Below, piece after piece: positions 1-64,000 of a stretch of DNA of 64,000 bases (within the stretch, counting starts at the first letter, position 1; every line of letters starts with the position of its first letter). The position numbers and the translations under genes were made by a program. A model generated the notes under the pieces. It made no database searches, had not been told where the DNA came from, and saw nothing but the letters and a program-made list of their open reading frames with translations. The stretch comes from an uncultured Gemmatimonadales bacterium (GTDB lineage: Bacteria > Gemmatimonadota > Gemmatimonadetes > Gemmatimonadales > GWC2-71-9), in the NCBI GenBank assembly GCA_963730185.1, contig CAVSQW010000012.1, positions 320,001 to 384,000 on the forward strand, written 5' to 3'.

Positions 1-405
1 GAAGAACACTCCGGCATAGCGGTTGGTCACCGCGGCGAGATAGTCTCCCAAAGCGCCGTGGTAGATCCCGCCACCCGGCACGTAGGCGAGGTGCCCGCCC
101 GACGCCGGATTGAGTCCCGGCCGGTCCACCTCGGTCCCGAGGAGGGCCAGCGCGTCCTGGACCGGGATGGGGTCCTCGCCGATCGGCGACTCGAGGAGCC
201 CGGCGGCCGGGTTCTCCACCTCCACGAAGGCCGGCAGGTCGCGGACCCGACGAAGGAACCGCTCCCCGTAGGCGAGCACCGGGTCGCGCAGGGCCCGGCG
301 GCGCGAGGCCCCGGGCTCGAGCGGCCGGGCTGCCCGCTGCAGGGTCGCGATCCGATCGAGCAGCGCCTGCCGCTCCGGATCGCCGGGCTCAGGCGGGGCG
401 GTCAC
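1..405 (-). CDS. PLP-dependent (group II, aromatic amino acid-type) decarboxylase, N-terminal part; runs off window start
   Basis: Not in the ORF track; read by hand from GTG at 405: MTAPPEPGDPERQALL...PGLNPASGGHLAYVPGGGIYHGALGDYLAAVTNRYAGVFF. The start overlaps the kinase stop (GTGA). Confidence 0.7.
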   Translation of the reverse strand, partial: MTAPPEPGDPERQALLDRIATLQRAARPLEPGASRRRALRDPVLAYGERFLRRVRDLPAFVEVENPAAGLLESPIGEDPIPVQDALALLGTEVDRPGLNPASGGHLAYVPGGGIYHGALGDYLAAVTNRYAGVFF

Positions 406-2519
406 GGCGTCAAGGTGAGAAACTTCCACGCGCCGCCTTCGAATTTGAGGGTCGCCTCGCTCTTGATCACCGAATGAAAGGGATCGCCGCGGTCGGGCTT
501 GAACGAGAGATCGATCGTGAACGACGCGTCGGCCAGGTCGCCACGCTCGGTGACGTCGGTGATGTTGAGGACGGCCTTCAGGTCCTTGACGTCGTCGCGG
601 AAGAGATCGTGCCACACCTTTTCCCGGGAGGCCGAGAGGGCCGGAAACAGAGCCTTGACCCGGTCCAGGCTCTTGTTGTTGATGGCGTCGACGTACTGAG
701 CGATGACCCGGCGGATGGCCGGGGCCCGGCTCGGGGGTGGCGACGGCGGTGTCACCCGCACCGTATCGACCCGGACCGGCGCCGGCGGGGGAGGTGGGGC
801 CGGCGCAGGTGCCGGGGCCGTCGAGTCGACCGCCTTGGCCACCACCGTGGGCGTCTGCCGGGGAGCCGGCTTGGTGCTGGTCGGCGGCGGCGGTGGGGGC
901 GGGCTCGGCGCGGGCCGGCTTCGCTGGACCCGGGCCATGAGGCTCTGCCCTTCGCCGTTGTCGGGATCGCGCCGGAGCACCACCGCCAGCTCGCGCTCGG
1001 CGCCGGCCCAGTCGCGGGCGTCGATCAGGCGCCGGGCCTCGGTCAGGCGGCCGGTCACCTCCGCGGCGACGGTCGATCCGGCCGGCGCGATCGTGGAATC
1101 GGACGCCGCAACCGGCGGGGTGGCCGCGACCGTGCTGTCGGCGGGAGCGGCCGGTGTGGACCGGCTCCGCATCGCGGCCAGCACCGCCAGGACGGTGAAG
1201 ACGGCCGCGGTCACGAACACCCCGAGCCCTGCCAGGATCTTCCGCTTGGTGGCCCTTCGGGTAATGTCGGACGGCTGGACGAACGACGGGGGGCTGGTGC
1301 GCGAGCGGCGGGGGGTGAGGCTGGCGGGCCCCAGGACCGGAGTGTCGTGCCGGGCCAGGGCGGCCAGAAAGCCGCGGACCGGGTCGTCGTCGGGCAGCGC
1401 CTCTCCGCCGAGCGCCGCGACCGCCTCGCTCAGCGCGGGGAAGCGGTCGGCGGGCTTCTTGGCCAGCATCCGGTTCACCGCCGCCTCGATCTCGGGCGGG
1501 CAGTCGGGACGGAGCTCGCGGATCGAGGGCGGCGGGTCCCGGCTGATGGCCAGGGCCAACGCCACCGAGGTTTCCCGCTCGAACGGCGGCTTCCCGGTCA
1601 GGAGCTCGAACGCCACCGTGCCGAGGGCGTACTGGTCGGAGGCCGGGGTGAGGACCTCCACCCCGGAGCACTGCTCGGGGCTCATGTAGAGCGGCGTGCC
1701 CATCGGGCCCACGGTCGCGCTGGTGTTGAGATCCATCACCTTGGCGATCCCGAAGTCGGTCACCAGCGCGTTGCCGTAGGCGTCCATCATGATGTTCGCC
1801 GGCTTCACGTCGCGGTGGATCACCCCGGCCCGATGGGCGTGGCTCAACCCGGCGGCCGCCTGGTACATGACCGACTGGACCGCCGCCACCGGCAGGGGGC
1901 CGAACTCGCGGACCATCTGGGCCAGCGACTGGCCCGAGATGAACTGCATCACGAAGAAGTGGAGGTCGTCCATCGCCTCCACCGCGTGGACCGTCACGAT
2001 GTTGGGGTGATGGAACGAGGCCATGGTCCGGGCCTCGCGGAGGAACCGATCCACCAGGGCGTCGTCGAGCAGGAAGCTCGGCCGCATGACCTTGATGGCC
2101 ACCTTCCGGTGGAGGGCCACCTCATGGGCGAGGAAGACCGCCGCCATCCCGCCCCGCCCGAGCTCGCGCTCGACCTCGTACCGCCCGGTCGTCACCTCCT
2201 TGAGGCGCTCGGCCAGCTCCTTCCAGGCCGCCTCGCCGCCGTAGCGCTTCTGCCGCCGCGGCTCGAGGTTGCTCCCCGGTCGCGGCGAGCCGCAGCGGGG
2301 GCAGAAGAGCTCGATCTGGGCCAGCTCCCGGCCGCAGCTGTCGCAGGGGACCGGGACCTCGCCCATCTGGGTCCGCGGCGAGATCGGCGCGCCGCTGGAC
2401 TCACCCGGCGGCGGAGTCGCGACGGCCACCGCCGACTCCGCCGCCTTCCCGCACGACGGACAGAAGAGCTCCCCCTCGAAGAGGGGCTCGCCGCAGCGGG
2501 TGCAGGGATAGGAGTCCAT
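402..2519 (-). CDS. Hanks-type Ser/Thr protein kinase with two N-terminal zinc ribbons, one TM helix and a Pro-rich extracytoplasmic C-terminus
   Basis: GRGGMAAV, VAIK, HRDVKPAN, DFG and YMSPEQ motifs; two CxxC-x10-CxxC ribbons; TM ILAGLGVFVTAAVFTVLAVLAAM. Confidence 0.95.
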   Translation of the reverse strand: MDSYPCTRCGEPLFEGELFCPSCGKAAESAVAVATPPPGESSGAPISPRTQMGEVPVPCDSCGRELAQIELFCPRCGSPRPGSNLEPRRQKRYGGEAAWKELAERLKEVTTGRYEVERELGRGGMAAVFLAHEVALHRKVAIKVMRPSFLLDDALVDRFLREARTMASFHHPNIVTVHAVEAMDDLHFFVMQFISGQSLAQMVREFGPLPVAAVQSVMYQAAAGLSHAHRAGVIHRDVKPANIMMDAYGNALVTDFGIAKVMDLNTSATVGPMGTPLYMSPEQCSGVEVLTPASDQYALGTVAFELLTGKPPFERETSVALALAISRDPPPSIRELRPDCPPEIEAAVNRMLAKKPADRFPALSEAVAALGGEALPDDDPVRGFLAALARHDTPVLGPASLTPRRSRTSPPSFVQPSDITRRATKRKILAGLGVFVTAAVFTVLAVLAAMRSRSTPAAPADSTVAATPPVAASDSTIAPAGSTVAAEVTGRLTEARRLIDARDWAGAERELAVVLRRDPDNGEGQSLMARVQRSRPAPSPPPPPPPTSTKPAPRQTPTVVAKAVDSTAPAPAPAPPPPPAPVRVDTVRVTPPSPPPSRAPAIRRVIAQYVDAINNKSLDRVKALFPALSASREKVWHDLFRDDVKDLKAVLNITDVTERGDLADASFTIDLSFKPDRGDPFHSVIKSEATLKFEGGAWKFLTLTP

Positions 2520-2540
2520 CGGCTCGCCGCCGGAGGGTGC

Positions 2541-2774
2541 CTAACGTCCGGGCTCGACCGACTCGCCGGTTCGGCAGAGCTGGTAGAGCTTCCGGTCGGT
2601 GAGCCGGGCCCAGGCCTCGGGGTACTCGATCACGCGCAACACCTCGCTCGGGGATTCACAGCGGAGCGACCGGAACATGGTGCCCTGATTCTCTTCGGTC
2701 ACCCGGAAGAGGAGATCGCCATTCTCGTCGAGGATCTGTCGCACCGGGGGGCCGGCAGGACGGGACTCGGTCAT
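2541..2774 (-). CDS. Small hypothetical protein (77 aa)
   Basis: Co-oriented between the Sel1 gene and the kinase; normal composition; GAGG upstream of the start. Confidence 0.6.
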   Translation of the reverse strand: MTESRPAGPPVRQILDENGDLLFRVTEENQGTMFRSLRCESPSEVLRVIEYPEAWARLTDRKLYQLCRTGESVEPGR

Positions 2775-2809
2775 CGCACACCTCGGTTGACGGCGCCGCC
2801 ACCCGCCGG

Positions 2810-3385
2810 TCAGTTCTTCTCGAGCTTCCTGGCCTCGTCGGCGGCGTCCCGATTCCCGAGGGCGGCGGACCGCTTGAACCAGTCGAGCGCCTGGGCCGGC
2901 GACTTCTCCACCCCCCGGCCGTCCTTGTACATCTTGCCCAGGTAGTACATCGCGTCGGCGTCGTTCCGCTCGGCGGCCTGGAGATAGTATCGGGCGGCCT
3001 CGGCCTCGTTCTTCTGGACCCCCTTACCCCGCTCGTAGGCGCGGCCGAGGTGGCTGAGGGCCGCGCCTCCGCTGCCGGCGGCCGCCGCCTGACGGTAGAG
3101 GGCCACGGCGCCCTCCTCGTCCTTCTTGACACCGTCGCCGTTCTCGAGCGCCTCGCCGTACTCGACCATCGCGACCGGGTCGCCCTGGTCGGCCGCCGCT
3201 TTGAACCAGCGGGCCGACTCGCGCTCGTCCTTCTTGATCCCGTTGCCGCTCCGGTAGAGGTATCCGATCCGGGTCTGCGACTCGCGGTTGCCGGCCTCGG
3301 CGGCCTTGAGATACCAATTCGCGGCCTGCTGCATGTCCCGCGGCACGCCGTTGCCCAGCTCCCGCATCCGCCCGATCCGCACCAT
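2810..3385 (-). CDS. Sel1-like repeat domain; probably the C-terminal part of the gene starting at 4731 (frameshift at 3477-3483)
   Basis: Repeated A..LG..Y..G.GV.KD...A..WY..AA..G units; the frame stays open upstream (SCARAFGRSEWQQAADLCLTAATKGDVDA) up to the G7 run. Confidence 0.9.
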   Translation of the reverse strand: MVRIGRMRELGNGVPRDMQQAANWYLKAAEAGNRESQTRIGYLYRSGNGIKKDERESARWFKAAADQGDPVAMVEYGEALENGDGVKKDEEGAVALYRQAAAAGSGGAALSHLGRAYERGKGVQKNEAEAARYYLQAAERNDADAMYYLGKMYKDGRGVEKSPAQALDWFKRSAALGNRDAADEARKLEKN

Positions 3386-3414
3386 GGCGTCGACGTCGCC
3401 CTTGGTGGCGGCGG

Positions 3415-4731
3415 TCAGACAGAGATCGGCCGCCTGCTGCCACTCGCTCCGCCCGAACGCCCGGGCGCAGCTGGGTGGGGGGGCGGGGGCGGCGGCGCGG
3501 GCGCGGGCTTCGGGGCCGGCTGGTCGGCCACCACTTGGCGGAGCGTGGGGCGCCAGCTGAACGTCTGCCCCGCCCGGACCGTGACGGTGGAGGTCATCGA
3601 CTCGAAGCCCCGTACCGAGAGCGACAGTCGATGGGTCCCCGCCTCAACCTCGGTCGAGCGCCCCCGGACCGGCGACCCGTCGATCCGGAAATCCGCGCCG
3701 GCCGGGAGGGCCAACCCCAGCGCCACGGTGCCGCGGGTCGAGGAGGTGGCCGGCGGCGGAGGCTCCGGAGCAGGCGGCTCCGTCAGGGTGGAGTCGGTCA
3801 GTCCGCCGAGCGGGTCGGGCGGCGGGGTCACTACGACCGGCATGGTGCTGTCGACGGCGGGGGGCGCCGGGGCTGGAATCGGCTCGTCGCCGCCCCGGAA
3901 GACCAGCGCCAGGATCAGCACCAGGAGCACCCCGCCCCCGATCCCGAACATCGCCTTCCGCGACAGCTGGAATCGAGGCAGCGACCGGCCGCCGGCGGGA
4001 CGCGCCGCACGCGGGGCCGCGGGCTTGGCCGGTGCGGGAGGCGGCGGCGAAGCCGGGCCGGAGGCGACCGGGGGCGGCATCGGCGGCGGCGCGGCCCCGA
4101 GCACCTGGGTCTTCCCCAGCTCGGCCGCCAGCGGGCGCATCACCTGCGTCTCACCGATCGAATAGGCGGCTTGCGAGGCGTCGGTGGTCTCCTCGCGGCG
4201 AAGCCTCAGGGCCACCAGCTTGCCGTCCCGAGCCAGGTCCTTCGCGAAGAAGACCGTGCCACCGCCTTCCGCACGGTCCATCTGGCCTAGAATCTCATAG
4301 GAACCGGAGGTGGCCTCCTTGACGGCCTCGAGGAGGCCGGCCTTGTCCTCCGCCGAAGGCGCCTGGACCCCGCCTGACAGGTCGGCTCCGCACCGGTAAC
4401 AGAAACGCTCCCAGTCCGAGAGCTCGGCCTTGCACTCCGGACACCGGCTTTCGACCCCCGGCAGGGAGCCGTCGAGGGTTCGGACCACTTCGAGCGTGTA
4501 GTCGTCACCGGCGGCGCCCGAGGGGTTTCGCTGCAGCTTGAGCACGACGAGGTGGGTCGTCTCGTTCTCGCGAGCGAGGTAGACGACGTTGCCGCTCTTG
4601 CTCCGGCCCATCTCACCCAGGATGTCGTACACGCCGGCGGCGGCCTCGCGAACCTGAGCCAGCAAGCGGTCCAGCGGGTCGCCCCCGCCGGCCGCGACAT
4701 TGAACTGGGTGGGCCCGCCGTCTCCGATCAT
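3415..4731 (-). CDS. Membrane protein with two kinase-N-lobe-like segments, a zinc ribbon, a TM helix and a PEGA-like domain; N-terminal part of a frameshifted Sel1 protein
   Basis: GVYDILGEMGRS..VVYLARE..VVLKL and GSYEILGQMDRA..VFFAKD..VALRL; CPEC..CYRC; TM FGIGGGVLLVLILALVF; PAGADFRIDG..AGTHRLSLSVRGF. Confidence 0.75.
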   Translation of the reverse strand: MIGDGGPTQFNVAAGGGDPLDRLLAQVREAAAGVYDILGEMGRSKSGNVVYLARENETTHLVVLKLQRNPSGAAGDDYTLEVVRTLDGSLPGVESRCPECKAELSDWERFCYRCGADLSGGVQAPSAEDKAGLLEAVKEATSGSYEILGQMDRAEGGGTVFFAKDLARDGKLVALRLRREETTDASQAAYSIGETQVMRPLAAELGKTQVLGAAPPPMPPPVASGPASPPPPAPAKPAAPRAARPAGGRSLPRFQLSRKAMFGIGGGVLLVLILALVFRGGDEPIPAPAPPAVDSTMPVVVTPPPDPLGGLTDSTLTEPPAPEPPPPATSSTRGTVALGLALPAGADFRIDGSPVRGRSTEVEAGTHRLSLSVRGFESMTSTVTVRAGQTFSWRPTLRQVVADQPAPKPAPAPPPPPPHPAAPGRSGGASGSRRPISV

Positions 4732-4875
4732 TGCCGCGCTCGATTCGAAACCCAGGGTAACTGGGGAAGGTAGGATATCCTCTTACCCGCGCAAGTCGCG
4801 GGCCGACAAGCGACTTGGCAGCCGTCGCGGGGCCGCCCATGTTCCTTCCGAGCCCCCTTTTCCGGAGGTGTCCCC

Positions 4876-5577
4876 ATGCTCTGGTCGCTCTTGGTTGGAG
4901 CCTTCATCGCCATCCCCGGGCCCGCGCCCGCAGGCATCCCGCCGGCCGCCACCGACTCGATCCGGATCGGCGTCATCAGCGGGCCGCTCGGCTCGTTCGC
5001 CTCGACCATGCTCGAGGCCCGCCGGATCCCGTTCGACACCGTCACCGAAAAGACCCCGAGCGGCGATCTGAACGGGTACGACATCCTGATCGTCGACAAT
5101 CTGTTCCGGCTCACCGACCTGAACGGACCGGCCTTCCAACGGTACGTGGCCAAGGGCGGGGTCCTGGTGGTGATCAACCCGAAACCCGACGGGTTCACCC
5201 GGGCGTTTTCTCCCTACGACATCTTCATCGGGGACTACGTCCGCGAGGGCAAGATCGAAGACCGGAAGCATCCGCTCTTCGACGGCTTCAAGGACGACAA
5301 GCTGCAAGATTTTGCCGATTCGAATGGTCCCTACGTGGGCAATTGCTCGTTCACCGAGCCCGGCAAGCAGTGGACCGTGCTGGCCAAGCCGACCAAGGGC
5401 AAGAACGCGTTGATCGTGGAAGCGGGCTACGGCAAGGGCTGGATGATCCTGACCTGCACTCGCTTCGATTTCTACAACGCGAAGCCCGATCCGACCCGGC
5501 TGGGCGACAACCTGATCGACTACGCCATGGCCAAGGCCCGCGCGATCCATGACTCCGCGGCAGCCAAGCCGCGATGA
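4876..5577 (+). CDS. Secreted hypothetical protein (possible glutamine-amidotransferase-like fold)
   Basis: GGAGG RBS; hydrophobic signal peptide; DLNGYDILIV..YVAKGGVLVV pattern. Confidence 0.7.
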   Translation: MLWSLLVGAFIAIPGPAPAGIPPAATDSIRIGVISGPLGSFASTMLEARRIPFDTVTEKTPSGDLNGYDILIVDNLFRLTDLNGPAFQRYVAKGGVLVVINPKPDGFTRAFSPYDIFIGDYVREGKIEDRKHPLFDGFKDDKLQDFADSNGPYVGNCSFTEPGKQWTVLAKPTKGKNALIVEAGYGKGWMILTCTRFDFYNAKPDPTRLGDNLIDYAMAKARAIHDSAAAKPR

Positions 5578-5722
5578 GGGAATTGGCGCCTGCTCGTCGC
5601 CTTGCCTGGTGAGACCCCTATAGGCGCTTGACAACTGGAGCCTTACGAGGCCAATTGTGAACGGTACGTCACCGCGGCCATCCCAGCGGCCCCCCCGATC
5701 CACATCCGGCGAGCTTCATACC

Positions 5723-8320
5723 ATGATCGTGCGCCTCCCTGGGCGACTCCTTGCGGCCGCCTTTCCGATCGTCGTCGTGGCCGGCTGCGCCCTCGAGACC
5801 AGTCTCTCGCTGCCGCCGTCGTTCTCGGTTTCCAATACGGCCGTGACCATCGCCACCAACGTGGGCGGCGGGGCCTCGAGTGAGAACATCACGATCGTCA
5901 ACGCGACCGATGGGACGCTCCAGGGGCTCGCGGCCGTGGTGAGCTACGCCGAAGGGCAGCCCGGCAACTGGCTCACCGCGACCATCGATCGACCAACGGC
6001 GACTCGCGATCAACCCGCCACGCTGACCCTTCAGGCCACACCGGGCAGCCTGGCGGAAGGTGGCTATCAGGCCATCGTCAAGCTGAGCGCCCAGAACGCC
6101 CGCAACGACAACGGCATCGGCTTCGTCGAGATCACCGTCACCCTGCAAGTCCAGCCTCCCCCGGCCTCGTCGATCGCGATCGTCACCCAACCGTCGGGGC
6201 AGGTTGGAAACGGCTCCCTCCTGGCCCAGCAACCCGTGCTCCAGCTCCGGAACTCGGCGGGCGCGAACGCGCCGGTGGCCGGCGTGGTGATCACCGCGGC
6301 GGTGACCGAGGCCGGGAGCCAGCTGCAAGGCACGCTGGCCGTCGCGACCGACGCCCAGGGCGTCGCCCGGTTCACGGACCTCGGCCTCCTGGGGACGATC
6401 GGGACTTACACCCTGACGTTTTCGTCGCCCAATCTGACCACGGCGACCACCGGACCGGTCACGCTGACCGCCGGTCCGGCGACGGCGGTCGAGGCCGTGT
6501 CGTCGGTGCTGCAGGCGGCGGCGGTCGGGACGCTGGTGGCGGAGCCGCCGAGCGTTCGAGTGATCGACCAGTCGGGGAATCCAGTCAGTGGCTTCGCCGT
6601 ATCCTTCGGGGTGAGCGCCGGCGGGTCGATCACCCCGACCGGCACCCTCACCAGCGCTGGGCAGACCGGGTTAGCAACCCTGACCTCCTGGCGGCTGAGC
6701 CCGACCGCCGGGGCGAATACCGTGACGGCCTCGGCGACCGGCCTTCAGGGCAGCCCCGTCGTCTTTACCGCGTCCGGCACCTCCGGCGCCGCCACGGTCC
6801 TTACCAAACAGTCCGGTGACAACCTCACGGGCCTGGTGGGCACGACCCTCGCGACCCCGCACGTGGTTCGGGTTGCCGACGGCAATGGCAACGGGGTGGC
6901 CGGCGTGACCATCAACTGGACCGTGACGGGAGGCGGAACGGTGAGCCCGTCGACCTCGGTGACCGACATTGACGGTCTCGCCTCGGCGACGCGAACGTTG
7001 GGCCCGACGGCGGGACCGGCCACGACCATCGCCTCGGCCACCCTCAACGGGATTCCGGTCAGCACCACCTTCGCCGTCACGGGCGTGACCTCGGCACCGA
7101 CCGACATCGTGAAGATCGCCGGCGACGCCCAGACCGGCGGGATCGGCGCCACCTTGCCCACGCCCCTGACAGTCGAGGTGCGCGACGCCAACGGCGCTCC
7201 CGTCTCGAACATCACCGTCACCTTCACTACGACCACGCCCGGCGGCAGCTTCCCGTCCGGGGCGGTGGTCCAGACCGACGCGGCAGGTCAGGCGAGCGCC
7301 ACTTGGCGGCTGGGTAATCAAGTCGGCACTCAGACGGCCCAGGCTGCGGTCGGCGGCCCGGCGCCAGCCGTCTTCACCGCCACGGCGGAGGCCGGGTCGG
7401 TGAGCGCGACGCTCTCGACCGTGGCCGCGGCGCCGATCACGATCACCGCGGGAGGTGCGCCCGCGGTCATCACGGTGACGGCGAAGGACGCGGCCGGGAA
7501 CCCGGTGAGCGGGGCCGCCGTCACCTTGGCGGTCGCCGGACCGGGCACCCTGACCCAGCCAACCAGCCCAACCGATGCCACCGGCCAAACCACCGGCCAG
7601 CTCACGTCGACGGTGTCCGGCAGCGCAGTGGTGACCGCGACCGCCAGCGGGGTCGACATCGCCCAGTCGTCGACCATCATGATCCAGGCCGGGGCACCCA
7701 CCAAGGCGGTCGCGACCTCCGCGCTGACTCAGCCGGCCCGGTTCGGGCAGCCGGTGAGCGACCTGCCGGGCGTGTTGGTCACCGACCAGTACGACAACCC
7801 GGTCCCGAACGTCTCGGTGAGCTTCTTCGTCACGCAGGGTTCGAGCGCTGCTCTGCCGAGTCAGATCAAGACCAACGCCAACGGCGTCGCCCGGGTTGGA
7901 GCCTGGGTGCTCGATCCATACTCGAGCCAGGTACAGAGCGCCATCAACGTCTACAACCGACTGACCGCGACCGTCGCGGGAGCCGGCATCACCGGCGGCA
8001 CCATGACGTTCCTGGCGCTCGTCAACGTCTTCCATGACGCCGATCTCCAGGAGATCTGGAACGACAAGTGCATCTCCTGTCACGACAATACCCAGCAGCC
8101 CGACCTACGCGCCGGCCACAATGCCTACGCCACACTGGTCGGAGCCGCAAACCAGCTCTACGTCGTCCCCGGTGATTCGGTGACCCGCACCGCCAACAAG
8201 AACAAGCTTCTCTACTGGCCCAGCGGCCTGAACGGGGCCGGCCACTCGGGTGGATCCATGGCCAACAACCTGCTCACGATCGTTGCCGCGTGGATCGCCC
8301 AGGGCGCGCCGCGCAACTAA
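5723..8320 (+). CDS. Lipoprotein with tandem bacterial Ig-like (Big_1/invasin-type) domains and a C-terminal mono-heme cytochrome c domain
   Basis: Lipobox VVAGC after ATG 5723; repeated V.V.D..GNPV.G..V.F / T...G.A units; C-terminal KCISCH...IVAAWIAQGAPRN. Confidence 0.8.
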   Translation: MIVRLPGRLLAAAFPIVVVAGCALETSLSLPPSFSVSNTAVTIATNVGGGASSENITIVNATDGTLQGLAAVVSYAEGQPGNWLTATIDRPTATRDQPATLTLQATPGSLAEGGYQAIVKLSAQNARNDNGIGFVEITVTLQVQPPPASSIAIVTQPSGQVGNGSLLAQQPVLQLRNSAGANAPVAGVVITAAVTEAGSQLQGTLAVATDAQGVARFTDLGLLGTIGTYTLTFSSPNLTTATTGPVTLTAGPATAVEAVSSVLQAAAVGTLVAEPPSVRVIDQSGNPVSGFAVSFGVSAGGSITPTGTLTSAGQTGLATLTSWRLSPTAGANTVTASATGLQGSPVVFTASGTSGAATVLTKQSGDNLTGLVGTTLATPHVVRVADGNGNGVAGVTINWTVTGGGTVSPSTSVTDIDGLASATRTLGPTAGPATTIASATLNGIPVSTTFAVTGVTSAPTDIVKIAGDAQTGGIGATLPTPLTVEVRDANGAPVSNITVTFTTTTPGGSFPSGAVVQTDAAGQASATWRLGNQVGTQTAQAAVGGPAPAVFTATAEAGSVSATLSTVAAAPITITAGGAPAVITVTAKDAAGNPVSGAAVTLAVAGPGTLTQPTSPTDATGQTTGQLTSTVSGSAVVTATASGVDIAQSSTIMIQAGAPTKAVATSALTQPARFGQPVSDLPGVLVTDQYDNPVPNVSVSFFVTQGSSAALPSQIKTNANGVARVGAWVLDPYSSQVQSAINVYNRLTATVAGAGITGGTMTFLALVNVFHDADLQEIWNDKCISCHDNTQQPDLRAGHNAYATLVGAANQLYVVPGDSVTRTANKNKLLYWPSGLNGAGHSGGSMANNLLTIVAAWIAQGAPRN

Positions 8321-8336
8321 CCTGAAGAGGCTCTCG

Positions 8337-9629
8337 ATGATGTCCCGCTTCGCATTGACCCTCGTCCTCTCCGTCGCCGCGGTTTCGACCGCGGCCGCTC
8401 AGGGCCTTCGCGACAAGGTCACCGACCTCTTTCGCTTCGGCGGAGGGTGCACTGACCCGGTCTGCCTCTCGGTCGACGGCACCCACGGTGAGCACTTCAA
8501 TCCCGCGGCCCGAACCGGCGGCAACAACCTGATCGGCTTCCTGACCGAGGCCATCGGCGCCAGCATCGCGAACATCCCGCTCAGCGCGGCGTCGGGCGGC
8601 GCCATCTGGGGCCGGAGCCCCGACGGGCTCCCGATCCGGACCGCGACGTCGGCCGGGCCGATCTTCGCCGAGCGGGGACAAACCCTGGGGCGGGGCCGGA
8701 TGCTCTTCGCGATGAACTTCAACCGGCTCGACTACCGCTCTCTCCGGGGGATTCCGCTGGACGGGCTCGTGACCACCTTCCCGCACCAGGACACCAACGG
8801 GGACGGCCTGGACACACCCGCCTTCGAGAGCGACGTGATCGAGGTCAGGACCACACTCAACATCAACGTCTCGGCCGTGACGCCCGTGCTGACCTACGGC
8901 CTGACCGATCACATCGACCTGAGCGTGGCGGTCCCCCTAGTCCGGACCTCACTTTCGGGCGAGAGTGAAGCGCAGATCATTCCCTTCTCCAATCCGACGC
9001 CCCACTACTTCGGGACGGCGGCCAACCCGCTGCTCCGCTCGACCGCCGGGGCTTCGGGCTCGGCCTCGGGCATCGGGGACATCGCGGTGCGGCTCAAGGC
9101 CTCGCTGGTGGCGAACCAGAAGGGCGCCTTCGCCCTGCTCGGTGACGTCCGCTTGCCGACCGGCAAGGAGGAGGATTTCCTGGGCGTGGGTGCCACCTCG
9201 TACAGCGTACTCGGCATCGGCTCGCTCCGGGCCGGCAACTTCTCGCCCCACTTGAACGGCGGCTACCTGCATCGGGGCGGCGCCTCCCAGAACGACGCCA
9301 TCCTGGCCACCCTGGGCTTCGATCACCTGATGGGCCCGGGCGCGACCCTCGCGTTCGACCTGATCACCGCTTGGCAGATCGGCGACAACAAGATCGAGTT
9401 TCCGCCCCCGGTCGAGGTCACGGCCAGCGTCGGTCCGGCCGCGGCGGTTCGGGTGGTTCACCAGACCAACATCCCGAACCGCAAGGACAACGTGATGATG
9501 GGGTCGCTCGGCGGGAAGGTGAGCGTGGGGCCGGGCTTCAGCCTGGTGGGGAACGCCCTGGTGCCACTCAATCAGGGCGGGTTGCAGCCGGGCGTGGCCT
9601 GGACGCTGGGCTTCGAGTACAGCTTCTGA
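8337..9629 (+). CDS. Outer-membrane beta-barrel (MetA-pathway/transporter-like)
   Basis: Signal peptide ending AAAQ; SGIGDIAVRLK and RLPTGKEEDFLG motifs; C-terminal beta-signal LGFEYSF. Confidence 0.75.
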   Translation: MMSRFALTLVLSVAAVSTAAAQGLRDKVTDLFRFGGGCTDPVCLSVDGTHGEHFNPAARTGGNNLIGFLTEAIGASIANIPLSAASGGAIWGRSPDGLPIRTATSAGPIFAERGQTLGRGRMLFAMNFNRLDYRSLRGIPLDGLVTTFPHQDTNGDGLDTPAFESDVIEVRTTLNINVSAVTPVLTYGLTDHIDLSVAVPLVRTSLSGESEAQIIPFSNPTPHYFGTAANPLLRSTAGASGSASGIGDIAVRLKASLVANQKGAFALLGDVRLPTGKEEDFLGVGATSYSVLGIGSLRAGNFSPHLNGGYLHRGGASQNDAILATLGFDHLMGPGATLAFDLITAWQIGDNKIEFPPPVEVTASVGPAAAVRVVHQTNIPNRKDNVMMGSLGGKVSVGPGFSLVGNALVPLNQGGLQPGVAWTLGFEYSF

Positions 9630-9642
9630 GCCAACCGAGCGG

Positions 9643-9707
9643 CGAGGCCGAATGGACAATGGGCCCGACGGATGATCCCGTCGGGCCCATTGTTCGTTCG
9701 GGCCTCG
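9643..9707. terminator. Long hairpin between convergent genes; probable bidirectional terminator
   Basis: acaatgggcccgacgg-atgatc-ccgtcgggcccattgt is a perfect core, extended by cgaggcc/ggcctcg. Confidence 0.7.
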
Positions 9708-9737
9708 AGGGCCGGGTTCGGTCCGGCCTGCCGCCGG

Positions 9738-10076
9738 TCAGACGAAGTCGCGCCGGTCGAGGTTCGGGAAGACGACAGTGCAGGTGCCAGGGTTGATGCC
9801 CTCGATTCGGACCCGACCGTTGACGTCGAGCGTGCCCTCGATCGGCGTCATCCCGGGAGGGGTGACGATGAATCGCTGGTAGGGCACCGGCTTCTGGTCG
9901 GGATCGAGCAGCTCGATCCCGACAAAGGTTTCGGCCTTGGTCGGGTCCACCATGATCACGGACCGGGGCGGCGGGCCATCCGCCGGCGGGGCGGGCGTCG
10001 AGTCCGGCGGTAGCGGCTCGAACCGACAGGGTGCGCAGCCCCCCATCGCGTCGACCTGACCTGGCTCGAGATTCAT
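9738..10076 (-). CDS. Stand-alone transthyretin-like/carboxypeptidase-regulatory-like domain homologous to the PAAR C-terminal extension (putative co-chaperone)
   Basis: FVGIELLDPDQKPVPYQRFIVTPPG...EGTLDVNGRVRIEGINPGTCTVVFPNLD aligns by eye with PAAR WIEIELVDQKGKPVPHERYRVVPPG...EGFLDDQGFARIGGIDPGTCQITFPNLD; ATGA overlap with the DUF4123 gene. Confidence 0.8.
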   Translation of the reverse strand: MNLEPGQVDAMGGCAPCRFEPLPPDSTPAPPADGPPPRSVIMVDPTKAETFVGIELLDPDQKPVPYQRFIVTPPGMTPIEGTLDVNGRVRIEGINPGTCTVVFPNLDRRDFV

Positions 10077-10622
10077 CGGCGAACCACCAGTGGGGCGGCG
10101 GTCGGCGTCCGGCCCGACGGAGCGGCCGGACCGGGGGCGAGGACCTGAAGGCCGTAGGTGTCCGGGTCAGTCACCGCGAACGCACGCACCGGGCCGAAGG
10201 TCTCCTCGATTTGAGACTTGGTGCCGACGGCCAGGAACTTGGGCAGGACCCGCGGATCGTAAAACCGGAAGTACCAGGACTCGCCGTTCGGCGCGTCGAC
10301 CACAGCAACCGTCTGAAGTGCTTCCGCAGCTCCTCGAGCGAGACGTCGGTGAGGGCGAACACCCCCAGGGCGCGGCCCAGAGATCCGCGGTGATCCAGTC
10401 CAAGGTCAAGGGATCGACCTTGCACAGGTACGGGGCGATCGCCCAGAGCTCCTCCTCGGCCCGACCCTGGTAGAGCGAGACCGCCCGGGTCGCGCCCAGC
10501 TGTCGCATCTTCAGAGGGACCGCGACGACGCCGGTGGCATCGATGACCGCGAAGAGGCGACCCCGGTCAGCCCACTCGCGGGCCTGCAGGACCGACGCCG
10601 ACCTCTGGTGCACTTCAGGCAT
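10073..10622 (-). pseudogene. DUF4123 T6SS effector chaperone/adaptor with two apparent -1 frameshifts (possibly sequencing errors)
   Basis: Three frame fragments join into LFAVIDA..SLYQG..IAPYL..W..PWG/VF..SLEELRKHFRRLL/VDAPNGESWYFRFYDPRVL, the DUF4123 pattern; shifts near 10362-10366 and 10301-10304. Confidence 0.8.
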
Positions 10623-10766
10623 GGCTGGAGAATAAGGGCCGGAAACGGGTTCGGCCAGGCGACCAGGAACGGTCCCGGGCGCCCTGGACAGCCCGCCGCG
10701 TCGCATGGAGATTGGAGGCGGAAGTGCGACTCCGCACCGCCCCTCGAGGAACCGAGCCCGAACCTC

Positions 10767-11687
10767 ATGTCGCAACCCGCGGCCCGCCTGACGGACATGC
10801 ACGTCTGCCCGATGCAGACGCCGGCGGTCGTGCCCATTCCTCACGTCGGCGGCCCGATCACTGGGCCGGGCCAGCCCCAAGTGCTGATTGGCGGCTTGCC
10901 GGCGGCTCGGGTGGGTGATTTCTGCGTCTGCGTTGGCCCGCCGGCCCCGATCGCCATGGGGTCGTTCACGGTACTGATCGGCGGCAAGCCCGCCGCACGG
11001 GTCGGTGACATGACCGGGCACGGCGGAACCATCATGCCGCCCGGCTGCCCGACCGTGCTCATCGGCGATGCGGGCGGCGGGGCCGGGGGCCCGGCCGGCT
11101 TCACGATGGCGGGCGCCAGAGCGAGCGGAGCCGCCTTCACCCGCACGACCTGTCCGGCCGAAGGGGCGATGGCGGCCGCGGCCGGCTCGCCCCTGCTGGC
11201 GACTGGCGATCCCGAAAAGAAGAGCTGGATCGAGATCGAGTTGGTGGACCAGAAGGGGAAGCCCGTGCCCCACGAGCGGTACCGGGTGGTGCCGCCGGGC
11301 GCGAAACCGAGGGAGGGATTCCTCGACGATCAGGGCTTCGCTCGAATCGGCGGGATCGACCCCGGAACCTGCCAGATCACGTTCCCGAACCTCGATGCGG
11401 CCAGCTGGAAGCCGGAGAAGGGCGACCCGGGGCACGCCGTGACGTCGGTCCCGGTCTCGACCTACCACCCGTCGGTCGGACCGGTGGCGGCGCGCCCGTC
11501 GCACGTCGGGCGTCCCTCGGTGGGCCCGGTCAAAGTTCAGGTGGTGGTTCTCCAGCGTCCCTCGGTGGGCGCAGTCACGGTTCAGGTGGCATCCCTCCGG
11601 CGACCGTCGGTCGGGTTCGTCACGGTCCGGGTGGCGAGTTTCCAACGGCCCTCGGTTGGACCGGTAAGCGTGCGCAACGTCGGCTGA
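10767..11687 (+). CDS. PAAR-domain spike-tip protein with a C-terminal TTR-like domain and a 15-aa repeat tail
   Basis: Three PAAR motifs (QPAARLTDMHVCP, LPAARVGDFC, KPAARVGDMTGHGG) with His/Cys metal ligands; start set at ATG 10767. Confidence 0.92.
   Translation: MSQPAARLTDMHVCPMQTPAVVPIPHVGGPITGPGQPQVLIGGLPAARVGDFCVCVGPPAPIAMGSFTVLIGGKPAARVGDMTGHGGTIMPPGCPTVLIGDAGGGAGGPAGFTMAGARASGAAFTRTTCPAEGAMAAAAGSPLLATGDPEKKSWIEIELVDQKGKPVPHERYRVVPPGAKPREGFLDDQGFARIGGIDPGTCQITFPNLDAASWKPEKGDPGHAVTSVPVSTYHPSVGPVAARPSHVGRPSVGPVKVQVVVLQRPSVGAVTVQVASLRRPSVGFVTVRVASFQRPSVGPVSVRNVG
11466..11684 (+). repeat. Five degenerate 45-bp/15-aa repeats (RPSVGxVxVxVxxxx) in the PAAR tail
   Basis: HPSVGPV, RPSVGPV, RPSVGAV, RPSVGFV and RPSVGPV occur at 15-residue spacing. 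Confidence 0.85.
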
Positions 11688-11705
11688 TCAGCCGGGAGCG
11701 AACAC

Positions 11706-12134
11706 ATGGCGGAGCGGATCAAGGCGAAAGTGGGCGACACGGTGGAGACCTCGTTCAACCTGGCCTACAAGAAGGCCGAGGTGGCGCGGCTGCCGGACCG
11801 CAGCCAGTACGAGGCCATCGACTTCGTGATGTTCTGCGAAGCGGGCGGCAGGGAGTTCCTCGGGTCGGGGCTCCAGGCCAGCGTGGGCAACCACATCGTA
11901 TGTACCGTGCGGGAAGTGACCCAGGACGACCAGCCGGTGACGGCGCAGTGGGACTTCACCGCCTCGCCGTCCGAGAGTCCGGACTTCTTCAAGACCGGTG
12001 ATCTCTGGCAGCTCTACCTGGCCTACGTCGAGAAAGGTGGCTCGCCTCCGGGTGACCTCCATTCGCCCCGGGTCCACCTGCTGGCCGAGGTCGAGCTGGT
12101 AGCCGCCGATCCCGCATCGGGCACCAAGGCGTAA
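11706..12134 (+). CDS. Hypothetical protein (142 aa, no signal peptide) in the PAAR operon
   Basis: GGGAG RBS; tight spacing to both neighbours. Confidence 0.7.
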   Translation: MAERIKAKVGDTVETSFNLAYKKAEVARLPDRSQYEAIDFVMFCEAGGREFLGSGLQASVGNHIVCTVREVTQDDQPVTAQWDFTASPSESPDFFKTGDLWQLYLAYVEKGGSPPGDLHSPRVHLLAEVELVAADPASGTKA

Positions 12135-12137
12135 CCC

Positions 12138-12785
12138 GTGTCGGACGACAAGGTAACCCCGACCGATCACGCCCTTCGTCCCGGGGACCACCTGAGCCGA
12201 GTGGCGGGAACCTATCGGTTCCGCTCGTACGGCCCGCTCTGGAACGACGCCGCCAACGCCGCGTTCCGCCAGCGCCGACCCAACCCTCACATCCTCGCCG
12301 CCGGCGAGTCGGTCCACGTCCCCGAACTCAACCTCCGCGAAGTGGACCGCGCCACCGAGGCCCGCCATCGCTTCCGGGTCGAGCTCCACCCGCTGGTCGT
12401 TCGGCTGGCTCGAAAGCACTGGGACGGGACGCTCGACGACCGGGCGCCGGCCGAGGTGCGCCTCGACGACAAGCCGGTCGCAGCGGACCCCGGCGGTCCC
12501 GGCGAGCTGGCGGTGCCGGTCGGGACCCTGGACGACCGGCTCACGATCCGGGTCGACGACGCCGAGCTGACCGCCCGGATCGGCTTCCTCCAGCCAATCG
12601 ACACCCTGGCCGGAGTCCGGGACCGGCTCACCAACCTCGGCTATCGCGCCGGCGACGCCGACCGCCCCGACGTCCCCGGCTTCCGCTCGGCGGTCGAGGA
12701 GTTCCAGTGCGACCATGGTCTCGTCGTCGACGGCAAGGTCGGCCCCGTGACCCGGGCGGCGCTGGTGAAGGCGCACGGCTGCTGA
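12138..12785 (+). CDS. LysM-like + PG_binding_1 peptidoglycan-binding protein (cassette 1)
   Basis: HALRPGDHLSRVA..PNPHILAAGESVHVP; RLTNLGY..SAVEEFQCDHGLVVDGKVGPVTRAAL. Confidence 0.85.
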   Translation: MSDDKVTPTDHALRPGDHLSRVAGTYRFRSYGPLWNDAANAAFRQRRPNPHILAAGESVHVPELNLREVDRATEARHRFRVELHPLVVRLARKHWDGTLDDRAPAEVRLDDKPVAADPGGPGELAVPVGTLDDRLTIRVDDAELTARIGFLQPIDTLAGVRDRLTNLGYRAGDADRPDVPGFRSAVEEFQCDHGLVVDGKVGPVTRAALVKAHGC

Positions 12786-14012
12786 ATGCCAGAGGATTTC
12801 CTCGCCGTCGCGCCGACCGACGTCGCCACCGAGCACAACACGATCAAGGCCCCGCTGGCGCCGGTGGCGGTCTGGGAGCTGACCGACGCGCACTTCGCGT
12901 TCGACTCGTCGGTGCTGCTGCCGTCGATGACCCTCGAGCTGGCGGAGTTGATCGCGATCGTCAAGACTCTCCCCGGCACCTTGCTGTCGGTGTTCGGTCA
13001 TACGGACACCACCGGCAACGACGACTACAACAAAGTGCTCGCCGGGCGTCGCGCAATGGCACTGTATGCGCTGCTGACGAGAGAGGTCGACCTCTGGGAC
13101 CGCCTCTTCACCCATCCGCACGGCGGTGACGACTGGCGCCGAGAGCACGAGTTCTCCCTGGCGCTGATGCGCGACGCCATCGGTCCGGAGGCGAGCGGAT
13201 TGACCCGGCGCCCCCTCTTCCAGCGCTTCATGACGCTCCTCGCCCGGGATCCCGCCGGGAAGTCCTTCGGACTCCCGAAGCGGGCCTTTCTGGGCAAGGG
13301 CGCCGACGCCAAGGGCAGGGGCGACTTTCAGGGATGCGGCGAGTTCAACCCGCTCCGGATCTTCTCCCAGGCGGAGCTGGCCGCCTTTCGGGACCCCGCC
13401 GCGAAGGAGACCCGCGACGCAGAGGGCGCGATCAATCGGCGCGTCTCGGTGTTCTTCTTTCCGGCCGACACCAAGATCTCGGTCCCGAAATGGCCCTGCC
13501 CGCGGGCCCTGGAGGGGACCGCGGCGTGTCGGAAGCGGTTCTGGTCCGACCACGCCGCGCGCCGCCGGCCCGGCGAGCGCCGACGGGAGGAGCCGGGCGA
13601 CGCCGACACTTTCGGCTGCCGGTTCTACGACCGAATCGCCATCGACGCCGCGCGACACGGCAAGACTTCGTCGTTCGGGCGTCTGGTGGTTCGAGCGGAG
13701 TCGGTCTTGCCTTCGGTCAGCAAGCGCGAGCTGGTGGTGCTCGATCCGGCCGGCAAGCTTCTGGGCTCGGCGGTGTTGAATCCCGAGACCAAGCCGGGGG
13801 CGCCACCACCCCCACCCCAACCCGCCCAGATCGTGCTCAAGCCGCCCTTCGGACCGGGCGAGCATCGGATCGAGCGGCGGACGGCTGGTGAGGCGGAGGC
13901 GGCCCCGGTTCGGATGGATTTCCAGGCGTTGATCGGCGCCGTCCTGCGGGAGCGGGACAAGTTCTCGCCTCCAGAGGTCGTTGCCCCGTCGACCGCGAAG
14001 CCGGCCTCGTAA
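12786..14012 (+). CDS. OmpA_C-like domain protein with a large internal insertion and a Cys-containing extension (cassette 1)
   Basis: HFAFDSS..VFGHTDTTGNDDYNKVLAGRRA ... GCGEFNP..NRRVSVF; WPCP..C..TFGCRFY. Confidence 0.8.
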   Translation: MPEDFLAVAPTDVATEHNTIKAPLAPVAVWELTDAHFAFDSSVLLPSMTLELAELIAIVKTLPGTLLSVFGHTDTTGNDDYNKVLAGRRAMALYALLTREVDLWDRLFTHPHGGDDWRREHEFSLALMRDAIGPEASGLTRRPLFQRFMTLLARDPAGKSFGLPKRAFLGKGADAKGRGDFQGCGEFNPLRIFSQAELAAFRDPAAKETRDAEGAINRRVSVFFFPADTKISVPKWPCPRALEGTAACRKRFWSDHAARRRPGERRREEPGDADTFGCRFYDRIAIDAARHGKTSSFGRLVVRAESVLPSVSKRELVVLDPAGKLLGSAVLNPETKPGAPPPPPQPAQIVLKPPFGPGEHRIERRTAGEAEAAPVRMDFQALIGAVLRERDKFSPPEVVAPSTAKPAS

Positions 14013-14016
14013 CGCC

Positions 14017-15534
14017 GTGGCCAAGAAGCCGCTCGACGTTCTCCTCTTCGAGGCGCTGATCAACCAGCGACGTGACGATGGGACCTGGCTGGTGGTCCCG
14101 ACCAGCGACGTCGCCTTCGAGGTGTCCCTCGACGACGGCGTCAGCTTCCAGCCAGTCGAACGGAGCGGCATCCCTTTCGTTCCGGATTTCTTCCGGCTGC
14201 CCTCCGGCCCACGGCCGATTCAGTATCTGGTCCGGGCGACGCCGACATCGTCCCAGCTCTGGCCGGTGGCGTGCCGGTTCACCCTCGGCCCGGACGGCGG
14301 CACCTTCGCTCGGGACGGATCGGAGAAGGGGAACCCGGTGATCGAGCCGGGGGCCTGGCCGATGCCGGTGCGGACGTCGCTGGAGGACAGCTCGATTCTC
14401 GCCGCGTTCGGCTTCGGTAACGCCACCCTCATCCACCACGTCGCCCACCTCTCCCGAGTTCGGGACGCCAGCGATCAGGCCCTGGCGCTGATCAACGAAG
14501 GCAAGCCGATCGACCACCCCGACGACTGGCTCGCCAGCTGGAACCAGGGTACCCCCGCCCGATCACATCTGGGGCGGAACCCGTTGGTGGCCGACCGCAA
14601 GCTGTTGCTCGAGGAGGGGCCGGTCCGGTTCTTCGCTCAGGAGGTCGCCATTCTGGAGATCGCGGACGCTCCGGTGCCGTTGGTGGCGGTGTCCTGGTCA
14701 GCCGGAGTGCTGCGGGGCGGGACGCCGACTCCGTTCCTGGTCTACATCCACCCGGATCACGGTCAGAACGTCGACTACTACGGAGGGCAGCCATATCCCG
14801 GCCCGCGCTATCTGTACTCGGTCGGGTTCCGCAATCTGTTTCACGAGAGCGACCCCCTGGTGGCGCCCAACGGATCCAAGGGCCTCACCACCCAAGTCGC
14901 GGCCGCGGCCAAGGCCGCGGTCGTCGTGGTGCCCATCGCCCGGTTGGGGAATCATCTCGGGCCCCTCGCGGACGCCACCGTGATGGAGCAGGTGCTGCGG
15001 GAGATCCAGACCTTCTTCTATCACCGGGCCGACGACAGCCCACCGCCGCAGCTGGGCCGGGTGGCGCTGTCCGCCTACAGCAACGGCGCCGGGATCCACT
15101 TGAATGCGTTCCTCCAGAAGAACCAGCGGCACCCGTTCCTGGCCAACCTGGTTCGCGAGCTGTACCTGATGGATCCGAGAATGAACGACGAAGCGTTGGT
15201 GAACGCGGTGATCGCCTGGTCACGGACCGGCCAGGCCGCTGACAAGCGGATCCGGGTGTACCTGGGGGCCCGGCACGCCGAGTTCCTGAGAGTGATCGGG
15301 GCCGGCGGTTTCACGCTGTCGCCTGGGCTCCAGAGCACTCCCGACGGTCGGCGAAGCGTCGCCCTGATGGAGGGGAGCTCGTGGATCGCCGCGGCACGCC
15401 GAGAGGGTGCGTCCAAGGAGGTGGCCCAGGGGTTCGCCTTCTGGGGCACCGTCCATGAGGCGATCCCCGGGACGATGTTCACCCATGCACTGCTAAACAG
15501 CGGGTTCGAGGAGGCGTTCGATCTCGGTTTCTAG
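14017..15534 (+). CDS. Hypothetical protein with a possible alpha/beta-hydrolase C-terminal domain; candidate effector (cassette 1 cargo)
   Basis: GTG 4 nt after the OmpA stop; nucleophile-elbow-like VALSAYSNGA, then LYLMDP and a late HEAIP. Confidence 0.65.
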   Translation: MAKKPLDVLLFEALINQRRDDGTWLVVPTSDVAFEVSLDDGVSFQPVERSGIPFVPDFFRLPSGPRPIQYLVRATPTSSQLWPVACRFTLGPDGGTFARDGSEKGNPVIEPGAWPMPVRTSLEDSSILAAFGFGNATLIHHVAHLSRVRDASDQALALINEGKPIDHPDDWLASWNQGTPARSHLGRNPLVADRKLLLEEGPVRFFAQEVAILEIADAPVPLVAVSWSAGVLRGGTPTPFLVYIHPDHGQNVDYYGGQPYPGPRYLYSVGFRNLFHESDPLVAPNGSKGLTTQVAAAAKAAVVVVPIARLGNHLGPLADATVMEQVLREIQTFFYHRADDSPPPQLGRVALSAYSNGAGIHLNAFLQKNQRHPFLANLVRELYLMDPRMNDEALVNAVIAWSRTGQAADKRIRVYLGARHAEFLRVIGAGGFTLSPGLQSTPDGRRSVALMEGSSWIAAARREGASKEVAQGFAFWGTVHEAIPGTMFTHALLNSGFEEAFDLGF

Positions 15535-16130
15535 TCGTCCGCGGCCCAACGGATCGACGGCCACGGAGGGAAGGGCGTGGGCGCAGTGGAATGGAAGGAT
15601 CGCTGGCCGGTAAACCGGTTCAGGGGCGGGACGTCCCGCCAGACGCGGAGGTCCCAGACCGGTCCGGTTGGCGAGGATTCCAACCGGGATCGCAGCCGGA
15701 CCGGCCCCTGGGAGTCAAGCGGAAATAGCCTACTCACCCGGGCGCTGCTCACCAGGTCGTCGGTGGCGAGCAGGAGCTGGAACACGAGCTCGAGGTCGTT
15801 GGCGTCGGCGTAGGGAGCCGAATACTCGACGGTGAAGTTGGCCATCTGATCGGGATGGCGGATGGTGAGCAGGCGGAGGGATCCGGCTCGGACCAGGAGC
15901 TGGTCGCGGACCGCGGCCTTGGCCGCCCCGATGTCTTGGAAGAACTTGGTGGCCGCCGCCGTGGTGGCGAACGCGATCTCCACCTCAGTCTCGGGCCCGT
16001 CCCCGTCGACCGTGACGCTCGCGGCGGCGTCGCCGAAGGCTCCGACGACCCGAGCGAAACCGGCGGCATCGTCCGCGGTCCAGGCCCCGGCAGGCCGGAG
16101 CTCGACGCAATGGGGGGTATTGTCTGGCAT
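15531..16130 (-). CDS. Hypothetical protein (199 aa), convergent on cargo 1
   Basis: Normal composition; its stop overlaps the cargo-1 stop (CTAG). Confidence 0.6.
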   Translation of the reverse strand: MPDNTPHCVELRPAGAWTADDAAGFARVVGAFGDAAASVTVDGDGPETEVEIAFATTAAATKFFQDIGAAKAAVRDQLLVRAGSLRLLTIRHPDQMANFTVEYSAPYADANDLELVFQLLLATDDLVSSARVSRLFPLDSQGPVRLRSRLESSPTGPVWDLRVWRDVPPLNRFTGQRSFHSTAPTPFPPWPSIRWAADD

Positions 16131-16396
16131 GAGATCGGAGGCAAATGGTACGGATCGGTCGATCGGGGGGCAAGCCCTTGGCCCGGCCCGGGTGCAAGGC
16201 GCTGGACAGGGTGCAGGCTCCGCCCGAGATTTCAGCCGTTCCCGGACGACGACCGGGGATCCCGTCCTGGCCCCTGGGACGGACTACGGGATGATTTCGA
16301 ATCGCCCCGGCGCACCCGACGACCGCTCGATCCGGATCGGTCCGCGCGACGCCGAGATCCGGACCCAGCCAACCCATCCTCACCACTGAGGGGCCG

Positions 16397-17107
16397 ATGG
16401 CCGACGAGCACACCATCGCCCCGGGCGACCACCTGTTCCGCCTGGCCCGCGAACGGGGATTCCGAACCGTTCGGGCGCTCACCGACGAACCGGCGAACCG
16501 ATTTCTCCTGGCCAAGCGGGTCAACCCGGCCACCCTGGCCGAAGGCGATGTCGTCACGATCCCCGCCCTCGAGCCGAAGCAGACCAGCGGCGCCACCAAC
16601 CAGTTCACCACCTTCACGGTGGCCGAGAGCGGGCTCCTCCTCAACCTCCGCCTCCAGGACACCGACCAGCAACCGCTCGCCACGCGGGCCTACCGCCTGG
16701 TCGTCGCGGAGCACGATCCGGCGGGCGGAACCAGCCCGGCCGACCCGATCGACGACGTGACCTCGGCCCAGGGAGAGATCGCCAAGGAGATTCCCGACTT
16801 CGCCTTCGAGGGCGAGCTCACCGTCCATGAGAACGAGGACCCGGCCTCCGCCGTGATCGGAACAATCAAGGTTCTGATCGGGGTTCTGGAGGCCGCCAAC
16901 ACGATCCGGGGTCAGCAGGCCCGGCTCAACAACATGGGCTACTTCGCGGGCTTCTCCGAGAAGGACCTCGATCAGCTCCACTGGGCGATCGAGGAGTTCC
17001 AGGCCGACCACGGCCTGAAGGCCACCGGGCGGATCGACGATCCCGCGACCTTCAACCGGATCGCCCACGAGCACGGCGACCTGCTCAAGAGCGAGAAGGT
17101 GCCCTGA
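16397..17107 (+). CDS. LysM-like + TTR-like + PG_binding_1 protein (cassette 2)
   Basis: HTIAPGDHLFRLA..NPATLAEGDVVTIP; QARLNNMGY..AIEEFQADHGLKATG; paralog of 12138-12785; GAGGGG RBS. Confidence 0.85.
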   Translation: MADEHTIAPGDHLFRLARERGFRTVRALTDEPANRFLLAKRVNPATLAEGDVVTIPALEPKQTSGATNQFTTFTVAESGLLLNLRLQDTDQQPLATRAYRLVVAEHDPAGGTSPADPIDDVTSAQGEIAKEIPDFAFEGELTVHENEDPASAVIGTIKVLIGVLEAANTIRGQQARLNNMGYFAGFSEKDLDQLHWAIEEFQADHGLKATGRIDDPATFNRIAHEHGDLLKSEKVP

Positions 17108-18867
17108 TGGCCAGCACGATCAACATTCCCGACATGGTGGAGGAAAACGCCAACGGGATCTTCGCCACCCAGCCCATCCGGGCGAGCTTGCCGGTCCTGG
17201 TGGCGCCGACCGACTCCAGCCGGGCCGCGGCCACCAACCTGATTCGCCGCCCGCTGGTGGTCGTCGCCTGCGCCAATCTCAAGGAGTACAACTTCGACTT
17301 CGACTCGTCGGTGGTGCTCCCCCAGGCGCGCGACGGCTTCACCTCCCTGGCCGGCCTGATCGGCCGTCATCCGGGGTCGCCCATGTCAATGTTCGGGCAC
17401 ACCGACCCCGAAGGACCGGTCGAGTACAACCAGTTTCTGAGCGAGCGGCGCGCCCGGGCGATCTTCGCCGTGCTGGTACGCGACCCGGCGATCTGGGATG
17501 ATCTCTTCCGGCATCAGCAGGGCGCCAGCGGCGACGATTGGGCCAAGCACGGCGCGATCGAGATCATGCTCACCGGCCTCGGCCTCCAGCCGGGCGAGCC
17601 AACCCCCGGCCTCGCGCCCGAAACGCGCGACGCCCTTCGGCAGCTGCTCGGCCTTCCACCCGGCGCGTCGGTCAACAACGCGGCCGTCCGGCTCGCGCTG
17701 TTCGAGCGGTACATGGATTTTCTCCGGAGCGGCTCCGACGGCAAGGCGACCTTCCCGGCGGTCACGACCGACGACTTTCTGGGGAAGGGCAAGCAGCGCG
17801 GGACCCTGCAGGGCTGCAGCAAGTTCAATCCCCAGCTCTTGCTCAAGAAGCAGGACCAGGACCGCTTCGACAAAGACAAGTCGCCGGAGACCAAGCAAGC
17901 GCGCGACCTCAAGAACGAGAACAACCGGCGGGTGGTGATCTACTTCTTCGCTCCGGGCTCCGCGATCGATCCCGAGCGCTGGCCTTGCCCCACGGCGCAG
18001 ATGGGACCGGGACGGTGTGAGGCCCGCCAGTGGTCGGACGGCACCGACCGACGGAAGAAGCTCTTCGTGGTCCATCCCCGGCGATTCGGACGCGAGGTTC
18101 GGCCGGAGGCCCGCGAGCTCGACCCGCGGAGCCCCGTGCTCGAGCAGAAGCTGGGCAACGAGGAGACGACGTTCGGATGCCGGTTCTATCACGGCATCGC
18201 GGCCCATTCCCCCTGCGAGCGTGACCTCAAGATGTGGGGGCTCCGGATCCTGATCGACGCCCCGACCCCGATTCAGTCCGGTGGGACCAACAAGTCGAAC
18301 AAGAAGATCCCGCTGGCCAACCGCCGCTACGTGGCCCTGATCGGGTCGTCGTCCGACGCCCCGTCGGTCCGCGGTCGGACCACCGCTGAGGGCATGATCG
18401 GCCTCCCGTTCTTCGACCCGAACGTCCCGATCACCCTCAAGATCGACGCGTTCGCCGCCCTGGCTCCCCCCCCGGCCCCGGCCAAACCCGGCGATCCGGC
18501 CCCGGCGGCGAAGCCGACCTCCGACTCGGAGCGGTTCGAGGACGAGGATCAGTTCCTGGTGCTCCGTCTCGACGGCAGCAAGCTCCGCCCGATCCGGGTC
18601 CGAGACGAGAGCTCGCTGGGGTTCGATCCGGACTTCGACGACGATCCCGCTCCGGTGACTGACGCGGATCGCCGGCTCGGTGCCCTCCAGCGTCTCTTCA
18701 ATCTCGGCTACGGCAGCGACGACACCGGGGGCGACGCCTTCGGGAACTGGACCAACGACCAGCGTCGGGCCTTTCTGAAGCAGTTCCAGCGCGACCACGA
18801 CCTCGACGAGTCCGGCACGCTCGACCAGGCGACCACCGACGCCCTGATCAAGGCGCACGGGTCGTGA
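17107..18867 (+). CDS. Split OmpA_C-like + TTR-like + PG_binding_1 protein (cassette 2)
   Basis: NFDFDSS..MFGHTDPEGPVEYNQFLSERRA..GCSKFNP..NRRVVIY; WPCP..C..TFGCRFY; C-terminal RLFNLGY..FQRDHDLDESGTLD..TTDALIKAHGS. Confidence 0.82.
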   Translation: MASTINIPDMVEENANGIFATQPIRASLPVLVAPTDSSRAAATNLIRRPLVVVACANLKEYNFDFDSSVVLPQARDGFTSLAGLIGRHPGSPMSMFGHTDPEGPVEYNQFLSERRARAIFAVLVRDPAIWDDLFRHQQGASGDDWAKHGAIEIMLTGLGLQPGEPTPGLAPETRDALRQLLGLPPGASVNNAAVRLALFERYMDFLRSGSDGKATFPAVTTDDFLGKGKQRGTLQGCSKFNPQLLLKKQDQDRFDKDKSPETKQARDLKNENNRRVVIYFFAPGSAIDPERWPCPTAQMGPGRCEARQWSDGTDRRKKLFVVHPRRFGREVRPEARELDPRSPVLEQKLGNEETTFGCRFYHGIAAHSPCERDLKMWGLRILIDAPTPIQSGGTNKSNKKIPLANRRYVALIGSSSDAPSVRGRTTAEGMIGLPFFDPNVPITLKIDAFAALAPPPAPAKPGDPAPAAKPTSDSERFEDEDQFLVLRLDGSKLRPIRVRDESSLGFDPDFDDDPAPVTDADRRLGALQRLFNLGYGSDDTGGDAFGNWTNDQRRAFLKQFQRDHDLDESGTLDQATTDALIKAHGS

Positions 18868-21485
18868 CCGTCCCCCATTTCCCCAACGACGCCAAGCCCG
18901 TCGCCGACGACGTGGGGGCGCGTCGTACCGAGACCGCCCGGCGCTCGTTCCACCGGATCAACGCCCCACGGTACGATGTCGCCGTCGACGGCAACCAGCG
19001 TCGGATCGGCAACAAGCGACGACCGTCGGGACTCGCCAAGGAATCCGGCGCTCGCGGTCCGGAGGCCTTCGCCGCGAGCGGCTTCCTGGAGCACTTCGCC
19101 CGGCTAACCACCAAGCTGCTCAAGTCGGCACTGCTCGCGATCCCGCTGGTCGGCCAGGCCGCGTTCCTGGTCGACGCGTTCTTCAAGACCCTGACCGGCA
19201 AGAGCCCGCTGGAAGAGCTCTTCGCCGCGCTCGCCAAGCTGGCCAGCTCCAGCGTCGAGGGCGCCCTCTTCGCCCGGCTGATGCGCGCCATTCCCGCCTG
19301 GGTCCCGGTGGCCCGACGGGGCTACCGGGCCGAGTTCCGCTACGAGGAAGACGGGACGCCGCGGACGGTCGACAAGGAGGAAGAGCGAGAGGTCGAGGGG
19401 TTCCTCACGGCGAGCTACGCCCTCCACAACGACGTCGTGTTCACCCAGTGGAGCCACTTCCGGCATTGGGCCTTTCATGTCCTGCCGACTCCCGGTTTCG
19501 ACTACCTGATCGGCCGGGGCAACATTCCCGATCCGGCGGAGAACGGCTTCATCGACCGGATCGACACCAACATCAACGCACCCCTCTTCGAGCGGGCGCT
19601 CCGGATCTACGGCCAGCAGCGACCCAGCACCGACGATCCGGACCGCGGGGCCCTCGAGTGCCTGTTCGACGTGGGCGCGATCACCAAGCCACCGGGCGAC
19701 GGCGGCTTTCACGGGGCCCACTTCTCCGGCTTGTGGCCGTATTGGCCGATGGCGGGCGACTACTTCTGGGCCGCCGGGCGGTGGAGCTACGACTGCATGC
19801 GCGCCACCGCGGCCGACAAGACCGAGATCTACCCCAGCCAGATCAGCCCGATCAAGGCGTTCGCGGCCGCCCGGTACGAGGGAGTCAAGTTTCCGGAGAA
19901 CGAGAGCACCGTCGAAGCGGTCCGCTTCTTTTTCTTCGCCAGCTCCGAGGGAGGCTTTCGCGACTTTCACGTCGTGCCGGGTCGGAAGGGCCCGCCGGGA
20001 CAGCCCCACATCACCCTGCGCGATCGCGACTATGAGTTCGTGGTCGACCTCCCACCGCACGCCGAAGGGCGGAGCGCCTACCCGGTGGGATCCACCATCG
20101 ACTTCGCCTTCAACACGCTGGTGATCCGGCCGCGCCTGCTGGTCCAGGTGCGGGCCGCACCGTTCGCGGTGGGCGACAAGGTGCCCCAATTCGCCGAGGG
20201 ACTCAAAGCGGTCGCGATCGAGCCCAAGATCGAGCTGCTCCGCCCCTCGAAGCCGACCGAGCGGCCCCAGCAGGTGAAGATCACCATCCCGCTGAGTCAG
20301 CTGCCGGCCGCCGACCCGCAAGCTCGGGAGATGGTCGGGCTGGACATCGCGCTCGGCTGGCACGACCCGACCGGCGAGGAGCTGAAGGATCTGGTCCTGA
20401 TCGACGCCGACATCCGGTTCCCGAGATTCTACAGCCAGTCCGGGCCGGTCCGGCTCATGACCGCGATCAACGGGCGGTGGAACATCCTGACCGAGGACGT
20501 GGAGGAAGAGCCGGACGAGCCCCCGGCCGACTTCCCGCCTCCGGGCTCCCGATCGATCCACCGGGTTCGCCTCTTCCTGCCCAAGGAGGCTCCCGTCTCG
20601 ATCGTCGCCGGGGGAATTTGGTTCCACGGCTTCGGCGAGTTCATGGAGGGCGACACGCTCGCGGGTCGGCGGCTCTTCGTGGGAGGACTGCTCCTCAACG
20701 TCGACGACGACACCAAGCGGCGGCTGCAGGGGGTCATCGACGACGTTCGCAAGACCGTCAACGACCTCCGGAAGGCGGGGCAGACCGTCAAGGATCCCAA
20801 GGCGAGGATCAAGGCGGAGATCCAGAAGCAAATCGACGAGGAGCGGAAGAAGGGCACCGACCCCCGGGCCCTGGCCGAGCTGCAGAAGCAGATGGACGCC
20901 CTGGTGGACGGGCTCCCCGACACGCCGGACGGGATCCAGGCGGCCCTGGCCGCCCTGGACCGCCGGCTGACCGGCATCCTCGACGTGCTCGACGGGATCG
21001 AGGAGTTCCTGAAGGTCACCGACGACCTCATCGGCGAGCGATACTTCCCGGTCTGGCACGAGGACATCGACAACGAGCAGAAGACCGGCGTCGAAGAGAG
21101 CAAGCGGGTGTCGGCCATCGCCCGAACGATGTTCATCCACCCCACCCCGGTGGTCAATCGCCACGACGAGCCCATGGGCTGGGTCGAATTCATCGACCGG
21201 GGGCGGGGCACGCTCGGGCGGGAGCCGAGTGGGGCGTTGATCGTGCCGAATCCGCTGGGGCGGGGGACCGCCGGGGAGCTGCTCAAGCTGGCCGACGCCA
21301 ACGGCGGCAAGCCCATCCGGATGCGGCTGGTGGCGCAACCCTTTACCGGGGTAGGCAGCGGCAACAACCTGGCTCGACGGATCAACCCGCCCCAGGAGCG
21401 GTCCGACTACGAGTTCCAGGTGAACCTCGAGGTCCACCGGTTCCCGTTCCCAGCGCCCAAGAGCGGCGATCCCGAGGTCGGCTGA
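18864..21485 (+). CDS. Large hypothetical protein (873 aa) with a hydrophobic segment and a coiled-coil insert; candidate effector (cassette 2 cargo)
   Basis: GTGA overlap with the upstream gene; LLKSALLAIPLVGQAAFLVDAFF; charged helical block at about 20700-21030. Confidence 0.75.
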   Translation: MTVPHFPNDAKPVADDVGARRTETARRSFHRINAPRYDVAVDGNQRRIGNKRRPSGLAKESGARGPEAFAASGFLEHFARLTTKLLKSALLAIPLVGQAAFLVDAFFKTLTGKSPLEELFAALAKLASSSVEGALFARLMRAIPAWVPVARRGYRAEFRYEEDGTPRTVDKEEEREVEGFLTASYALHNDVVFTQWSHFRHWAFHVLPTPGFDYLIGRGNIPDPAENGFIDRIDTNINAPLFERALRIYGQQRPSTDDPDRGALECLFDVGAITKPPGDGGFHGAHFSGLWPYWPMAGDYFWAAGRWSYDCMRATAADKTEIYPSQISPIKAFAAARYEGVKFPENESTVEAVRFFFFASSEGGFRDFHVVPGRKGPPGQPHITLRDRDYEFVVDLPPHAEGRSAYPVGSTIDFAFNTLVIRPRLLVQVRAAPFAVGDKVPQFAEGLKAVAIEPKIELLRPSKPTERPQQVKITIPLSQLPAADPQAREMVGLDIALGWHDPTGEELKDLVLIDADIRFPRFYSQSGPVRLMTAINGRWNILTEDVEEEPDEPPADFPPPGSRSIHRVRLFLPKEAPVSIVAGGIWFHGFGEFMEGDTLAGRRLFVGGLLLNVDDDTKRRLQGVIDDVRKTVNDLRKAGQTVKDPKARIKAEIQKQIDEERKKGTDPRALAELQKQMDALVDGLPDTPDGIQAALAALDRRLTGILDVLDGIEEFLKVTDDLIGERYFPVWHEDIDNEQKTGVEESKRVSAIARTMFIHPTPVVNRHDEPMGWVEFIDRGRGTLGREPSGALIVPNPLGRGTAGELLKLADANGGKPIRMRLVAQPFTGVGSGNNLARRINPPQERSDYEFQVNLEVHRFPFPAPKSGDPEVG

Positions 21486-21575
21486 GCCCGTCGCCAGGAC
21501 GCCGGCGGCCGTTTGGTCTTCCTCGACCCCGCTCCACCCGGCATATTCAGCGGCATCCCGGCCCACGGCCGCCCC

Positions 21576-23126
21576 ATGACCGAACCCCAGTCGCCCGCGC
21601 CCCTCGGCCCGGCCGACCGCACCACCTTCTTCGAGGAACAGGCTCGCCGTCGACGCCGGACCCACCATTTCGCGGTGGCGTCCGCGCTCGCCGTGGCCCT
21701 CGCCGGCATTCCGGTGAGTCTGGTGGTTTCCCCCCTGCTCTACCTGGTCACCCTCACGGTGGCCCACCTGATCCAGCTCGCGACCCCGCTCCCGGCGGCC
21801 TTCTGGCACCTGGTGGATCAGGCCGGCCGCTTCCTGCCGACCGTGGCCCACCAGATCGACCGGGCCATTCAGGCCGGCAACTGGCGGTTGCTGGACCTCC
21901 GCGCACTCGGCCTGCTGGGAATGGCCCTCGTCCTTCCCGGCATCGCCCTCTCGGTCGTGGCCTGGCTCTGGGTCCGGGCGCTGCTCCATCGGGTCGGCGT
22001 GGGCGGGGTCCTGACCCGGATCGGCGCTCGACCCCCGCAGGAGGACCGCCTGGAGGAACGCCAGCTGGTCAACCTGGTGGAGGAGATGGGCATCGCCGGT
22101 GGGCTCCGCCGGCCCCGGGTGATGCTCCTCGACGTGGCGACCCCCAACGCCGCCGCCATCGGCCGGAATCGCGACGACGCCACGATCGTCGTAACCCGGG
22201 GCCTCCTGGAGGAGCTGAGCCGGGACCAGACCCAAGCCGTGATCGGGCATCTGGTCGGGTCGATCGGAAACGGCGATCTGGAGATCGCCTGGCTGCTGCT
22301 GGCCGTGTTCCAGACGTACGCCCTCCTGACCGTCCTGCTCCAGGCACCCTCCTCGCGGACCGCGCGGCGGAATGCGTGGCGGGCGGTCAAAGGACTGGTG
22401 CTCCGCGACCAGGCCGAGCTGGAGCAGGTGGCCGACCTCCTGGCCAGCGACGACGATGGGAAGACCGTGGGCGAGGCCGACGAGGTCCGGACCGTGTTGG
22501 GGCTCTGGCGGTTCCCGTTCATCATCGTGGGCCTGACCGTCCAGGTGCTGGTCACGGTCGGGACCATGCTGATCGTGGGCCCGGCCCTGGGCGCGCTCTG
22601 GCGGACCCGGAGGTACCTGGCCGATGCCTGCGCGGTGCAGCTGACCCGGAACCCCGACGGGATGGCCGGCGCGCTCCAGAAGCTGGCCAATGAAGGCGGC
22701 TTCCCGGCCGGCCGGTCGAGCCGCCTCCTGTTCGTGGTCTGGGGCGGGTCGTCCGGGGGGGGCAGCGGGCCGACCATCCCGGGCGGGCTCCATCCTCGGA
22801 TCGACCGCCGGATCCGCCGGCTCGAGGCCACGGGAGCCAAGGCGGCGCCGGTCCGGGCACCGCACTGGAGCCTCCACTGGTGGACCCCACTGGTCGCGGT
22901 CCTGATGGCGGTGGTCTATCTGGTGATGGCGGCGGCGCTGGTGATGATGGTCGCGGCGGCGATCTTCTTGACGGGCATGAGTCTGGCGTTCACCGCCGCG
23001 GCCATCGCTTTCGTCCACTGGTTCTTCGGAATCGCGCCCCACCTGCCCGCCATCGCGCGACGGGCCGCCGTGATCGGACAGGAGCTGGTCCGCGCCCTCC
23101 AGCAGCTCTGGGCCCACCGCCGCTAG
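21576..23126 (+). CDS. M48/HtpX-like membrane protein with a degenerate zinc-binding motif
   Basis: FFEEQARRRRRT, NLVEEMGIAGG..P, PNAAAIG, VTRGLLEELSRD, RYLADACAVQLTRNPDG and HPRIDRRI motifs; HExxH is replaced by HLVGS. Confidence 0.8.
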   Translation: MTEPQSPAPLGPADRTTFFEEQARRRRRTHHFAVASALAVALAGIPVSLVVSPLLYLVTLTVAHLIQLATPLPAAFWHLVDQAGRFLPTVAHQIDRAIQAGNWRLLDLRALGLLGMALVLPGIALSVVAWLWVRALLHRVGVGGVLTRIGARPPQEDRLEERQLVNLVEEMGIAGGLRRPRVMLLDVATPNAAAIGRNRDDATIVVTRGLLEELSRDQTQAVIGHLVGSIGNGDLEIAWLLLAVFQTYALLTVLLQAPSSRTARRNAWRAVKGLVLRDQAELEQVADLLASDDDGKTVGEADEVRTVLGLWRFPFIIVGLTVQVLVTVGTMLIVGPALGALWRTRRYLADACAVQLTRNPDGMAGALQKLANEGGFPAGRSSRLLFVVWGGSSGGGSGPTIPGGLHPRIDRRIRRLEATGAKAAPVRAPHWSLHWWTPLVAVLMAVVYLVMAAALVMMVAAAIFLTGMSLAFTAAAIAFVHWFFGIAPHLPAIARRAAVIGQELVRALQQLWAHRR

Positions 23127-23139
23127 GCGCGCCCGGGCC

Positions 23140-23613
23140 TTACTCCTTCGACCGCCAGCGGTGGATGGCCTGCTCCAGCCGGGCCCCGAGGGAAAGCAGC
23201 AGCAGCGCCAGCACGAGGACCAGGATGCCGACCCGCCAGAGGCCGAGCGCGGCGGCCACCCCGAGCGCGGCCGCCAGCCAGATCGACGCGGCGGTGGTGA
23301 GGCCGTGGACCCGGCGGCCGTCTTCCTGATGGAGGATCACGCCGGCGCCGATGAACCCCACCCCGGCCACGACCCCCTGCACCACCCGGCTCACCGCGGC
23401 CAGATCGACCGCTCCGCCCGGAGCCATCAGTTGGAGCGGCACCAGGGAGAAGAGCGCCGCCCCGAGCGCCACCAGCGCATGGGTCCGGAGACCGGCCGGC
23501 TTGTCGCTCAGCTCCCGATCGAGGCCGAGACCGGCACCGAGCAGAGTCGCGGCGACCAATCGGCCGAGAAAAGCGGCCCAGGTGGTAGGGGCGGTGACGA
23601 GCTCCAGCTCCAC
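23140..23613 (-). CDS. MgtC/SapB family membrane protein
   Basis: GLDRE..KPAGLRTHALV, QGVVAGVGFIGAGVI and GLTTAASIW motifs. Confidence 0.92.
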   Translation of the reverse strand: MELELVTAPTTWAAFLGRLVAATLLGAGLGLDRELSDKPAGLRTHALVALGAALFSLVPLQLMAPGGAVDLAAVSRVVQGVVAGVGFIGAGVILHQEDGRRVHGLTTAASIWLAAALGVAAALGLWRVGILVLVLALLLLSLGARLEQAIHRWRSKE

Positions 23614-23622
23614 GCGGCCTCG

Positions 23623-23988
23623 CTAGCGTCGGACGAGGAGGTAGCCGGCCACGATCGCGACCGCGAACACGACCACACCGATCACGACCGGTCCGGGGCG
23701 GCGGGATCCGACTGGTCCGGCCGGCGGCGACGGCGGCGAGGCCCGGGACCCGGGGCCGGAGACACGAATTCGGGGCGCTCCGGCCCGAGCGACCGACGCC
23801 GCGGCCGGCTTCGCGCCGGACGCGGCACCGCTCCCGCCTCCCGGCTCCGAGACGTACGCCACCGACAGCGTGCCGGCCTGGGTGCGGAACCTGCCGCGAA
23901 CTCGCGCACCTGAGCGAGCAGAGCGGGCAATGGCTTCGATCGCAGGTGGTACAGGCACCATCGTCACTCTCCCCTTGGGCCGGGTCAT
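23623..23988 (-). CDS. Small hypothetical protein with a C-terminal TM anchor
   Basis: C-terminal VVIGVVVFAVAIVAGYLLVRR; directly upstream of the MgtC-family gene; start uncertain. Confidence 0.45.
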   Translation of the reverse strand: MTRPKGRVTMVPVPPAIEAIARSARSGARVRGRFRTQAGTLSVAYVSEPGGGSGAASGAKPAAASVARAGAPRIRVSGPGSRASPPSPPAGPVGSRRPGPVVIGVVVFAVAIVAGYLLVRR

Positions 23989-24404
23989 TCGCTGCGGGCC
24001 TGCTCACAGGCTTCGCAGAGCTCGGCCGCCGTCACCGGAGAATCGCCGGATGCCCGCTCCCCCGACCGCGGTCGAGCAGGATATCGAAGGCGTTGCCGGG
24101 CTGATGTGGTCGAGTTCACTAGCGAGGGTCGGAGGCAGAGGACGGGCCAGACAGGGGAGACCCCGGCGTGGTTGTGCCAACAGCCAGCTTAGCTCGGCTT
24201 TCGGCGGCAAGCAACTCCGGGCCGCTCGCCCCGCAGGATCCTCTGCACGGTATCGGTCGCCCAAGGTCGCGGGGCCAGCGCTCCGGCGGCTCGACGACTC
24301 GGGCGGTTTCAGACTCCAGCCGCACCCGGCGGCTGCCGGAGGGATGACCCCGGGGCCGCTAGATTGCCAAATGCGACAAGCGACGCCCTCGATCGGAGCC
24401 CTGG

Positions 24405-24860
24405 ATGTCCGAGCTCAACCCCGCCTACCTCGACCGCCTCTACCCGGCCGTGAACGGGAGCCCGTTTCCTTGCCATCTGGGATTCCGCCTCGTCTCGGTG
24501 CGGGCGGACAGCGCCCGGGTGGAGCTCCCGATCCAACGTCATCACCTCCAGCCGTTCGGGATCGTCCACGGCGGGGTGATCTCCACCCTGATCGACACCG
24601 CCACCTTCTGGGCCGCGTTCGGAACGATCCCCGCCGACGCGGGACTGGTGAACGTCGACCTCAAGCTCAACTACCTGGAGCCGGCGGTCTCCGGGACACT
24701 GGTCGCGGAAGGAATACTGATCCGCCCGGGACGCACCGTCAGCTACGCCGAGGCCCGGGTCATGACCGAGGGCGGGACGCTGGTCGCGCACGGGACCTCG
24801 TCGCTGATGAGCTTGCCCGGGAAGGGCCTCGACCTCGGCGTGCCGAAGTACCTCACCTGA
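24405..24860 (+). CDS. PaaI family hotdog-fold thioesterase
   Basis: HLQPFGIVHGGVISTLIDTA..VDLKLNYL..GRTV motifs. Confidence 0.92.
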   Translation: MSELNPAYLDRLYPAVNGSPFPCHLGFRLVSVRADSARVELPIQRHHLQPFGIVHGGVISTLIDTATFWAAFGTIPADAGLVNVDLKLNYLEPAVSGTLVAEGILIRPGRTVSYAEARVMTEGGTLVAHGTSSLMSLPGKGLDLGVPKYLT

Positions 24861-25111
24861 ACCGTTTCCGCTTGTGGGACCGGCCGGCGAGACCGATTAT
24901 AGGAAGCACCGCCATCAACCAACCATCGACCAACGGCCTCGGACTCATGCCTCACGCCGTCCGCCTTCTTCTCGCGTTCACCCTCCGCCGCCACCTTGAG
25001 CGGTCTGGTGTTCCGCGGGATCGGCCCCGCCGGAACCGGGGTCGGCTCGGCGAGATCGCGGTCGACCCCGCCGGCCGGAGCAGGCGGCTCCCGACCTGGC
25101 CATAGGAGGTC

Positions 25112-25561
25112 ATGATGCACCGACACTTGGCACTCACCGCGCTCGTCGCGACGGTCGCCGGATGCTCCGGCGGACCCGGCGGCAGCGTGAACGACCCGAT
25201 GGGCCCCGGCTCGGGGCCGTTCCTGACCTACACCGGCTCCTTCCATCCGGTGGTGCACGCCGGCAGCGGCATGGCTCAGGTCTACGTCTCGGGCATCAGC
25301 ACGGAGCTCCAATTCACGAACGACTTCGCGACCCAGGGCGGTCCCAACCTCGAGGTCTGGCTGGTGGCCGCGGACGACGCCGCCGACAGCGGTACGGTGC
25401 TCGGCGCGGACCACGTGAGCCTGGGACCGCTCAAGAGCCCGACCGGGGGCCAGACGTACACCGTGCCGGCCGGCACCGACTTCAGCCACTTTCGGTCGGT
25501 CACCGTGTGGTGCGTGTCGGCCAAGGTCAACTTCACGACCGCACCCCTGATGATGAAATGA
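25112..25561 (+). CDS. DM13-domain lipoprotein
   Basis: Lipobox VAGC; GPNLEVWL..LGPLKSPTGGQTY..VTVWC...VNF; AGGAGG RBS. Confidence 0.88.
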   Translation: MMHRHLALTALVATVAGCSGGPGGSVNDPMGPGSGPFLTYTGSFHPVVHAGSGMAQVYVSGISTELQFTNDFATQGGPNLEVWLVAADDAADSGTVLGADHVSLGPLKSPTGGQTYTVPAGTDFSHFRSVTVWCVSAKVNFTTAPLMMK

Positions 25562-25566
25562 GATCC

Positions 25567-26487
25567 ATGCGCACCCTCCGCTTCGGGACCCCGCTCGTCT
25601 TCGCCGCCGCGCTCGCCTGTGGTCGCTCCGGCCCCGGCTCGATGCCGGCTCCGGTCGCCTTCTCGCTCCCCGATTCGGTCATCGTCGTCGACGGCCAGAC
25701 CGGTCGGCCCGTGTCGACCGCCGACTTGACCGGCCGCCTCGCGGCCGCCGACCTCGTCCTCCTCGGCGAGTTCCACGACGATGCCCTCCACCACCGGCTT
25801 CGGGGTGAGTTGATCACCGCGTTCGGCCAGCGGCACCCGGCCGTGGTGTTCGAGCAGTTCGCCGAGGCCGACGGCCCGATCGCGCCGCCGGCCGCCGGCG
25901 AATCCGAGACGGACTGGCTCGACCGGAACGGGTTCGATCGGACCGGATGGCGATGGCCCCTGCACCGGCCGGTGGTCGACGCGGCGCTGGCCCACGCCAG
26001 GGCGATCTGGGGGAGCGGGCTCTCGCGGGAATCGCTCCGGGCGGTGGTCCGGGGCGGGGCCGATGCGGCCCCGGAACCGCTCCGGGCGCTGATCGGGCGG
26101 ACCCCGCTGGACAGCGTGGCCCGGGCGGAGATCGACCGCGAGCTGATCGAGGGGCACTGCGGCCAGCTGCCACCCTCGATGCTTCCGGGCATGCGGGCCG
26201 CGCAGGAGGCCCGCGACGCCTCGATGACCCGGGCCCTGCTCGCCGCCGTCGCGACCGGCCCCGCCTGGCTGATCGCCGGCAACGGGCACGTCCGGGCCGA
26301 CATGGGGGTGCCCCGGATGCTCCGGATCGTGGCGCCGGAGCGGAAGATGCTCGTGGTCGGATTCCTGGAGCGCGACGAGCGCGGCAACCTGCCGGCCGCC
26401 ACCGAGCGCCGCGCCTATGACCTCGTGGTGGTGACGCCGCGGGTGGAGCGCGAGGACCCCTGCGCCGCCTTCAAGCGCCAGAGCTGA
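25567..26487 (+). CDS. ChaN family (heme-uptake associated) lipoprotein
   Basis: Lipobox ALAC; VLLGEFHDD..HH, GHCG, QEARDASM and IAGNGHVR..GVP motifs. Confidence 0.88.
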   Translation: MRTLRFGTPLVFAAALACGRSGPGSMPAPVAFSLPDSVIVVDGQTGRPVSTADLTGRLAAADLVLLGEFHDDALHHRLRGELITAFGQRHPAVVFEQFAEADGPIAPPAAGESETDWLDRNGFDRTGWRWPLHRPVVDAALAHARAIWGSGLSRESLRAVVRGGADAAPEPLRALIGRTPLDSVARAEIDRELIEGHCGQLPPSMLPGMRAAQEARDASMTRALLAAVATGPAWLIAGNGHVRADMGVPRMLRIVAPERKMLVVGFLERDERGNLPAATERRAYDLVVVTPRVEREDPCAAFKRQS

Positions 26488-26499
26488 CGCCGGGAGCGC

Positions 26500-27939
26500 T
26501 CAGAGGTAGGGCTGGGCCAGCCGGGCAACCCCATCGCGAAGCTGCACGGCCAACGGTCGCCGGTCCAGATCGTCCCGCGTCACCGGACGGGACGCCCCGA
26601 TCTTCCGGTCGAGCAGCGCGTCGAGCCGGGAGGCCAGCTCGGTCGAGTAACACTCCACCCCGTACTCGAAGTTGAGGCGGAGGCTCCGCGGGTCCCAATT
26701 GGCCGACCCAATCAACGACCAGGCCCCATCCACCACGAACACCTTGGAGTGATCGAAGGGCGGCGGGGAGAGGTACACCCGGCAGCCGGTGTCGACGATC
26801 TGCCGGAGCTGGCCCATCATCGCCCACTGCACCAGCCGGAGGTTTCCCTGCTCCGGCAGGACGATCTCCACCCGGACGCCCCTGAGCGCCGCAGTCCGGA
26901 AAGCGGCCACCAGCGGGCCGTCCGGCAGGAAGTAGGGGGTGGCCAGGCGGATCGTGCGGGTGGCCTGCGACAGGGCGCCGAGCAGGGTCTGCAACAGGGT
27001 TTCGAAGTCTTCGTCCGGGCCATCCGGAATGCCTCGCGCGGCCACCGTTCCCCGTGGCTCGAGTGGCGGGAACCAGGCCTCGCCATCCAACGCCTCGCGG
27101 GCCGCGAAGCCCCAGTCGACCGCGAAGGCGCTCATCAGCTGTCGCACCACCGGCCCCCCGAGCCGGAAGTGGACGTCCTGGGTCGCCCCCTTGGGCGAGC
27201 GTTCCAGGAGACACCCGTCGCGAATGTTCAGCCCGCCGCAGAAGGCCGTGGTGCCGTCGACCACCATGATCTTCCGGTGGTTGCGGAGATTGAAGTACGG
27301 GTGGAGGACCGGGATCGCGGGCGGAAGGAAGCGGGCCACCGGCACCTGCCGTTGGCGGAGCGCCCGGGTGATCGGCGGGCGGCTGTAGCGGGCGCCGACG
27401 CCATCGATCAGGACCCGGACCCCAACCCCCCGAGCGACCGCGCTCGCGAGCGCTTCCACGAACCGGTCGCCGGCGACGCCCCGGTCGAAGATGTAGGTGG
27501 CCAGCGCCACGCTGTACTTCGCCTGCTCGATCGCCTCGAGCATCGCGGGGTAGCCTTCGTCGCCGTTCACCAGGAGGTCCACCGCGTTGCCCGGGGTGAG
27601 GCGCTGGCCGGTGGCCGTTCCCACCAGGGTAGCGAGCGACCGGATCGACTGGGGCGTGGCCTCCGGCAGCAGGGCTTCGTCCGTCCGATAGACGGCCAGC
27701 TCCGCGGTGTAGCGCTCCGCCAGCGCCGCCCGGCCCCGGATCCGCACCGCCTGCCGCCGGATCCGGTTGATGCCGAGCAGGCCATATAGGACGGCTCCCA
27801 CGATCGGCGCCAGCCAGACCAGGCCGGTCCAGCCGATGGCCGCCCGGACGTCCCGCTTGGTGAGCACGATATGGCCCGAGACCACGATCGCGAGCACGAC
27901 GTGGAGAACGCCGATCAGCTCCTGCACGAAGCTGGTCAC
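26500..27939 (-). CDS. cls: Cardiolipin synthase (PLD superfamily)
   Basis: Two HKD motifs (NHRKIMVVDG, HSKVFVVDG); GSANWDPRS; two N-terminal TM helices. Confidence 0.92.
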   Translation of the reverse strand: MTSFVQELIGVLHVVLAIVVSGHIVLTKRDVRAAIGWTGLVWLAPIVGAVLYGLLGINRIRRQAVRIRGRAALAERYTAELAVYRTDEALLPEATPQSIRSLATLVGTATGQRLTPGNAVDLLVNGDEGYPAMLEAIEQAKYSVALATYIFDRGVAGDRFVEALASAVARGVGVRVLIDGVGARYSRPPITRALRQRQVPVARFLPPAIPVLHPYFNLRNHRKIMVVDGTTAFCGGLNIRDGCLLERSPKGATQDVHFRLGGPVVRQLMSAFAVDWGFAAREALDGEAWFPPLEPRGTVAARGIPDGPDEDFETLLQTLLGALSQATRTIRLATPYFLPDGPLVAAFRTAALRGVRVEIVLPEQGNLRLVQWAMMGQLRQIVDTGCRVYLSPPPFDHSKVFVVDGAWSLIGSANWDPRSLRLNFEYGVECYSTELASRLDALLDRKIGASRPVTRDDLDRRPLAVQLRDGVARLAQPYL

Positions 27940-28097
27940 CCGGACGCCTTCGCCGAGTCTTCACGATGCCTTAATGCGCCAGGCACTACCCTCGGCCCCA
28001 CGACACCGGGGCCGGCCCCGTGAGCCGCCATTCCTTGCGAACCCGCCCGGCCTTCGCGTCTTTTGGAGTGCATTCCTCTCTCCAAGGTGAGGTCCCC

Positions 28098-30074
28098 ATG
28101 ACTTCGAAGGCCCGATCGCTCGTGCTCTGCGCCATGGTTCTGGCGGCGCCCCTCGCGACGGCCCTGGCCCAGCGCGGCAACCAGCAGAACCTCACGGAGC
28201 TCCGCGCCCGCCGCTGGGATACCGAGAAGGAGCTCGAGCAGGTCGCCAACATCGACCGCAAGATCATGGTCCCGATGCGCGACGGCCTCCGGATGCAGGC
28301 CGACGTGTACTACCCCAAGACCGGCGCCGACAGATACCCCGCGATCTTCGTCCGGACGCCCTACAACTTCAACTACTGGGACGTTCGGAACGGGGCGCCC
28401 CGTGACATGACCTCCGTGGTCGAGGCCGTGAAACGCGGTTACGCCTACGTCGAGATGAACGAGCGGGGCCATTTCTTCTCCGAAGGTAACTACGACATCC
28501 TGGGTCCGCCGGTGAGCGACGGCGACGACGAGATCTCCTGGATCTCCAAGCAGCCCTGGTCGAACGGGAAGGTCGGCCTGATCGGCTGCTCGTCCACCGC
28601 CGAGTGGCAGATGGCCGTGGCCGCCCAGGGCAACCCGGCCCTCGGCGCCATCATCCCGATGGGCTTCGGCGCGGGTGTCGGCCGGGTCAAGCCGTACTTC
28701 GAGCAGGGCAACTGGTATCGCGGCGGCGCGGTCCAGATGCTCTTCATCGCCTGGCTCTACGGCGAGCAGAATCAAGTCCGGCCCATGTTTCCCAAGAACA
28801 CGTCGCAAGCAGACCTGGTCCGGGCCGCCAAGTCGTTCGATCTGGCCCAGCAGCTCCCGCCAGTCGACTGGTCGGATGGGCTGGCCCACCTGCCCGAGAT
28901 GGACATCATCAAGGCGGTCGACGGACCTCACGGGATCTTCTCCGATTCCATGCCGGTGGCCACGGGCGGGGCAATGATCAAACGCTCGCCGAACGACCCG
29001 GCCTGGTACAAGGGCGGCCTCTTCAACGACAGCATGACCATCAACGTCCCAGGGCTCTGGTTCATGTCCTGGTACGACGTTTCGGTCGGGCCCAACCTGG
29101 CGACCTACAATCACGTCAGGAACACCGCCCGGCCCGACGTGGCCAATCAGCAGTACGCCGTGATCGCGCCGACGCTCCACTGCGGGTACAAGCGCGCCAC
29201 CGAGAACACCGTCGTCGGTGAGCGGAGCGTCGGTGACGCCCGGCTCGACTACGACGAGCTGACCTATGGTTGGTTCGACCACTTCCTCAAGGGCGACAAC
29301 AACGGCCTGCTCGACACCCTGCCCAAGATCCGCTATTACACCATGGGTCTCAACAAGTGGCAGACGGCCGACACCTGGCCGCCGGCGGGCGCCGAGCCGC
29401 TCACCTTCTACCTCTCGAGCGACGGCCACGCCAACACCCGGAACGGTGACGGTCAGCTCACCACCAAGGCTCCATCGTCCGACCAGCCCGACGGCTTCAG
29501 CTACGACCCGATGCACCCCGTCCCCTCGCACGGCGGGAACGTCTGCTGCACCGGAAACGCCGTCCAGGGCGGCGCCTGGGACCAACGTCAGATGGAGGAG
29601 CGGCCCGACATCCTGGTCTACACCACCGACCCGCTCGAGGAAGGGACCGAGGTGAGCGGACCGATCGACTTCACGCTCTACGTCTCCTCGGACGCCAAGG
29701 ACACCGACTTCACCGTCAAAGTGCTCGACGTCTACCCCGACGGCACCGCTTACAACTTGGACGAAACGATCCAGCGAGCCCGCTACCGCGAGGGCTACGA
29801 CAAGCCGGTGACCTGGATGACGCCGGGAGAGGTCTCCAAGGTGGCCTTCCAGCCGATGACCACCAGCAACTACTTCGCGGCCGGGCACCGGATCCGGATC
29901 GAGGTGTCGAGCAGCAACTTCCCTCGATTCGACCGCAACATGAACACCGGCGGAAACAACTACGACGAGGTGACGGGCGTGGTGGCCCACAACCAGGTCC
30001 ACCACTCCAAGAAGTATCCGTCGACCCTCAAGCTCACCGTCGTCAAGCGACCGAAGGCCGCCGGCGGCCGTTGA
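28098..30074 (+). CDS. CocE/NonD family secreted hydrolase
   Basis: Signal peptide; [24 protein letters not shown] and [15 protein letters not shown] motifs. Confidence 0.92.
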
Positions 30075-30104
30075 CGGAACGGGCCTCGGGCCCGAACATA
30101 TTGA

Positions 30105-30139
30105 GCGGGGCCGTCACCGCGAGGCGGTGGCGGCCCCGC
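30105..30139 (+). terminator. 16-bp stem hairpin between the two CocE genes
   Basis: gcggggccgtcaccgc-gag-gcggtggcggccccgc with one G-U pair; weak U tract. Confidence 0.5.
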
Positions 30140-30178
30140 CCCGTTTCCTCCCTCGGCCTCGCGGTCCGGAGATCTTCG

Positions 30179-31903
30179 ATGCGCGCTCTGCTCGTTCCCT
30201 TCCTGCTCAGCTCGTTCGCCGCCTCCCTGCCCGCCCAACCGCCAACGGTCCGAGCCGAGTTCGGCATCATGGTGCCGATGCGGGACGGCGTCCGCCTTGC
30301 CGCCGACGTCTGGCGACCGGCGGCCCCCGGCCGGTATCCGGTGCTGCTGGTCCGAACGCCCTATCTCAAGACCGGCCTCCAGCTGGCCGAATGGGCGCGG
30401 TGGTTCGCCGAACGGGGCTACGCCTTCGTGGTCCAGGATACCCGCGGCCGGGGCGACTCCGAGGGCCAGTTCGAGTTCTTCGCCGGCGACGGGCAGGACG
30501 GCTACGACAGCATCGAGTGGCTCGCGGCTCAGCCCTGGGCCAACGGCAAGGTCGGTACCCTGGGCCTCTCCTACCTCGGCACCGTCCAGTGGCTCGCCGC
30601 CAAGGAGCATCCGCCCCACCTGGTGTGTATGGCGCCGACCGCGCCCGCCGAGCGCTGGTTCGACGAGATTCCCTACCTCGGCGGCGCCTTCGCCTACGAG
30701 TGGGCCCTGAACTGGGTCAACGGAACCTCCGGCCGCATCAGCCAGGGACCGAACCTGGCGGGCATCGACTGGGAGAAAGTCCTGGCTCACCGACCGATCC
30801 TCACCAGCGATTCGGTGCTCGGTCGGGTCATGCCGCTCTATCGGGCCTGGCTCGAACACCCCACCGAAGGTCCCTACTGGCACCGGATGGAGCTCACCGC
30901 GGCCGATTTCGCGTCGATCGACATCCCGACGCTCACCACCACCGGGTGGTTCGACGCCGACCAACCGGGCTCGATGTTCTACTGGCGCGGCCTCGTGGCC
31001 AACGCACCCCACCCCGACCGGCACTTTCTCATGATCGGGCCCTGGACCCACATTCAGACGTTCCAGGGCGGCGCCCTCAAGGTCGGTGACACCGAGCTGC
31101 CGGCCCGGTCGATCGTCGACAACAAGGCCATTCATCTCGCCTTTTTCGATTGGTGCTTGAAGGGAACCAGCCCGCGATTCGACTTCCCCCGAGCCCGGAT
31201 CTTCCTCACCGGCGCCGACCAGTGGCGGGACTTCAGTGCCGACCCGTCGACCGCCACCTCGCCTCGCAAGCTGTACCTCACGAGCGGCGGCCGGGCCAAC
31301 TCGTTGATCGGCGACGGTCGCCTGACCTGGACCCCACCCGACCAGACCCCGCCCGACCACTACGACTACGACCCCCATAACCCGGTACCCGGAACCATGG
31401 CCGACGAGGGCCTCGACCGTCGCGGCCTGCAGCGCCGGGACGACGTCCTGGTCTACACCAGCGACCCGATGACGGAGCCCCTCGACCTCCTGGGCGACGT
31501 CACCCTCGACCTCGTGGCGGCCACCGACGCGCTGGACACCGACTTCACCGCCGTCCTTTCGGACGTCGCGCCCGACGGACAGGCCCTCCAGCTCGGGGCC
31601 CGGATCTCGATCCGCCGCGCCCGGTATCGGAACGGCTACGAGCGCGAGGAGCTCCTCACACCGGGGCGGGCCGAGACCTTCCACCTCGAGCTCTACGACA
31701 TCGGACACCGGTTCCAGCCCGGGCACCGGATCCGACTCGAGGTCTCGAGCAGCGCCGCGCCCTACTACAACCCCAATCAGAACACCGGCTTGCCGATCGC
31801 CACAGACACCACCTGGAAGGTCGCCCACCAGACCGTCTTCCACGACGGGGCCCGGGCGTCGGCCCTGACGCTGCCGGTGCTGACCGCGCGGGCAACGCCG
31901 TGA
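30179..31903 (+). CDS. CocE/NonD family secreted hydrolase (second paralog)
   Basis: Signal peptide; VPMRDGV.L, RTPY, GLSYLG, GWFD and IGPWTH motifs. Confidence 0.92.
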   Translation: MRALLVPFLLSSFAASLPAQPPTVRAEFGIMVPMRDGVRLAADVWRPAAPGRYPVLLVRTPYLKTGLQLAEWARWFAERGYAFVVQDTRGRGDSEGQFEFFAGDGQDGYDSIEWLAAQPWANGKVGTLGLSYLGTVQWLAAKEHPPHLVCMAPTAPAERWFDEIPYLGGAFAYEWALNWVNGTSGRISQGPNLAGIDWEKVLAHRPILTSDSVLGRVMPLYRAWLEHPTEGPYWHRMELTAADFASIDIPTLTTTGWFDADQPGSMFYWRGLVANAPHPDRHFLMIGPWTHIQTFQGGALKVGDTELPARSIVDNKAIHLAFFDWCLKGTSPRFDFPRARIFLTGADQWRDFSADPSTATSPRKLYLTSGGRANSLIGDGRLTWTPPDQTPPDHYDYDPHNPVPGTMADEGLDRRGLQRRDDVLVYTSDPMTEPLDLLGDVTLDLVAATDALDTDFTAVLSDVAPDGQALQLGARISIRRARYRNGYEREELLTPGRAETFHLELYDIGHRFQPGHRIRLEVSSSAAPYYNPNQNTGLPIATDTTWKVAHQTVFHDGARASALTLPVLTARATP

Positions 31904-31957
31904 GCGTCACCACGACGGCAACCTCCGACGACGGTCGTCCGACCGGCGCCGGCCGGC

Positions 31958-33328
31958 TCACCGCACTTTCTTGCCGGGGCTGTCCTGTCCACCCTGGTGA
32001 AGCACGAGTCCGGTCACCGCGCCGCTCGAATCCCGAACGAAGCTGACCGCGGCGTTCACGCCCTTCAGGAAGAACCGGCTCTCCGACTCTGGAAAGAGCC
32101 GGAACGCCGGCTGGTTCGTGGGCCGGGCGAAGAGCTTGTCGCCGTTCAGGGTGACCTCGATCGCGAAGGCCGGCGCCAACTGGTAGCTGCCGACCAGCTG
32201 GCGGAGGACGTCGGGGCTCACGGCGACAACTTGGTGTGCCGGAGGGAGATCGCGGACCGGGACCGAGGGATCGAGCACGTGGAGACCGAGATCGTCGATG
32301 TCGGCTGCCGCATCGGAGAGGATCAGCACGTTGGCGCCGGTCGACGGCCGGAAGCCGATGAAGGAGTGATAGCCGGCGGTCTGCCCGTTGTGCCAGACGA
32401 TCTGGTCCTCCCCGCGAACCACGACGTGCCAGCCCAGGCCGATCCGGAGGCCCGGTGAACCGGTGTTCCGCCGGGGTACGATGGCCAGCTTGATGCCCTC
32501 GCCCAGGGACCCCGCCGGCGGGTGGAGCTGGGCTCCGAGAAAGCGAAGCATGTCGGCCGCGGTGGAATGCCAGCCGCCCGCGCCCGCAAGCACGTCGAAG
32601 TCCCAACTCGGAACCGGCTCGAGATCGACCCCGTGGCCGCCCACCAGGCGGGCGCGGAGCGCGGGAGTGAGCGTGATCCGGGTGTCGTGCATGCCCAGCG
32701 GATCGAGCATCCGCTCGGTGACCGCCTCTTCGTACGACCGGCCGAGCCGCCGCGCCAACAGGTGGCCGAGGAGACCCACGCCGAGGTTGGAGTACTCGTA
32801 GCTGGCCCCGGGCTCACGGGGGAGGCTGTAGGTCGACAGAAACGCGTAGAGCTCCTGGACGCCGTAGTGGGCGTAGGGATTGTCGGCCCTCGTAAGGTCG
32901 AGATTCGAGGGCAGCCGCGGGAGCCCGGACGACTGGGTGGCCAGATCCAGCAGGGTGATTGCCTTCCCGTCCTTCGAGGGCGCGCGCACGGAATCGGGCA
33001 GGTACTTCTGGATCGGGTCGTCGAGGGAGACCTCGCCCCGGGCCACCATCTCGCCGAGCAGGGTGGTGGTGAAGACCTTCGAGACCGAGCCGATCTCGAA
33101 CCCGGTGGCTCCGTCGAGCGCCGGGCTGCCGGGTCCGTCCCAAAGGCCGGCGGCCACCACCCGGGGCGCGCCCTGTTCCAGCACGCCAAGCACCAGGCCG
33201 GTGCTCCCGCCCCGGGCAATCCGCTCGGTCAGCATCGCCTCGAGCGAGTCGGTGGACGGAGCCCGCCATTGGCCCCAGAGCGGGGCGGCCAGTCCGAGCG
33301 TCAGGATGGTCATGGTCAGGGTCTTCAT
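31958..33328 (-). CDS. Serine hydrolase (beta-lactamase class C-like) with a C-terminal DUF3471-like domain
   Basis: SxxK (GSVSKVF), YSN and HNG motifs; signal peptide from ATG 33328; ATGA overlap with the upstream gene. Confidence 0.9.
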   Translation of the reverse strand: MKTLTMTILTLGLAAPLWGQWRAPSTDSLEAMLTERIARGGSTGLVLGVLEQGAPRVVAAGLWDGPGSPALDGATGFEIGSVSKVFTTTLLGEMVARGEVSLDDPIQKYLPDSVRAPSKDGKAITLLDLATQSSGLPRLPSNLDLTRADNPYAHYGVQELYAFLSTYSLPREPGASYEYSNLGVGLLGHLLARRLGRSYEEAVTERMLDPLGMHDTRITLTPALRARLVGGHGVDLEPVPSWDFDVLAGAGGWHSTAADMLRFLGAQLHPPAGSLGEGIKLAIVPRRNTGSPGLRIGLGWHVVVRGEDQIVWHNGQTAGYHSFIGFRPSTGANVLILSDAAADIDDLGLHVLDPSVPVRDLPPAHQVVAVSPDVLRQLVGSYQLAPAFAIEVTLNGDKLFARPTNQPAFRLFPESESRFFLKGVNAAVSFVRDSSGAVTGLVLHQGGQDSPGKKVR

Positions 33329-33921
33329 ACGTCCACTCCGGGTAGAGGTTTCGCGCGGGCCCCCTCCTCGAGACCGGCCAGCCACGAGAGGAGCTCGCGA
33401 ATCCGGGGCTCGAGCTGGCGTTCGACCGCCCGCTGGTTGAGCCGCCAGATCTGCCAGTAGAGCCACGCCATGACGGTCAGCGACCCGGCCGCCGGCCAGA
33501 ACGATGGCAGACTCCCGACGATGAGAAGCGCCAATCCCACGCCGAGCGGCCCCAGGTACCACCAGAGAACGGTCCGCAGCAAGCGTTCCTGGGCGCGGAC
33601 CCGGGCCAGCTCGTGACGGATCGCCCCGGCGATCGAATCACCCCGGTCGAGCGGCAGTCGCCGGGCCGCTCGCAGCCGGAACGGGATCACGACACACGCG
33701 CCGACGACGATCAGTGCCCCGGCCCGCGTCAGCGTCGCGGTCGCCGCGACCGCCACCCAGAGGAAGATCGGGATCATCGCCAAGGCCGATCCGGTCTCCA
33801 TCCAGTCCCGGCGGCGGATTGTCCGGTCCAGGGCCCGGAGCCGCTCCAGAACCGGCGCCAGCTGAGCGGGCGGCGGAACGGCGCCGCGGAGCCAGATCTC
33901 GCGCAGCTGGTCGAGTTCCAT
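33325..33921 (-). CDS. Four-TM membrane protein, putative anti-sigma partner
   Basis: MELDQLREIW start directly after the ECF sigma gene; LLRTVLWWYLGP motif. Confidence 0.75.
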   Translation of the reverse strand: MELDQLREIWLRGAVPPPAQLAPVLERLRALDRTIRRRDWMETGSALAMIPIFLWVAVAATATLTRAGALIVVGACVVIPFRLRAARRLPLDRGDSIAGAIRHELARVRAQERLLRTVLWWYLGPLGVGLALLIVGSLPSFWPAAGSLTVMAWLYWQIWRLNQRAVERQLEPRIRELLSWLAGLEEGARAKPLPGVDV

Positions 33922-33923
33922 GG

Positions 33924-34412
33924 CTAGCCCTCCACGTAGCGGGACGACAAGGTCTGCTTGATCCGGTGCAGACGCACCCCGATCGCCCCGGGACTGGTTC
34001 CCACCACGTCGCTGATCTGCTGGTGCGTCAGCCCCTCCATGTACAGCACCAGCACCGAGCGATCGATGGGCCCCAAGGCGGCCAGGAAGGACCGGAGCAA
34101 GCTCGCGTCGCGATCGGCATCGCCGAAGGGTGGACCGGCCGCGTCATGGTCCGGATCGGCCGGGACCTCACGGCGCGTCCGGCGGGTCGACTGCCGCCGG
34201 TGGCTCAAGGCGGTGTTCAACGCCACTCGATACACCCAGGTCCCGAGCGTAGCCCGCCCCTCAAACGACGGGAGGCTCCGCCAGAGCTGGAAGAGGATCT
34301 CCTGGTGGAGGTCGTCGCGGTCGGCCTCGTCGTCCGCGTAGGTCCGGGCGATCCGCCAAAGCGCCGCTCCATACTCGCTGAGGATCTCCCGCAGCGGACG
34401 ATCATCGGTCAC
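33924..34412 (-). CDS. ECF-subfamily RNA polymerase sigma-70 factor
   Basis: DDLHQEILFQLWRSLPSF..TWVYRVALN (region 2); EGLTHQQISDVVG..VRLHRIK (region 4); start set at GTG 34412. Confidence 0.93.
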   Translation of the reverse strand: MTDDRPLREILSEYGAALWRIARTYADDEADRDDLHQEILFQLWRSLPSFEGRATLGTWVYRVALNTALSHRRQSTRRTRREVPADPDHDAAGPPFGDADRDASLLRSFLAALGPIDRSVLVLYMEGLTHQQISDVVGTSPGAIGVRLHRIKQTLSSRYVEG

Positions 34413-34487
34413 TCGTGGCTCGCTTCCGGCATGGCGCCTCCTGCCCGTTCTCTTCATTGGTCGCCGGCCGACAGGAACACTTACATG

Positions 34488-34746
34488 ATAGTGATTCGTG
34501 AGTGGGGACTGGTGAGTGGGGAGGGAGTGGGGACTGGTGAGTGGGGAGGGAGTGGGGACTGGTGAATGGGGAGGGAGTGGGGACTGGTGAGTGGGAAGGG
34601 AGTAGGGAGTGGGAGTAGGGATTAGTGCGTGGGGAGGGGGGAGCGTGAGTTGGGACACGCGAAAGGAGCGGGACCGGAACCGGCCCCGCCCTACTCACGA
34701 CCCCCTACTCACTCCCTAGTCACTACTCACGAGTCACAAATCACTA
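34488..34746. repeat. G-rich tandem repeat (4 x 25 bp at 34501-34600) plus a complementary C-rich arm
   Basis: agtggggactggtgagtggggaggg x4 with two single substitutions; ccctactcac-type repeats at about 34688-34746. Confidence 0.9.
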
Positions 34747-35334
34747 CTTGTAAAGAGCCTGATAGAGGGCCAACCCCCGTCCCACGGCCTTGGTAAGCTC
34801 CTGGGCCACATAGTACGGCATCGCACCGAGCTCGGCCTTGGACACGCCATGGAGAGCGACGCCGACGTCGTCGCCCGGGTGCATCCCGCCGAAATGGTCG
34901 AGCAAACGCGCCTTGATCGCCTTCTCGACCCAGGGCTTGGTCTCCACGGTGGCCTTGGTCGCCACCACCTTGGTCACGGTCCCGGACGGGTCGACCGTCA
35001 CCCCTACCTCGAACGGTCCGTGCTGGGTGTTGACCTGGGGGAAGAACACCACGCCGGCCGCGCCGCCGTCGGACGTCTTGCCATAGTAGAACTTGAATTC
35101 GTCCTCATCGGGCGTGAAGTCGGCGGCCCGGTGGATCGCGGCGAGCGCTTCCTTGCCGATCTTCACGTCGCGGACGAAGAAACTCCGGGCCTCGGGCAGC
35201 GTGGCCTTGATGACGTCGGCCTGCTTGTTCAGGACCACGGTCGGGGTGATGTGCCAGGCCGCGGCGCCCATGACGAGCGCGGCGACCGGCAGGGTCAGGG
35301 CCAGACGGGCCCGGCGAATCAACGACACGGTCAT
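34744..35334 (-). CDS. Exported protein, FMN-binding (RnfG/NosR-type)-like
   Basis: AAGGAGG RBS; ATGA overlap; N-terminal signal/TM; HGPFEVGVTVDPSGTVTKVV..ET pattern. The C-terminal flavinylation motif is not evident. Confidence 0.55.
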   Translation of the reverse strand: MTVSLIRRARLALTLPVAALVMGAAAWHITPTVVLNKQADVIKATLPEARSFFVRDVKIGKEALAAIHRAADFTPDEDEFKFYYGKTSDGGAAGVVFFPQVNTQHGPFEVGVTVDPSGTVTKVVATKATVETKPWVEKAIKARLLDHFGGMHPGDDVGVALHGVSKAELGAMPYYVAQELTKAVGRGLALYQALYK

Positions 35335-35888
35335 GCCAACCTCCTTGACGAGCGTCCCGGCAGGATCCGTCGGACGGTCGCCACCAGGATGATGAGATAG
35401 ACCAGCGCCATGCCCCACCCGGACGCGATGGTGAGCCAGGCGAAGCCCGGGATGCCGGCCTTCATGAGCCACTGGCCGGCGAAGTCGAGCGCGCCAAAGC
35501 CGAACGCGCCCAGAATCAGGGTATTGCGACGCGCCGCGGACCACTCGAGCCCCAGAATGATCAGGGTCTCGAGTGCGCCCACGATCGCGTAGATCATGAT
35601 GTGGATATGACTGTCCTGGATCAGCAGGTTGGTGTCCACCGCGTGCTTCTCTTCGGTCATGTTGCCGAGATCGAGCGGCGCGTTGGTCACCTGGGACTCG
35701 GCGGGCAGCGCCGTCGCGTCCATCCCGGGCTGTGGCACGTAGGTGGCCGCGACCGCCGACGGCGTCGTCCCCGCCCAATGCCGCACCATCAGGAAGGCGA
35801 ACACGTACGAGTACCCCAGCACCAACAGAAACAGGAGGGCGCCGAGCTTGACCGACGAGTCCGCGTTCCTGAGGCTATAGAGCCCCAT
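35331..35888 (-). CDS. Inner-membrane protein with an HxH motif
   Basis: GGAGG RBS; four hydrophobic segments; DSHIHIMIY. Confidence 0.7.
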   Translation of the reverse strand: MGLYSLRNADSSVKLGALLFLLVLGYSYVFAFLMVRHWAGTTPSAVAATYVPQPGMDATALPAESQVTNAPLDLGNMTEEKHAVDTNLLIQDSHIHIMIYAIVGALETLIILGLEWSAARRNTLILGAFGFGALDFAGQWLMKAGIPGFAWLTIASGWGMALVYLIILVATVRRILPGRSSRRLA

Positions 35889-35902
35889 CTGAGTGCCTCC
35901 GT

Positions 35903-37045
35903 TCAAAAGACGGTAACCACCTGGAGTCCGAATTCCAGCCCGTAGTTGCTCAGCGTGTCCCCGCCGGTCGGAAAAGCGAGCTCGCTCGAGTGGTTGAGCC
36001 GCATCTCCGCGCGGAGCTGAAAGCGGGGAATGCGGAAGGTCGTGTGCTCGACGTTGGCGAAGATCCCCTCCCGCCCGGAGCCGAGGAAGAAGACCGGCGC
36101 CACGGTGTAGGACTGGAGGGTTTGGGCCACCCCGCTCCGCGCTCCGTCAGGATCGTCGAACACCTCGGCCCGGAACGTCAGCCCGAAGCGCCGCTCCAGC
36201 CGACCGAAGACGGTGAGCAGGGCGCCCTTCCAGGTCGCGGTGCTGCCATCCTCGAGCACGTTGCGATCGCCGCCCAGGTTCGCCTCCCCGGCGATGATCA
36301 ACCCCGCCTTGGGCTGGACGGCATAGTCGACGTTCATGAGGTAACGGTTGTGGGTGTCGCCCTGATCGCCCTCCACCCCATAGACGCCGCTCACGCCCAG
36401 GCTGCTGTTGGCCGAGGGCAGGAGCCCGAGCCGGAGCATGCCGGTCTTGCCATGGTTGGGATCCACCTGCGAGTCCCACCCGTTGGAGATCACCCCGGTC
36501 AGGTCGGCTTTGGGCGACATCGCCCAGCGACCCACCAGGCCCACGAACTTGCCGGGGCGCCCCAGCTCGTAGTTGTAGGACGTGGAGGCCTGGAGGTTGA
36601 GCGGCTCGTCGTCCCGCTCGAACCCGAGCGGCGCGTCGAGCTTGCCGAAGCTCAGGCTCACGTTGCTCGCCCCCGGCATCACGAAGTTCACCAGGAGGTT
36701 GTCGATCTCGGTCGAGGTCGCCACGTCGCCGCCGGCATCACCCTGTTCCAGCGCGGTCGTCAGCTGCCCGAAGAACCAGATGTGGTCGTTGATCTCGCGA
36801 AACGCCGACAGCGCCACCTTGCCGGCCTGGAAGGTGTTGTCGTGGGTTCGGGCGTCGAAATGGAAGGTCCCGACGCCGAACCCGGTGATCTGGAGCGGCC
36901 GGCTGCTCTCGCCGGTCAGGTCCTCGAGGTTCTGGTCACCGCCGAGCGCCACCGGCCGGTCCTGCGCCAGGGCCGAGGCGGGTCGGGCGACGAAGAACGC
37001 GAGACCCACGGCGCCGGCCGCGAGACCCACAGAAAGTCGAAACAC
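35903..37045 (-). CDS. Outer-membrane beta-barrel porin (BBP2/phosphate-selective-porin-like)
   Basis: GGAGGA RBS; signal peptide; GKLDAPLGFE and SNGWD..DPNHGK motifs; terminal Phe (QVVTVF). Confidence 0.8.
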   Translation of the reverse strand: MFRLSVGLAAGAVGLAFFVARPASALAQDRPVALGGDQNLEDLTGESSRPLQITGFGVGTFHFDARTHDNTFQAGKVALSAFREINDHIWFFGQLTTALEQGDAGGDVATSTEIDNLLVNFVMPGASNVSLSFGKLDAPLGFERDDEPLNLQASTSYNYELGRPGKFVGLVGRWAMSPKADLTGVISNGWDSQVDPNHGKTGMLRLGLLPSANSSLGVSGVYGVEGDQGDTHNRYLMNVDYAVQPKAGLIIAGEANLGGDRNVLEDGSTATWKGALLTVFGRLERRFGLTFRAEVFDDPDGARSGVAQTLQSYTVAPVFFLGSGREGIFANVEHTTFRIPRFQLRAEMRLNHSSELAFPTGGDTLSNYGLEFGLQVVTVF

Positions 37046-37145
37046 GGATGTCCTCCGTTTGGTAGCCTGCTCTATGACCGCGATCCGTCCGGCGCGCGGC
37101 CGGGCACAGAACGCATCGGTTGATTGATCGAAAGGGTACGGTCGG

Positions 37146-37532
37146 CTACGCGAGACGCGGAGGGGGGTGGTCGACGGCGGGTTCGTGCGACTGGAGGGTC
37201 AGGGCCGCGGGGGCCGCCGATCCGAGCGCCGCGTCCGACTCAGCCAGCGCCAACTCGGCGTGGGTGGGAAGGGCGGGCGGCAGCACCGCGGCGATCGTCA
37301 CTTGCGGCGTCGTCAGCTGCCGAGAATGACAGGACGGCGTCCCGGGTGCGCCGGGACCCTGGTGATTCATGGGTCCCGGCATCGAAGCCTGGGAATGTGA
37401 CGCCATCTCGTGCCCCTGCGACAGGCACATCAGGGTACACACGATGGCCGGGTGCGCCACGAGGAACGTGACGCACAGCACCAGCGACGCGAAACGCGTC
37501 CGCCGGGACCGTTGGTGGCGCGGGAGAGCCAT
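37146..37532 (-). CDS. CutF/CruR (DUF2946)-like exported regulatory leader protein
   Basis: Basic plus hydrophobic N-terminus; CTLMC; His/Met-rich centre; C-terminal EPAVDHPPPRLA; lies directly upstream of the porin. Confidence 0.65.
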   Translation of the reverse strand: MALPRHQRSRRTRFASLVLCVTFLVAHPAIVCTLMCLSQGHEMASHSQASMPGPMNHQGPGAPGTPSCHSRQLTTPQVTIAAVLPPALPTHAELALAESDAALGSAAPAALTLQSHEPAVDHPPPRLA

Positions 37533-37588
37533 GCTGATAAGCTAACGCCGACCGGCGCCCCCCGTCCAACCGGGGCCCTGAGTTCCGC

Positions 37589-38473
37589 TCAGAGGGCCTC
37601 CACCACCACCTGAGCCGCGATCTCGCCGGACCGCCGGCTGTCGAGAAGCGGGAGGACCGTCCCGGCCGTCTTGGTCTCGGCGATGGTGTTCAGGTTGAGC
37701 GACCCGATCACCATGCTCTCCTGGTTCGGGAGCCCCTCCGCCAGGATGCCGTCTCGGGAAAACTCGAAGTCGCTCGGAGTCAGGATCGCCGCCTGGCCGT
37801 AGTTGAGCGACACCGCCGGCACCATCGGCAGCGAGCCGACGGTGTGGGCCACCATCACGTACATCTGATTCTCGATGGCCCGGGCATGGGCGCAGTAGCG
37901 GACCCGGAGCATGCCCTGGCGGTCGTCGGTGCAGCTGGGGACGGCCAGGATATGGACGTTCTCGCGGGCGGCGGCCCGGACGATCTCGGGGAACTCGACG
38001 TCGTAGCAGATCGCCACGGCCAGCCGGCCGAACGCGGTCTCGAACACCTTGAGCGCCGACCGGGGCTTGATCTCCCACTCCTCCGCTTCGAACCGGGTCA
38101 TGTGGAGCTTGCCCTGGACCCGGTGCTCGCCGTCGGGGCCGAAAACGTAGCAGTCGTTGTGGACGGCTCCGCCATTGTCCAGCACCGGAATGGTGCCGCC
38201 CACCAGGTAGATCCGGCGGGTCCTGGCCAAGCCGCTCATCATCTCCACGAAGCGCGGTACCTGCCGGGCCAGGTCGCGGACCTGCTCGGGCATGGGCCGC
38301 TTCACGTCGCCCAGGGTAAGGAGCTGGACCGTGAAGTACTCGGGAAAGACCAGGAGCTGACACTTGTTGTCGACCGCGGTGTCGACCAGCGACTCGACCT
38401 GGTCCTCGAACTCCTCGAACTTGGCCACCGGTCGGATGTAGTACTGGAGCGCGGCGACCCTGATCCGATCCAT
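37589..38473 (-). CDS. Carbon-nitrogen hydrolase (nitrilase superfamily)
   Basis: E-K-C triad in FPEY, GKLHMT and ICYDVEFPE; start at ATG 38473. Confidence 0.92.
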   Translation of the reverse strand: MDRIRVAALQYYIRPVAKFEEFEDQVESLVDTAVDNKCQLLVFPEYFTVQLLTLGDVKRPMPEQVRDLARQVPRFVEMMSGLARTRRIYLVGGTIPVLDNGGAVHNDCYVFGPDGEHRVQGKLHMTRFEAEEWEIKPRSALKVFETAFGRLAVAICYDVEFPEIVRAAARENVHILAVPSCTDDRQGMLRVRYCAHARAIENQMYVMVAHTVGSLPMVPAVSLNYGQAAILTPSDFEFSRDGILAEGLPNQESMVIGSLNLNTIAETKTAGTVLPLLDSRRSGEIAAQVVVEAL

Positions 38474-38484
38474 CGGCCGCCCCG

Positions 38485-40173
38485 CTACCGGCGACCGGGC
38501 GCGGCGTAGACCACCTCGCCCCCGATCACCGTCATCACCGGCTTGGTCTTGAGGATGTCGGCGTTTGGCACCGTCATGACGTCCTGGTCGAGGATCGTGA
38601 AGTCGGCCCACTTGCCGACGGCGATCGATCCCCGGACGTTGTCCTGGAACGCCGCGAACGCCGGGTAGAGCGTGAACATCTTGAGGGCTTGCTCCCGGCT
38701 CACCTTCTGCTCCGGATGCCAGAGCGAGTCCGGGCCGGCGTTGCCCTGCAAGTCGCGCCGGGTCACGGCCGCGTAGAATTCGATCATCGGCTCGCCCCGC
38801 TCGACCGGCGCGTCGGAGCCGCCCGGCACGGGAAGCCCGAGGTCGAGGAAGGTCTTCCAGGCGTAGGCGCCCTCCAGGCGCTTGGCCCCCAGCCGGCGGG
38901 GCGCGAAGTAGAGGTCGCCGATCGCGTGCGAGGGCTGCATCGAGGGGATGATGTTCAGCTGCTTGAACCGGGGCAGGTCGGCCACCGCGACGATCTGGGC
39001 ATGCTCGTCGCGCCAACGCGGCTCGGCGACGGCCCGATCCGACGCCGGGACCTGTTGGAAGGCCCACTCGTAGAGGTTGAGGAGGATGTGGTTGGCCCGG
39101 TCGCCGATCGCGTGGGTTTCGACCTGGATACCCTTCTGGAGCGCCGTCACCATCATCGTCTTGAAAGCCGTGGTGTCGGTCGTGATCAAACCGCGGTTGC
39201 CGGGGTCGTCGGAATAGGGCTCCAGGAGCGCCGCACCTCGGGAGCCGAGGGCGCCGTCCATGACCACCTTGATGGTCCGGAGGGTGTAGCGGCCATCGAA
39301 CTCGTCGAGGCTCGGCCCCACGGCGAGCAGCGAGTCGGTGGCCGCGCTCGGGCCCAGGATCGCCTCGTAGACGCGGAGCTTGATCTGGCCGGCGCCGTAG
39401 AGCCGCCGCATCCGGCCGACCGTGGCCCAGTCGGTCCCGGCGTCCTGCACCTCGGTCCAGCCCAGCTCGGTGCTCCGGCGCGCCCCGATCACCAGGGCCG
39501 AGTCGTCCTGGGCCTCGGTCGCCGAGGGGAGGGCCGGGCCCATCAGCCCCTGGGCCCGGTCGATCAGCATGCCGGTGAGCTCCCCCCGGGCGTCTTTGTT
39601 GATGGCACCGCCGAACGGCGCCTTGGTGGCCTTGGTGATGCCGGCCAGCTCCAACGCCTTGGTGTTCGCGATCAGGGCATGGCCGTCGGCCCGGCCCAGG
39701 ACCACCGGGTTATTGGGAGCGACCGCGTCCAAATCGTGGCGGGTCGGAAAGACCGGCGGCGTCCAGAACGTCTCGATCCACCCGCGGCCCACCACCCACT
39801 CGCCCGGCGGGGTCCGGTCCACCCGTTCCTTGATCCGGGCCAGAAAGGCGTCCTTCGTCGGGGTCCCCTCCAAGTTGAGCGTCATCTCCCGCTCGCCGAC
39901 GCCAGCCAAGTGGTAGTGGGCGTCCGCCCACCCCGGGTAGACGAAGGCGCCCTTCAAGTCGACCACCCGAGTGCTCGGACCCCGGTACGGCGCGACCGCC
40001 GCGGTCGAGCCCACGAACACGATCTTGCCCTCGGACACCGCCACGGCCTCCGCCTTGGGCAGCTGGTCGTCGACGGTGTAGACCGTGGCGTTCTCCAGCA
40101 CCAGGTCGGCGGCCGGAGTGGAGTGGCAGGCCAGCGCGGCGAGCGCGAGCAGCGGAAGCGACGAACGGCGCAT
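38485..40173 (-). CDS. Amidohydrolase_3 (YtcJ-like) lipoprotein
   Basis: Lipobox ALAC; DAHYH, DGALGSRGA, HAIGDRA, DEHAQ and GSDAPV motifs. Confidence 0.92.
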   Translation of the reverse strand: MRRSSLPLLALAALACHSTPAADLVLENATVYTVDDQLPKAEAVAVSEGKIVFVGSTAAVAPYRGPSTRVVDLKGAFVYPGWADAHYHLAGVGEREMTLNLEGTPTKDAFLARIKERVDRTPPGEWVVGRGWIETFWTPPVFPTRHDLDAVAPNNPVVLGRADGHALIANTKALELAGITKATKAPFGGAINKDARGELTGMLIDRAQGLMGPALPSATEAQDDSALVIGARRSTELGWTEVQDAGTDWATVGRMRRLYGAGQIKLRVYEAILGPSAATDSLLAVGPSLDEFDGRYTLRTIKVVMDGALGSRGAALLEPYSDDPGNRGLITTDTTAFKTMMVTALQKGIQVETHAIGDRANHILLNLYEWAFQQVPASDRAVAEPRWRDEHAQIVAVADLPRFKQLNIIPSMQPSHAIGDLYFAPRRLGAKRLEGAYAWKTFLDLGLPVPGGSDAPVERGEPMIEFYAAVTRRDLQGNAGPDSLWHPEQKVSREQALKMFTLYPAFAAFQDNVRGSIAVGKWADFTILDQDVMTVPNADILKTKPVMTVIGGEVVYAAPGRR

Positions 40174-40247
40174 GGGAAGTTCTTCGGCGTGATGGTGAGG
40201 CCAACGTTACCGCACGCGGGCCGGGGACACAACCGAGGGATGGGCCC

Positions 40248-40817
40248 TCAGCGGTCGCCGCCCACGGTGCGCTGCACGATGGTGATCGGCGTGGGATAGT
40301 CGATCGGCCCCAGGGGCGTTTCGACGGTCGGGACGGCCTGCAGGCGGATGGTCGTCGGATCCGCGTTCTGACCGAGGACCGCGAGCGCCACGTTGACCAG
40401 ACTCGCGGCCGACCCCTGGAAGAACTGGAGCAGATCGAGATGCATCACCACGGGGATCACGGTCGGACTGCCCGGCGGGAGCTCCACCGCCTGCTCGACC
40501 GTGCCGTCGATCGTTTCGCGGTCCTGGAGGTAGAGCGACCAGCGGAGCCGGGTGAGCTTGGCCGTGACTCGGTTCTCCGCCGGGTTCACCGCCCGGACGT
40601 TGACCGTCATCTCGAAGGGCAGATGGCCGCCGGCCACTGCGAGTCCGATCGCGGCCGCCTGGGTCACGCTCAGGCTCTGGTACGAGCGAATCGACGCCAG
40701 GTCGACGCCCGCGACCCGCCCGGCGGTCACCCCGGCCAGATCAAAATCTACCTGGCGGAGCGCGGCCAGCTGCTGGAGGGTGGCGCAGCCGCCCAGCAGC
40801 AATGCCCCGCCGGCCAC
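40248..40817 (-). CDS. LEA_2-like lipoprotein
   Basis: LLGGC lipobox; VRAVNP..TRLRWSLYL pattern; start uncertain. Confidence 0.7.
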   Translation of the reverse strand: MAGGALLLGGCATLQQLAALRQVDFDLAGVTAGRVAGVDLASIRSYQSLSVTQAAAIGLAVAGGHLPFEMTVNVRAVNPAENRVTAKLTRLRWSLYLQDRETIDGTVEQAVELPPGSPTVIPVVMHLDLLQFFQGSAASLVNVALAVLGQNADPTTIRLQAVPTVETPLGPIDYPTPITIVQRTVGGDR

Positions 40818-40854
40818 CAGCCAGCCTCGCCGGCGCCGACCGCCCGAAGGCCGC

Positions 40855-42216
40855 CTAACGAATGAGATACCACGCCTCCTGACGGGGGACGAAGAACTCC
40901 CAGCCCTGCTCGGTCAGGTAGGCGTCGTCCTCCATCATGACGAACACCTTCCGGCCGTTCCATTCGGGTACCGCCGTGGCGGTATTGAGCTCGATCGAAA
41001 TGTACGACCCCAGCCGGAGCGGCTTGGCCTCGCGGCCCGACGCCGCGCCGTACGCGATCCCGGCTCCGAGCCCATGGCCCTGGTTGCCGATCGGGTGGGA
41101 GTAGATCTGCGCCTCGGTGCCCCGGGACGCCATCGCCGCCATGGCGCAGTCGTACACCGCGGTGTTGAGGGCGCCCGGGCGGGAGCAGGTCCGCATCACC
41201 GCATCCTGGAGCGCGTTGGTGTTGGCCATCGCTCGCACCAGCCCGGCTGGGACGTCGCTCTCTCCCTCCCGAAGCACGTAGGCCATCTTCTGCCAGTCGG
41301 TGTTGAACCCCATCGCGGTAATGCCCATGTCGACGTGGAGCACGTCGCCCCGCTCGATCACCGTGCCCTCGCGGGCGGGGCCAGGCGCGGTGGGGGTGGC
41401 GGCGTGCTTCCCGATCTCGACCGACCCGCCGGCCACCCGCTGCACCCGAAGATCCGGCTGGAACCAGGTGGTGGCGCCCTGCCGCTGGTACTCGTCGAAG
41501 AGCCACCGCCGGACGTCGCCGACGGTGGTCGTGCCGGGCGTAATCACTTCGTTCGAGAAGGCTCGGCCGGCGATCCGGTCGGTGATCTCGACCATCGTCC
41601 GGTAGCTCTCGAGCTCCTCCGGAATCCGGGTGTCGAGGTACTCCTCGATCAGGTCGGTGGCCGGCACGAACCGCCGGGCCACCTCGGGGCCGAGCCACCG
41701 GCGGAGCTCCTGGTAGGTGGCGTGAGTGAGGCCCCGGGTTACCCCCCGTGAGCCGGCCATCGCCAGCCCGATCGTCTTGGGCCGGTACCGCGCCACCAGC
41801 TCCGCCAGCATTTTGTCGGGACGTCGCCCGTCGGGCATCGCCTGGAAGAACCGGGCGAGGTTCTCCTCCGGATACCCGGTGATCGAGTACCGGGCCAACC
41901 CCTCCGCGCCCGCGTCCACGAAGACGAAGAAGTCCCGATTCCCCGCGTAGGGCCGGGGCGGCGCCACCAGCTGGGTCAGCGGGTCGTCGTGGAACTCCTC
42001 GTTGATCACGATCCACATCGCGATCCCGTGCCGCCGCATCATCGGGAGGAGGAGCTGGTGATGCTTCGCCAGCCATCCCTCGCGGATGGCCAGCTGGGCC
42101 GACCAGCTGGGCAGGTGCGGCCCGGCCTCAGTCGACTGCGCGGGGGCCGGCGCCGGCCTCGCCACCAGGCCGGCAAGGAGCGCCAGGGCGAGCCGGACCG
42201 GGAACCGGCGGCTCAT
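40855..42216 (-). CDS. M24 family (Xaa-Pro) metallopeptidase, secreted
   Basis: GDVLHVDMG..NTD, SHPIGNQGHG, SIE and MEDD motifs; ATGA overlap with the S9 gene. Confidence 0.88.
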   Translation of the reverse strand: MSRRFPVRLALALLAGLVARPAPAPAQSTEAGPHLPSWSAQLAIREGWLAKHHQLLLPMMRRHGIAMWIVINEEFHDDPLTQLVAPPRPYAGNRDFFVFVDAGAEGLARYSITGYPEENLARFFQAMPDGRRPDKMLAELVARYRPKTIGLAMAGSRGVTRGLTHATYQELRRWLGPEVARRFVPATDLIEEYLDTRIPEELESYRTMVEITDRIAGRAFSNEVITPGTTTVGDVRRWLFDEYQRQGATTWFQPDLRVQRVAGGSVEIGKHAATPTAPGPAREGTVIERGDVLHVDMGITAMGFNTDWQKMAYVLREGESDVPAGLVRAMANTNALQDAVMRTCSRPGALNTAVYDCAMAAMASRGTEAQIYSHPIGNQGHGLGAGIAYGAASGREAKPLRLGSYISIELNTATAVPEWNGRKVFVMMEDDAYLTEQGWEFFVPRQEAWYLIR

Positions 42217-44459
42217 GGCGTCTTCATCCCCGTTTTGGTGCTGTCGTCCAGGGTGCTCAGCATCTCCTTCCACGAGAACCAGTCCGGCTTGCCCCGAATC
42301 CACTTCTGGAACCAGTCGAACTCCACGATCGCCTTGGTCAGTTGGTTCCGGGGGTCGGGAATGCCGTGGGTGCTCCCCGGATACACGAAGAACTCGGTCG
42401 GCACCCCCAGCTTCTTGAGCGCCATGTGGAGCTCTTCGCTCTGAGGCCGGGGCACCCGCGGATCGCCCTCGACGACGTGGATCAGGGTCGGGGTGTGGGC
42501 GTTCTTGATGTACTTGAGTGGCGAAACCTGCCAGTACGCGTCGAAGTCGTCGTAGGGCAGCTTCCCGCCCATGTACCACTGGCGGTTCCGCTGGACGTCG
42601 CTCTGAGCGTACATCGAGATCCAGTTCATCGTCCCCGCCCCGCTCGAGATCGCCTTGAACCGATCGGTGTGGGTCAGGATCCAATCCGAATAGTGCCCGC
42701 CCGCGCTCCACCCCATCGCCCCCATGCTGTCGGCCGCGACCAGACCCTGGGCGATCAGGTTGTCGACCCCCAGCATGATGTCGGAGAAGCCCTTCTCGAA
42801 ATACTTGCCGACCCCGGCCGTCTCCATCCGGTGCCGCTCGCCGTAGTTGGAGGACCCGCGGTAGTTCGGCATCAGCACCAGGTACCCGGCGCCGGCGTAG
42901 ACCTGCGAGCCGTATCCGGGATCGAAGCGGAGCAGATCGGCGCCGGCCGGCCCGCCGTGGATCTGGACGATCAGCGGATAACGCCGTCCCGCCGTAAAGC
43001 CCACCGGCTTGAGCAGCACCCCGCCGATCGTCTTCCCATCCTTGCCCTTCCAGGTGATCTCCTCTTCCTGGCCCAGGGCGAAGCCCGCCACCTGGGGGTT
43101 CGCGTCGGTCAGCTGGGTCCAGGTCGACCGGTTGGCGAGATCACCCTCGGTGCGAGCCAGGTAGAGATTGGCCGGCGAGGTCGCTTGATCGAGCGTCACC
43201 AGGATGAGCCCGGTGTCGTCGTCACGGGTCGCGAAGAGCGCGGCCGGCAGGTTGGTCGCCTGGGTCACCGCTCCCGAGGCCACGTCGAGCGCGAAGACCT
43301 GGTTGGTGACCCGGAGCCCTTCGTTGAAGTAGATCGTCCGGCCGTCCTTCGACCACCAACCGACCGTCACGTCCCCGTCGAAATCCGCCCCCAGCTTCCG
43401 CCACTGTCCGCCGGCATCCGCGGTGGCGCGGACGTACACCTTCTGGTCCCGCATGTAGGTGAAGTCGTTCGAGGCCGAGAACGCGATGGAGGCCCCGTCC
43501 GGCGAGAACCGGAGCGGGCTCTCGCCAATCTCGGCGTTGTTGGTCAGCCGCTCGATCCGGCCCGACGCGACGTCGAGGAGGTAGAGGTCGTGATAGATCC
43601 CCGCCTCGGTGACCGTCCTCTTGTAGCGGTCGTTGGGCGTCCCGGCAAATCCCACCATCCGGCCGTCGTCGGACAACGTTACGTTGCCGACGCTCAGATC
43701 CGACCCGCTGGTCAACCGCCGTTCCTGCTTGGCGTCCAGCTCCATCGTCCAAAGGTGCTCCACCGGCTCCTCGGGGTTCCGGATCCGGACGGTGAACTTT
43801 TTCTCGACCCGAAGCCGGTTGTCCGCCTCGACCGTGTCGGGCGCGGTGAAGAAGAGCCGGGTGCCGTCCTTGGTCAGCGTCCACCAGGCGATCGGGGTGG
43901 CGTGCTTGGTCACCTGGATCGGCTTGGCGTCGCCTTCCAAGAGTCCGGCTACCGGAAGGGCCCAGAGCTGACGGTCCTCCGCCTTGCCGGCCCCGTACAC
44001 CAGCCAGCGACCGTCCCGGCTCAGCTCGAAGCGGCCGACCCCGTCCTTCGCGTCGGTGACCCGCCGCGCTTCGCCTCCATCCGGCCGCATCACGTAGAGC
44101 TGATCGGGCGCCTTGGCGCCGGAGCCGTCGCGGTCCGACGAGAACACGAAGAACCGGCCGTCCCGCGACCAGCGCGGGTCGTTCTCGCTCTTGGCAGGGG
44201 TAAACGTCAGCTGCCGGGCCGACGAGACGCCGCCCGACGTCGACACCAACCAGATGTCCGTATCCCGCCGCGCCGCCTGCCAGTCGGGGACCGACAGGGT
44301 GTACAGCATCCAGCGCCCGTCGGGGCTCAGATCTGGTGACCCCGCCCGCTGAAGACGCTGGAGGTCGAGGAACGTCATCGGGCGCTGCTGCGCCACGGCC
44401 GCGTGCCTGGGGACGATCGCGCCGGCGATCGCGGCAGCGAGGAAAACCGCACGGGTCAT
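42213..44459 (-). CDS. S9 family (prolyl oligopeptidase-like) peptidase
   Basis: Beta-propeller repeats (SPDGR); IHGGP, GWSAGG, DPRVP and THG motifs. Confidence 0.93.
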   Translation of the reverse strand: MTRAVFLAAAIAGAIVPRHAAVAQQRPMTFLDLQRLQRAGSPDLSPDGRWMLYTLSVPDWQAARRDTDIWLVSTSGGVSSARQLTFTPAKSENDPRWSRDGRFFVFSSDRDGSGAKAPDQLYVMRPDGGEARRVTDAKDGVGRFELSRDGRWLVYGAGKAEDRQLWALPVAGLLEGDAKPIQVTKHATPIAWWTLTKDGTRLFFTAPDTVEADNRLRVEKKFTVRIRNPEEPVEHLWTMELDAKQERRLTSGSDLSVGNVTLSDDGRMVGFAGTPNDRYKRTVTEAGIYHDLYLLDVASGRIERLTNNAEIGESPLRFSPDGASIAFSASNDFTYMRDQKVYVRATADAGGQWRKLGADFDGDVTVGWWSKDGRTIYFNEGLRVTNQVFALDVASGAVTQATNLPAALFATRDDDTGLILVTLDQATSPANLYLARTEGDLANRSTWTQLTDANPQVAGFALGQEEEITWKGKDGKTIGGVLLKPVGFTAGRRYPLIVQIHGGPAGADLLRFDPGYGSQVYAGAGYLVLMPNYRGSSNYGERHRMETAGVGKYFEKGFSDIMLGVDNLIAQGLVAADSMGAMGWSAGGHYSDWILTHTDRFKAISSGAGTMNWISMYAQSDVQRNRQWYMGGKLPYDDFDAYWQVSPLKYIKNAHTPTLIHVVEGDPRVPRPQSEELHMALKKLGVPTEFFVYPGSTHGIPDPRNQLTKAIVEFDWFQKWIRGKPDWFSWKEMLSTLDDSTKTGMKTP

Positions 44460-44844
44460 GCTCGGCTCCGAGGCGAAAGGGCATTCATGAATTGTTAGGC
44501 GGCTGAAATCGGCGCGGAGCGCCTGTCATGAATCTAGCCGCTCCCTGGCCCCACGCCATTCGGGGTTGCAAACTGCTCGGCCCCGTCGCCGGCGCCCGGG
44601 TGCAACTGCCAGCACGCCGGAACGACCTCGATCCCAAGGGGTCAACTCTCGGTCCTCGTTGCTGGGTCGATCCGTTGCACAGGATTCGCCGGATTGTCCC
44701 GATTCGTTACACCGGCTTCGGATCTTCTGCAGCCTGTGTGTGTTACCACGTCGGTGCACGTCAATAGCGCGATCCTTGCTACAGGACAACTACGGAGTTT
44801 CGCTCGATTCCAGATTCCCGTGAACGGAGCATGAACACCGACCG

Positions 44845-47709
44845 ATGGTGACCTCCCCGCCGCGGGCACCGGCCCGCTCAGGCCACCCCAGCCGCTCGTT
44901 CCGAGCGGTCTGGCGCCGACTGGCGCTGGTCGCGGCGTTCGGATCCGCTCCGCTTGGGTTGGCTGCGGCGCAGCAGCAGATCACCCAGGCCGATCCCAAC
45001 CCCCACGGCAAGCTCAATACCCCGTGCGCCACCTGTCACACGGCGGACGGGTGGAAGCCGGCCCGGATCGACCGGACTTTCGATCACGGAAAGACCGGCT
45101 TTCCGCTGGTGGAGTCGCACGCGGCCGTCGCCTGCACCAGCTGCCACACCTCGCTCGAGTTCTCCAATGCCCCGATCGCCTGCGCTTCCTGTCACCAGGA
45201 CGTGCACCAGGGCGAGTTCGGGACCACCTGCGACCAGTGCCACAACGCCCGGGCGTTCAACGACCGGACCGCGATGGCGCAGAACCACGCGCTCACCCGC
45301 TTTCCGCTCGATGGTGCCCACCGTGACGTCGACTGTCGGAGTTGTCATGCCTCGTCCGGCGGGGGCACGTTGGCTTTCAAGGGCGCGCCGACTCAATGCG
45401 TCGGGTGCCACCAGGCCGACTATGCCCGCACTACCACGCCGCCGCACAAGGCGTCGGGGTTCCCGACGGATTGCACTACCTGTCACACCAACCTGACGTG
45501 GCAGGGAAGCGGCTTCGATCACAACACAACCCAGTTCCCGCTCACCGGCGCGCACCAGGCGGCCGTGTGCCAGGACTGCCACCAGGACGGCATCTACAAG
45601 GGCAAGTCGACCACCTGCGTCAGCTGCCACCAGACCAACTACGACCAGACCGCGACCCCGCCCCACAAGAGCGCGGGATTCGCAACCGACTGCGTCACCT
45701 GCCACACCACCGTCACCTGGCAGGGGGCACAGTTCGACCACAACACCACCCAGTTCCCGCTCACCGGCGGGCACCAGGCCGCCGCCTGTCAGGACTGCCA
45801 CAGGAACGGCGTCTACAAAGGCCTGGCCGCCACTTGCGTGAGCTGCCACCAGACCGACTTCGACAAGACCACCAACCCGAACCACCGGTCGGCCAGCTTT
45901 CCGACCGATTGCACCACCTGCCACACCACCATCACCTGGCAGGGCGCGACGTTCGACCACAACACCACCCAGTTCCCGCTGACCGGGGCCCACCAGGCCA
46001 CGGCCTGTCAGGACTGCCACAAGAACGGGGTCTACAAGGGGCTGGCCACTACCTGCGTGAGCTGCCACCAGACCGACTACAACACCACCACCACGCCCAA
46101 TCACCAGTCGGCCGGGTTCCCGACCGACTGCACCACCTGCCACACCACCGTCACCTGGCAGGGGGCACAGTTCGACCACAACACCACCCAGTTCCCGCTG
46201 ACCGGGGCCCACCAGGCCACGGCCTGCCAGGACTGCCACAAGAACGGGGTCTACCAGGGGCTGGCCGCCACCTGCGTGAGCTGCCACCAGACCGATTTCA
46301 ACACCACCACCAACCCGAACCACCAATCGGCCGGGTTCCCGACCGACTGCGTCACCTGCCACACCACCGTCACTTGGCAGGGAGCACAGTTCGATCACAA
46401 CAGCACCCAGTTCCCGCTAACCGGGGCCCACCAGGCCACGGCCTGTCAGGACTGCCACAAGAACGGGGTCTACAAGGGGCTGGCCACCACCTGCGTGAGC
46501 TGCCACCAGACCGACTACAACACCACCACCAACCCGAACCACCAGTCGGCCGGGTTCCCGACCGACTGCGTCACCTGCCACACCACCGTCACTTGGCAGG
46601 GAGCACAGTTCGATCACAACACCACCCAGTTCCCGCTGACCGGGGCCCACCAGGCCACGGCCTGTCAGGACTGCCACAAGAACGGGGTCTACAAGGGGCT
46701 GGCCACTACCTGCGTGAGCTGCCACCAGACCGACTACAACACCACCACCACGCCCAATCACCAGTCGGCCGGCTTCCCGACCGACTGCACCACCTGCCAC
46801 ACCACCGTCACCTGGCAGGGGGCCGCGTTCGATCACAACAGCACCCAGTTCCCGCTAACCGGGGCCCACCAGGCCACGGCCTGTCAGGACTGCCACAAGA
46901 ACGGGGTCTACAAGGGGCTGGCCACCACCTGCGTGAGCTGCCACCAGACCGACTACAACACCACCACCAACCCGAACCACCAGTCGGCCGGCTTCCCGAC
47001 CGACTGCACCACCTGCCACACCACGGTCACCTGGGTCGGGGCGCAGTTCGATCACAACAGCACCCAGTTCCCGCTGACCGGGGCCCACCAGGCCACGGCC
47101 TGTCAGGACTGCCACAAGAACGGGGTCTACAAGGGGCTGGCCACCACCTGCGTGAGCTGCCACCAGACCGACTACAACACCACCACCAACCCGAACCACC
47201 AGTCGGCCGGCTTCCCGACCGACTGCACCACCTGCCACACCACGGTCACCTGGCAGGGGGCCTCGTTCGATCACAGCACCACCGCGTTCCCGCTCACCGG
47301 CGTGCACACCACGACGCCGTGCCAGGACTGCCACACGAACGGGATCTACAAGGGGCTGCCGAGCACCTGTGTGAGCTGCCACCAGACCGACTACAACAAC
47401 ACCACCAACCCGAACCACACCGCGGCCGGGTTCCCGACGGACTGCGTCTCGTGTCACACGACCTCGACCTGGCTGGGCGCGCAATTCGACCACGACGGCC
47501 AGTACTTCCCGATCTACTCGGGCAAGCATCGGGGGCAGTGGAACGCGTGCTCCGATTGTCACCAGAACTCGTCGTCGTACGCCGTGTTCACCTGTCTCAC
47601 CTGTCACGAGCACAGCAAGTCGCGGATGGACAGCGAGCATCAAGGACGGTCAGGCTACGTCTACGACAGCCAGGCGTGCTACAGCTGCCATCCGAGAGGG
47701 CGGTCGTGA
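44845..47709 (+). CDS. Giant multiheme c-type cytochrome (37 CxxCH)
   Basis: Signal peptide ending AAAQ; 37 CxxCH counted by hand (7 + 9x3 + 3). Confidence 0.95.
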   Translation: MVTSPPRAPARSGHPSRSFRAVWRRLALVAAFGSAPLGLAAAQQQITQADPNPHGKLNTPCATCHTADGWKPARIDRTFDHGKTGFPLVESHAAVACTSCHTSLEFSNAPIACASCHQDVHQGEFGTTCDQCHNARAFNDRTAMAQNHALTRFPLDGAHRDVDCRSCHASSGGGTLAFKGAPTQCVGCHQADYARTTTPPHKASGFPTDCTTCHTNLTWQGSGFDHNTTQFPLTGAHQAAVCQDCHQDGIYKGKSTTCVSCHQTNYDQTATPPHKSAGFATDCVTCHTTVTWQGAQFDHNTTQFPLTGGHQAAACQDCHRNGVYKGLAATCVSCHQTDFDKTTNPNHRSASFPTDCTTCHTTITWQGATFDHNTTQFPLTGAHQATACQDCHKNGVYKGLATTCVSCHQTDYNTTTTPNHQSAGFPTDCTTCHTTVTWQGAQFDHNTTQFPLTGAHQATACQDCHKNGVYQGLAATCVSCHQTDFNTTTNPNHQSAGFPTDCVTCHTTVTWQGAQFDHNSTQFPLTGAHQATACQDCHKNGVYKGLATTCVSCHQTDYNTTTNPNHQSAGFPTDCVTCHTTVTWQGAQFDHNTTQFPLTGAHQATACQDCHKNGVYKGLATTCVSCHQTDYNTTTTPNHQSAGFPTDCTTCHTTVTWQGAAFDHNSTQFPLTGAHQATACQDCHKNGVYKGLATTCVSCHQTDYNTTTNPNHQSAGFPTDCTTCHTTVTWVGAQFDHNSTQFPLTGAHQATACQDCHKNGVYKGLATTCVSCHQTDYNTTTNPNHQSAGFPTDCTTCHTTVTWQGASFDHSTTAFPLTGVHTTTPCQDCHTNGIYKGLPSTCVSCHQTDYNNTTNPNHTAAGFPTDCVSCHTTSTWLGAQFDHDGQYFPIYSGKHRGQWNACSDCHQNSSSYAVFTCLTCHEHSKSRMDSEHQGRSGYVYDSQACYSCHPRGRS
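45514..47484 (+). repeat. Nine tandem 219-bp (73-aa) tri-heme repeats
   Basis: The FDH codon recurs at 45514, 45733, ... 47485; unit FDHNTTQFPLTGAHQATA-CQDCH-x11-CVSCH-x20-CTTCH-TTVTWQGAQ. Confidence 0.95.
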
Positions 47710-49346
47710 GGCGGGCGATCGTCACCGGCCTGGTGCTCGCGGCCGTGACCAGCCACGCCGCGGCGCAAGGGAAGGACTCGCTCGCCGCAACCGGCGAGGC
47801 CAGGCCCGCGGCCGACACCGTGCCGGCGGGCCGCCCCGCCGGGCGCGCGGTGGTCACGGCCGTGACCCAGGGTCTGGTCTACGTGGACGCCGGCCGCAAC
47901 GCCGGGGTCCGGGTCGGGAGCGTGCTCCACGTGCCCCGTCTCGGCGATCGGGGCGTATACCGGGTCGCCTTCCTCTCGTCCAAGTCGGCGTCGGCCCGAG
48001 CCGACTCGACCTCGGGGCTGCCGGAAATCGGGGACACCGCGGTGTTCACTCCCGCGGCCGACGACGCGGTGGTCGCGGAACGCCGCTCGGTCGCGCGGGC
48101 CGGCGACGGCGCGCCAGCGACCTGGCGCCGCCACGAGCGAGGCCTCCGCGGCCGGATCGGCTTTCGCTATCTCGGCACCAGTGACAAGATCAGCGGCATC
48201 GCGCTCCGCCAGCCGGGTCTCGAGCTGCTGCTCAACGGGCCCGTCACCCCCGGCGCGCCGGTCGGACTCAACGTCGACATTCGGTCTCGGCGCACGGTGA
48301 TGTACCGGCCCGGCGAAGATGCGGCGACCCAGGCCCTGATGGGCGTCTACCAGGCCGCGGTCCGGTTTCAGGCGGCCCGCGGCCCAGTCCGGCTGGTCCT
48401 GGGCCGCCAGTACGCGCCGACCCTCGCCGGCGTAGGCCTCTTCGACGGCGCCCTGCTCGACCTCCAGCGACCCCGCTGGGGGGCCGGCATCATGGGCGGC
48501 CTCGCGCCGGAACCCGGCTCGCTCGGCCTCTCGTCGGAGATTCGCCAGGTGGGCGGGTACTTCCAGGGCCGGAGCTCCCTGACGGCGCCGGTCCGCTGGA
48601 GCCTCACGCTGGGCGGGATGGGCTCCTACGCCCAGGGGGAGCTGAATCGAGAGTTCGGGTTCTTCCAAGGCACGCTCAGCTCGCGCGTGGTGACGGCCGT
48701 CCTCCTCCAGGAACTCGACCTCAACCGGGGCTGGAAGCTGGCCGCCGGCGAACCGCGGCTCGCCCTCACCAGCACCTTCTTTTCGCTCAACCTGACCCCC
48801 ACCCGCTGGTTCGCGATCAACGGCGGGGTCGACAACCGCCGCAACGTCCGCCTCTACCGCGATCTGGTCACGCCCGAAGAAGTGTTCGACGATCGGTTCC
48901 GCTTCGGCGTCTGGGGCGGTGCCAGCCTGACGATCGCCCGGAAGCTCCGGATCGGTGCCGACACCCGACGGAACTCGGTCCAGGGAGCCGATTCGCTCCA
49001 GACCACGGCCGTCAGCGCCACCCTCAACCTCGATCGGATCACGCCGCTGGGACTCGGGCTTCGCGCTCGGGCCACCCGCTACGAAACCCCGGGTCGCGGG
49101 CCCGGCTGGCTCTACGTCGGGGCGTTTCGAGTCGCTCCGGGGTCGTTCGGCGCGCTCGAGGCGACCGGTGGCAGCAGGCAGGAGATGCAGAGCCCGACCT
49201 CGGACCGGTTCTGGGCCGGCGTGAACGCGGAGGTCTTCGTCCGCCGCTCGTGGTTCGGGCTGTTTTCGTTCACCCGCGAATGGGGCCGAAGCGGCGCCAC
49301 GCCCACCACCGACCAGCTGTACGCCGGACTGAGCTACCGGTTCTAA
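47706..49346 (+). CDS. Outer-membrane beta-barrel protein coupled to the 37-heme cytochrome
   Basis: GTGA overlap; signal peptide ending AAAQ; amphipathic strands; terminal QLYAGLSYRF. Confidence 0.85.
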   Translation: MRRAIVTGLVLAAVTSHAAAQGKDSLAATGEARPAADTVPAGRPAGRAVVTAVTQGLVYVDAGRNAGVRVGSVLHVPRLGDRGVYRVAFLSSKSASARADSTSGLPEIGDTAVFTPAADDAVVAERRSVARAGDGAPATWRRHERGLRGRIGFRYLGTSDKISGIALRQPGLELLLNGPVTPGAPVGLNVDIRSRRTVMYRPGEDAATQALMGVYQAAVRFQAARGPVRLVLGRQYAPTLAGVGLFDGALLDLQRPRWGAGIMGGLAPEPGSLGLSSEIRQVGGYFQGRSSLTAPVRWSLTLGGMGSYAQGELNREFGFFQGTLSSRVVTAVLLQELDLNRGWKLAAGEPRLALTSTFFSLNLTPTRWFAINGGVDNRRNVRLYRDLVTPEEVFDDRFRFGVWGGASLTIARKLRIGADTRRNSVQGADSLQTTAVSATLNLDRITPLGLGLRARATRYETPGRGPGWLYVGAFRVAPGSFGALEATGGSRQEMQSPTSDRFWAGVNAEVFVRRSWFGLFSFTREWGRSGATPTTDQLYAGLSYRF

Positions 49347-49360
49347 GTGGAGTTTCGTCG

Positions 49361-50200
49361 ATGACCAGCGCCAGCACCCCGACCCCGATTCCCGCTTCGC
49401 ACCGGACCACGGGCGTCCAGCGCCGAACCCGGCCGAGCCAGACGCACCTCACGGCTCACTGTCCGGAGTGCGGCACCCTCGCGACCGGCCGGTTCTGCTT
49501 CAGCTGCGGCGCCGCCGTGGGCGAGGAGACCTGTCCCAGTTGCCACGCCGCCTCGCGGCTCGGCAGTAAGTACTGCACCGGCTGCGGCGCGACCATGCAT
49601 CCCGGCGTCCGCGACCGGCTCCGCCAGTTCGCGCCCTGGCTGATCGGGGGCTCGATGTTCGCCGTGCTGCTCGTCGGGATCTTCCGGCCGCTCGGGCAGG
49701 CCGCCCCCGAGCCGCAGGGCCTCGGCGCGCCGCCCCATGCCGCCGCCACCTCGGCGCCGCCCGACCTCAGCACCATGTCACCCCGGGAGCGGTTCAACCG
49801 CCTCTACCAACGGGTCATCACCGCGGCCCAGTCCGGCGACCAGGCCACGGTCAAGCAGTTCACGCCCATGGCCGTGGCCGCATTCGGCCAGCTCGATCGA
49901 GTCGACCCGGACGCCCGATACCACCTGGCCATGCTCGAGCTCCACGTCGGCGACCTGAAAGGCGCCGACGCCCAGGCCGACTCGCTCCGGACGCTCGAAC
50001 CCCAACACCTCTTCGGCTACGTGATCGGGGCGGCCGTGGCGAGCTGGACCAAGGATGACGCCCGCCGGGCGACCATGTATCGAGCCTTCCTGACCCGGTA
50101 CGACACCGAGATGGCCACCAAGAAACCCGAGTATCTGGAGCACCAGGCCATGCTGGTCGAGGTCAAGCGCCAGGCCGACTCGATCCTCAAGACCCCCTGA
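49361..50200 (+). CDS. Double zinc-ribbon, single-TM protein with a helical (TPR-like) extracytoplasmic domain
   Basis: GGAG RBS; CPEC..CFSC..CPSC..CTGC; TM WLIGGSMFAVLLVGIF. Confidence 0.75.
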   Translation: MTSASTPTPIPASHRTTGVQRRTRPSQTHLTAHCPECGTLATGRFCFSCGAAVGEETCPSCHAASRLGSKYCTGCGATMHPGVRDRLRQFAPWLIGGSMFAVLLVGIFRPLGQAAPEPQGLGAPPHAAATSAPPDLSTMSPRERFNRLYQRVITAAQSGDQATVKQFTPMAVAAFGQLDRVDPDARYHLAMLELHVGDLKGADAQADSLRTLEPQHLFGYVIGAAVASWTKDDARRATMYRAFLTRYDTEMATKKPEYLEHQAMLVEVKRQADSILKTP

Positions 50201-50213
50201 TTCCCAGGGCTCC

Positions 50214-52231
50214 TCAGGACTTCTTGGTGTGGCAGGTCTCACACTTGCCCGACAGCGGCCGGTAGAGGAGCCGGCCCGGGCCGGTGGCGGCCGGATCGGG
50301 CCGGTGACAGCTGGCGCAGGGTACGTCGCGATGGCCGCCCTTGAGAGCGAACGAGGCGTCCTTGTCGTGATCGAACCGGCTGGCCGGCGCGAATGCGTCG
50401 GTGCCGTGGCAGGCATCGCAGCGCCCACCGTCCTTCCGGCCGTCGAACTGAGCGCCGTGTACGGTCCGATGGCACTGGGCACAGGCGGTCGGCGCTTCGA
50501 AGGTCAGGGTGGGAAGCCGGCCTCCGCCGGCCACCAGCGTCGACTGGGCGGAATCGGGCAGTCGTTTCGATTCCGAGTGGCAGCCGCTGCAGGGGGTGGC
50601 CCGGTGGGCGCCGGTCAGCGGAAAGGCGAACGCCTCGTGCGCGGTCATCCCCACGGTCGTCGGGCGGAAGGCCCGGGTGTCGTGACACGAGAGGCACCCA
50701 TCCTTCGCGGGCTCGGCCCCTTTCGGACCGAAGCGCCCGGCGTGCGGATCGAGGTGACACGCCGTACAGGTCGGATCCACCCCCTTGAAGGCGAAGCCGG
50801 CCGGTCCCAACGCCCCGGCTCGGTCGAGCGGAGGAAGGCCCTTCCGATCGGCCCCGTGGCAATCCCGGCAGGCGATCTCGCCGTGACGGCCGTCGAGCGG
50901 CAGGCGGAGTTTGGCATGCGCCCCAACGTCGAACCGGCTTGGGGCCCACCCGCTCGGCTCGTGACAGCTGGCACACTCCGATCCGCCCGCGCGGCCGGCG
51001 AGCTGGGCCCCATGCTGGTCCGCATGGCAGCCGGCGCAGGTCGCGAAGGCGGGCCGAACGATCACCCGCGAGGTACCCCACTTCACGGCTCCCACCCCCG
51101 ACTTGTCCTTTCGATGGCAGGCCGAGCACTTCACCGCTTCGTGCTTTCCGAGCAGTGGAAACCTGGTCTTCTGGTGTCGCTCCAGCGGGAACGTCGACGG
51201 GCTGAAGCCGCGCTCGTCGTGGCAGCTGGCACAGTCCACGGGCCGGCCGGTCAGAGTGGCGTTGCCGCCGTGGGCGTCGGCGTGGCAGGCGGTGCAGGTC
51301 CCGAACGCGGGACGCTTGTCCTGCTCGGTGGCGAAGCCGCGATGGCAGGCCGAGCAGGCCGTCGCGGCGTGGCGCCCGCGGAGGGGAAACCTGGTAGCCG
51401 AGTGGTTGAAGCCTCCCCTCGCGATCTGCTTGAACGGGCGAGTGGTCGCGTGGCAGGTGGCGCATTCGGCCCCGAACTGCCCGTTGTGCGGATCGGCGTG
51501 GCAGGCGGCACAGCTGTTGTGCGGCACGGGGCGATACACCGGCACCGGGTGGCCGGCGGCGTCACGCCGAGGCGAGAGGCGGGCTGCCAGGTGGCACTTG
51601 TTGCAGGTGACCGTGGCGTGCCGGCCGGTGAGTGGATAGTCGGTGGTGTCGTGCGCGAACCCCGGGGTGACCTTCCACTTGCCGGTGTCGTGACAGCTCG
51701 CGCATTGGCTGCCGAGCGCCCCCCGGTGCGCGTCCTCGTGGCAGCTGGCACAGGCGGTCTCGAGACCGGTCCAATGCGAGGTGCCGTTCGGGGCGAGGGC
51801 CGCCGCCGGCGACTTCCGGCTGGCGGCCGTGTGACACTTCTCGCAGGTCAGCGCGGCGTGGCTCTTCTCCAGACGCCAGCCGGTCCGGGCGTGATCGAAC
51901 CGCTCCGCGCGGCCATCAGGCCACTTGACCAGCCGGAAGTCCACGCCGGCGTGATCCGGGTGGCAGGTGGCGCAGCGCTCCCCCGGACCGTCGGGCTCCC
52001 GTGATAGCCTCGGTTCCGCCCGGCCAACCAGCCGATGTCCTGGTGACAGGCGACGCACCGGGCCTGCATCGCCTCCTTGCCGCCCGCGTGGCACTTGGTG
52101 CACTTGAGGGTGCCCTCGAGCTCCCGATGCACCCGGGCCAGGGGCCCTGGTGAGACCTGCGCCGAAAGCCCCGCCACCGGCGGGGCCAGCAACAGCAGCA
52201 CCAACCCGACCAGTCGGCCGAGTCGCATCAC
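50214..52231 (-). CDS. Multiheme c-type cytochrome (23 CxxCH) split by a -1 frameshift at 51980-51984
   Basis: Signal peptide + QVSPGPLARVH + 2 CxxCH in one frame, 21 CxxCH in the next; adding one G restores VRG-ERCATCH. Confidence 0.88.
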
Positions 52232-53244
52232 CAGAACCAGGTCATTCCCATCGAGATCACGACGCCCACGTGAATCAGCACCGCCAGCAGCGCGGCCATC
52301 GCAAACGGCCGGTGCGCCACGTGCCAGAGGCGGAACACCCGCTGGGTGGCGGTCAGCATCCTGGCTTGCTGCGTCAGGGCCATCTCTCGGCCCGCCAGCT
52401 TCACCACCCGGCGGAGCGCCCCGCGGTCGAGCCGGTCACCTGTCTTCCGCGTCGCGCAGATCCGGCGGAGCGACCGGGCCGCCCGCCAGCGCGAAAGCTC
52501 GTCGGTCGCCATCCGGCGGACGGTCGCGAGCAACCCGAGACCATCACACGGAGAGGGATCGGAGCGGAGCAACGACTCGACTTGAGCCGCGGGCAGACCG
52601 GAAGTGCGCACGACGTCCTCCAGCAGCCCCCGACGTTCCGCCGCGATCTCTTCGGCGGTGAGCTCGAGACCGCTCGCGCTCCGCGGAATGTGCACGTAGA
52701 GATATCGCCCGGCCACGCCGCTCAGGCAGACCACCATCATCGACCAGAACCCCAGACCGATCACACCGTCGAACCGCCAGCTGGCGTGTACCGCGGCTAG
52801 GACCGGAAGGATCAACGCGGCCGCGACGTGGACATCCAGCCACTTGGACATCGCGCCGGTCCATCGGAGCCACCGGAACTTCTTTCGAAGGGGGTAGAGC
52901 CAGAGAAAGACGAATATGGAAACCGCCAAGATCCCGGCAGTTTGCCCAACGTAGCCCGATGGTCGGAGCCAGACGTGCAAAGGATCGCGCACCCGCTCCG
53001 CGGGCGGCGCCAGGTAGTACGGGGCTCCGAGGACGGTCACGGCAAGCAGCAGGCTCACCGACGCGATGACCGGCGTCCAGGAAGGGCCCCTGCGGCGAGC
53101 GGGAGGGGCCGTCGCGGCCTTCGGCGAGGCCGGGGGCGCCGCCGCGCGCCCCCCAAGGCCTGGCCCCGGATGGAGCGGCGTCACCGGTCGGCCGAGGGCC
53201 GGCTGGCTGGGGCGAACGGTCGAATGCAGCTGCTTCGCGGACAT
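52228..53244 (-). CDS. Inner-membrane protein with two His pairs (cytochrome b/ferric-reductase-like)
   Basis: WLDVH-x13-HASW and WHVAH-x13-HVG in TM helices; GRYLY motif; stop overlaps the cytochrome start. Confidence 0.78.
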   Translation of the reverse strand: MSAKQLHSTVRPSQPALGRPVTPLHPGPGLGGRAAAPPASPKAATAPPARRRGPSWTPVIASVSLLLAVTVLGAPYYLAPPAERVRDPLHVWLRPSGYVGQTAGILAVSIFVFLWLYPLRKKFRWLRWTGAMSKWLDVHVAAALILPVLAAVHASWRFDGVIGLGFWSMMVVCLSGVAGRYLYVHIPRSASGLELTAEEIAAERRGLLEDVVRTSGLPAAQVESLLRSDPSPCDGLGLLATVRRMATDELSRWRAARSLRRICATRKTGDRLDRGALRRVVKLAGREMALTQQARMLTATQRVFRLWHVAHRPFAMAALLAVLIHVGVVISMGMTWFW

Positions 53245-53338
53245 GGATTCCCTGGCTTCGAGCTACCCCACTCAAGGCACAAAGTGTGCGAGATGGAGAC
53301 GCGCGGTCGTCATCTTGCTTGTACACCGTAAGTTGTTC

Positions 53339-53381
53339 CATGACAACGAGATGAACGACTGTTTTTCGCCTCGTTGTCATG
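53339..53381. promoter_or_regulatory. 12-bp perfect inverted repeat in an AT-richer divergent promoter region
   Basis: catgacaacgag (53339-53350) - 19 nt - ctcgttgtcatg (53370-53381); TGACGTCA palindrome at 53385-53392. Confidence 0.5.
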
Positions 53382-53442
53382 AAATGACGTCACGAATCAT
53401 TACAGTAGGAACGGCCCGTTACCTCTCGGCGGGAATTCGGCC

Positions 53443-54804
53443 ATGCTGATTGACGCGGTGTTCGCCGCCGTACTGCTCTTCGCCATCACCACTCACCTCC
53501 TGGGCCACCGCCGGAAGGAGCGGGCCGCCCGAGAAGCGGGCGTGAAGGTCGGCCTCGCCGGTGACGGGCCGCAGGGGCAGCACCCGCACATCGAGATCGA
53601 CGATTGCATCGGCTGCGGCGCCTGCGTCACGGCGTGCCCCGAGGGCGACGTGCTGGCGGTCATCGGCGGCAAGGCCGGAATGGTCAACGGGCACAAGTGC
53701 ATCGGTCACGGTCTCTGCGCGGAGGCCTGTCCGGTCGGCGCGATCGAGATCGTGATGGCGCCGCCTTCCATGTCGGCCGACCTGCCCGCGCTTACGCCGG
53801 AGTACGAGACGTCGGTCGAGAACCTCTTCGTCGTCGGCGAGCTGGGCGGGCTGGCACTGATCAAGAACGCGGTGAATCAGGGCCGCGACGCGGTCGACAC
53901 GATTCTCGAGCGGCTTCCCCGACTCCGGCATCGTCCGGACGTCGGCCCGCCGCCGCTCGACCTGGTGGTCGTCGGGGCTGGTCCGGGCGGCATCTCCGCC
54001 TCGCTCCGAGCCCAGGAGCAGGGCCTGAGCTACCTGTGCCTCGAGGCCGAAGACCTGGGCGGCACGGTGGCGAAGTACCCCCGCCAGAAGCTGGTGATGA
54101 CCAGCCCGGTCGAATTCCCGATGTACGGAAAGTTCAAGAAGCTGGAGATCACCAAGGAGAGTCTCTTGGCGCTCTGGACCAGAGTGGCCGAGACCACGGG
54201 CGGACGGATCCATACCCAGGAGCGGGTCGAGGAGATTCGGCCCGAGGCGACCGGCCGGTTCACCGTGCGCACAGCCAAAGGCGAGTACCAGACGTTGGCG
54301 GTGGTCCTGGCCATCGGCCGCCGGGGCACGCCCCGGAAGCTGGGCGTTCCGGGCGAGGAGCTCCCTCACGTGATGTACAGTCTGCTCGACGCCGAGGCCT
54401 ACACCGGCCGGCGGATCCTGGTCGTGGGCGGCGGCGACAGTGCCGTCGAGGCGGCGATGGGCCTGGCGCACCAGAAGGGCAACCGGGTGGTCCTCTCCTA
54501 CCGGAAGGGCGCCTTCAGCAGGCTCAAGGACCGGAACCAGAAGCGCCTCCAGGACGCGCTCAAGGCCCGACAGCTCGAGGTGGTCTTCGAGTCGGCCCCG
54601 GTCGAGATCCGCCCCGGCACCACCGTCCTCGACGTGGCCGGCGCGCGCCGTGAGGTCGCCGCCGACTACGTGTGGGTCTTCGCGGGCGGCTCGCCCCCCA
54701 AGCCGTTCCTCGAGAAGATCGGCATCCGGTTCGGCCGCCTGGAGCTGAGCGACGCCGCCCACGCTGAAGCCGAGGCCTCGGGCGGGCGGGTCGCGGCCGC
54801 CTGA
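53443..54804 (+). CDS. Membrane-anchored ferredoxin-domain FAD/NAD(P)H oxidoreductase (thioredoxin-reductase-like fold)
   Basis: N-terminal TM; CIGCGACVTACP and CIGHGLCAEACP; GAGPGG, AIGRRG and GGGDSA..SYR motifs. Confidence 0.9.
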   Translation: MLIDAVFAAVLLFAITTHLLGHRRKERAAREAGVKVGLAGDGPQGQHPHIEIDDCIGCGACVTACPEGDVLAVIGGKAGMVNGHKCIGHGLCAEACPVGAIEIVMAPPSMSADLPALTPEYETSVENLFVVGELGGLALIKNAVNQGRDAVDTILERLPRLRHRPDVGPPPLDLVVVGAGPGGISASLRAQEQGLSYLCLEAEDLGGTVAKYPRQKLVMTSPVEFPMYGKFKKLEITKESLLALWTRVAETTGGRIHTQERVEEIRPEATGRFTVRTAKGEYQTLAVVLAIGRRGTPRKLGVPGEELPHVMYSLLDAEAYTGRRILVVGGGDSAVEAAMGLAHQKGNRVVLSYRKGAFSRLKDRNQKRLQDALKARQLEVVFESAPVEIRPGTTVLDVAGARREVAADYVWVFAGGSPPKPFLEKIGIRFGRLELSDAAHAEAEASGGRVAAA

Positions 54805-54827
54805 GCCAGGGGGGCCCCCCGGCTCAG
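54801..54827. terminator. Short palindrome joining two convergent stop codons
   Basis: ctgagcc-a-gggggg/cccccc-ggctcag. Confidence 0.45.
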
Positions 54828-57800
54828 GGACGCTTGACGGGGTCCGGCACCGGCGGATAGAGGCCGGCGTCCGCCAGCCGCCGGTAGAACGCCTTCAGGT
54901 CCGCCAGGAACCCGTTGACGTCGTCCACCGCTCGGGGCACCTCCCGGCGCACCTGATCCACGGACTGGAGGTCCATCCGGGTCGGGGGCGCCATCGCCCC
55001 GCCGATGTTCCCGGCCACCATCCCGACCTTGAACGGCAGCACCTGTCGGAAGATCGCGAAATCGAACTCGAACGGCTCGTCGGGGTTCCGGACGCCGAAC
55101 CGTTGGCGGAGCGAGTCGAGCCGGGTCACGAGCGAGTCGAGGCCGGCCCGGATCGGCCCGGGCACCTTGGTGGAGTCGGCCAGCTCCTTCTTGACGTCGC
55201 GGAGCTGAGTGTTGGCCTGGCGGACCGCGTCGCCGGCGTCCGCGGTGGCGGCCTGGAGCCGCTGGAGCTCCTCCAGGATCCGTTGACGACTCTGCCGATC
55301 CGCTTCGGTGATCTGGATGTCCGGATCGCCGCGGACGTTCACCGGCTTGACCGCCACCTGGGTCCCGTTCACCACCAAAGCCACCTGGTAGGTGCCGGGC
55401 AGCACCACCGGGCCGGGCGTCCCTGGCTCGCCCCCACCGCCGCCGAACAGCGCGGCCAACCCACCCCCACCACCCCCACTCCCCTTCCGGGCCGGTTCGA
55501 TCGGGTTGCTTTGCAGGTTCCAGACCACCGTGTGGACGCCCGGGCTCAGCTTGTCGGCCACCGCCTTGCCCTTGATCGTCCGCACCTCCGCCCCGGAAGC
55601 GTCCCGGACCACCAGCCGGAGACTGTCCGCCTTGGACTTCAACGAATAGGCGATCACCGAGCCGACGGGAGGGTTCTCCCCGAGCCACTGCATGTCGCCC
55701 TCGAACACCCGCTCGCGGTCCTGGGCCGGTGACCGATAGACCGCGGCGGGCACGTCGAACAGGAAGGCGCCGGTGGCGGCCCCGGCGGCGGCGTACTGCT
55801 GGATCGGCGCCAGGTCGTCGAGGATCCAAAGCCCCCGCCCGTGGGTGGCCAGGATCATCGCGTTGTCGCGCGGGTGGAGCGTGATTTCGTAGACCGGCAC
55901 GGTCGGGAGGTTGGCCCGAAGCCGGCCCCAGCTGGCCCCGCGGTTGGTGGTGACGTACACGCCGGTCTCGGTCCCGAGGTAGAGCACGTCGGGATTCTTG
56001 AGGTCCTCGGTGATGGTCCGCGCCACCTCCCCTTTCGGCAGGTTGGTCGCGAGCGAGGTCCAGGTGGTGCCGTAGTCCGGGCTCTGGTAGACGTAGGTGC
56101 CGTAGTCGCCCATCCGATGGCCGTCGAAGGTCGCGTACACGGTACCCTCGGCGAACTTCGAGGGCTCGACCTTGGAGACGTAGGCCCATTTCGGAACCCC
56201 GGCAATCTTCGCCGTCACGTTGGCCCAGGTGGCCCCGCCGTCCCGGGAGACGTTGAGCTGCCCGTCGTCCGACCCCGTGTAATAGAGCCCGGCCTTGAGC
56301 TTCGACTCCGCGATCGTGAACAGGGTGGCGTAGGTCGAGACGCCGTCGTTCTTGGCGATCTTGATGTCCTTACCCTGCACGCCCATGATCTGGAGCGTGT
56401 CGCGGTCCACGCCGGTGGTCAGGTCGGGGCTGATCGCCGCCCAGCTCATGCCCCGGTCGGTCGACTTGAAGAGCTGGTTGGCGCCCACGTAGATCGTGCT
56501 CGGGTCGTGGGGCGAGAGCATCATCGGCGTGTCCCAGTTCCAGCGGTACGGCGCCTCGCCGTCGGCCGGCTCCGGGCGGATGCTCTGCCGCTCGTTCGTG
56601 ACCCGGTCGATCCGGTTCATGAAGCCTTCCTGCGACTCGGCGTAGATGATCCGGTGGTTGGTCGGATCGATCAGGCCGACGAACCCGTCGCCGCCGTTCA
56701 CCACGAACCACGCGTCGTTCCCGATCCCGTCGGCGGAGCGAACCTGGCTGGGCCCGCACCAGGCGTCGTTGTCCTGGAGCCCCCCACAGAGGTTGTAGGG
56801 CTCCTGCAGGTCGAAGCCGACGTGATAGAACTGCCCGACCGGCAGGTTCGGGAGCCACATCCACTTCTTGGCCTTGTCCCAGGTGATGCCGACGCCACCG
56901 TCGCCGCCGATCATCATGTGGTCGGGGTTGTTCGGGTCGATCCACATCGCGTGGAGGTCGACGTGGATCTTCTCGGCCCCGTCGAACCGGAACGTCTTGC
57001 CTCCATCGTCGGAGATCCCGAGCGGGGTCTGGGGCTGATAGACGCGGAGGTCGTTCTCGGGATCGACCCGGACGACCCCGAAGTACATCGGCCGCGAATT
57101 GGAGGAGCCCATCTTCCGCCAGGACATCCCGGCGTCGTCGGAGCGGTAGTAGCCGCCCTCCTTCTCGTGCTCGACCCGGGCGTAGATCACGCTCGGATTC
57201 TTGCGCCAGATGTCGAGCCCAATCCGGCCCATGGCGCCTTTCGGGAGCCCCTTTTCGAGCCGGGTCCAGGTCCGGCCGGCGTCGGCGGTCTTGTAGATCC
57301 CGCTCGCGGCGCCGCCGCCGTTCATGCCCCAGGTGGTTCGCCGCCGCTGGTAGACCGCCGCATAAAGCACCTTGTCGTTCATCGGGTCCATCACCAGCTC
57401 GGTCCCGCCGGCGTCGGGTCCGCCATCGAGCACCCGGGCCCAGGTGAGCCCGCCGTCCGTGGTTTTGTAGACGCCCCTGTCGCCGCCCGACCTCCAGAGA
57501 TCGCCCAAGGCCGCGACGTAGACCACGTCGTGGTCGATCGGGTCGACCACGATCCGGGCCACCTGCTTCGAGTCCCGGAGCCCCATGTTCTTCCAGCTGA
57601 GCCCGCCGTCGGTCGACTTGTAGACCCCGTCGCCCCAGCTCGAGCTCTGCCGGTTGTTGTTCTCGCCGGTCCCGACCCAGACCAGGTTCGGATCGTTCTG
57701 TGCGATGGTCACCGTGCCGATCGAGGCCATCCCGGCCGAGTCGAACACGGAGGCGAAGGTGACCCCGCCGTTGGTGGTCTTCCAGAGGCCGCCGGTGGCA

Positions 57801-58027
57801 GCCGCGACGTAGAAGATCCGCGGATCTCGGTCCAGGACCGCGAAATCGTCGATCCGGCCGCTCATGATCGACGGGCCGACGTCGCGGAAATGGAGCCGGT
57901 CGAAGGGCCCACCCTTCCACTCGGCGGTGTCGGCCGGCGGAGCCGGGCGGGAGGGCGCCTGAGCGGCGGCCATCACGGGAACGGTCAGTACGGCACCCAG
58001 GAGCACCGGGAGGGAAAGCGTGCGCAC
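54824..58027 (-). CDS. Secreted VPS10/BNR-repeat (sortilin-like) beta-propeller protein, 'glycosyl hydrolase'
   Basis: Signal peptide; GP..MSGRI; many S/T-x-D-G-G-x-T/S-W Asp-boxes; GGLQDN; RWNWDTP. Confidence 0.9.
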   Translation of the reverse strand: MRTLSLPVLLGAVLTVPVMAAAQAPSRPAPPADTAEWKGGPFDRLHFRDVGPSIMSGRIDDFAVLDRDPRIFYVAAATGGLWKTTNGGVTFASVFDSAGMASIGTVTIAQNDPNLVWVGTGENNNRQSSSWGDGVYKSTDGGLSWKNMGLRDSKQVARIVVDPIDHDVVYVAALGDLWRSGGDRGVYKTTDGGLTWARVLDGGPDAGGTELVMDPMNDKVLYAAVYQRRRTTWGMNGGGAASGIYKTADAGRTWTRLEKGLPKGAMGRIGLDIWRKNPSVIYARVEHEKEGGYYRSDDAGMSWRKMGSSNSRPMYFGVVRVDPENDLRVYQPQTPLGISDDGGKTFRFDGAEKIHVDLHAMWIDPNNPDHMMIGGDGGVGITWDKAKKWMWLPNLPVGQFYHVGFDLQEPYNLCGGLQDNDAWCGPSQVRSADGIGNDAWFVVNGGDGFVGLIDPTNHRIIYAESQEGFMNRIDRVTNERQSIRPEPADGEAPYRWNWDTPMMLSPHDPSTIYVGANQLFKSTDRGMSWAAISPDLTTGVDRDTLQIMGVQGKDIKIAKNDGVSTYATLFTIAESKLKAGLYYTGSDDGQLNVSRDGGATWANVTAKIAGVPKWAYVSKVEPSKFAEGTVYATFDGHRMGDYGTYVYQSPDYGTTWTSLATNLPKGEVARTITEDLKNPDVLYLGTETGVYVTTNRGASWGRLRANLPTVPVYEITLHPRDNAMILATHGRGLWILDDLAPIQQYAAAGAATGAFLFDVPAAVYRSPAQDRERVFEGDMQWLGENPPVGSVIAYSLKSKADSLRLVVRDASGAEVRTIKGKAVADKLSPGVHTVVWNLQSNPIEPARKGSGGGGGGLAALFGGGGGEPGTPGPVVLPGTYQVALVVNGTQVAVKPVNVRGDPDIQITEADRQSRQRILEELQRLQAATADAGDAVRQANTQLRDVKKELADSTKVPGPIRAGLDSLVTRLDSLRQRFGVRNPDEPFEFDFAIFRQVLPFKVGMVAGNIGGAMAPPTRMDLQSVDQVRREVPRAVDDVNGFLADLKAFYRRLADAGLYPPVPDPVKRP

Positions 58028-58220
58028 GGAGGCCTCCGGCGAGTTCGGTCGTTCGGGGAAGTTGCCTGCGGCCCAAGGTTATCCCTGCCGGCGGCAACGG
58101 ACAACTCGGACGGGATCAACTGGCCTGCCGGCGCGCCCCCCGCCCCAACGAGTTTGCGAAGCCCCGCCGGCCCCCGGTACGATTCACGAGACTCTCGTCC
58201 CCCACCGGAGCGCCTCGTCC

Positions 58221-59693
58221 ATGCCCCAGGTCCGGTCCATGGGGCCGGCGTTCCCGGCCCTGGCGATGCTCCTCGCGATCGTGGCCTGCGGTGAACGGAA
58301 CCGGGTCATCGCGCCACCACCGGACCGCTTCGCCGAAGCCGCCTTGCCCCCTCCGCCGGCCCTGGCGCCGTCCGTGGTCGACGCCCCGATCCGGCTCGAT
58401 CTCGACACCGCGCTCGCGATCCTCGACTCACTCCTTCCCACCCGCTTCGGCAGCCTGAACCGACGGATCCGGATCGCGGCCAACTCCCGGGAGAGCTTCG
58501 CGTTCTCGGTACGGCGGGAGCGGTTCCGGGCCACCTTCCGCTCGGACGCGGTCCTCCTCTCGACGGTCCTTCACTACGCCGGCCGGGGATGGTACGACCC
58601 CCCGCTGGCCCCGGAGATGACCGGGTCCTGCGGCACCGATCCGCCGATGCCGCGAGCCCGGATCGCGGTGAGGCTCCGCCCCGAGATCACCCCCGATTGG
58701 GCCCTTCGCCTCCATCCCCAGCTGGCCGGTCTCGCTCCGGTGAGCCGCGCGGCGCGAGACCGATGCGAGGTGACCTTCCTGCACCTCGACGTAACCCGTC
58801 ACGTGCTGGCTGCGGCGCGCGACGCCCTCGTCGATCAGCTCGCGGCGCTCGACCGCCGGGTGGCCGGGCTCGACGTCCGGGGCGTCTTCGCCGACGTCTG
58901 GCGGGAGATGCAGCACCCGATCCGCCTCACCGACAGCGTGTGGCTGGTGCTCGATCCGGCCGGTGTCCGAGCCGGCCGGCTCCGGGGGTCAACCCACGAC
59001 GTCGGTACCACGGTGGGAATCGTGGCTCGTCCCCGGATCGAGACCGGCCCCCGACCCACGCCCGGCACGACGCCCCTGCCGGCGCTCGAGCCGGTCGGGC
59101 CGACCCAAGGCCTCAGCCTGCTGGTCCACGGGCGGTTCGACTATTCCGTCGCCAGCCGGCTCCTCGACCGGGAGCTGGCCGGAACGACGGTCGACGTCCC
59201 GGGCGGCTCCGTGATCGTCGAGCAGGTTCGTCTCTTCGGCATCGGCGGCGGCCGGATCGCCCTCGGCCTCGAGTTCCGGGGTAGCGCGCAGGGCAGGATC
59301 TACTTCGTCGGCAGGCCGGCCTACGATCGGGCAACCGACCGGATCACGATGCCCGATCTGGAGATCGACGCCTCGAGCTCGGGGCTGCTCATCCGAGGAC
59401 TGGCCTGGCTCCGAGCCGACGAGCTCCGCGACGAGCTCCGCGCCAAAGCGACGTTCAGCGCCGACGAGGTGTTGAGCGGCCTGACCCGGCTGGCCATGGA
59501 CGGCATGAACCGCGAGCTCACCCGCGGGGTGCGGCTCCGAGCCGAGCTCACCGGCGCCGAGCTGCTCCGAATCGAGCCTCGCCTCGACGGTCTCTACCTC
59601 GAGGCGCGGGCCATGGGGAGCGCGGGTCTCGCGCTCTCCGCCAGCGCCTTCCAGGATCGATCGCCGAGCACCCCGAACCCACGCCACGACTGA
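58221..59693 (+). CDS. DUF4403-like lipoprotein
   Basis: IVAC lipobox-like motif; SCG..P, W..MQHPIRL..VWLVLDP and GRIYFVGRPAYD motifs. Confidence 0.75.
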   Translation: MPQVRSMGPAFPALAMLLAIVACGERNRVIAPPPDRFAEAALPPPPALAPSVVDAPIRLDLDTALAILDSLLPTRFGSLNRRIRIAANSRESFAFSVRRERFRATFRSDAVLLSTVLHYAGRGWYDPPLAPEMTGSCGTDPPMPRARIAVRLRPEITPDWALRLHPQLAGLAPVSRAARDRCEVTFLHLDVTRHVLAAARDALVDQLAALDRRVAGLDVRGVFADVWREMQHPIRLTDSVWLVLDPAGVRAGRLRGSTHDVGTTVGIVARPRIETGPRPTPGTTPLPALEPVGPTQGLSLLVHGRFDYSVASRLLDRELAGTTVDVPGGSVIVEQVRLFGIGGGRIALGLEFRGSAQGRIYFVGRPAYDRATDRITMPDLEIDASSSGLLIRGLAWLRADELRDELRAKATFSADEVLSGLTRLAMDGMNRELTRGVRLRAELTGAELLRIEPRLDGLYLEARAMGSAGLALSASAFQDRSPSTPNPRHD

Positions 59694-59824
59694 TCCCGAC
59701 CCGGCCTCGGGACACCGAGCTGATCCGGTCCTTGCCTCACCCAACTTGCGATCCCGCAGGAGAGCGGTATCGTACGTTCGCGGCCGTTCATCGAAATTTC
59801 ATCGATCCCGTTAGCGCCAGCATC

Positions 59825-60778
59825 GTGTCCTTCCGCCAAACGCACGTCTCGGGTCTCCCCGCCATTGCGCTCCGTTCCGCGGAGCTCGAGGTCGTCGTCG
59901 TGCCGGTCGCCGGCGGCAAAGTCACCAACCTGCGCCGGTTGACCGGCCGTGAGTGGCTCTGGCGGAGCCCGTCGATCCCGCTTCGTCCCTACCTGAGGGG
60001 AACGCCCTACCTCGACCGGGGCGATTCCGGCGGCTGGGACGAGTGCTTCCCGACCATCGCGCCCTGCACCGTGACGCTGCCCGGCGGCCGGACCGTGGCG
60101 CTCGACGACCACGGCGAGCTCTGGACGGCCCACGTGGCGTCCGCGGTCTACGAGGCCCAGGGTGAGCCGATCCTCGACTCCAGCGTGGCCGGGGCCGCGT
60201 TCCCCTTCCAGTTCAGCCGGCGCATCAGGCTCGAGCGGAACCAGCCCGTCGTCCACTTCGAGTACCAGGTCCGGAACGTCGGGGCCGACCCCTTTCCCTG
60301 GATCTGGGCGGCACATCCGCTGCTCACGATCCAACCGGGAACCCGGATCGAGCTGCCCACCGCCACCCGGCTCCGGGTGGGCCGGGCGTTCGGCCGGACC
60401 GACCTCGCCCCGGACCAGGAGCTGACCTGGCCCGACGACCTCCTGCCGGGCGGGGTGCTCGACGGTCGTCGGGGCTGGGCGGTCAAGGCGTTCGGCGACC
60501 TCGGCCCGTCGGGCCGGATGATCGTGGTCGATCCCCATCGCGGGGAACGCCTCGAGATCGAAGTCGACCCCTCGCTGGTGCCCCAGGTCGGAGTCTGGCT
60601 CAACCTCGAAGGCTGGGCCCTTCCCGGGACCCATCCGCACTTCGTCGCCGCGCTCGAGCCCTGCATCGGCGCGCCCGGCAGCCTGGCCCGCGCCATCGAC
60701 GACTGGAAGACCGCCCAGACCCTGAACCCCGGTGAGGTTCGGACCTGGGCGGTGCGGGTTCGGCTGCCCGAACCGTAG
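59825..60778 (+). CDS. Galactose mutarotase/aldose-1-epimerase-like protein
   Basis: GGKV..L..GREWLW, GGWDECFPT, DHGELW, WAAHPLL and ALEP motifs. Confidence 0.82.
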   Translation: MSFRQTHVSGLPAIALRSAELEVVVVPVAGGKVTNLRRLTGREWLWRSPSIPLRPYLRGTPYLDRGDSGGWDECFPTIAPCTVTLPGGRTVALDDHGELWTAHVASAVYEAQGEPILDSSVAGAAFPFQFSRRIRLERNQPVVHFEYQVRNVGADPFPWIWAAHPLLTIQPGTRIELPTATRLRVGRAFGRTDLAPDQELTWPDDLLPGGVLDGRRGWAVKAFGDLGPSGRMIVVDPHRGERLEIEVDPSLVPQVGVWLNLEGWALPGTHPHFVAALEPCIGAPGSLARAIDDWKTAQTLNPGEVRTWAVRVRLPEP

Positions 60779-60782
60779 GACG

Positions 60783-62210
60783 CTAGACCCGCTTGGTCGT
60801 CCAGCCTCCTCTCCGAAACACGATCGCGCTGACCACGGCGATGGCGGAGAAGGCCAGGGTGATCGCGACGAATACGCCCCGGGGGCCGAGCCCCAAGGGA
60901 ATCGCGAGCGTGTAGGCCAGCGGGATCTCGAACAGCCAGAAGCAGCAGACGTTGATCGCCGTCGGCGTGGCCGTGTCGCCCGCGCCGTTGAACGCGTTCG
61001 AGAGCACCATCCCGAAGGCGTAGAACGGGAACCCCAGGCTCACGATCCGGAGGGCCTCGGTCGCGAACCGGGCGACCTTCACCTCGGTGGTGAATACCCC
61101 GGCGATCGCCGGCGCCAGGGCGACGAACAACACCGCCACGCTGCCCAGGAACACCAGGTTGTAGCGACCCGCCAGCCAGACCGACGCCGCGGCCCGCTCG
61201 GGTTTGCCCGCCCCGAGCGACTGCCCCACCATCGTGGCGGCCGCGTTGCTCATTCCCCACGACGGGAGCAGGGCGAACAGGAGCACCCGGATGGCGACCG
61301 TGTAGCCGGCCAGCGCGTCGGCCCCGAACGTGGCCAAGACTCGAACCAGTCCGATCCAGCTGCTGGTGCTGATCAGGATCTGGACGATTCCGGTCGACGA
61401 GAGCCGGAAGAGCCGCCGCATGACCCCGAGGTCGACCACCAGGTGCTCCCGCTCGATCACGAAGCGACGATCGCGCCGGGCCAGCCGATGGAACTGGTAG
61501 GCCACCCCCAGCCCTCGACCGACCGTGGTCGCCACCGCGGCTCCCATCACGCCGAGGCGGGGAAACGGTCCCACGCCAAAGATCAGCAGGGGATCGAGGA
61601 CCAGATTGCCCAGATTCGCGATCCAGAGGCAGCGCATGGCGATGGCCGCGTCGCCGGAGCCCCGGAAGATCGCGTTGATCAGGAACAGCAGCAGGACCAC
61701 GAAGTTCCCGACGAACATCACTCGGGCAAAGCCGGCCCCGTTCGCCACGATCGACGGGCCGGCCCCCATCAGCCGGAGCAGATCGGGCGCGAAGATCCCG
61801 CCGCCCACGCTGATCGGCACCGCGACCAGGATGCCCAGCAGGATGGCTTGCACCGCCACCCGGGCGGCTTCGCCGGGTTGCTTCTCGCCGATCCGGCGGG
61901 CCACCATCGCGGTGGCGCCGATTCCGAGCCCCATGCCGAGGGCGTAGATGACGCTGAACATCGCCTCGGTCAGCCCGACCACAGCCACCGACTCGGCCCC
62001 CAGCCGGTTCACCCAGAACACGTTCACCACGGCGAACACCGACTCGAGCGCCACCTCGAGCACCATCGGGATGGCGAGCAGGAGCAGCGCCCGGCCGATC
62101 GGGCCGGTCGTGAAGTCGCGCCCCTCGGCGCCGCGCAGGGCGAGGCGGGCCGTGGGCCAGAACCCCTCGGGCTCGTCGCCGGGGGGAAGCGGAATCGGTT
62201 CCGCCGTCAT
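60783..62210 (-). CDS. MATE family efflux transporter
   Basis: LAIPMVLE, RGSGD, NLVLDPLLIFG.GPFP.LGV.GAAVAT motifs; about 12 TM segments. Confidence 0.95.
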   Translation of the reverse strand: MTAEPIPLPPGDEPEGFWPTARLALRGAEGRDFTTGPIGRALLLLAIPMVLEVALESVFAVVNVFWVNRLGAESVAVVGLTEAMFSVIYALGMGLGIGATAMVARRIGEKQPGEAARVAVQAILLGILVAVPISVGGGIFAPDLLRLMGAGPSIVANGAGFARVMFVGNFVVLLLFLINAIFRGSGDAAIAMRCLWIANLGNLVLDPLLIFGVGPFPRLGVMGAAVATTVGRGLGVAYQFHRLARRDRRFVIEREHLVVDLGVMRRLFRLSSTGIVQILISTSSWIGLVRVLATFGADALAGYTVAIRVLLFALLPSWGMSNAAATMVGQSLGAGKPERAAASVWLAGRYNLVFLGSVAVLFVALAPAIAGVFTTEVKVARFATEALRIVSLGFPFYAFGMVLSNAFNGAGDTATPTAINVCCFWLFEIPLAYTLAIPLGLGPRGVFVAITLAFSAIAVVSAIVFRRGGWTTKRV

Positions 62211-62638
62211 GGGAGTGCTGCTTTCCGTCCAGCAGTGGAACTGGATGAGGTGCCGGGCGGCCTGCTGGGACGGTGGAGCGCGCTCGGGGCACCTCGGGCC
62301 CGTTTCGAGTGGCGCGCTCCGGCGGGAAGACTAGGCCAGGTGCGCGCCGAGGATGGTGACCGGGGTGGCAAACATCGGCGGCTGACTCCGTCGGATGGTG
62401 GAGCTCCCCGCCAGGCGCGGGGGAGGATCGAGGAATATAGGGGTCGAAGGCCGGCGGGCCAGTGATCTAGCGCACAGGACGGCGGAGTCGGTATAGCACG
62501 ACCGGTCCGGCCGCCTTCGTCCGCCCACCCGCGGCCACGATCACCAGCGCGCCGGTCCACCAGATAGCAACGCGGCCCATTGGCACCTCCGGCTCCGGCG
62601 AGGGCATCCCCGCGGCCGGATCGTGCCACCGCCCGCCG

Positions 62639-63115
62639 TTAGAAGGTCACGTCGAACGTGCCCTCCGTCACCACCTTGTTCCCGCTGGCGCCCGTGCCGG
62701 TTGCCGGCACGGCGGTGAATTGGAAGGTTCCCTGGGCTCCGGTGCTGGTGAGCGAGGTGATGGTGACCGACCCGCTGCCACCGGTGATCGCGGCGGACCA
62801 GGCCTGCCCGCCGATCGACACCGAGGCGTTGCCTGGCCCGCCGACCCCGATGGCGTAGGTGCCCGGCCCGCTCGCGATCACGCCGACTCCGATCGTCCCC
62901 AGCTGGAGGTTGGCCCCGGCGAAAGCCAGGATGCCGTTGCCGTAGGACCCCGAGGCCGACGGGGCGGACCAGGCGGTCCCGTCGATCTTGGCCGTCATCG
63001 GAGCCGAGCCGTTGGCGGCAGGCCCGGTGGAGCTGCTTCCGCAAGCGGTGGCAAAGATGAGACCCGCGACCGCGAAGGCCCGAGACGCGATCGAACGGTG
63101 GAATATTGTGGTCAT
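62639..63115 (-). CDS. Small beta-rich lipoprotein (DUF6252-like)
   Basis: GGAG RBS; ATAC lipobox; MTAKIDGTAW..GTFQFTA..VTEGTFDVTF. Confidence 0.72.
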   Translation of the reverse strand: MTTIFHRSIASRAFAVAGLIFATACGSSSTGPAANGSAPMTAKIDGTAWSAPSASGSYGNGILAFAGANLQLGTIGVGVIASGPGTYAIGVGGPGNASVSIGGQAWSAAITGGSGSVTITSLTSTGAQGTFQFTAVPATGTGASGNKVVTEGTFDVTF

Positions 63116-63274
63116 GGTGATTCTCCGGTGTGAGGGGTGCCCCGGAGGGGCACGGTGGCACCGGATCACGTTGCGAAATTCGGGGGCGTCAACCGTCATC
63201 GGTGAGACTTGGACTCGGTCGGAAACGAGCTCGGGGGCCGAAGCCAGGAGCGAGTCGACCATCCCATGCAGGGC

Positions 63275-64000
<726 letters not shown>

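Follow-up and report, generated by a model that had tools for sequence, protein, structure and literature searches.

A T6SS-linked locus of a Gemmatimonadales bacterium with two LysM/split-OmpA cassettes, a candidate adaptor module for effector delivery

Introduction

To our knowledge, no signal is common to all cargo effectors of T6SS, and for this reason the recognition of each delivery domain (MIX, FIX, RIX, WHIX) has opened a new toxin catalogue. Three described systems appear to be the closest precedents for the locus analyzed here: in the portions of the respective papers considered, these are the RIX-TTR adaptors (Kanarek et al., 2023; PMC10435454), the MIX module VP1388/VP1389/VP1390 (Dar et al., 2022; PMC8728615), and the LysM and PG_binding_1 proteins of vgrG loci, among which a LysM protein bridges VgrG and the effector and PG_binding_1 is described as confined to gamma-proteobacteria (Wang et al., 2023; PMC10673891). 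No paper describing the present OmpA family with a PGBD insert, or the cassette that contains it, was found in a search of mostly open-access literature.

The window, that is, the whole stretch of DNA that was analyzed, comprises 64,000 nucleotides of an uncultured Gemmatimonadales bacterium (C12:320001-384000). The locus within it is probably the payload end of a T6SS cluster, with the cassettes encoding secreted two-protein adaptors that would load cargo onto the VgrG-PAAR spike; the probability of this reading is roughly 0.62.

Organization of the Locus and the Upstream T6SS Core

The components of the locus are listed in Table 1. The two cassettes are real and not a chance arrangement, as indicated by the conserved family, synteny and confident fold. 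An earlier note on this DNA described PAAR and a small gene followed by the cassettes, and this order is confirmed, as is DUF4123 on the minus strand. Compared with intact homologs, the DUF4123 gene of this assembly is split over three frames. The two frameshifts are likely assembly errors; contigs of near-identical soil strains lack them at both sites in one run and at one site in a second run, each run being represented by a single low-depth contig. The PAAR protein matches PF05488 with an E-value of 2.5e-24, and the 112-aa TTR-type protein is a repeated neighbor of DUF4123 or VgrG across many loci. Homologs of the 142-aa protein are present in L005, L009, L012, L016, L019, L021, and L105, and a related group is found after cassette 2. 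Abutting or overlapping junctions had been reported throughout; LysM1 and OmpA1 indeed abut, LysM2 and OmpA2 overlap by 1 nt, and OmpA2 and the third ORF of cassette 2 by 4 nt, whereas for the third ORF of cassette 1 the most likely start is 14017, 4 nt beyond OmpA1, rather than 13981.

Table 1. Features of the locus, with positions counted from the start of the window
Positions	Strand	Feature	Basis
9738..10076	-	112-aa protein: short N-terminus and TTR/CarboxypepD-like beta domain as in the PAAR extension	51% identity to PAAR residues 148-214
10073..10622	-	DUF4123 (Tap/Tec-type) effector chaperone, two frameshifts	PF13503 in two pieces
10767..11687	+	PAAR spike tip, linker, TTR-like domain (148-214), C-terminal tail of short beta-repeats	PF05488; hhalign; repeat visible in translation
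11706..12134	+	142-aa protein, no known family	No Pfam/NCBIfam match; only beside these cassettes in Gemmatimonadota-like loci
12138..12785	+	Cassette 1 protein 1: LysM-like, TTR-like, PGBD; no signal peptide	Domain matches, hhalign
12786..14012	+	Cassette 1 protein 2: OmpA_C interrupted by a degenerate PGBD; tail carrying QGC/WPCP/TFxCRFY; divergent TTR-like region; terminal PGBD absent	
14017..15534	+	Cassette 1 third gene (505 aa): predicted alpha/beta-hydrolase, variable slot	Ser355 elbow, Asp386, C-terminal His (alignment read by eye)
15531..16130	-	199-aa ORF, no family, tail to tail with third gene 1	Without homolog in fetched loci
16397..17107	+	Cassette 2 protein 1: LysM-like, TTR-like, PGBD	Fused to PAAR in G125 and G146
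17107..18867	+	Cassette 2 protein 2: OmpA_C (~12-282, PGBD inserted), Cys tail, TTR-like (376-490), PGBD (519-585)	
18864..21485	+	Cassette 2 third gene (873 aa): conserved family, beta-rich	48 matches including close relatives; AF2 pLDDT 81
21513..23126	+	M48/HtpX-like membrane metalloprotease, recurrent neighbor of such loci	PF01435; in L004, L010, L011, L096, L105

The locus had been regarded as an orphan without Hcp, VgrG, sheath or baseplate genes in the window. The latter observation holds, because the window begins 3.9 kb past tssB; the orphan status does not. A check of the genome for a contractile system located a T6SS core at C12:304095-316131, on the same contig and 15-27 kb upstream. 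It is a divergent system that encodes TssB/C, an Hcp-like protein, VgrG, TssE/F/G/K, and ClpV. Given that PAAR starts 14.6 kb after the end of tssB, an orphan or auxiliary T6SS cluster set apart from the sheath and baseplate genes is ruled out. In relatives, the core is directly adjacent to the cassette (L007, L008, L010, L094-L097, and L100-L103), which abuts tssB itself in L007 and L008. A plasmid tblastn search yielded no match.

The TssC protein of this core belongs to PF17541 (E-value 1e-21), the family of the Bacteroidota-type T6SS-iii. Genome searches with PF05943, PF05638, and PF06841 (the last one without a matching positive control) gave no match, owing to the divergence or different type of the core. 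Among five genomes with a T6SS core of this kind, none was found to encode TssL, TssM or TssA (searched as DotU, IcmF_N, and ImpA_N), nor was TssN found in a search in which no positive control matched.

The TTR-like Domain and the Two Constant Proteins

A single beta domain is common to the PAAR extension, the 112-aa ORF, protein 1 and protein 2 (hhalign 93-97%), and homologs show CarboxypepD_reg or prealbumin-like Pfam matches. The domain aligns with the Tle1-binding TTR region of VgrG (6sjl; Z 6.4, rmsd 2.0, 57 residues), a middling Z-score that is weak alone. Taken at the level of sequence and fold comparison, this domain is a predicted TTR-like loading platform. The shared domain and the fused-enzyme forms described below, both overlooked in the earlier note, carry the adaptor argument.

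The proteins of the LysM family are encoded directly upstream of split-OmpA in 74 of the 87 genes with enough upstream DNA. The two LysM/PGBD proteins recognized earlier are indeed present and are 31% identical to each other; the LysM domain is below the Pfam threshold in both, though it is matched in 30/68 family members. The whole LysM-TTR-PGBD array is fused to PAAR in L094 and L096, and TTR-PGBD alone in L006, L066, and L100.

The two OmpA-like proteins are 35% identical over 337 columns (E-value 6e-50). The large insert previously thought to interrupt them is present and is a PGBD, and the OmpA_C fold is complete, followed by an invariant Cys-bearing tail, with the WPCP..C..TFGCRFY motifs found in both proteins as described, and then by the TTR domain. 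The AF2 model of the cassette 2 protein (pLDDT 86.8) and structure searches back this fold; the closest folds are the TagL peptidoglycan-binding domain and DotK (Z 11.1). The N-terminal OmpA_C/PGBD/Cys core is 280-330 aa long and retains an Asp/Arg pair in 239 of 251 proteins, which we take to be the wall-binding residues, along with QGC in 246 and WPCP in 248. Both the fold and the Asp and Arg residues that characterize the TagL/TssL anchors are thus found here. The inner-membrane anchor of those proteins is absent: crude hydropathy analysis detected a signal-like or TM stretch in 0/68, 0/55, and 0/60 aligned members of the families, the latter two counts bearing on the anchor. Scans with Pfam/NCBIfam, in which the presence of RIX and MIX models is unconfirmed, gave no RIX or MIX domain match.

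C-terminal extensions of at least 300 aa, forming 16 groups, are present in 34/251 proteins of the OmpA family, and the fused enzymes include PAD, Het-C, M91, CHAT, EEP, and metallophosphoesterase. Stand-alone third genes in L035, L070, and L062/L076 match C-termini that are fused elsewhere (at best 38% identity over 365 aa, E-value 1e-63), so that the same constant N-terminal domain is both fused to diverse C-terminal enzymes and encoded as a separate protein before them. Neither third gene of the window was found fused to the OmpA core.

The near invariance of the core far exceeds what an adaptor needs, which could suggest that split OmpA acts in its own right as a periplasmic toxin, accompanied by the LysM protein as a co-effector, and that the third gene encodes a separate effector or partner. 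Toxins engaged in arms races are usually less conserved, the core stands N-terminal to the diverse enzymes, and none of the 54 genes next to short OmpA forms encodes a signal-peptide immunity protein. Although in the relevant part of its description VP1390 of Vibrio, with an OmpA_C-like domain, kills from the periplasm (PMC8728615), and Tox-OmpA is a proposed toxin, we consider such a role of the present family improbable.

The Third Genes

The third ORFs had been described as large and unrelated to each other, which is the case in both cassettes. At the family level the slot is polymorphic, with 38 groups among 82 genes, so that variable cargo, and the two-protein carrier with polymorphic cargo linked to a contractile system, stand for the family and for cassette 1; neither the cassette 2 partner, which belongs to a conserved family, nor the orphan status fits that description. 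From these comparisons, cassette 2 appears as an old subfamily that has remained stable with a single partner family, and cassette 1 as an exchangeable slot. A recent duplication is ruled out, the copies falling into separate, well-supported clades of a quick tree.

The predicted hydrolase of cassette 1 has two close relatives in addition to L009. Its Atlas matches to esterase families (0.83-0.85) are a lead only, and comparison with PDB sequences gave no match. The proposal that it begins with the shared TTR domain is unsupported (hhalign 0.1%, with a four-sequence profile). The 873-aa protein of cassette 2 contains a hydrophobic helical segment near residues 85-107 and a helical hairpin at 613-720. 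Fold and profile searches gave no clear fold match, only generic helical-hairpin (Z under 8) and weak beta-rich matches, with Atlas matches under 0.85. The complex predicted for protein 2 (residues 6-496) and this protein (1-503) scored 0.00, which carries no weight either way. At matched core identity, the post-core region of the OmpA proteins follows the third-gene family (0.38 versus 0.15 in the 40-50% bin, for pairs that are not independent). No immunity-like gene is evident after either third gene of the window, and a crude screen indicated few in other loci.

Family Spread and Linkage to T6SS

The pair represents a large family: clustering at 50% identity gives 863 clusters, for which "OmpA family protein" is the sole annotation. 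Judging from the source names, the hosts belong to Gemmatimonadota and also to Acidobacteriota, Planctomycetota, and Methylomirabilota. Among 401 Gemmatimonadota genomes, the LysM protein was detected in 8, split OmpA in 9, and TssC of this sheath in 10; all 8 genomes with the LysM protein contain all three markers, and the ninth split-OmpA genome has a canonical VgrG, the related genomes not being independent observations. The pair itself is confined in this set to 8 of the 10 genomes with the sheath. It also adjoins canonical T6SS-i genes in L072, L080, and L089. In a blastp survey with proteins of this genome only, a T6SS-linked marker was present in 14 of the 29 metagenomic loci at least 8 kb long (10/29 without the TTR-only protein). 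The association with PAAR, VgrG, and DUF4123 presumed earlier holds at the family level through PAAR fusions, core adjacency and co-occurrence, and genetic linkage to the spike genes extends to about half of the long metagenomic loci.

The occurrence of cassette 2 in 8/10 genomes with this sheath, the failure to find DotU, IcmF_N, and ImpA_N in five such genomes, the proximity of the OmpA fold to TagL and DotK, and LysM proteins serving as baseplate parts of other contractile systems (9g8s match, E-value 0.013) would all be compatible with the pair being a structural T6SS part, either a cell-wall anchor or a baseplate or spike accessory that replaces the missing TssJLM/TagL. The constant partner of cassette 2 is equally consistent with a structural subunit and with a cargo. 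However, TagL as described in the section considered has three TM helices (PMC13584744) whereas the pair has neither TM segments nor a signal peptide; the pair also adjoins DotU and IcmF genes in L080; genome G105 has the same core and two VgrGs but no pair; and the pair is present in 1-3 copies per genome, with differing third genes. This appears to be the least probable of the alternatives.

The remaining 15 of the 29 long loci lack a T6SS marker, immunity genes are not evident, and tyrosinase, PAD, and Het-C cargoes need not act on bacteria. Conceivably, then, the linkage to T6SS is partial and the module serves to export enzymes without toxicity (hydrolases that scavenge or are attached to the wall), targets eukaryotes, or relies on a different export route. 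The tight genome-level co-occurrence with T6SS in Gemmatimonadota and the PAAR fusions of LysM-TTR-PGBD make this unlikely, and for RIX genes, orphan islands of effectors are the normal case in the portion of the RIX study considered (PMC10435454).

Proposed Mechanism and Comparison With Known Systems

The pair is best read as a new N-terminal delivery or secreted-adaptor module that would work like RIX-TTR or MIX co-effectors, because of the T6SS adjacency, the domain composition, the absence of export signals, the fusions to PAAR and to enzymes, and the polymorphic third slot; from these features we infer secretion of the proteins and cargo binding. Each cassette would encode a secreted two-protein adaptor that equips the VgrG-PAAR spike with the enzyme encoded by the third gene or with a fused one. 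Protein 1 (LysM-TTR-PGBD) might tether to PAAR/VgrG, and the conserved core of protein 2 would be a trafficking domain docking on protein 1, whereas the variable TTR domain of protein 2 might grip the cargo, as in VgrG-Tle1 and RIX-TTR-Rte1; DUF4123 could help loading. Cassette 1 would then be the exchangeable slot, here occupied by the predicted hydrolase, and cassette 2 a fixed, old partnership. More speculatively, three peptidoglycan-binding modules could hold the complex at the wall in the periplasm of the rival.

The broadest version, for now tentative and rather doubtful, is a very large, previously undescribed family of T6SS delivery modules of soil phyla in which PAAR, LysM, and split-OmpA proteins are chained by TTR domains, swappable enzymes are carried and three peptidoglycan-binding modules anchor the payload on the victim wall, with a Gemmatimonadota T6SS subtype that combines a Bacteroidota-like sheath with no recognizable membrane complex. 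If the adaptor reading is correct, the WPCP/QGC core is a marker that would list dozens of unknown effector families, the soluble OmpA_C domain, employed for delivery or docking at the target, would give a membrane-anchor fold a novel role, and a new family of delivered toxins would be added in abundant, barely studied soil phyla. A Gemmatimonadota T6SS subtype without recognizable TssL/M/A also comes to light.

The comparisons that follow are confined to the parts of the cited sources considered here. One close analogy is RIX-TTR with its cargo Rte1 (PMC10435454): in both cases, an N-terminal domain is fused to toxins or forms a stand-alone TTR adaptor directly upstream of the cargo, and the module is interchangeable with PAAR fusions. 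In contrast to RIX-TTR, the core here is the 280-330 aa OmpA_C/PGBD/Cys unit, a second, LysM-TTR-PGBD gene would be needed, no immunity gene is evident, and the hosts are soil phyla rather than Vibrionaceae. The MIX module (PMC8728615), compared by description only, likewise consists of two co-encoded proteins at the edge of a T6SS cluster, one of them OmpA_C-like, but there the OmpA protein is the toxin and the MIX protein the tether, with a signal-peptide immunity gene between them. The LysM and PG_binding_1 genes of vgrG loci (PMC10673891) are similarly stand-alone or fused and located between vgrG and toxins, whereas an OmpA partner, a TTR link or a three-gene cassette is not among the features described there. 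The TagL/TssL-OmpA anchors (PMC13584744; PDB 5m38, 4b62) share the OmpA_C fold, the wall-binding Asp/Arg pair and the T6SS linkage; these are membrane-anchored, single-copy, structural proteins, unlike the soluble, PGBD-inserted family described here, which carries or precedes variable enzymes. Finally, Tox-OmpA of PVC systems (Zhang et al., 2012; PMC3482391) also places an OmpA domain in substrates of a contractile system, but always at the C-terminus, whereas in the present family the OmpA domain is N-terminal and constant.

T6SS Core and Gene Content of the Locus

The cassette locus, described as an orphan in the earlier note, is linked to a T6SS core that lies on the minus strand of the same contig (C12), just upstream of the window; in the genome (G000; 5.27 Mb, 82% complete), the search for T6SS core genes yielded a match to PF05954. 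The window itself occupies C12:320001-384000, and the named genomes closest to G000 are Gemmatimonadota MAGs. The TssC of this core matches PF17541 but not PF05943, and the Hcp and TssE genes are assigned by position and size, without a family match. In the relatives (loci L007, L008, L010, L094-L097 and L100-L103), the cassettes adjoin tssB or are located inside the same island.

Coordinates of features in the window, on contig C12 and in locus L096
Feature	Position	Strand	Remark
Zn-ribbon Ser/Thr kinase, Sel1 and PEGA genes	window 402-4731	minus	members of the same island
Big_1-repeat protein	window 5657-9629		C-terminal CxxCH motif; range also takes in the beta-barrel gene that follows; between T6SS core and PAAR locus
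DUF4123 gene	window 10073-10622	minus	split over three frames
C-terminal end of PAAR protein	window 11450-11687		short RPSVG-type repeats
Conserved T6SS subtype (L013)	C12:302103-318830
PF05954 match	C12:312516-312911
tssB	C12:315661-316131	minus	a short distance upstream of window
tssC, 128-aa gene, Hcp-position gene, TssE-position gene, vgrG		minus	follow tssB, upstream of window
tssF, tssG (with PASTA), tssK, clpV, FHA-TPR gene, kinase		minus	same upstream T6SS stretch
Diverged 1350-aa split-OmpA-like protein	L096:14453-18505		opposite the PAAR fusion in genome G146

All ORFs named previously are present in the window. Between the two cassettes, identity is 31% for the LysM/PGBD proteins and 35% across the OmpA cores; the third ORFs are mutually unrelated, and each is single-copy in the genome. 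The DUF4123 frame splits are probably assembly errors because they are absent from contigs of near-identical soil strains (both sites in one run and one site in another, with a single low-depth contig per run). PEGA and Sel1, a single ORF in relatives, are two ORFs in the window, possibly another assembly frameshift. In the PAAR repeats, 45 nt are skipped in the contig of a related strain, which suggests copy-number variation. The Big_1-repeat protein is followed by a MetA-pathway-like beta-barrel gene, and these two genes are apparently unrelated.

The T6SS core represents a conserved Gemmatimonadota subtype, found also in L095, L097, L098, L101, L103 and L109-L112, with a Bacteroidota-type TssC (76-85% identity across 10 genomes), a PASTA-fused TssG, ClpV and, placed between tssC and hcp, a gene of 128 aa that is likewise conserved. 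PMC9113992 reports T6SS of subtype i4b in Gemmatimonadetes and limits type iii to Bacteroidetes. L008, a Bacillota-labelled record with a typical Gemmatimonadota locus (TssB/C 80-84% identical), is probably misbinned. One genome (G105:C14; L109-L110) has this core but lacks the LysM/OmpA pair; it encodes two long VgrGs, and a lipoprotein-like gene comes after each of them, in the classic layout of evolved VgrG and immunity. The subtype is always accompanied by membrane proteins (VWA, a ubiquitin-like/TM/FHA-like protein, a signal-peptide TPR-TM-FHA protein, kinases and PEGA/Sel1), which could be its envelope link. DotU, IcmF_N and ImpA_N were not found in five genomes with this core, in searches whose controls were detected. 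This absence suggests that the pair might be a structural anchor, a reading that we consider quite improbable given that it is contradicted by L080, by G105 and by the lack of membrane anchors: the hydropathy screen, run on sets of 68, 55 and 60 aligned members, detected neither signal-like nor TM stretches.

Domain Architecture of the Conserved Pair

The description of the split OmpA protein as an OmpA_C domain with a large insert stands, and the insert itself is a PGBD, as indicated by Pfam in many homologs (down to E 5e-18) and by hhalign with the PGBD of the LysM-TTR-PGBD protein (98%). In the AF2 model of the cassette 2 protein (111 sequences, pLDDT 86.8), residues ~12-282 form a complete OmpA_C fold with DotK (6x65) and the TagL domain (5m38) as the best structural matches (best Z 11.1); a second structure search agrees, with weak E-values. 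Residues 376-490 form a beta domain, with the terminal PGBD behind it, that aligns to the Tle1-bound VgrG region (6sjl; Z 6.4 over 57 residues, weak alone). This TTR-like domain recurs in four proteins (hhalign 93-97%): in the extension of PAAR, in the 112-aa ORF, centrally in the LysM protein and in the post-core region of the OmpA protein. Among 251 family members, QGC is conserved in 246, NRRV in 245, WPCP in 248 and TFxCxxY in 241, and 239 retain the Asp/Arg pair with which OmpA_C domains bind peptidoglycan. That the OmpA protein is itself a toxin appears unlikely. In the LysM protein family, Pfam identifies LysM in 30 of 68 members and PG_binding_1 in 59. Besides the diverged protein of L096, P0061, P0192 and P0221 include proteins with two OmpA domains and one member whose N-terminus is extended by 260 aa that match no known family.

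Fusions and the Third Slot

In genomes G125 and G146, PAAR forms a fusion with the entire LysM-TTR-PGBD protein; in three further loci, its fusion partner is TTR-PGBD. C-terminal extensions of at least 300 aa are present in 34 of the 251 split OmpA proteins (16 groups); the fused domains include metallophosphoesterase and, among 41 long or odd members scanned, PAD, Het-C, peptidase M91, CHAT and EEP. Stand-alone third genes of L035, L070 and L062/L076 match fused C-termini; those of the window were not seen as fusions among family proteins.

The claim of a variable third gene holds across the family, where 82 same-strand downstream genes of at least 150 aa (four duplicate loci dropped; 71 after 85% dereplication) fall into 38 homology groups, but fails for cassette 2, whose OmpA copies are one clade followed, wherever the downstream gene is complete, by one family (15 genes). 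The AF2 fold of its 873-aa member is confident (pLDDT 81), and structure searches gave no clear match; one homolog (P0140) has an extra EEP domain. Among close relatives of cassette 1, motifs in alignments predict that the slot is occupied in the window, L009 and L007 by an alpha/beta-hydrolase, in L005, L006 and L021 by a metallophosphoesterase, in L015, L017, L024 and L104 by a caspase-like His/Cys protease, and in L066 and L100 by a zincin. Pfam, run on 55 proteins, matched zincins, PLD, tyrosinase and beta-lactamase-like proteins, and most third-gene representatives had no match.

Going beyond the observed linkage, domain content, fusions and polymorphism, we favor, with a probability of about 0.6, an adaptor role in which the LysM protein would tether to the spike, and the OmpA protein would dock onto it and hold the cargo via its TTR domain, assisted by DUF4123; as a further guess, the three peptidoglycan-binding modules might dock at the wall of the target. 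By a crude cut-off, signal-peptide-like genes follow 3 of 17 fused forms and directly follow none of 54 short forms. The apparent lack of immunity genes suggests export that is non-antibacterial or partly T6SS-independent, although we regard this as a minor possibility compared with the adaptor role.

Distribution and T6SS Linkage

The module is real, widespread and mis-annotated. At E up to 1e-30, 863 clusters (50% identity) match the split-OmpA profile A1, which also covers the PGBD region, with source names including Bryobacterales, Pyrinomonadaceae, Methylomirabilis and Phycisphaerales. Of 401 Gemmatimonadota genomes, 9 have split OmpA, 8 have the LysM protein and 10 have this TssC; all 8 carry the three together, a co-occurrence that is not an independent test because these genomes are related. 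The ninth split-OmpA genome (G187, a weaker match) has a canonical VgrG; G105 carries the core but not the pair, and G367 is fragmented. In the metagenomic sample of 79 loci (the best among 552 confirmed matches, with a bias toward cassette 1), T6SS-linked markers occur in 14 of 29 loci of at least 8 kb and in none of the other 15; three loci carry canonical T6SS-i genes, which in one of them include DotU and IcmF. The LysM gene is directly upstream of split OmpA in 74 of 87 scorable cases. L041, L063 and L070 contain tandem arrays of at least three cassettes whose third genes all differ. In L040, L041, L068 and L100, LysM-TTR-PGBD genes stand before cargo-like genes with no OmpA partner (amidase upstream in L040, zincin-like genes downstream in L041 and L068), so the LysM protein may work alone.

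Comparison with Known Systems

No description of this OmpA/LysM family was found in the literature searched. LysM and PG_binding_1 genes are reported in vgrG loci, where LysM forms the bridge from VgrG to the effector (PMC10673891, whose supplements may list the LysM protein of the module); TagL differs in being membrane-anchored (PMC13584744) and Tox-OmpA in its C-terminal OmpA domain (PMC3482391). The logic of the module is that of the RIX-TTR secreted adaptors (PMC10435454) and MIX binary modules (PMC8728615). By analogy, the module would work like a secreted adaptor or polymorphic delivery domain, a likeness of logic that need not mean membership in the RIX, MIX or VP1390 families.
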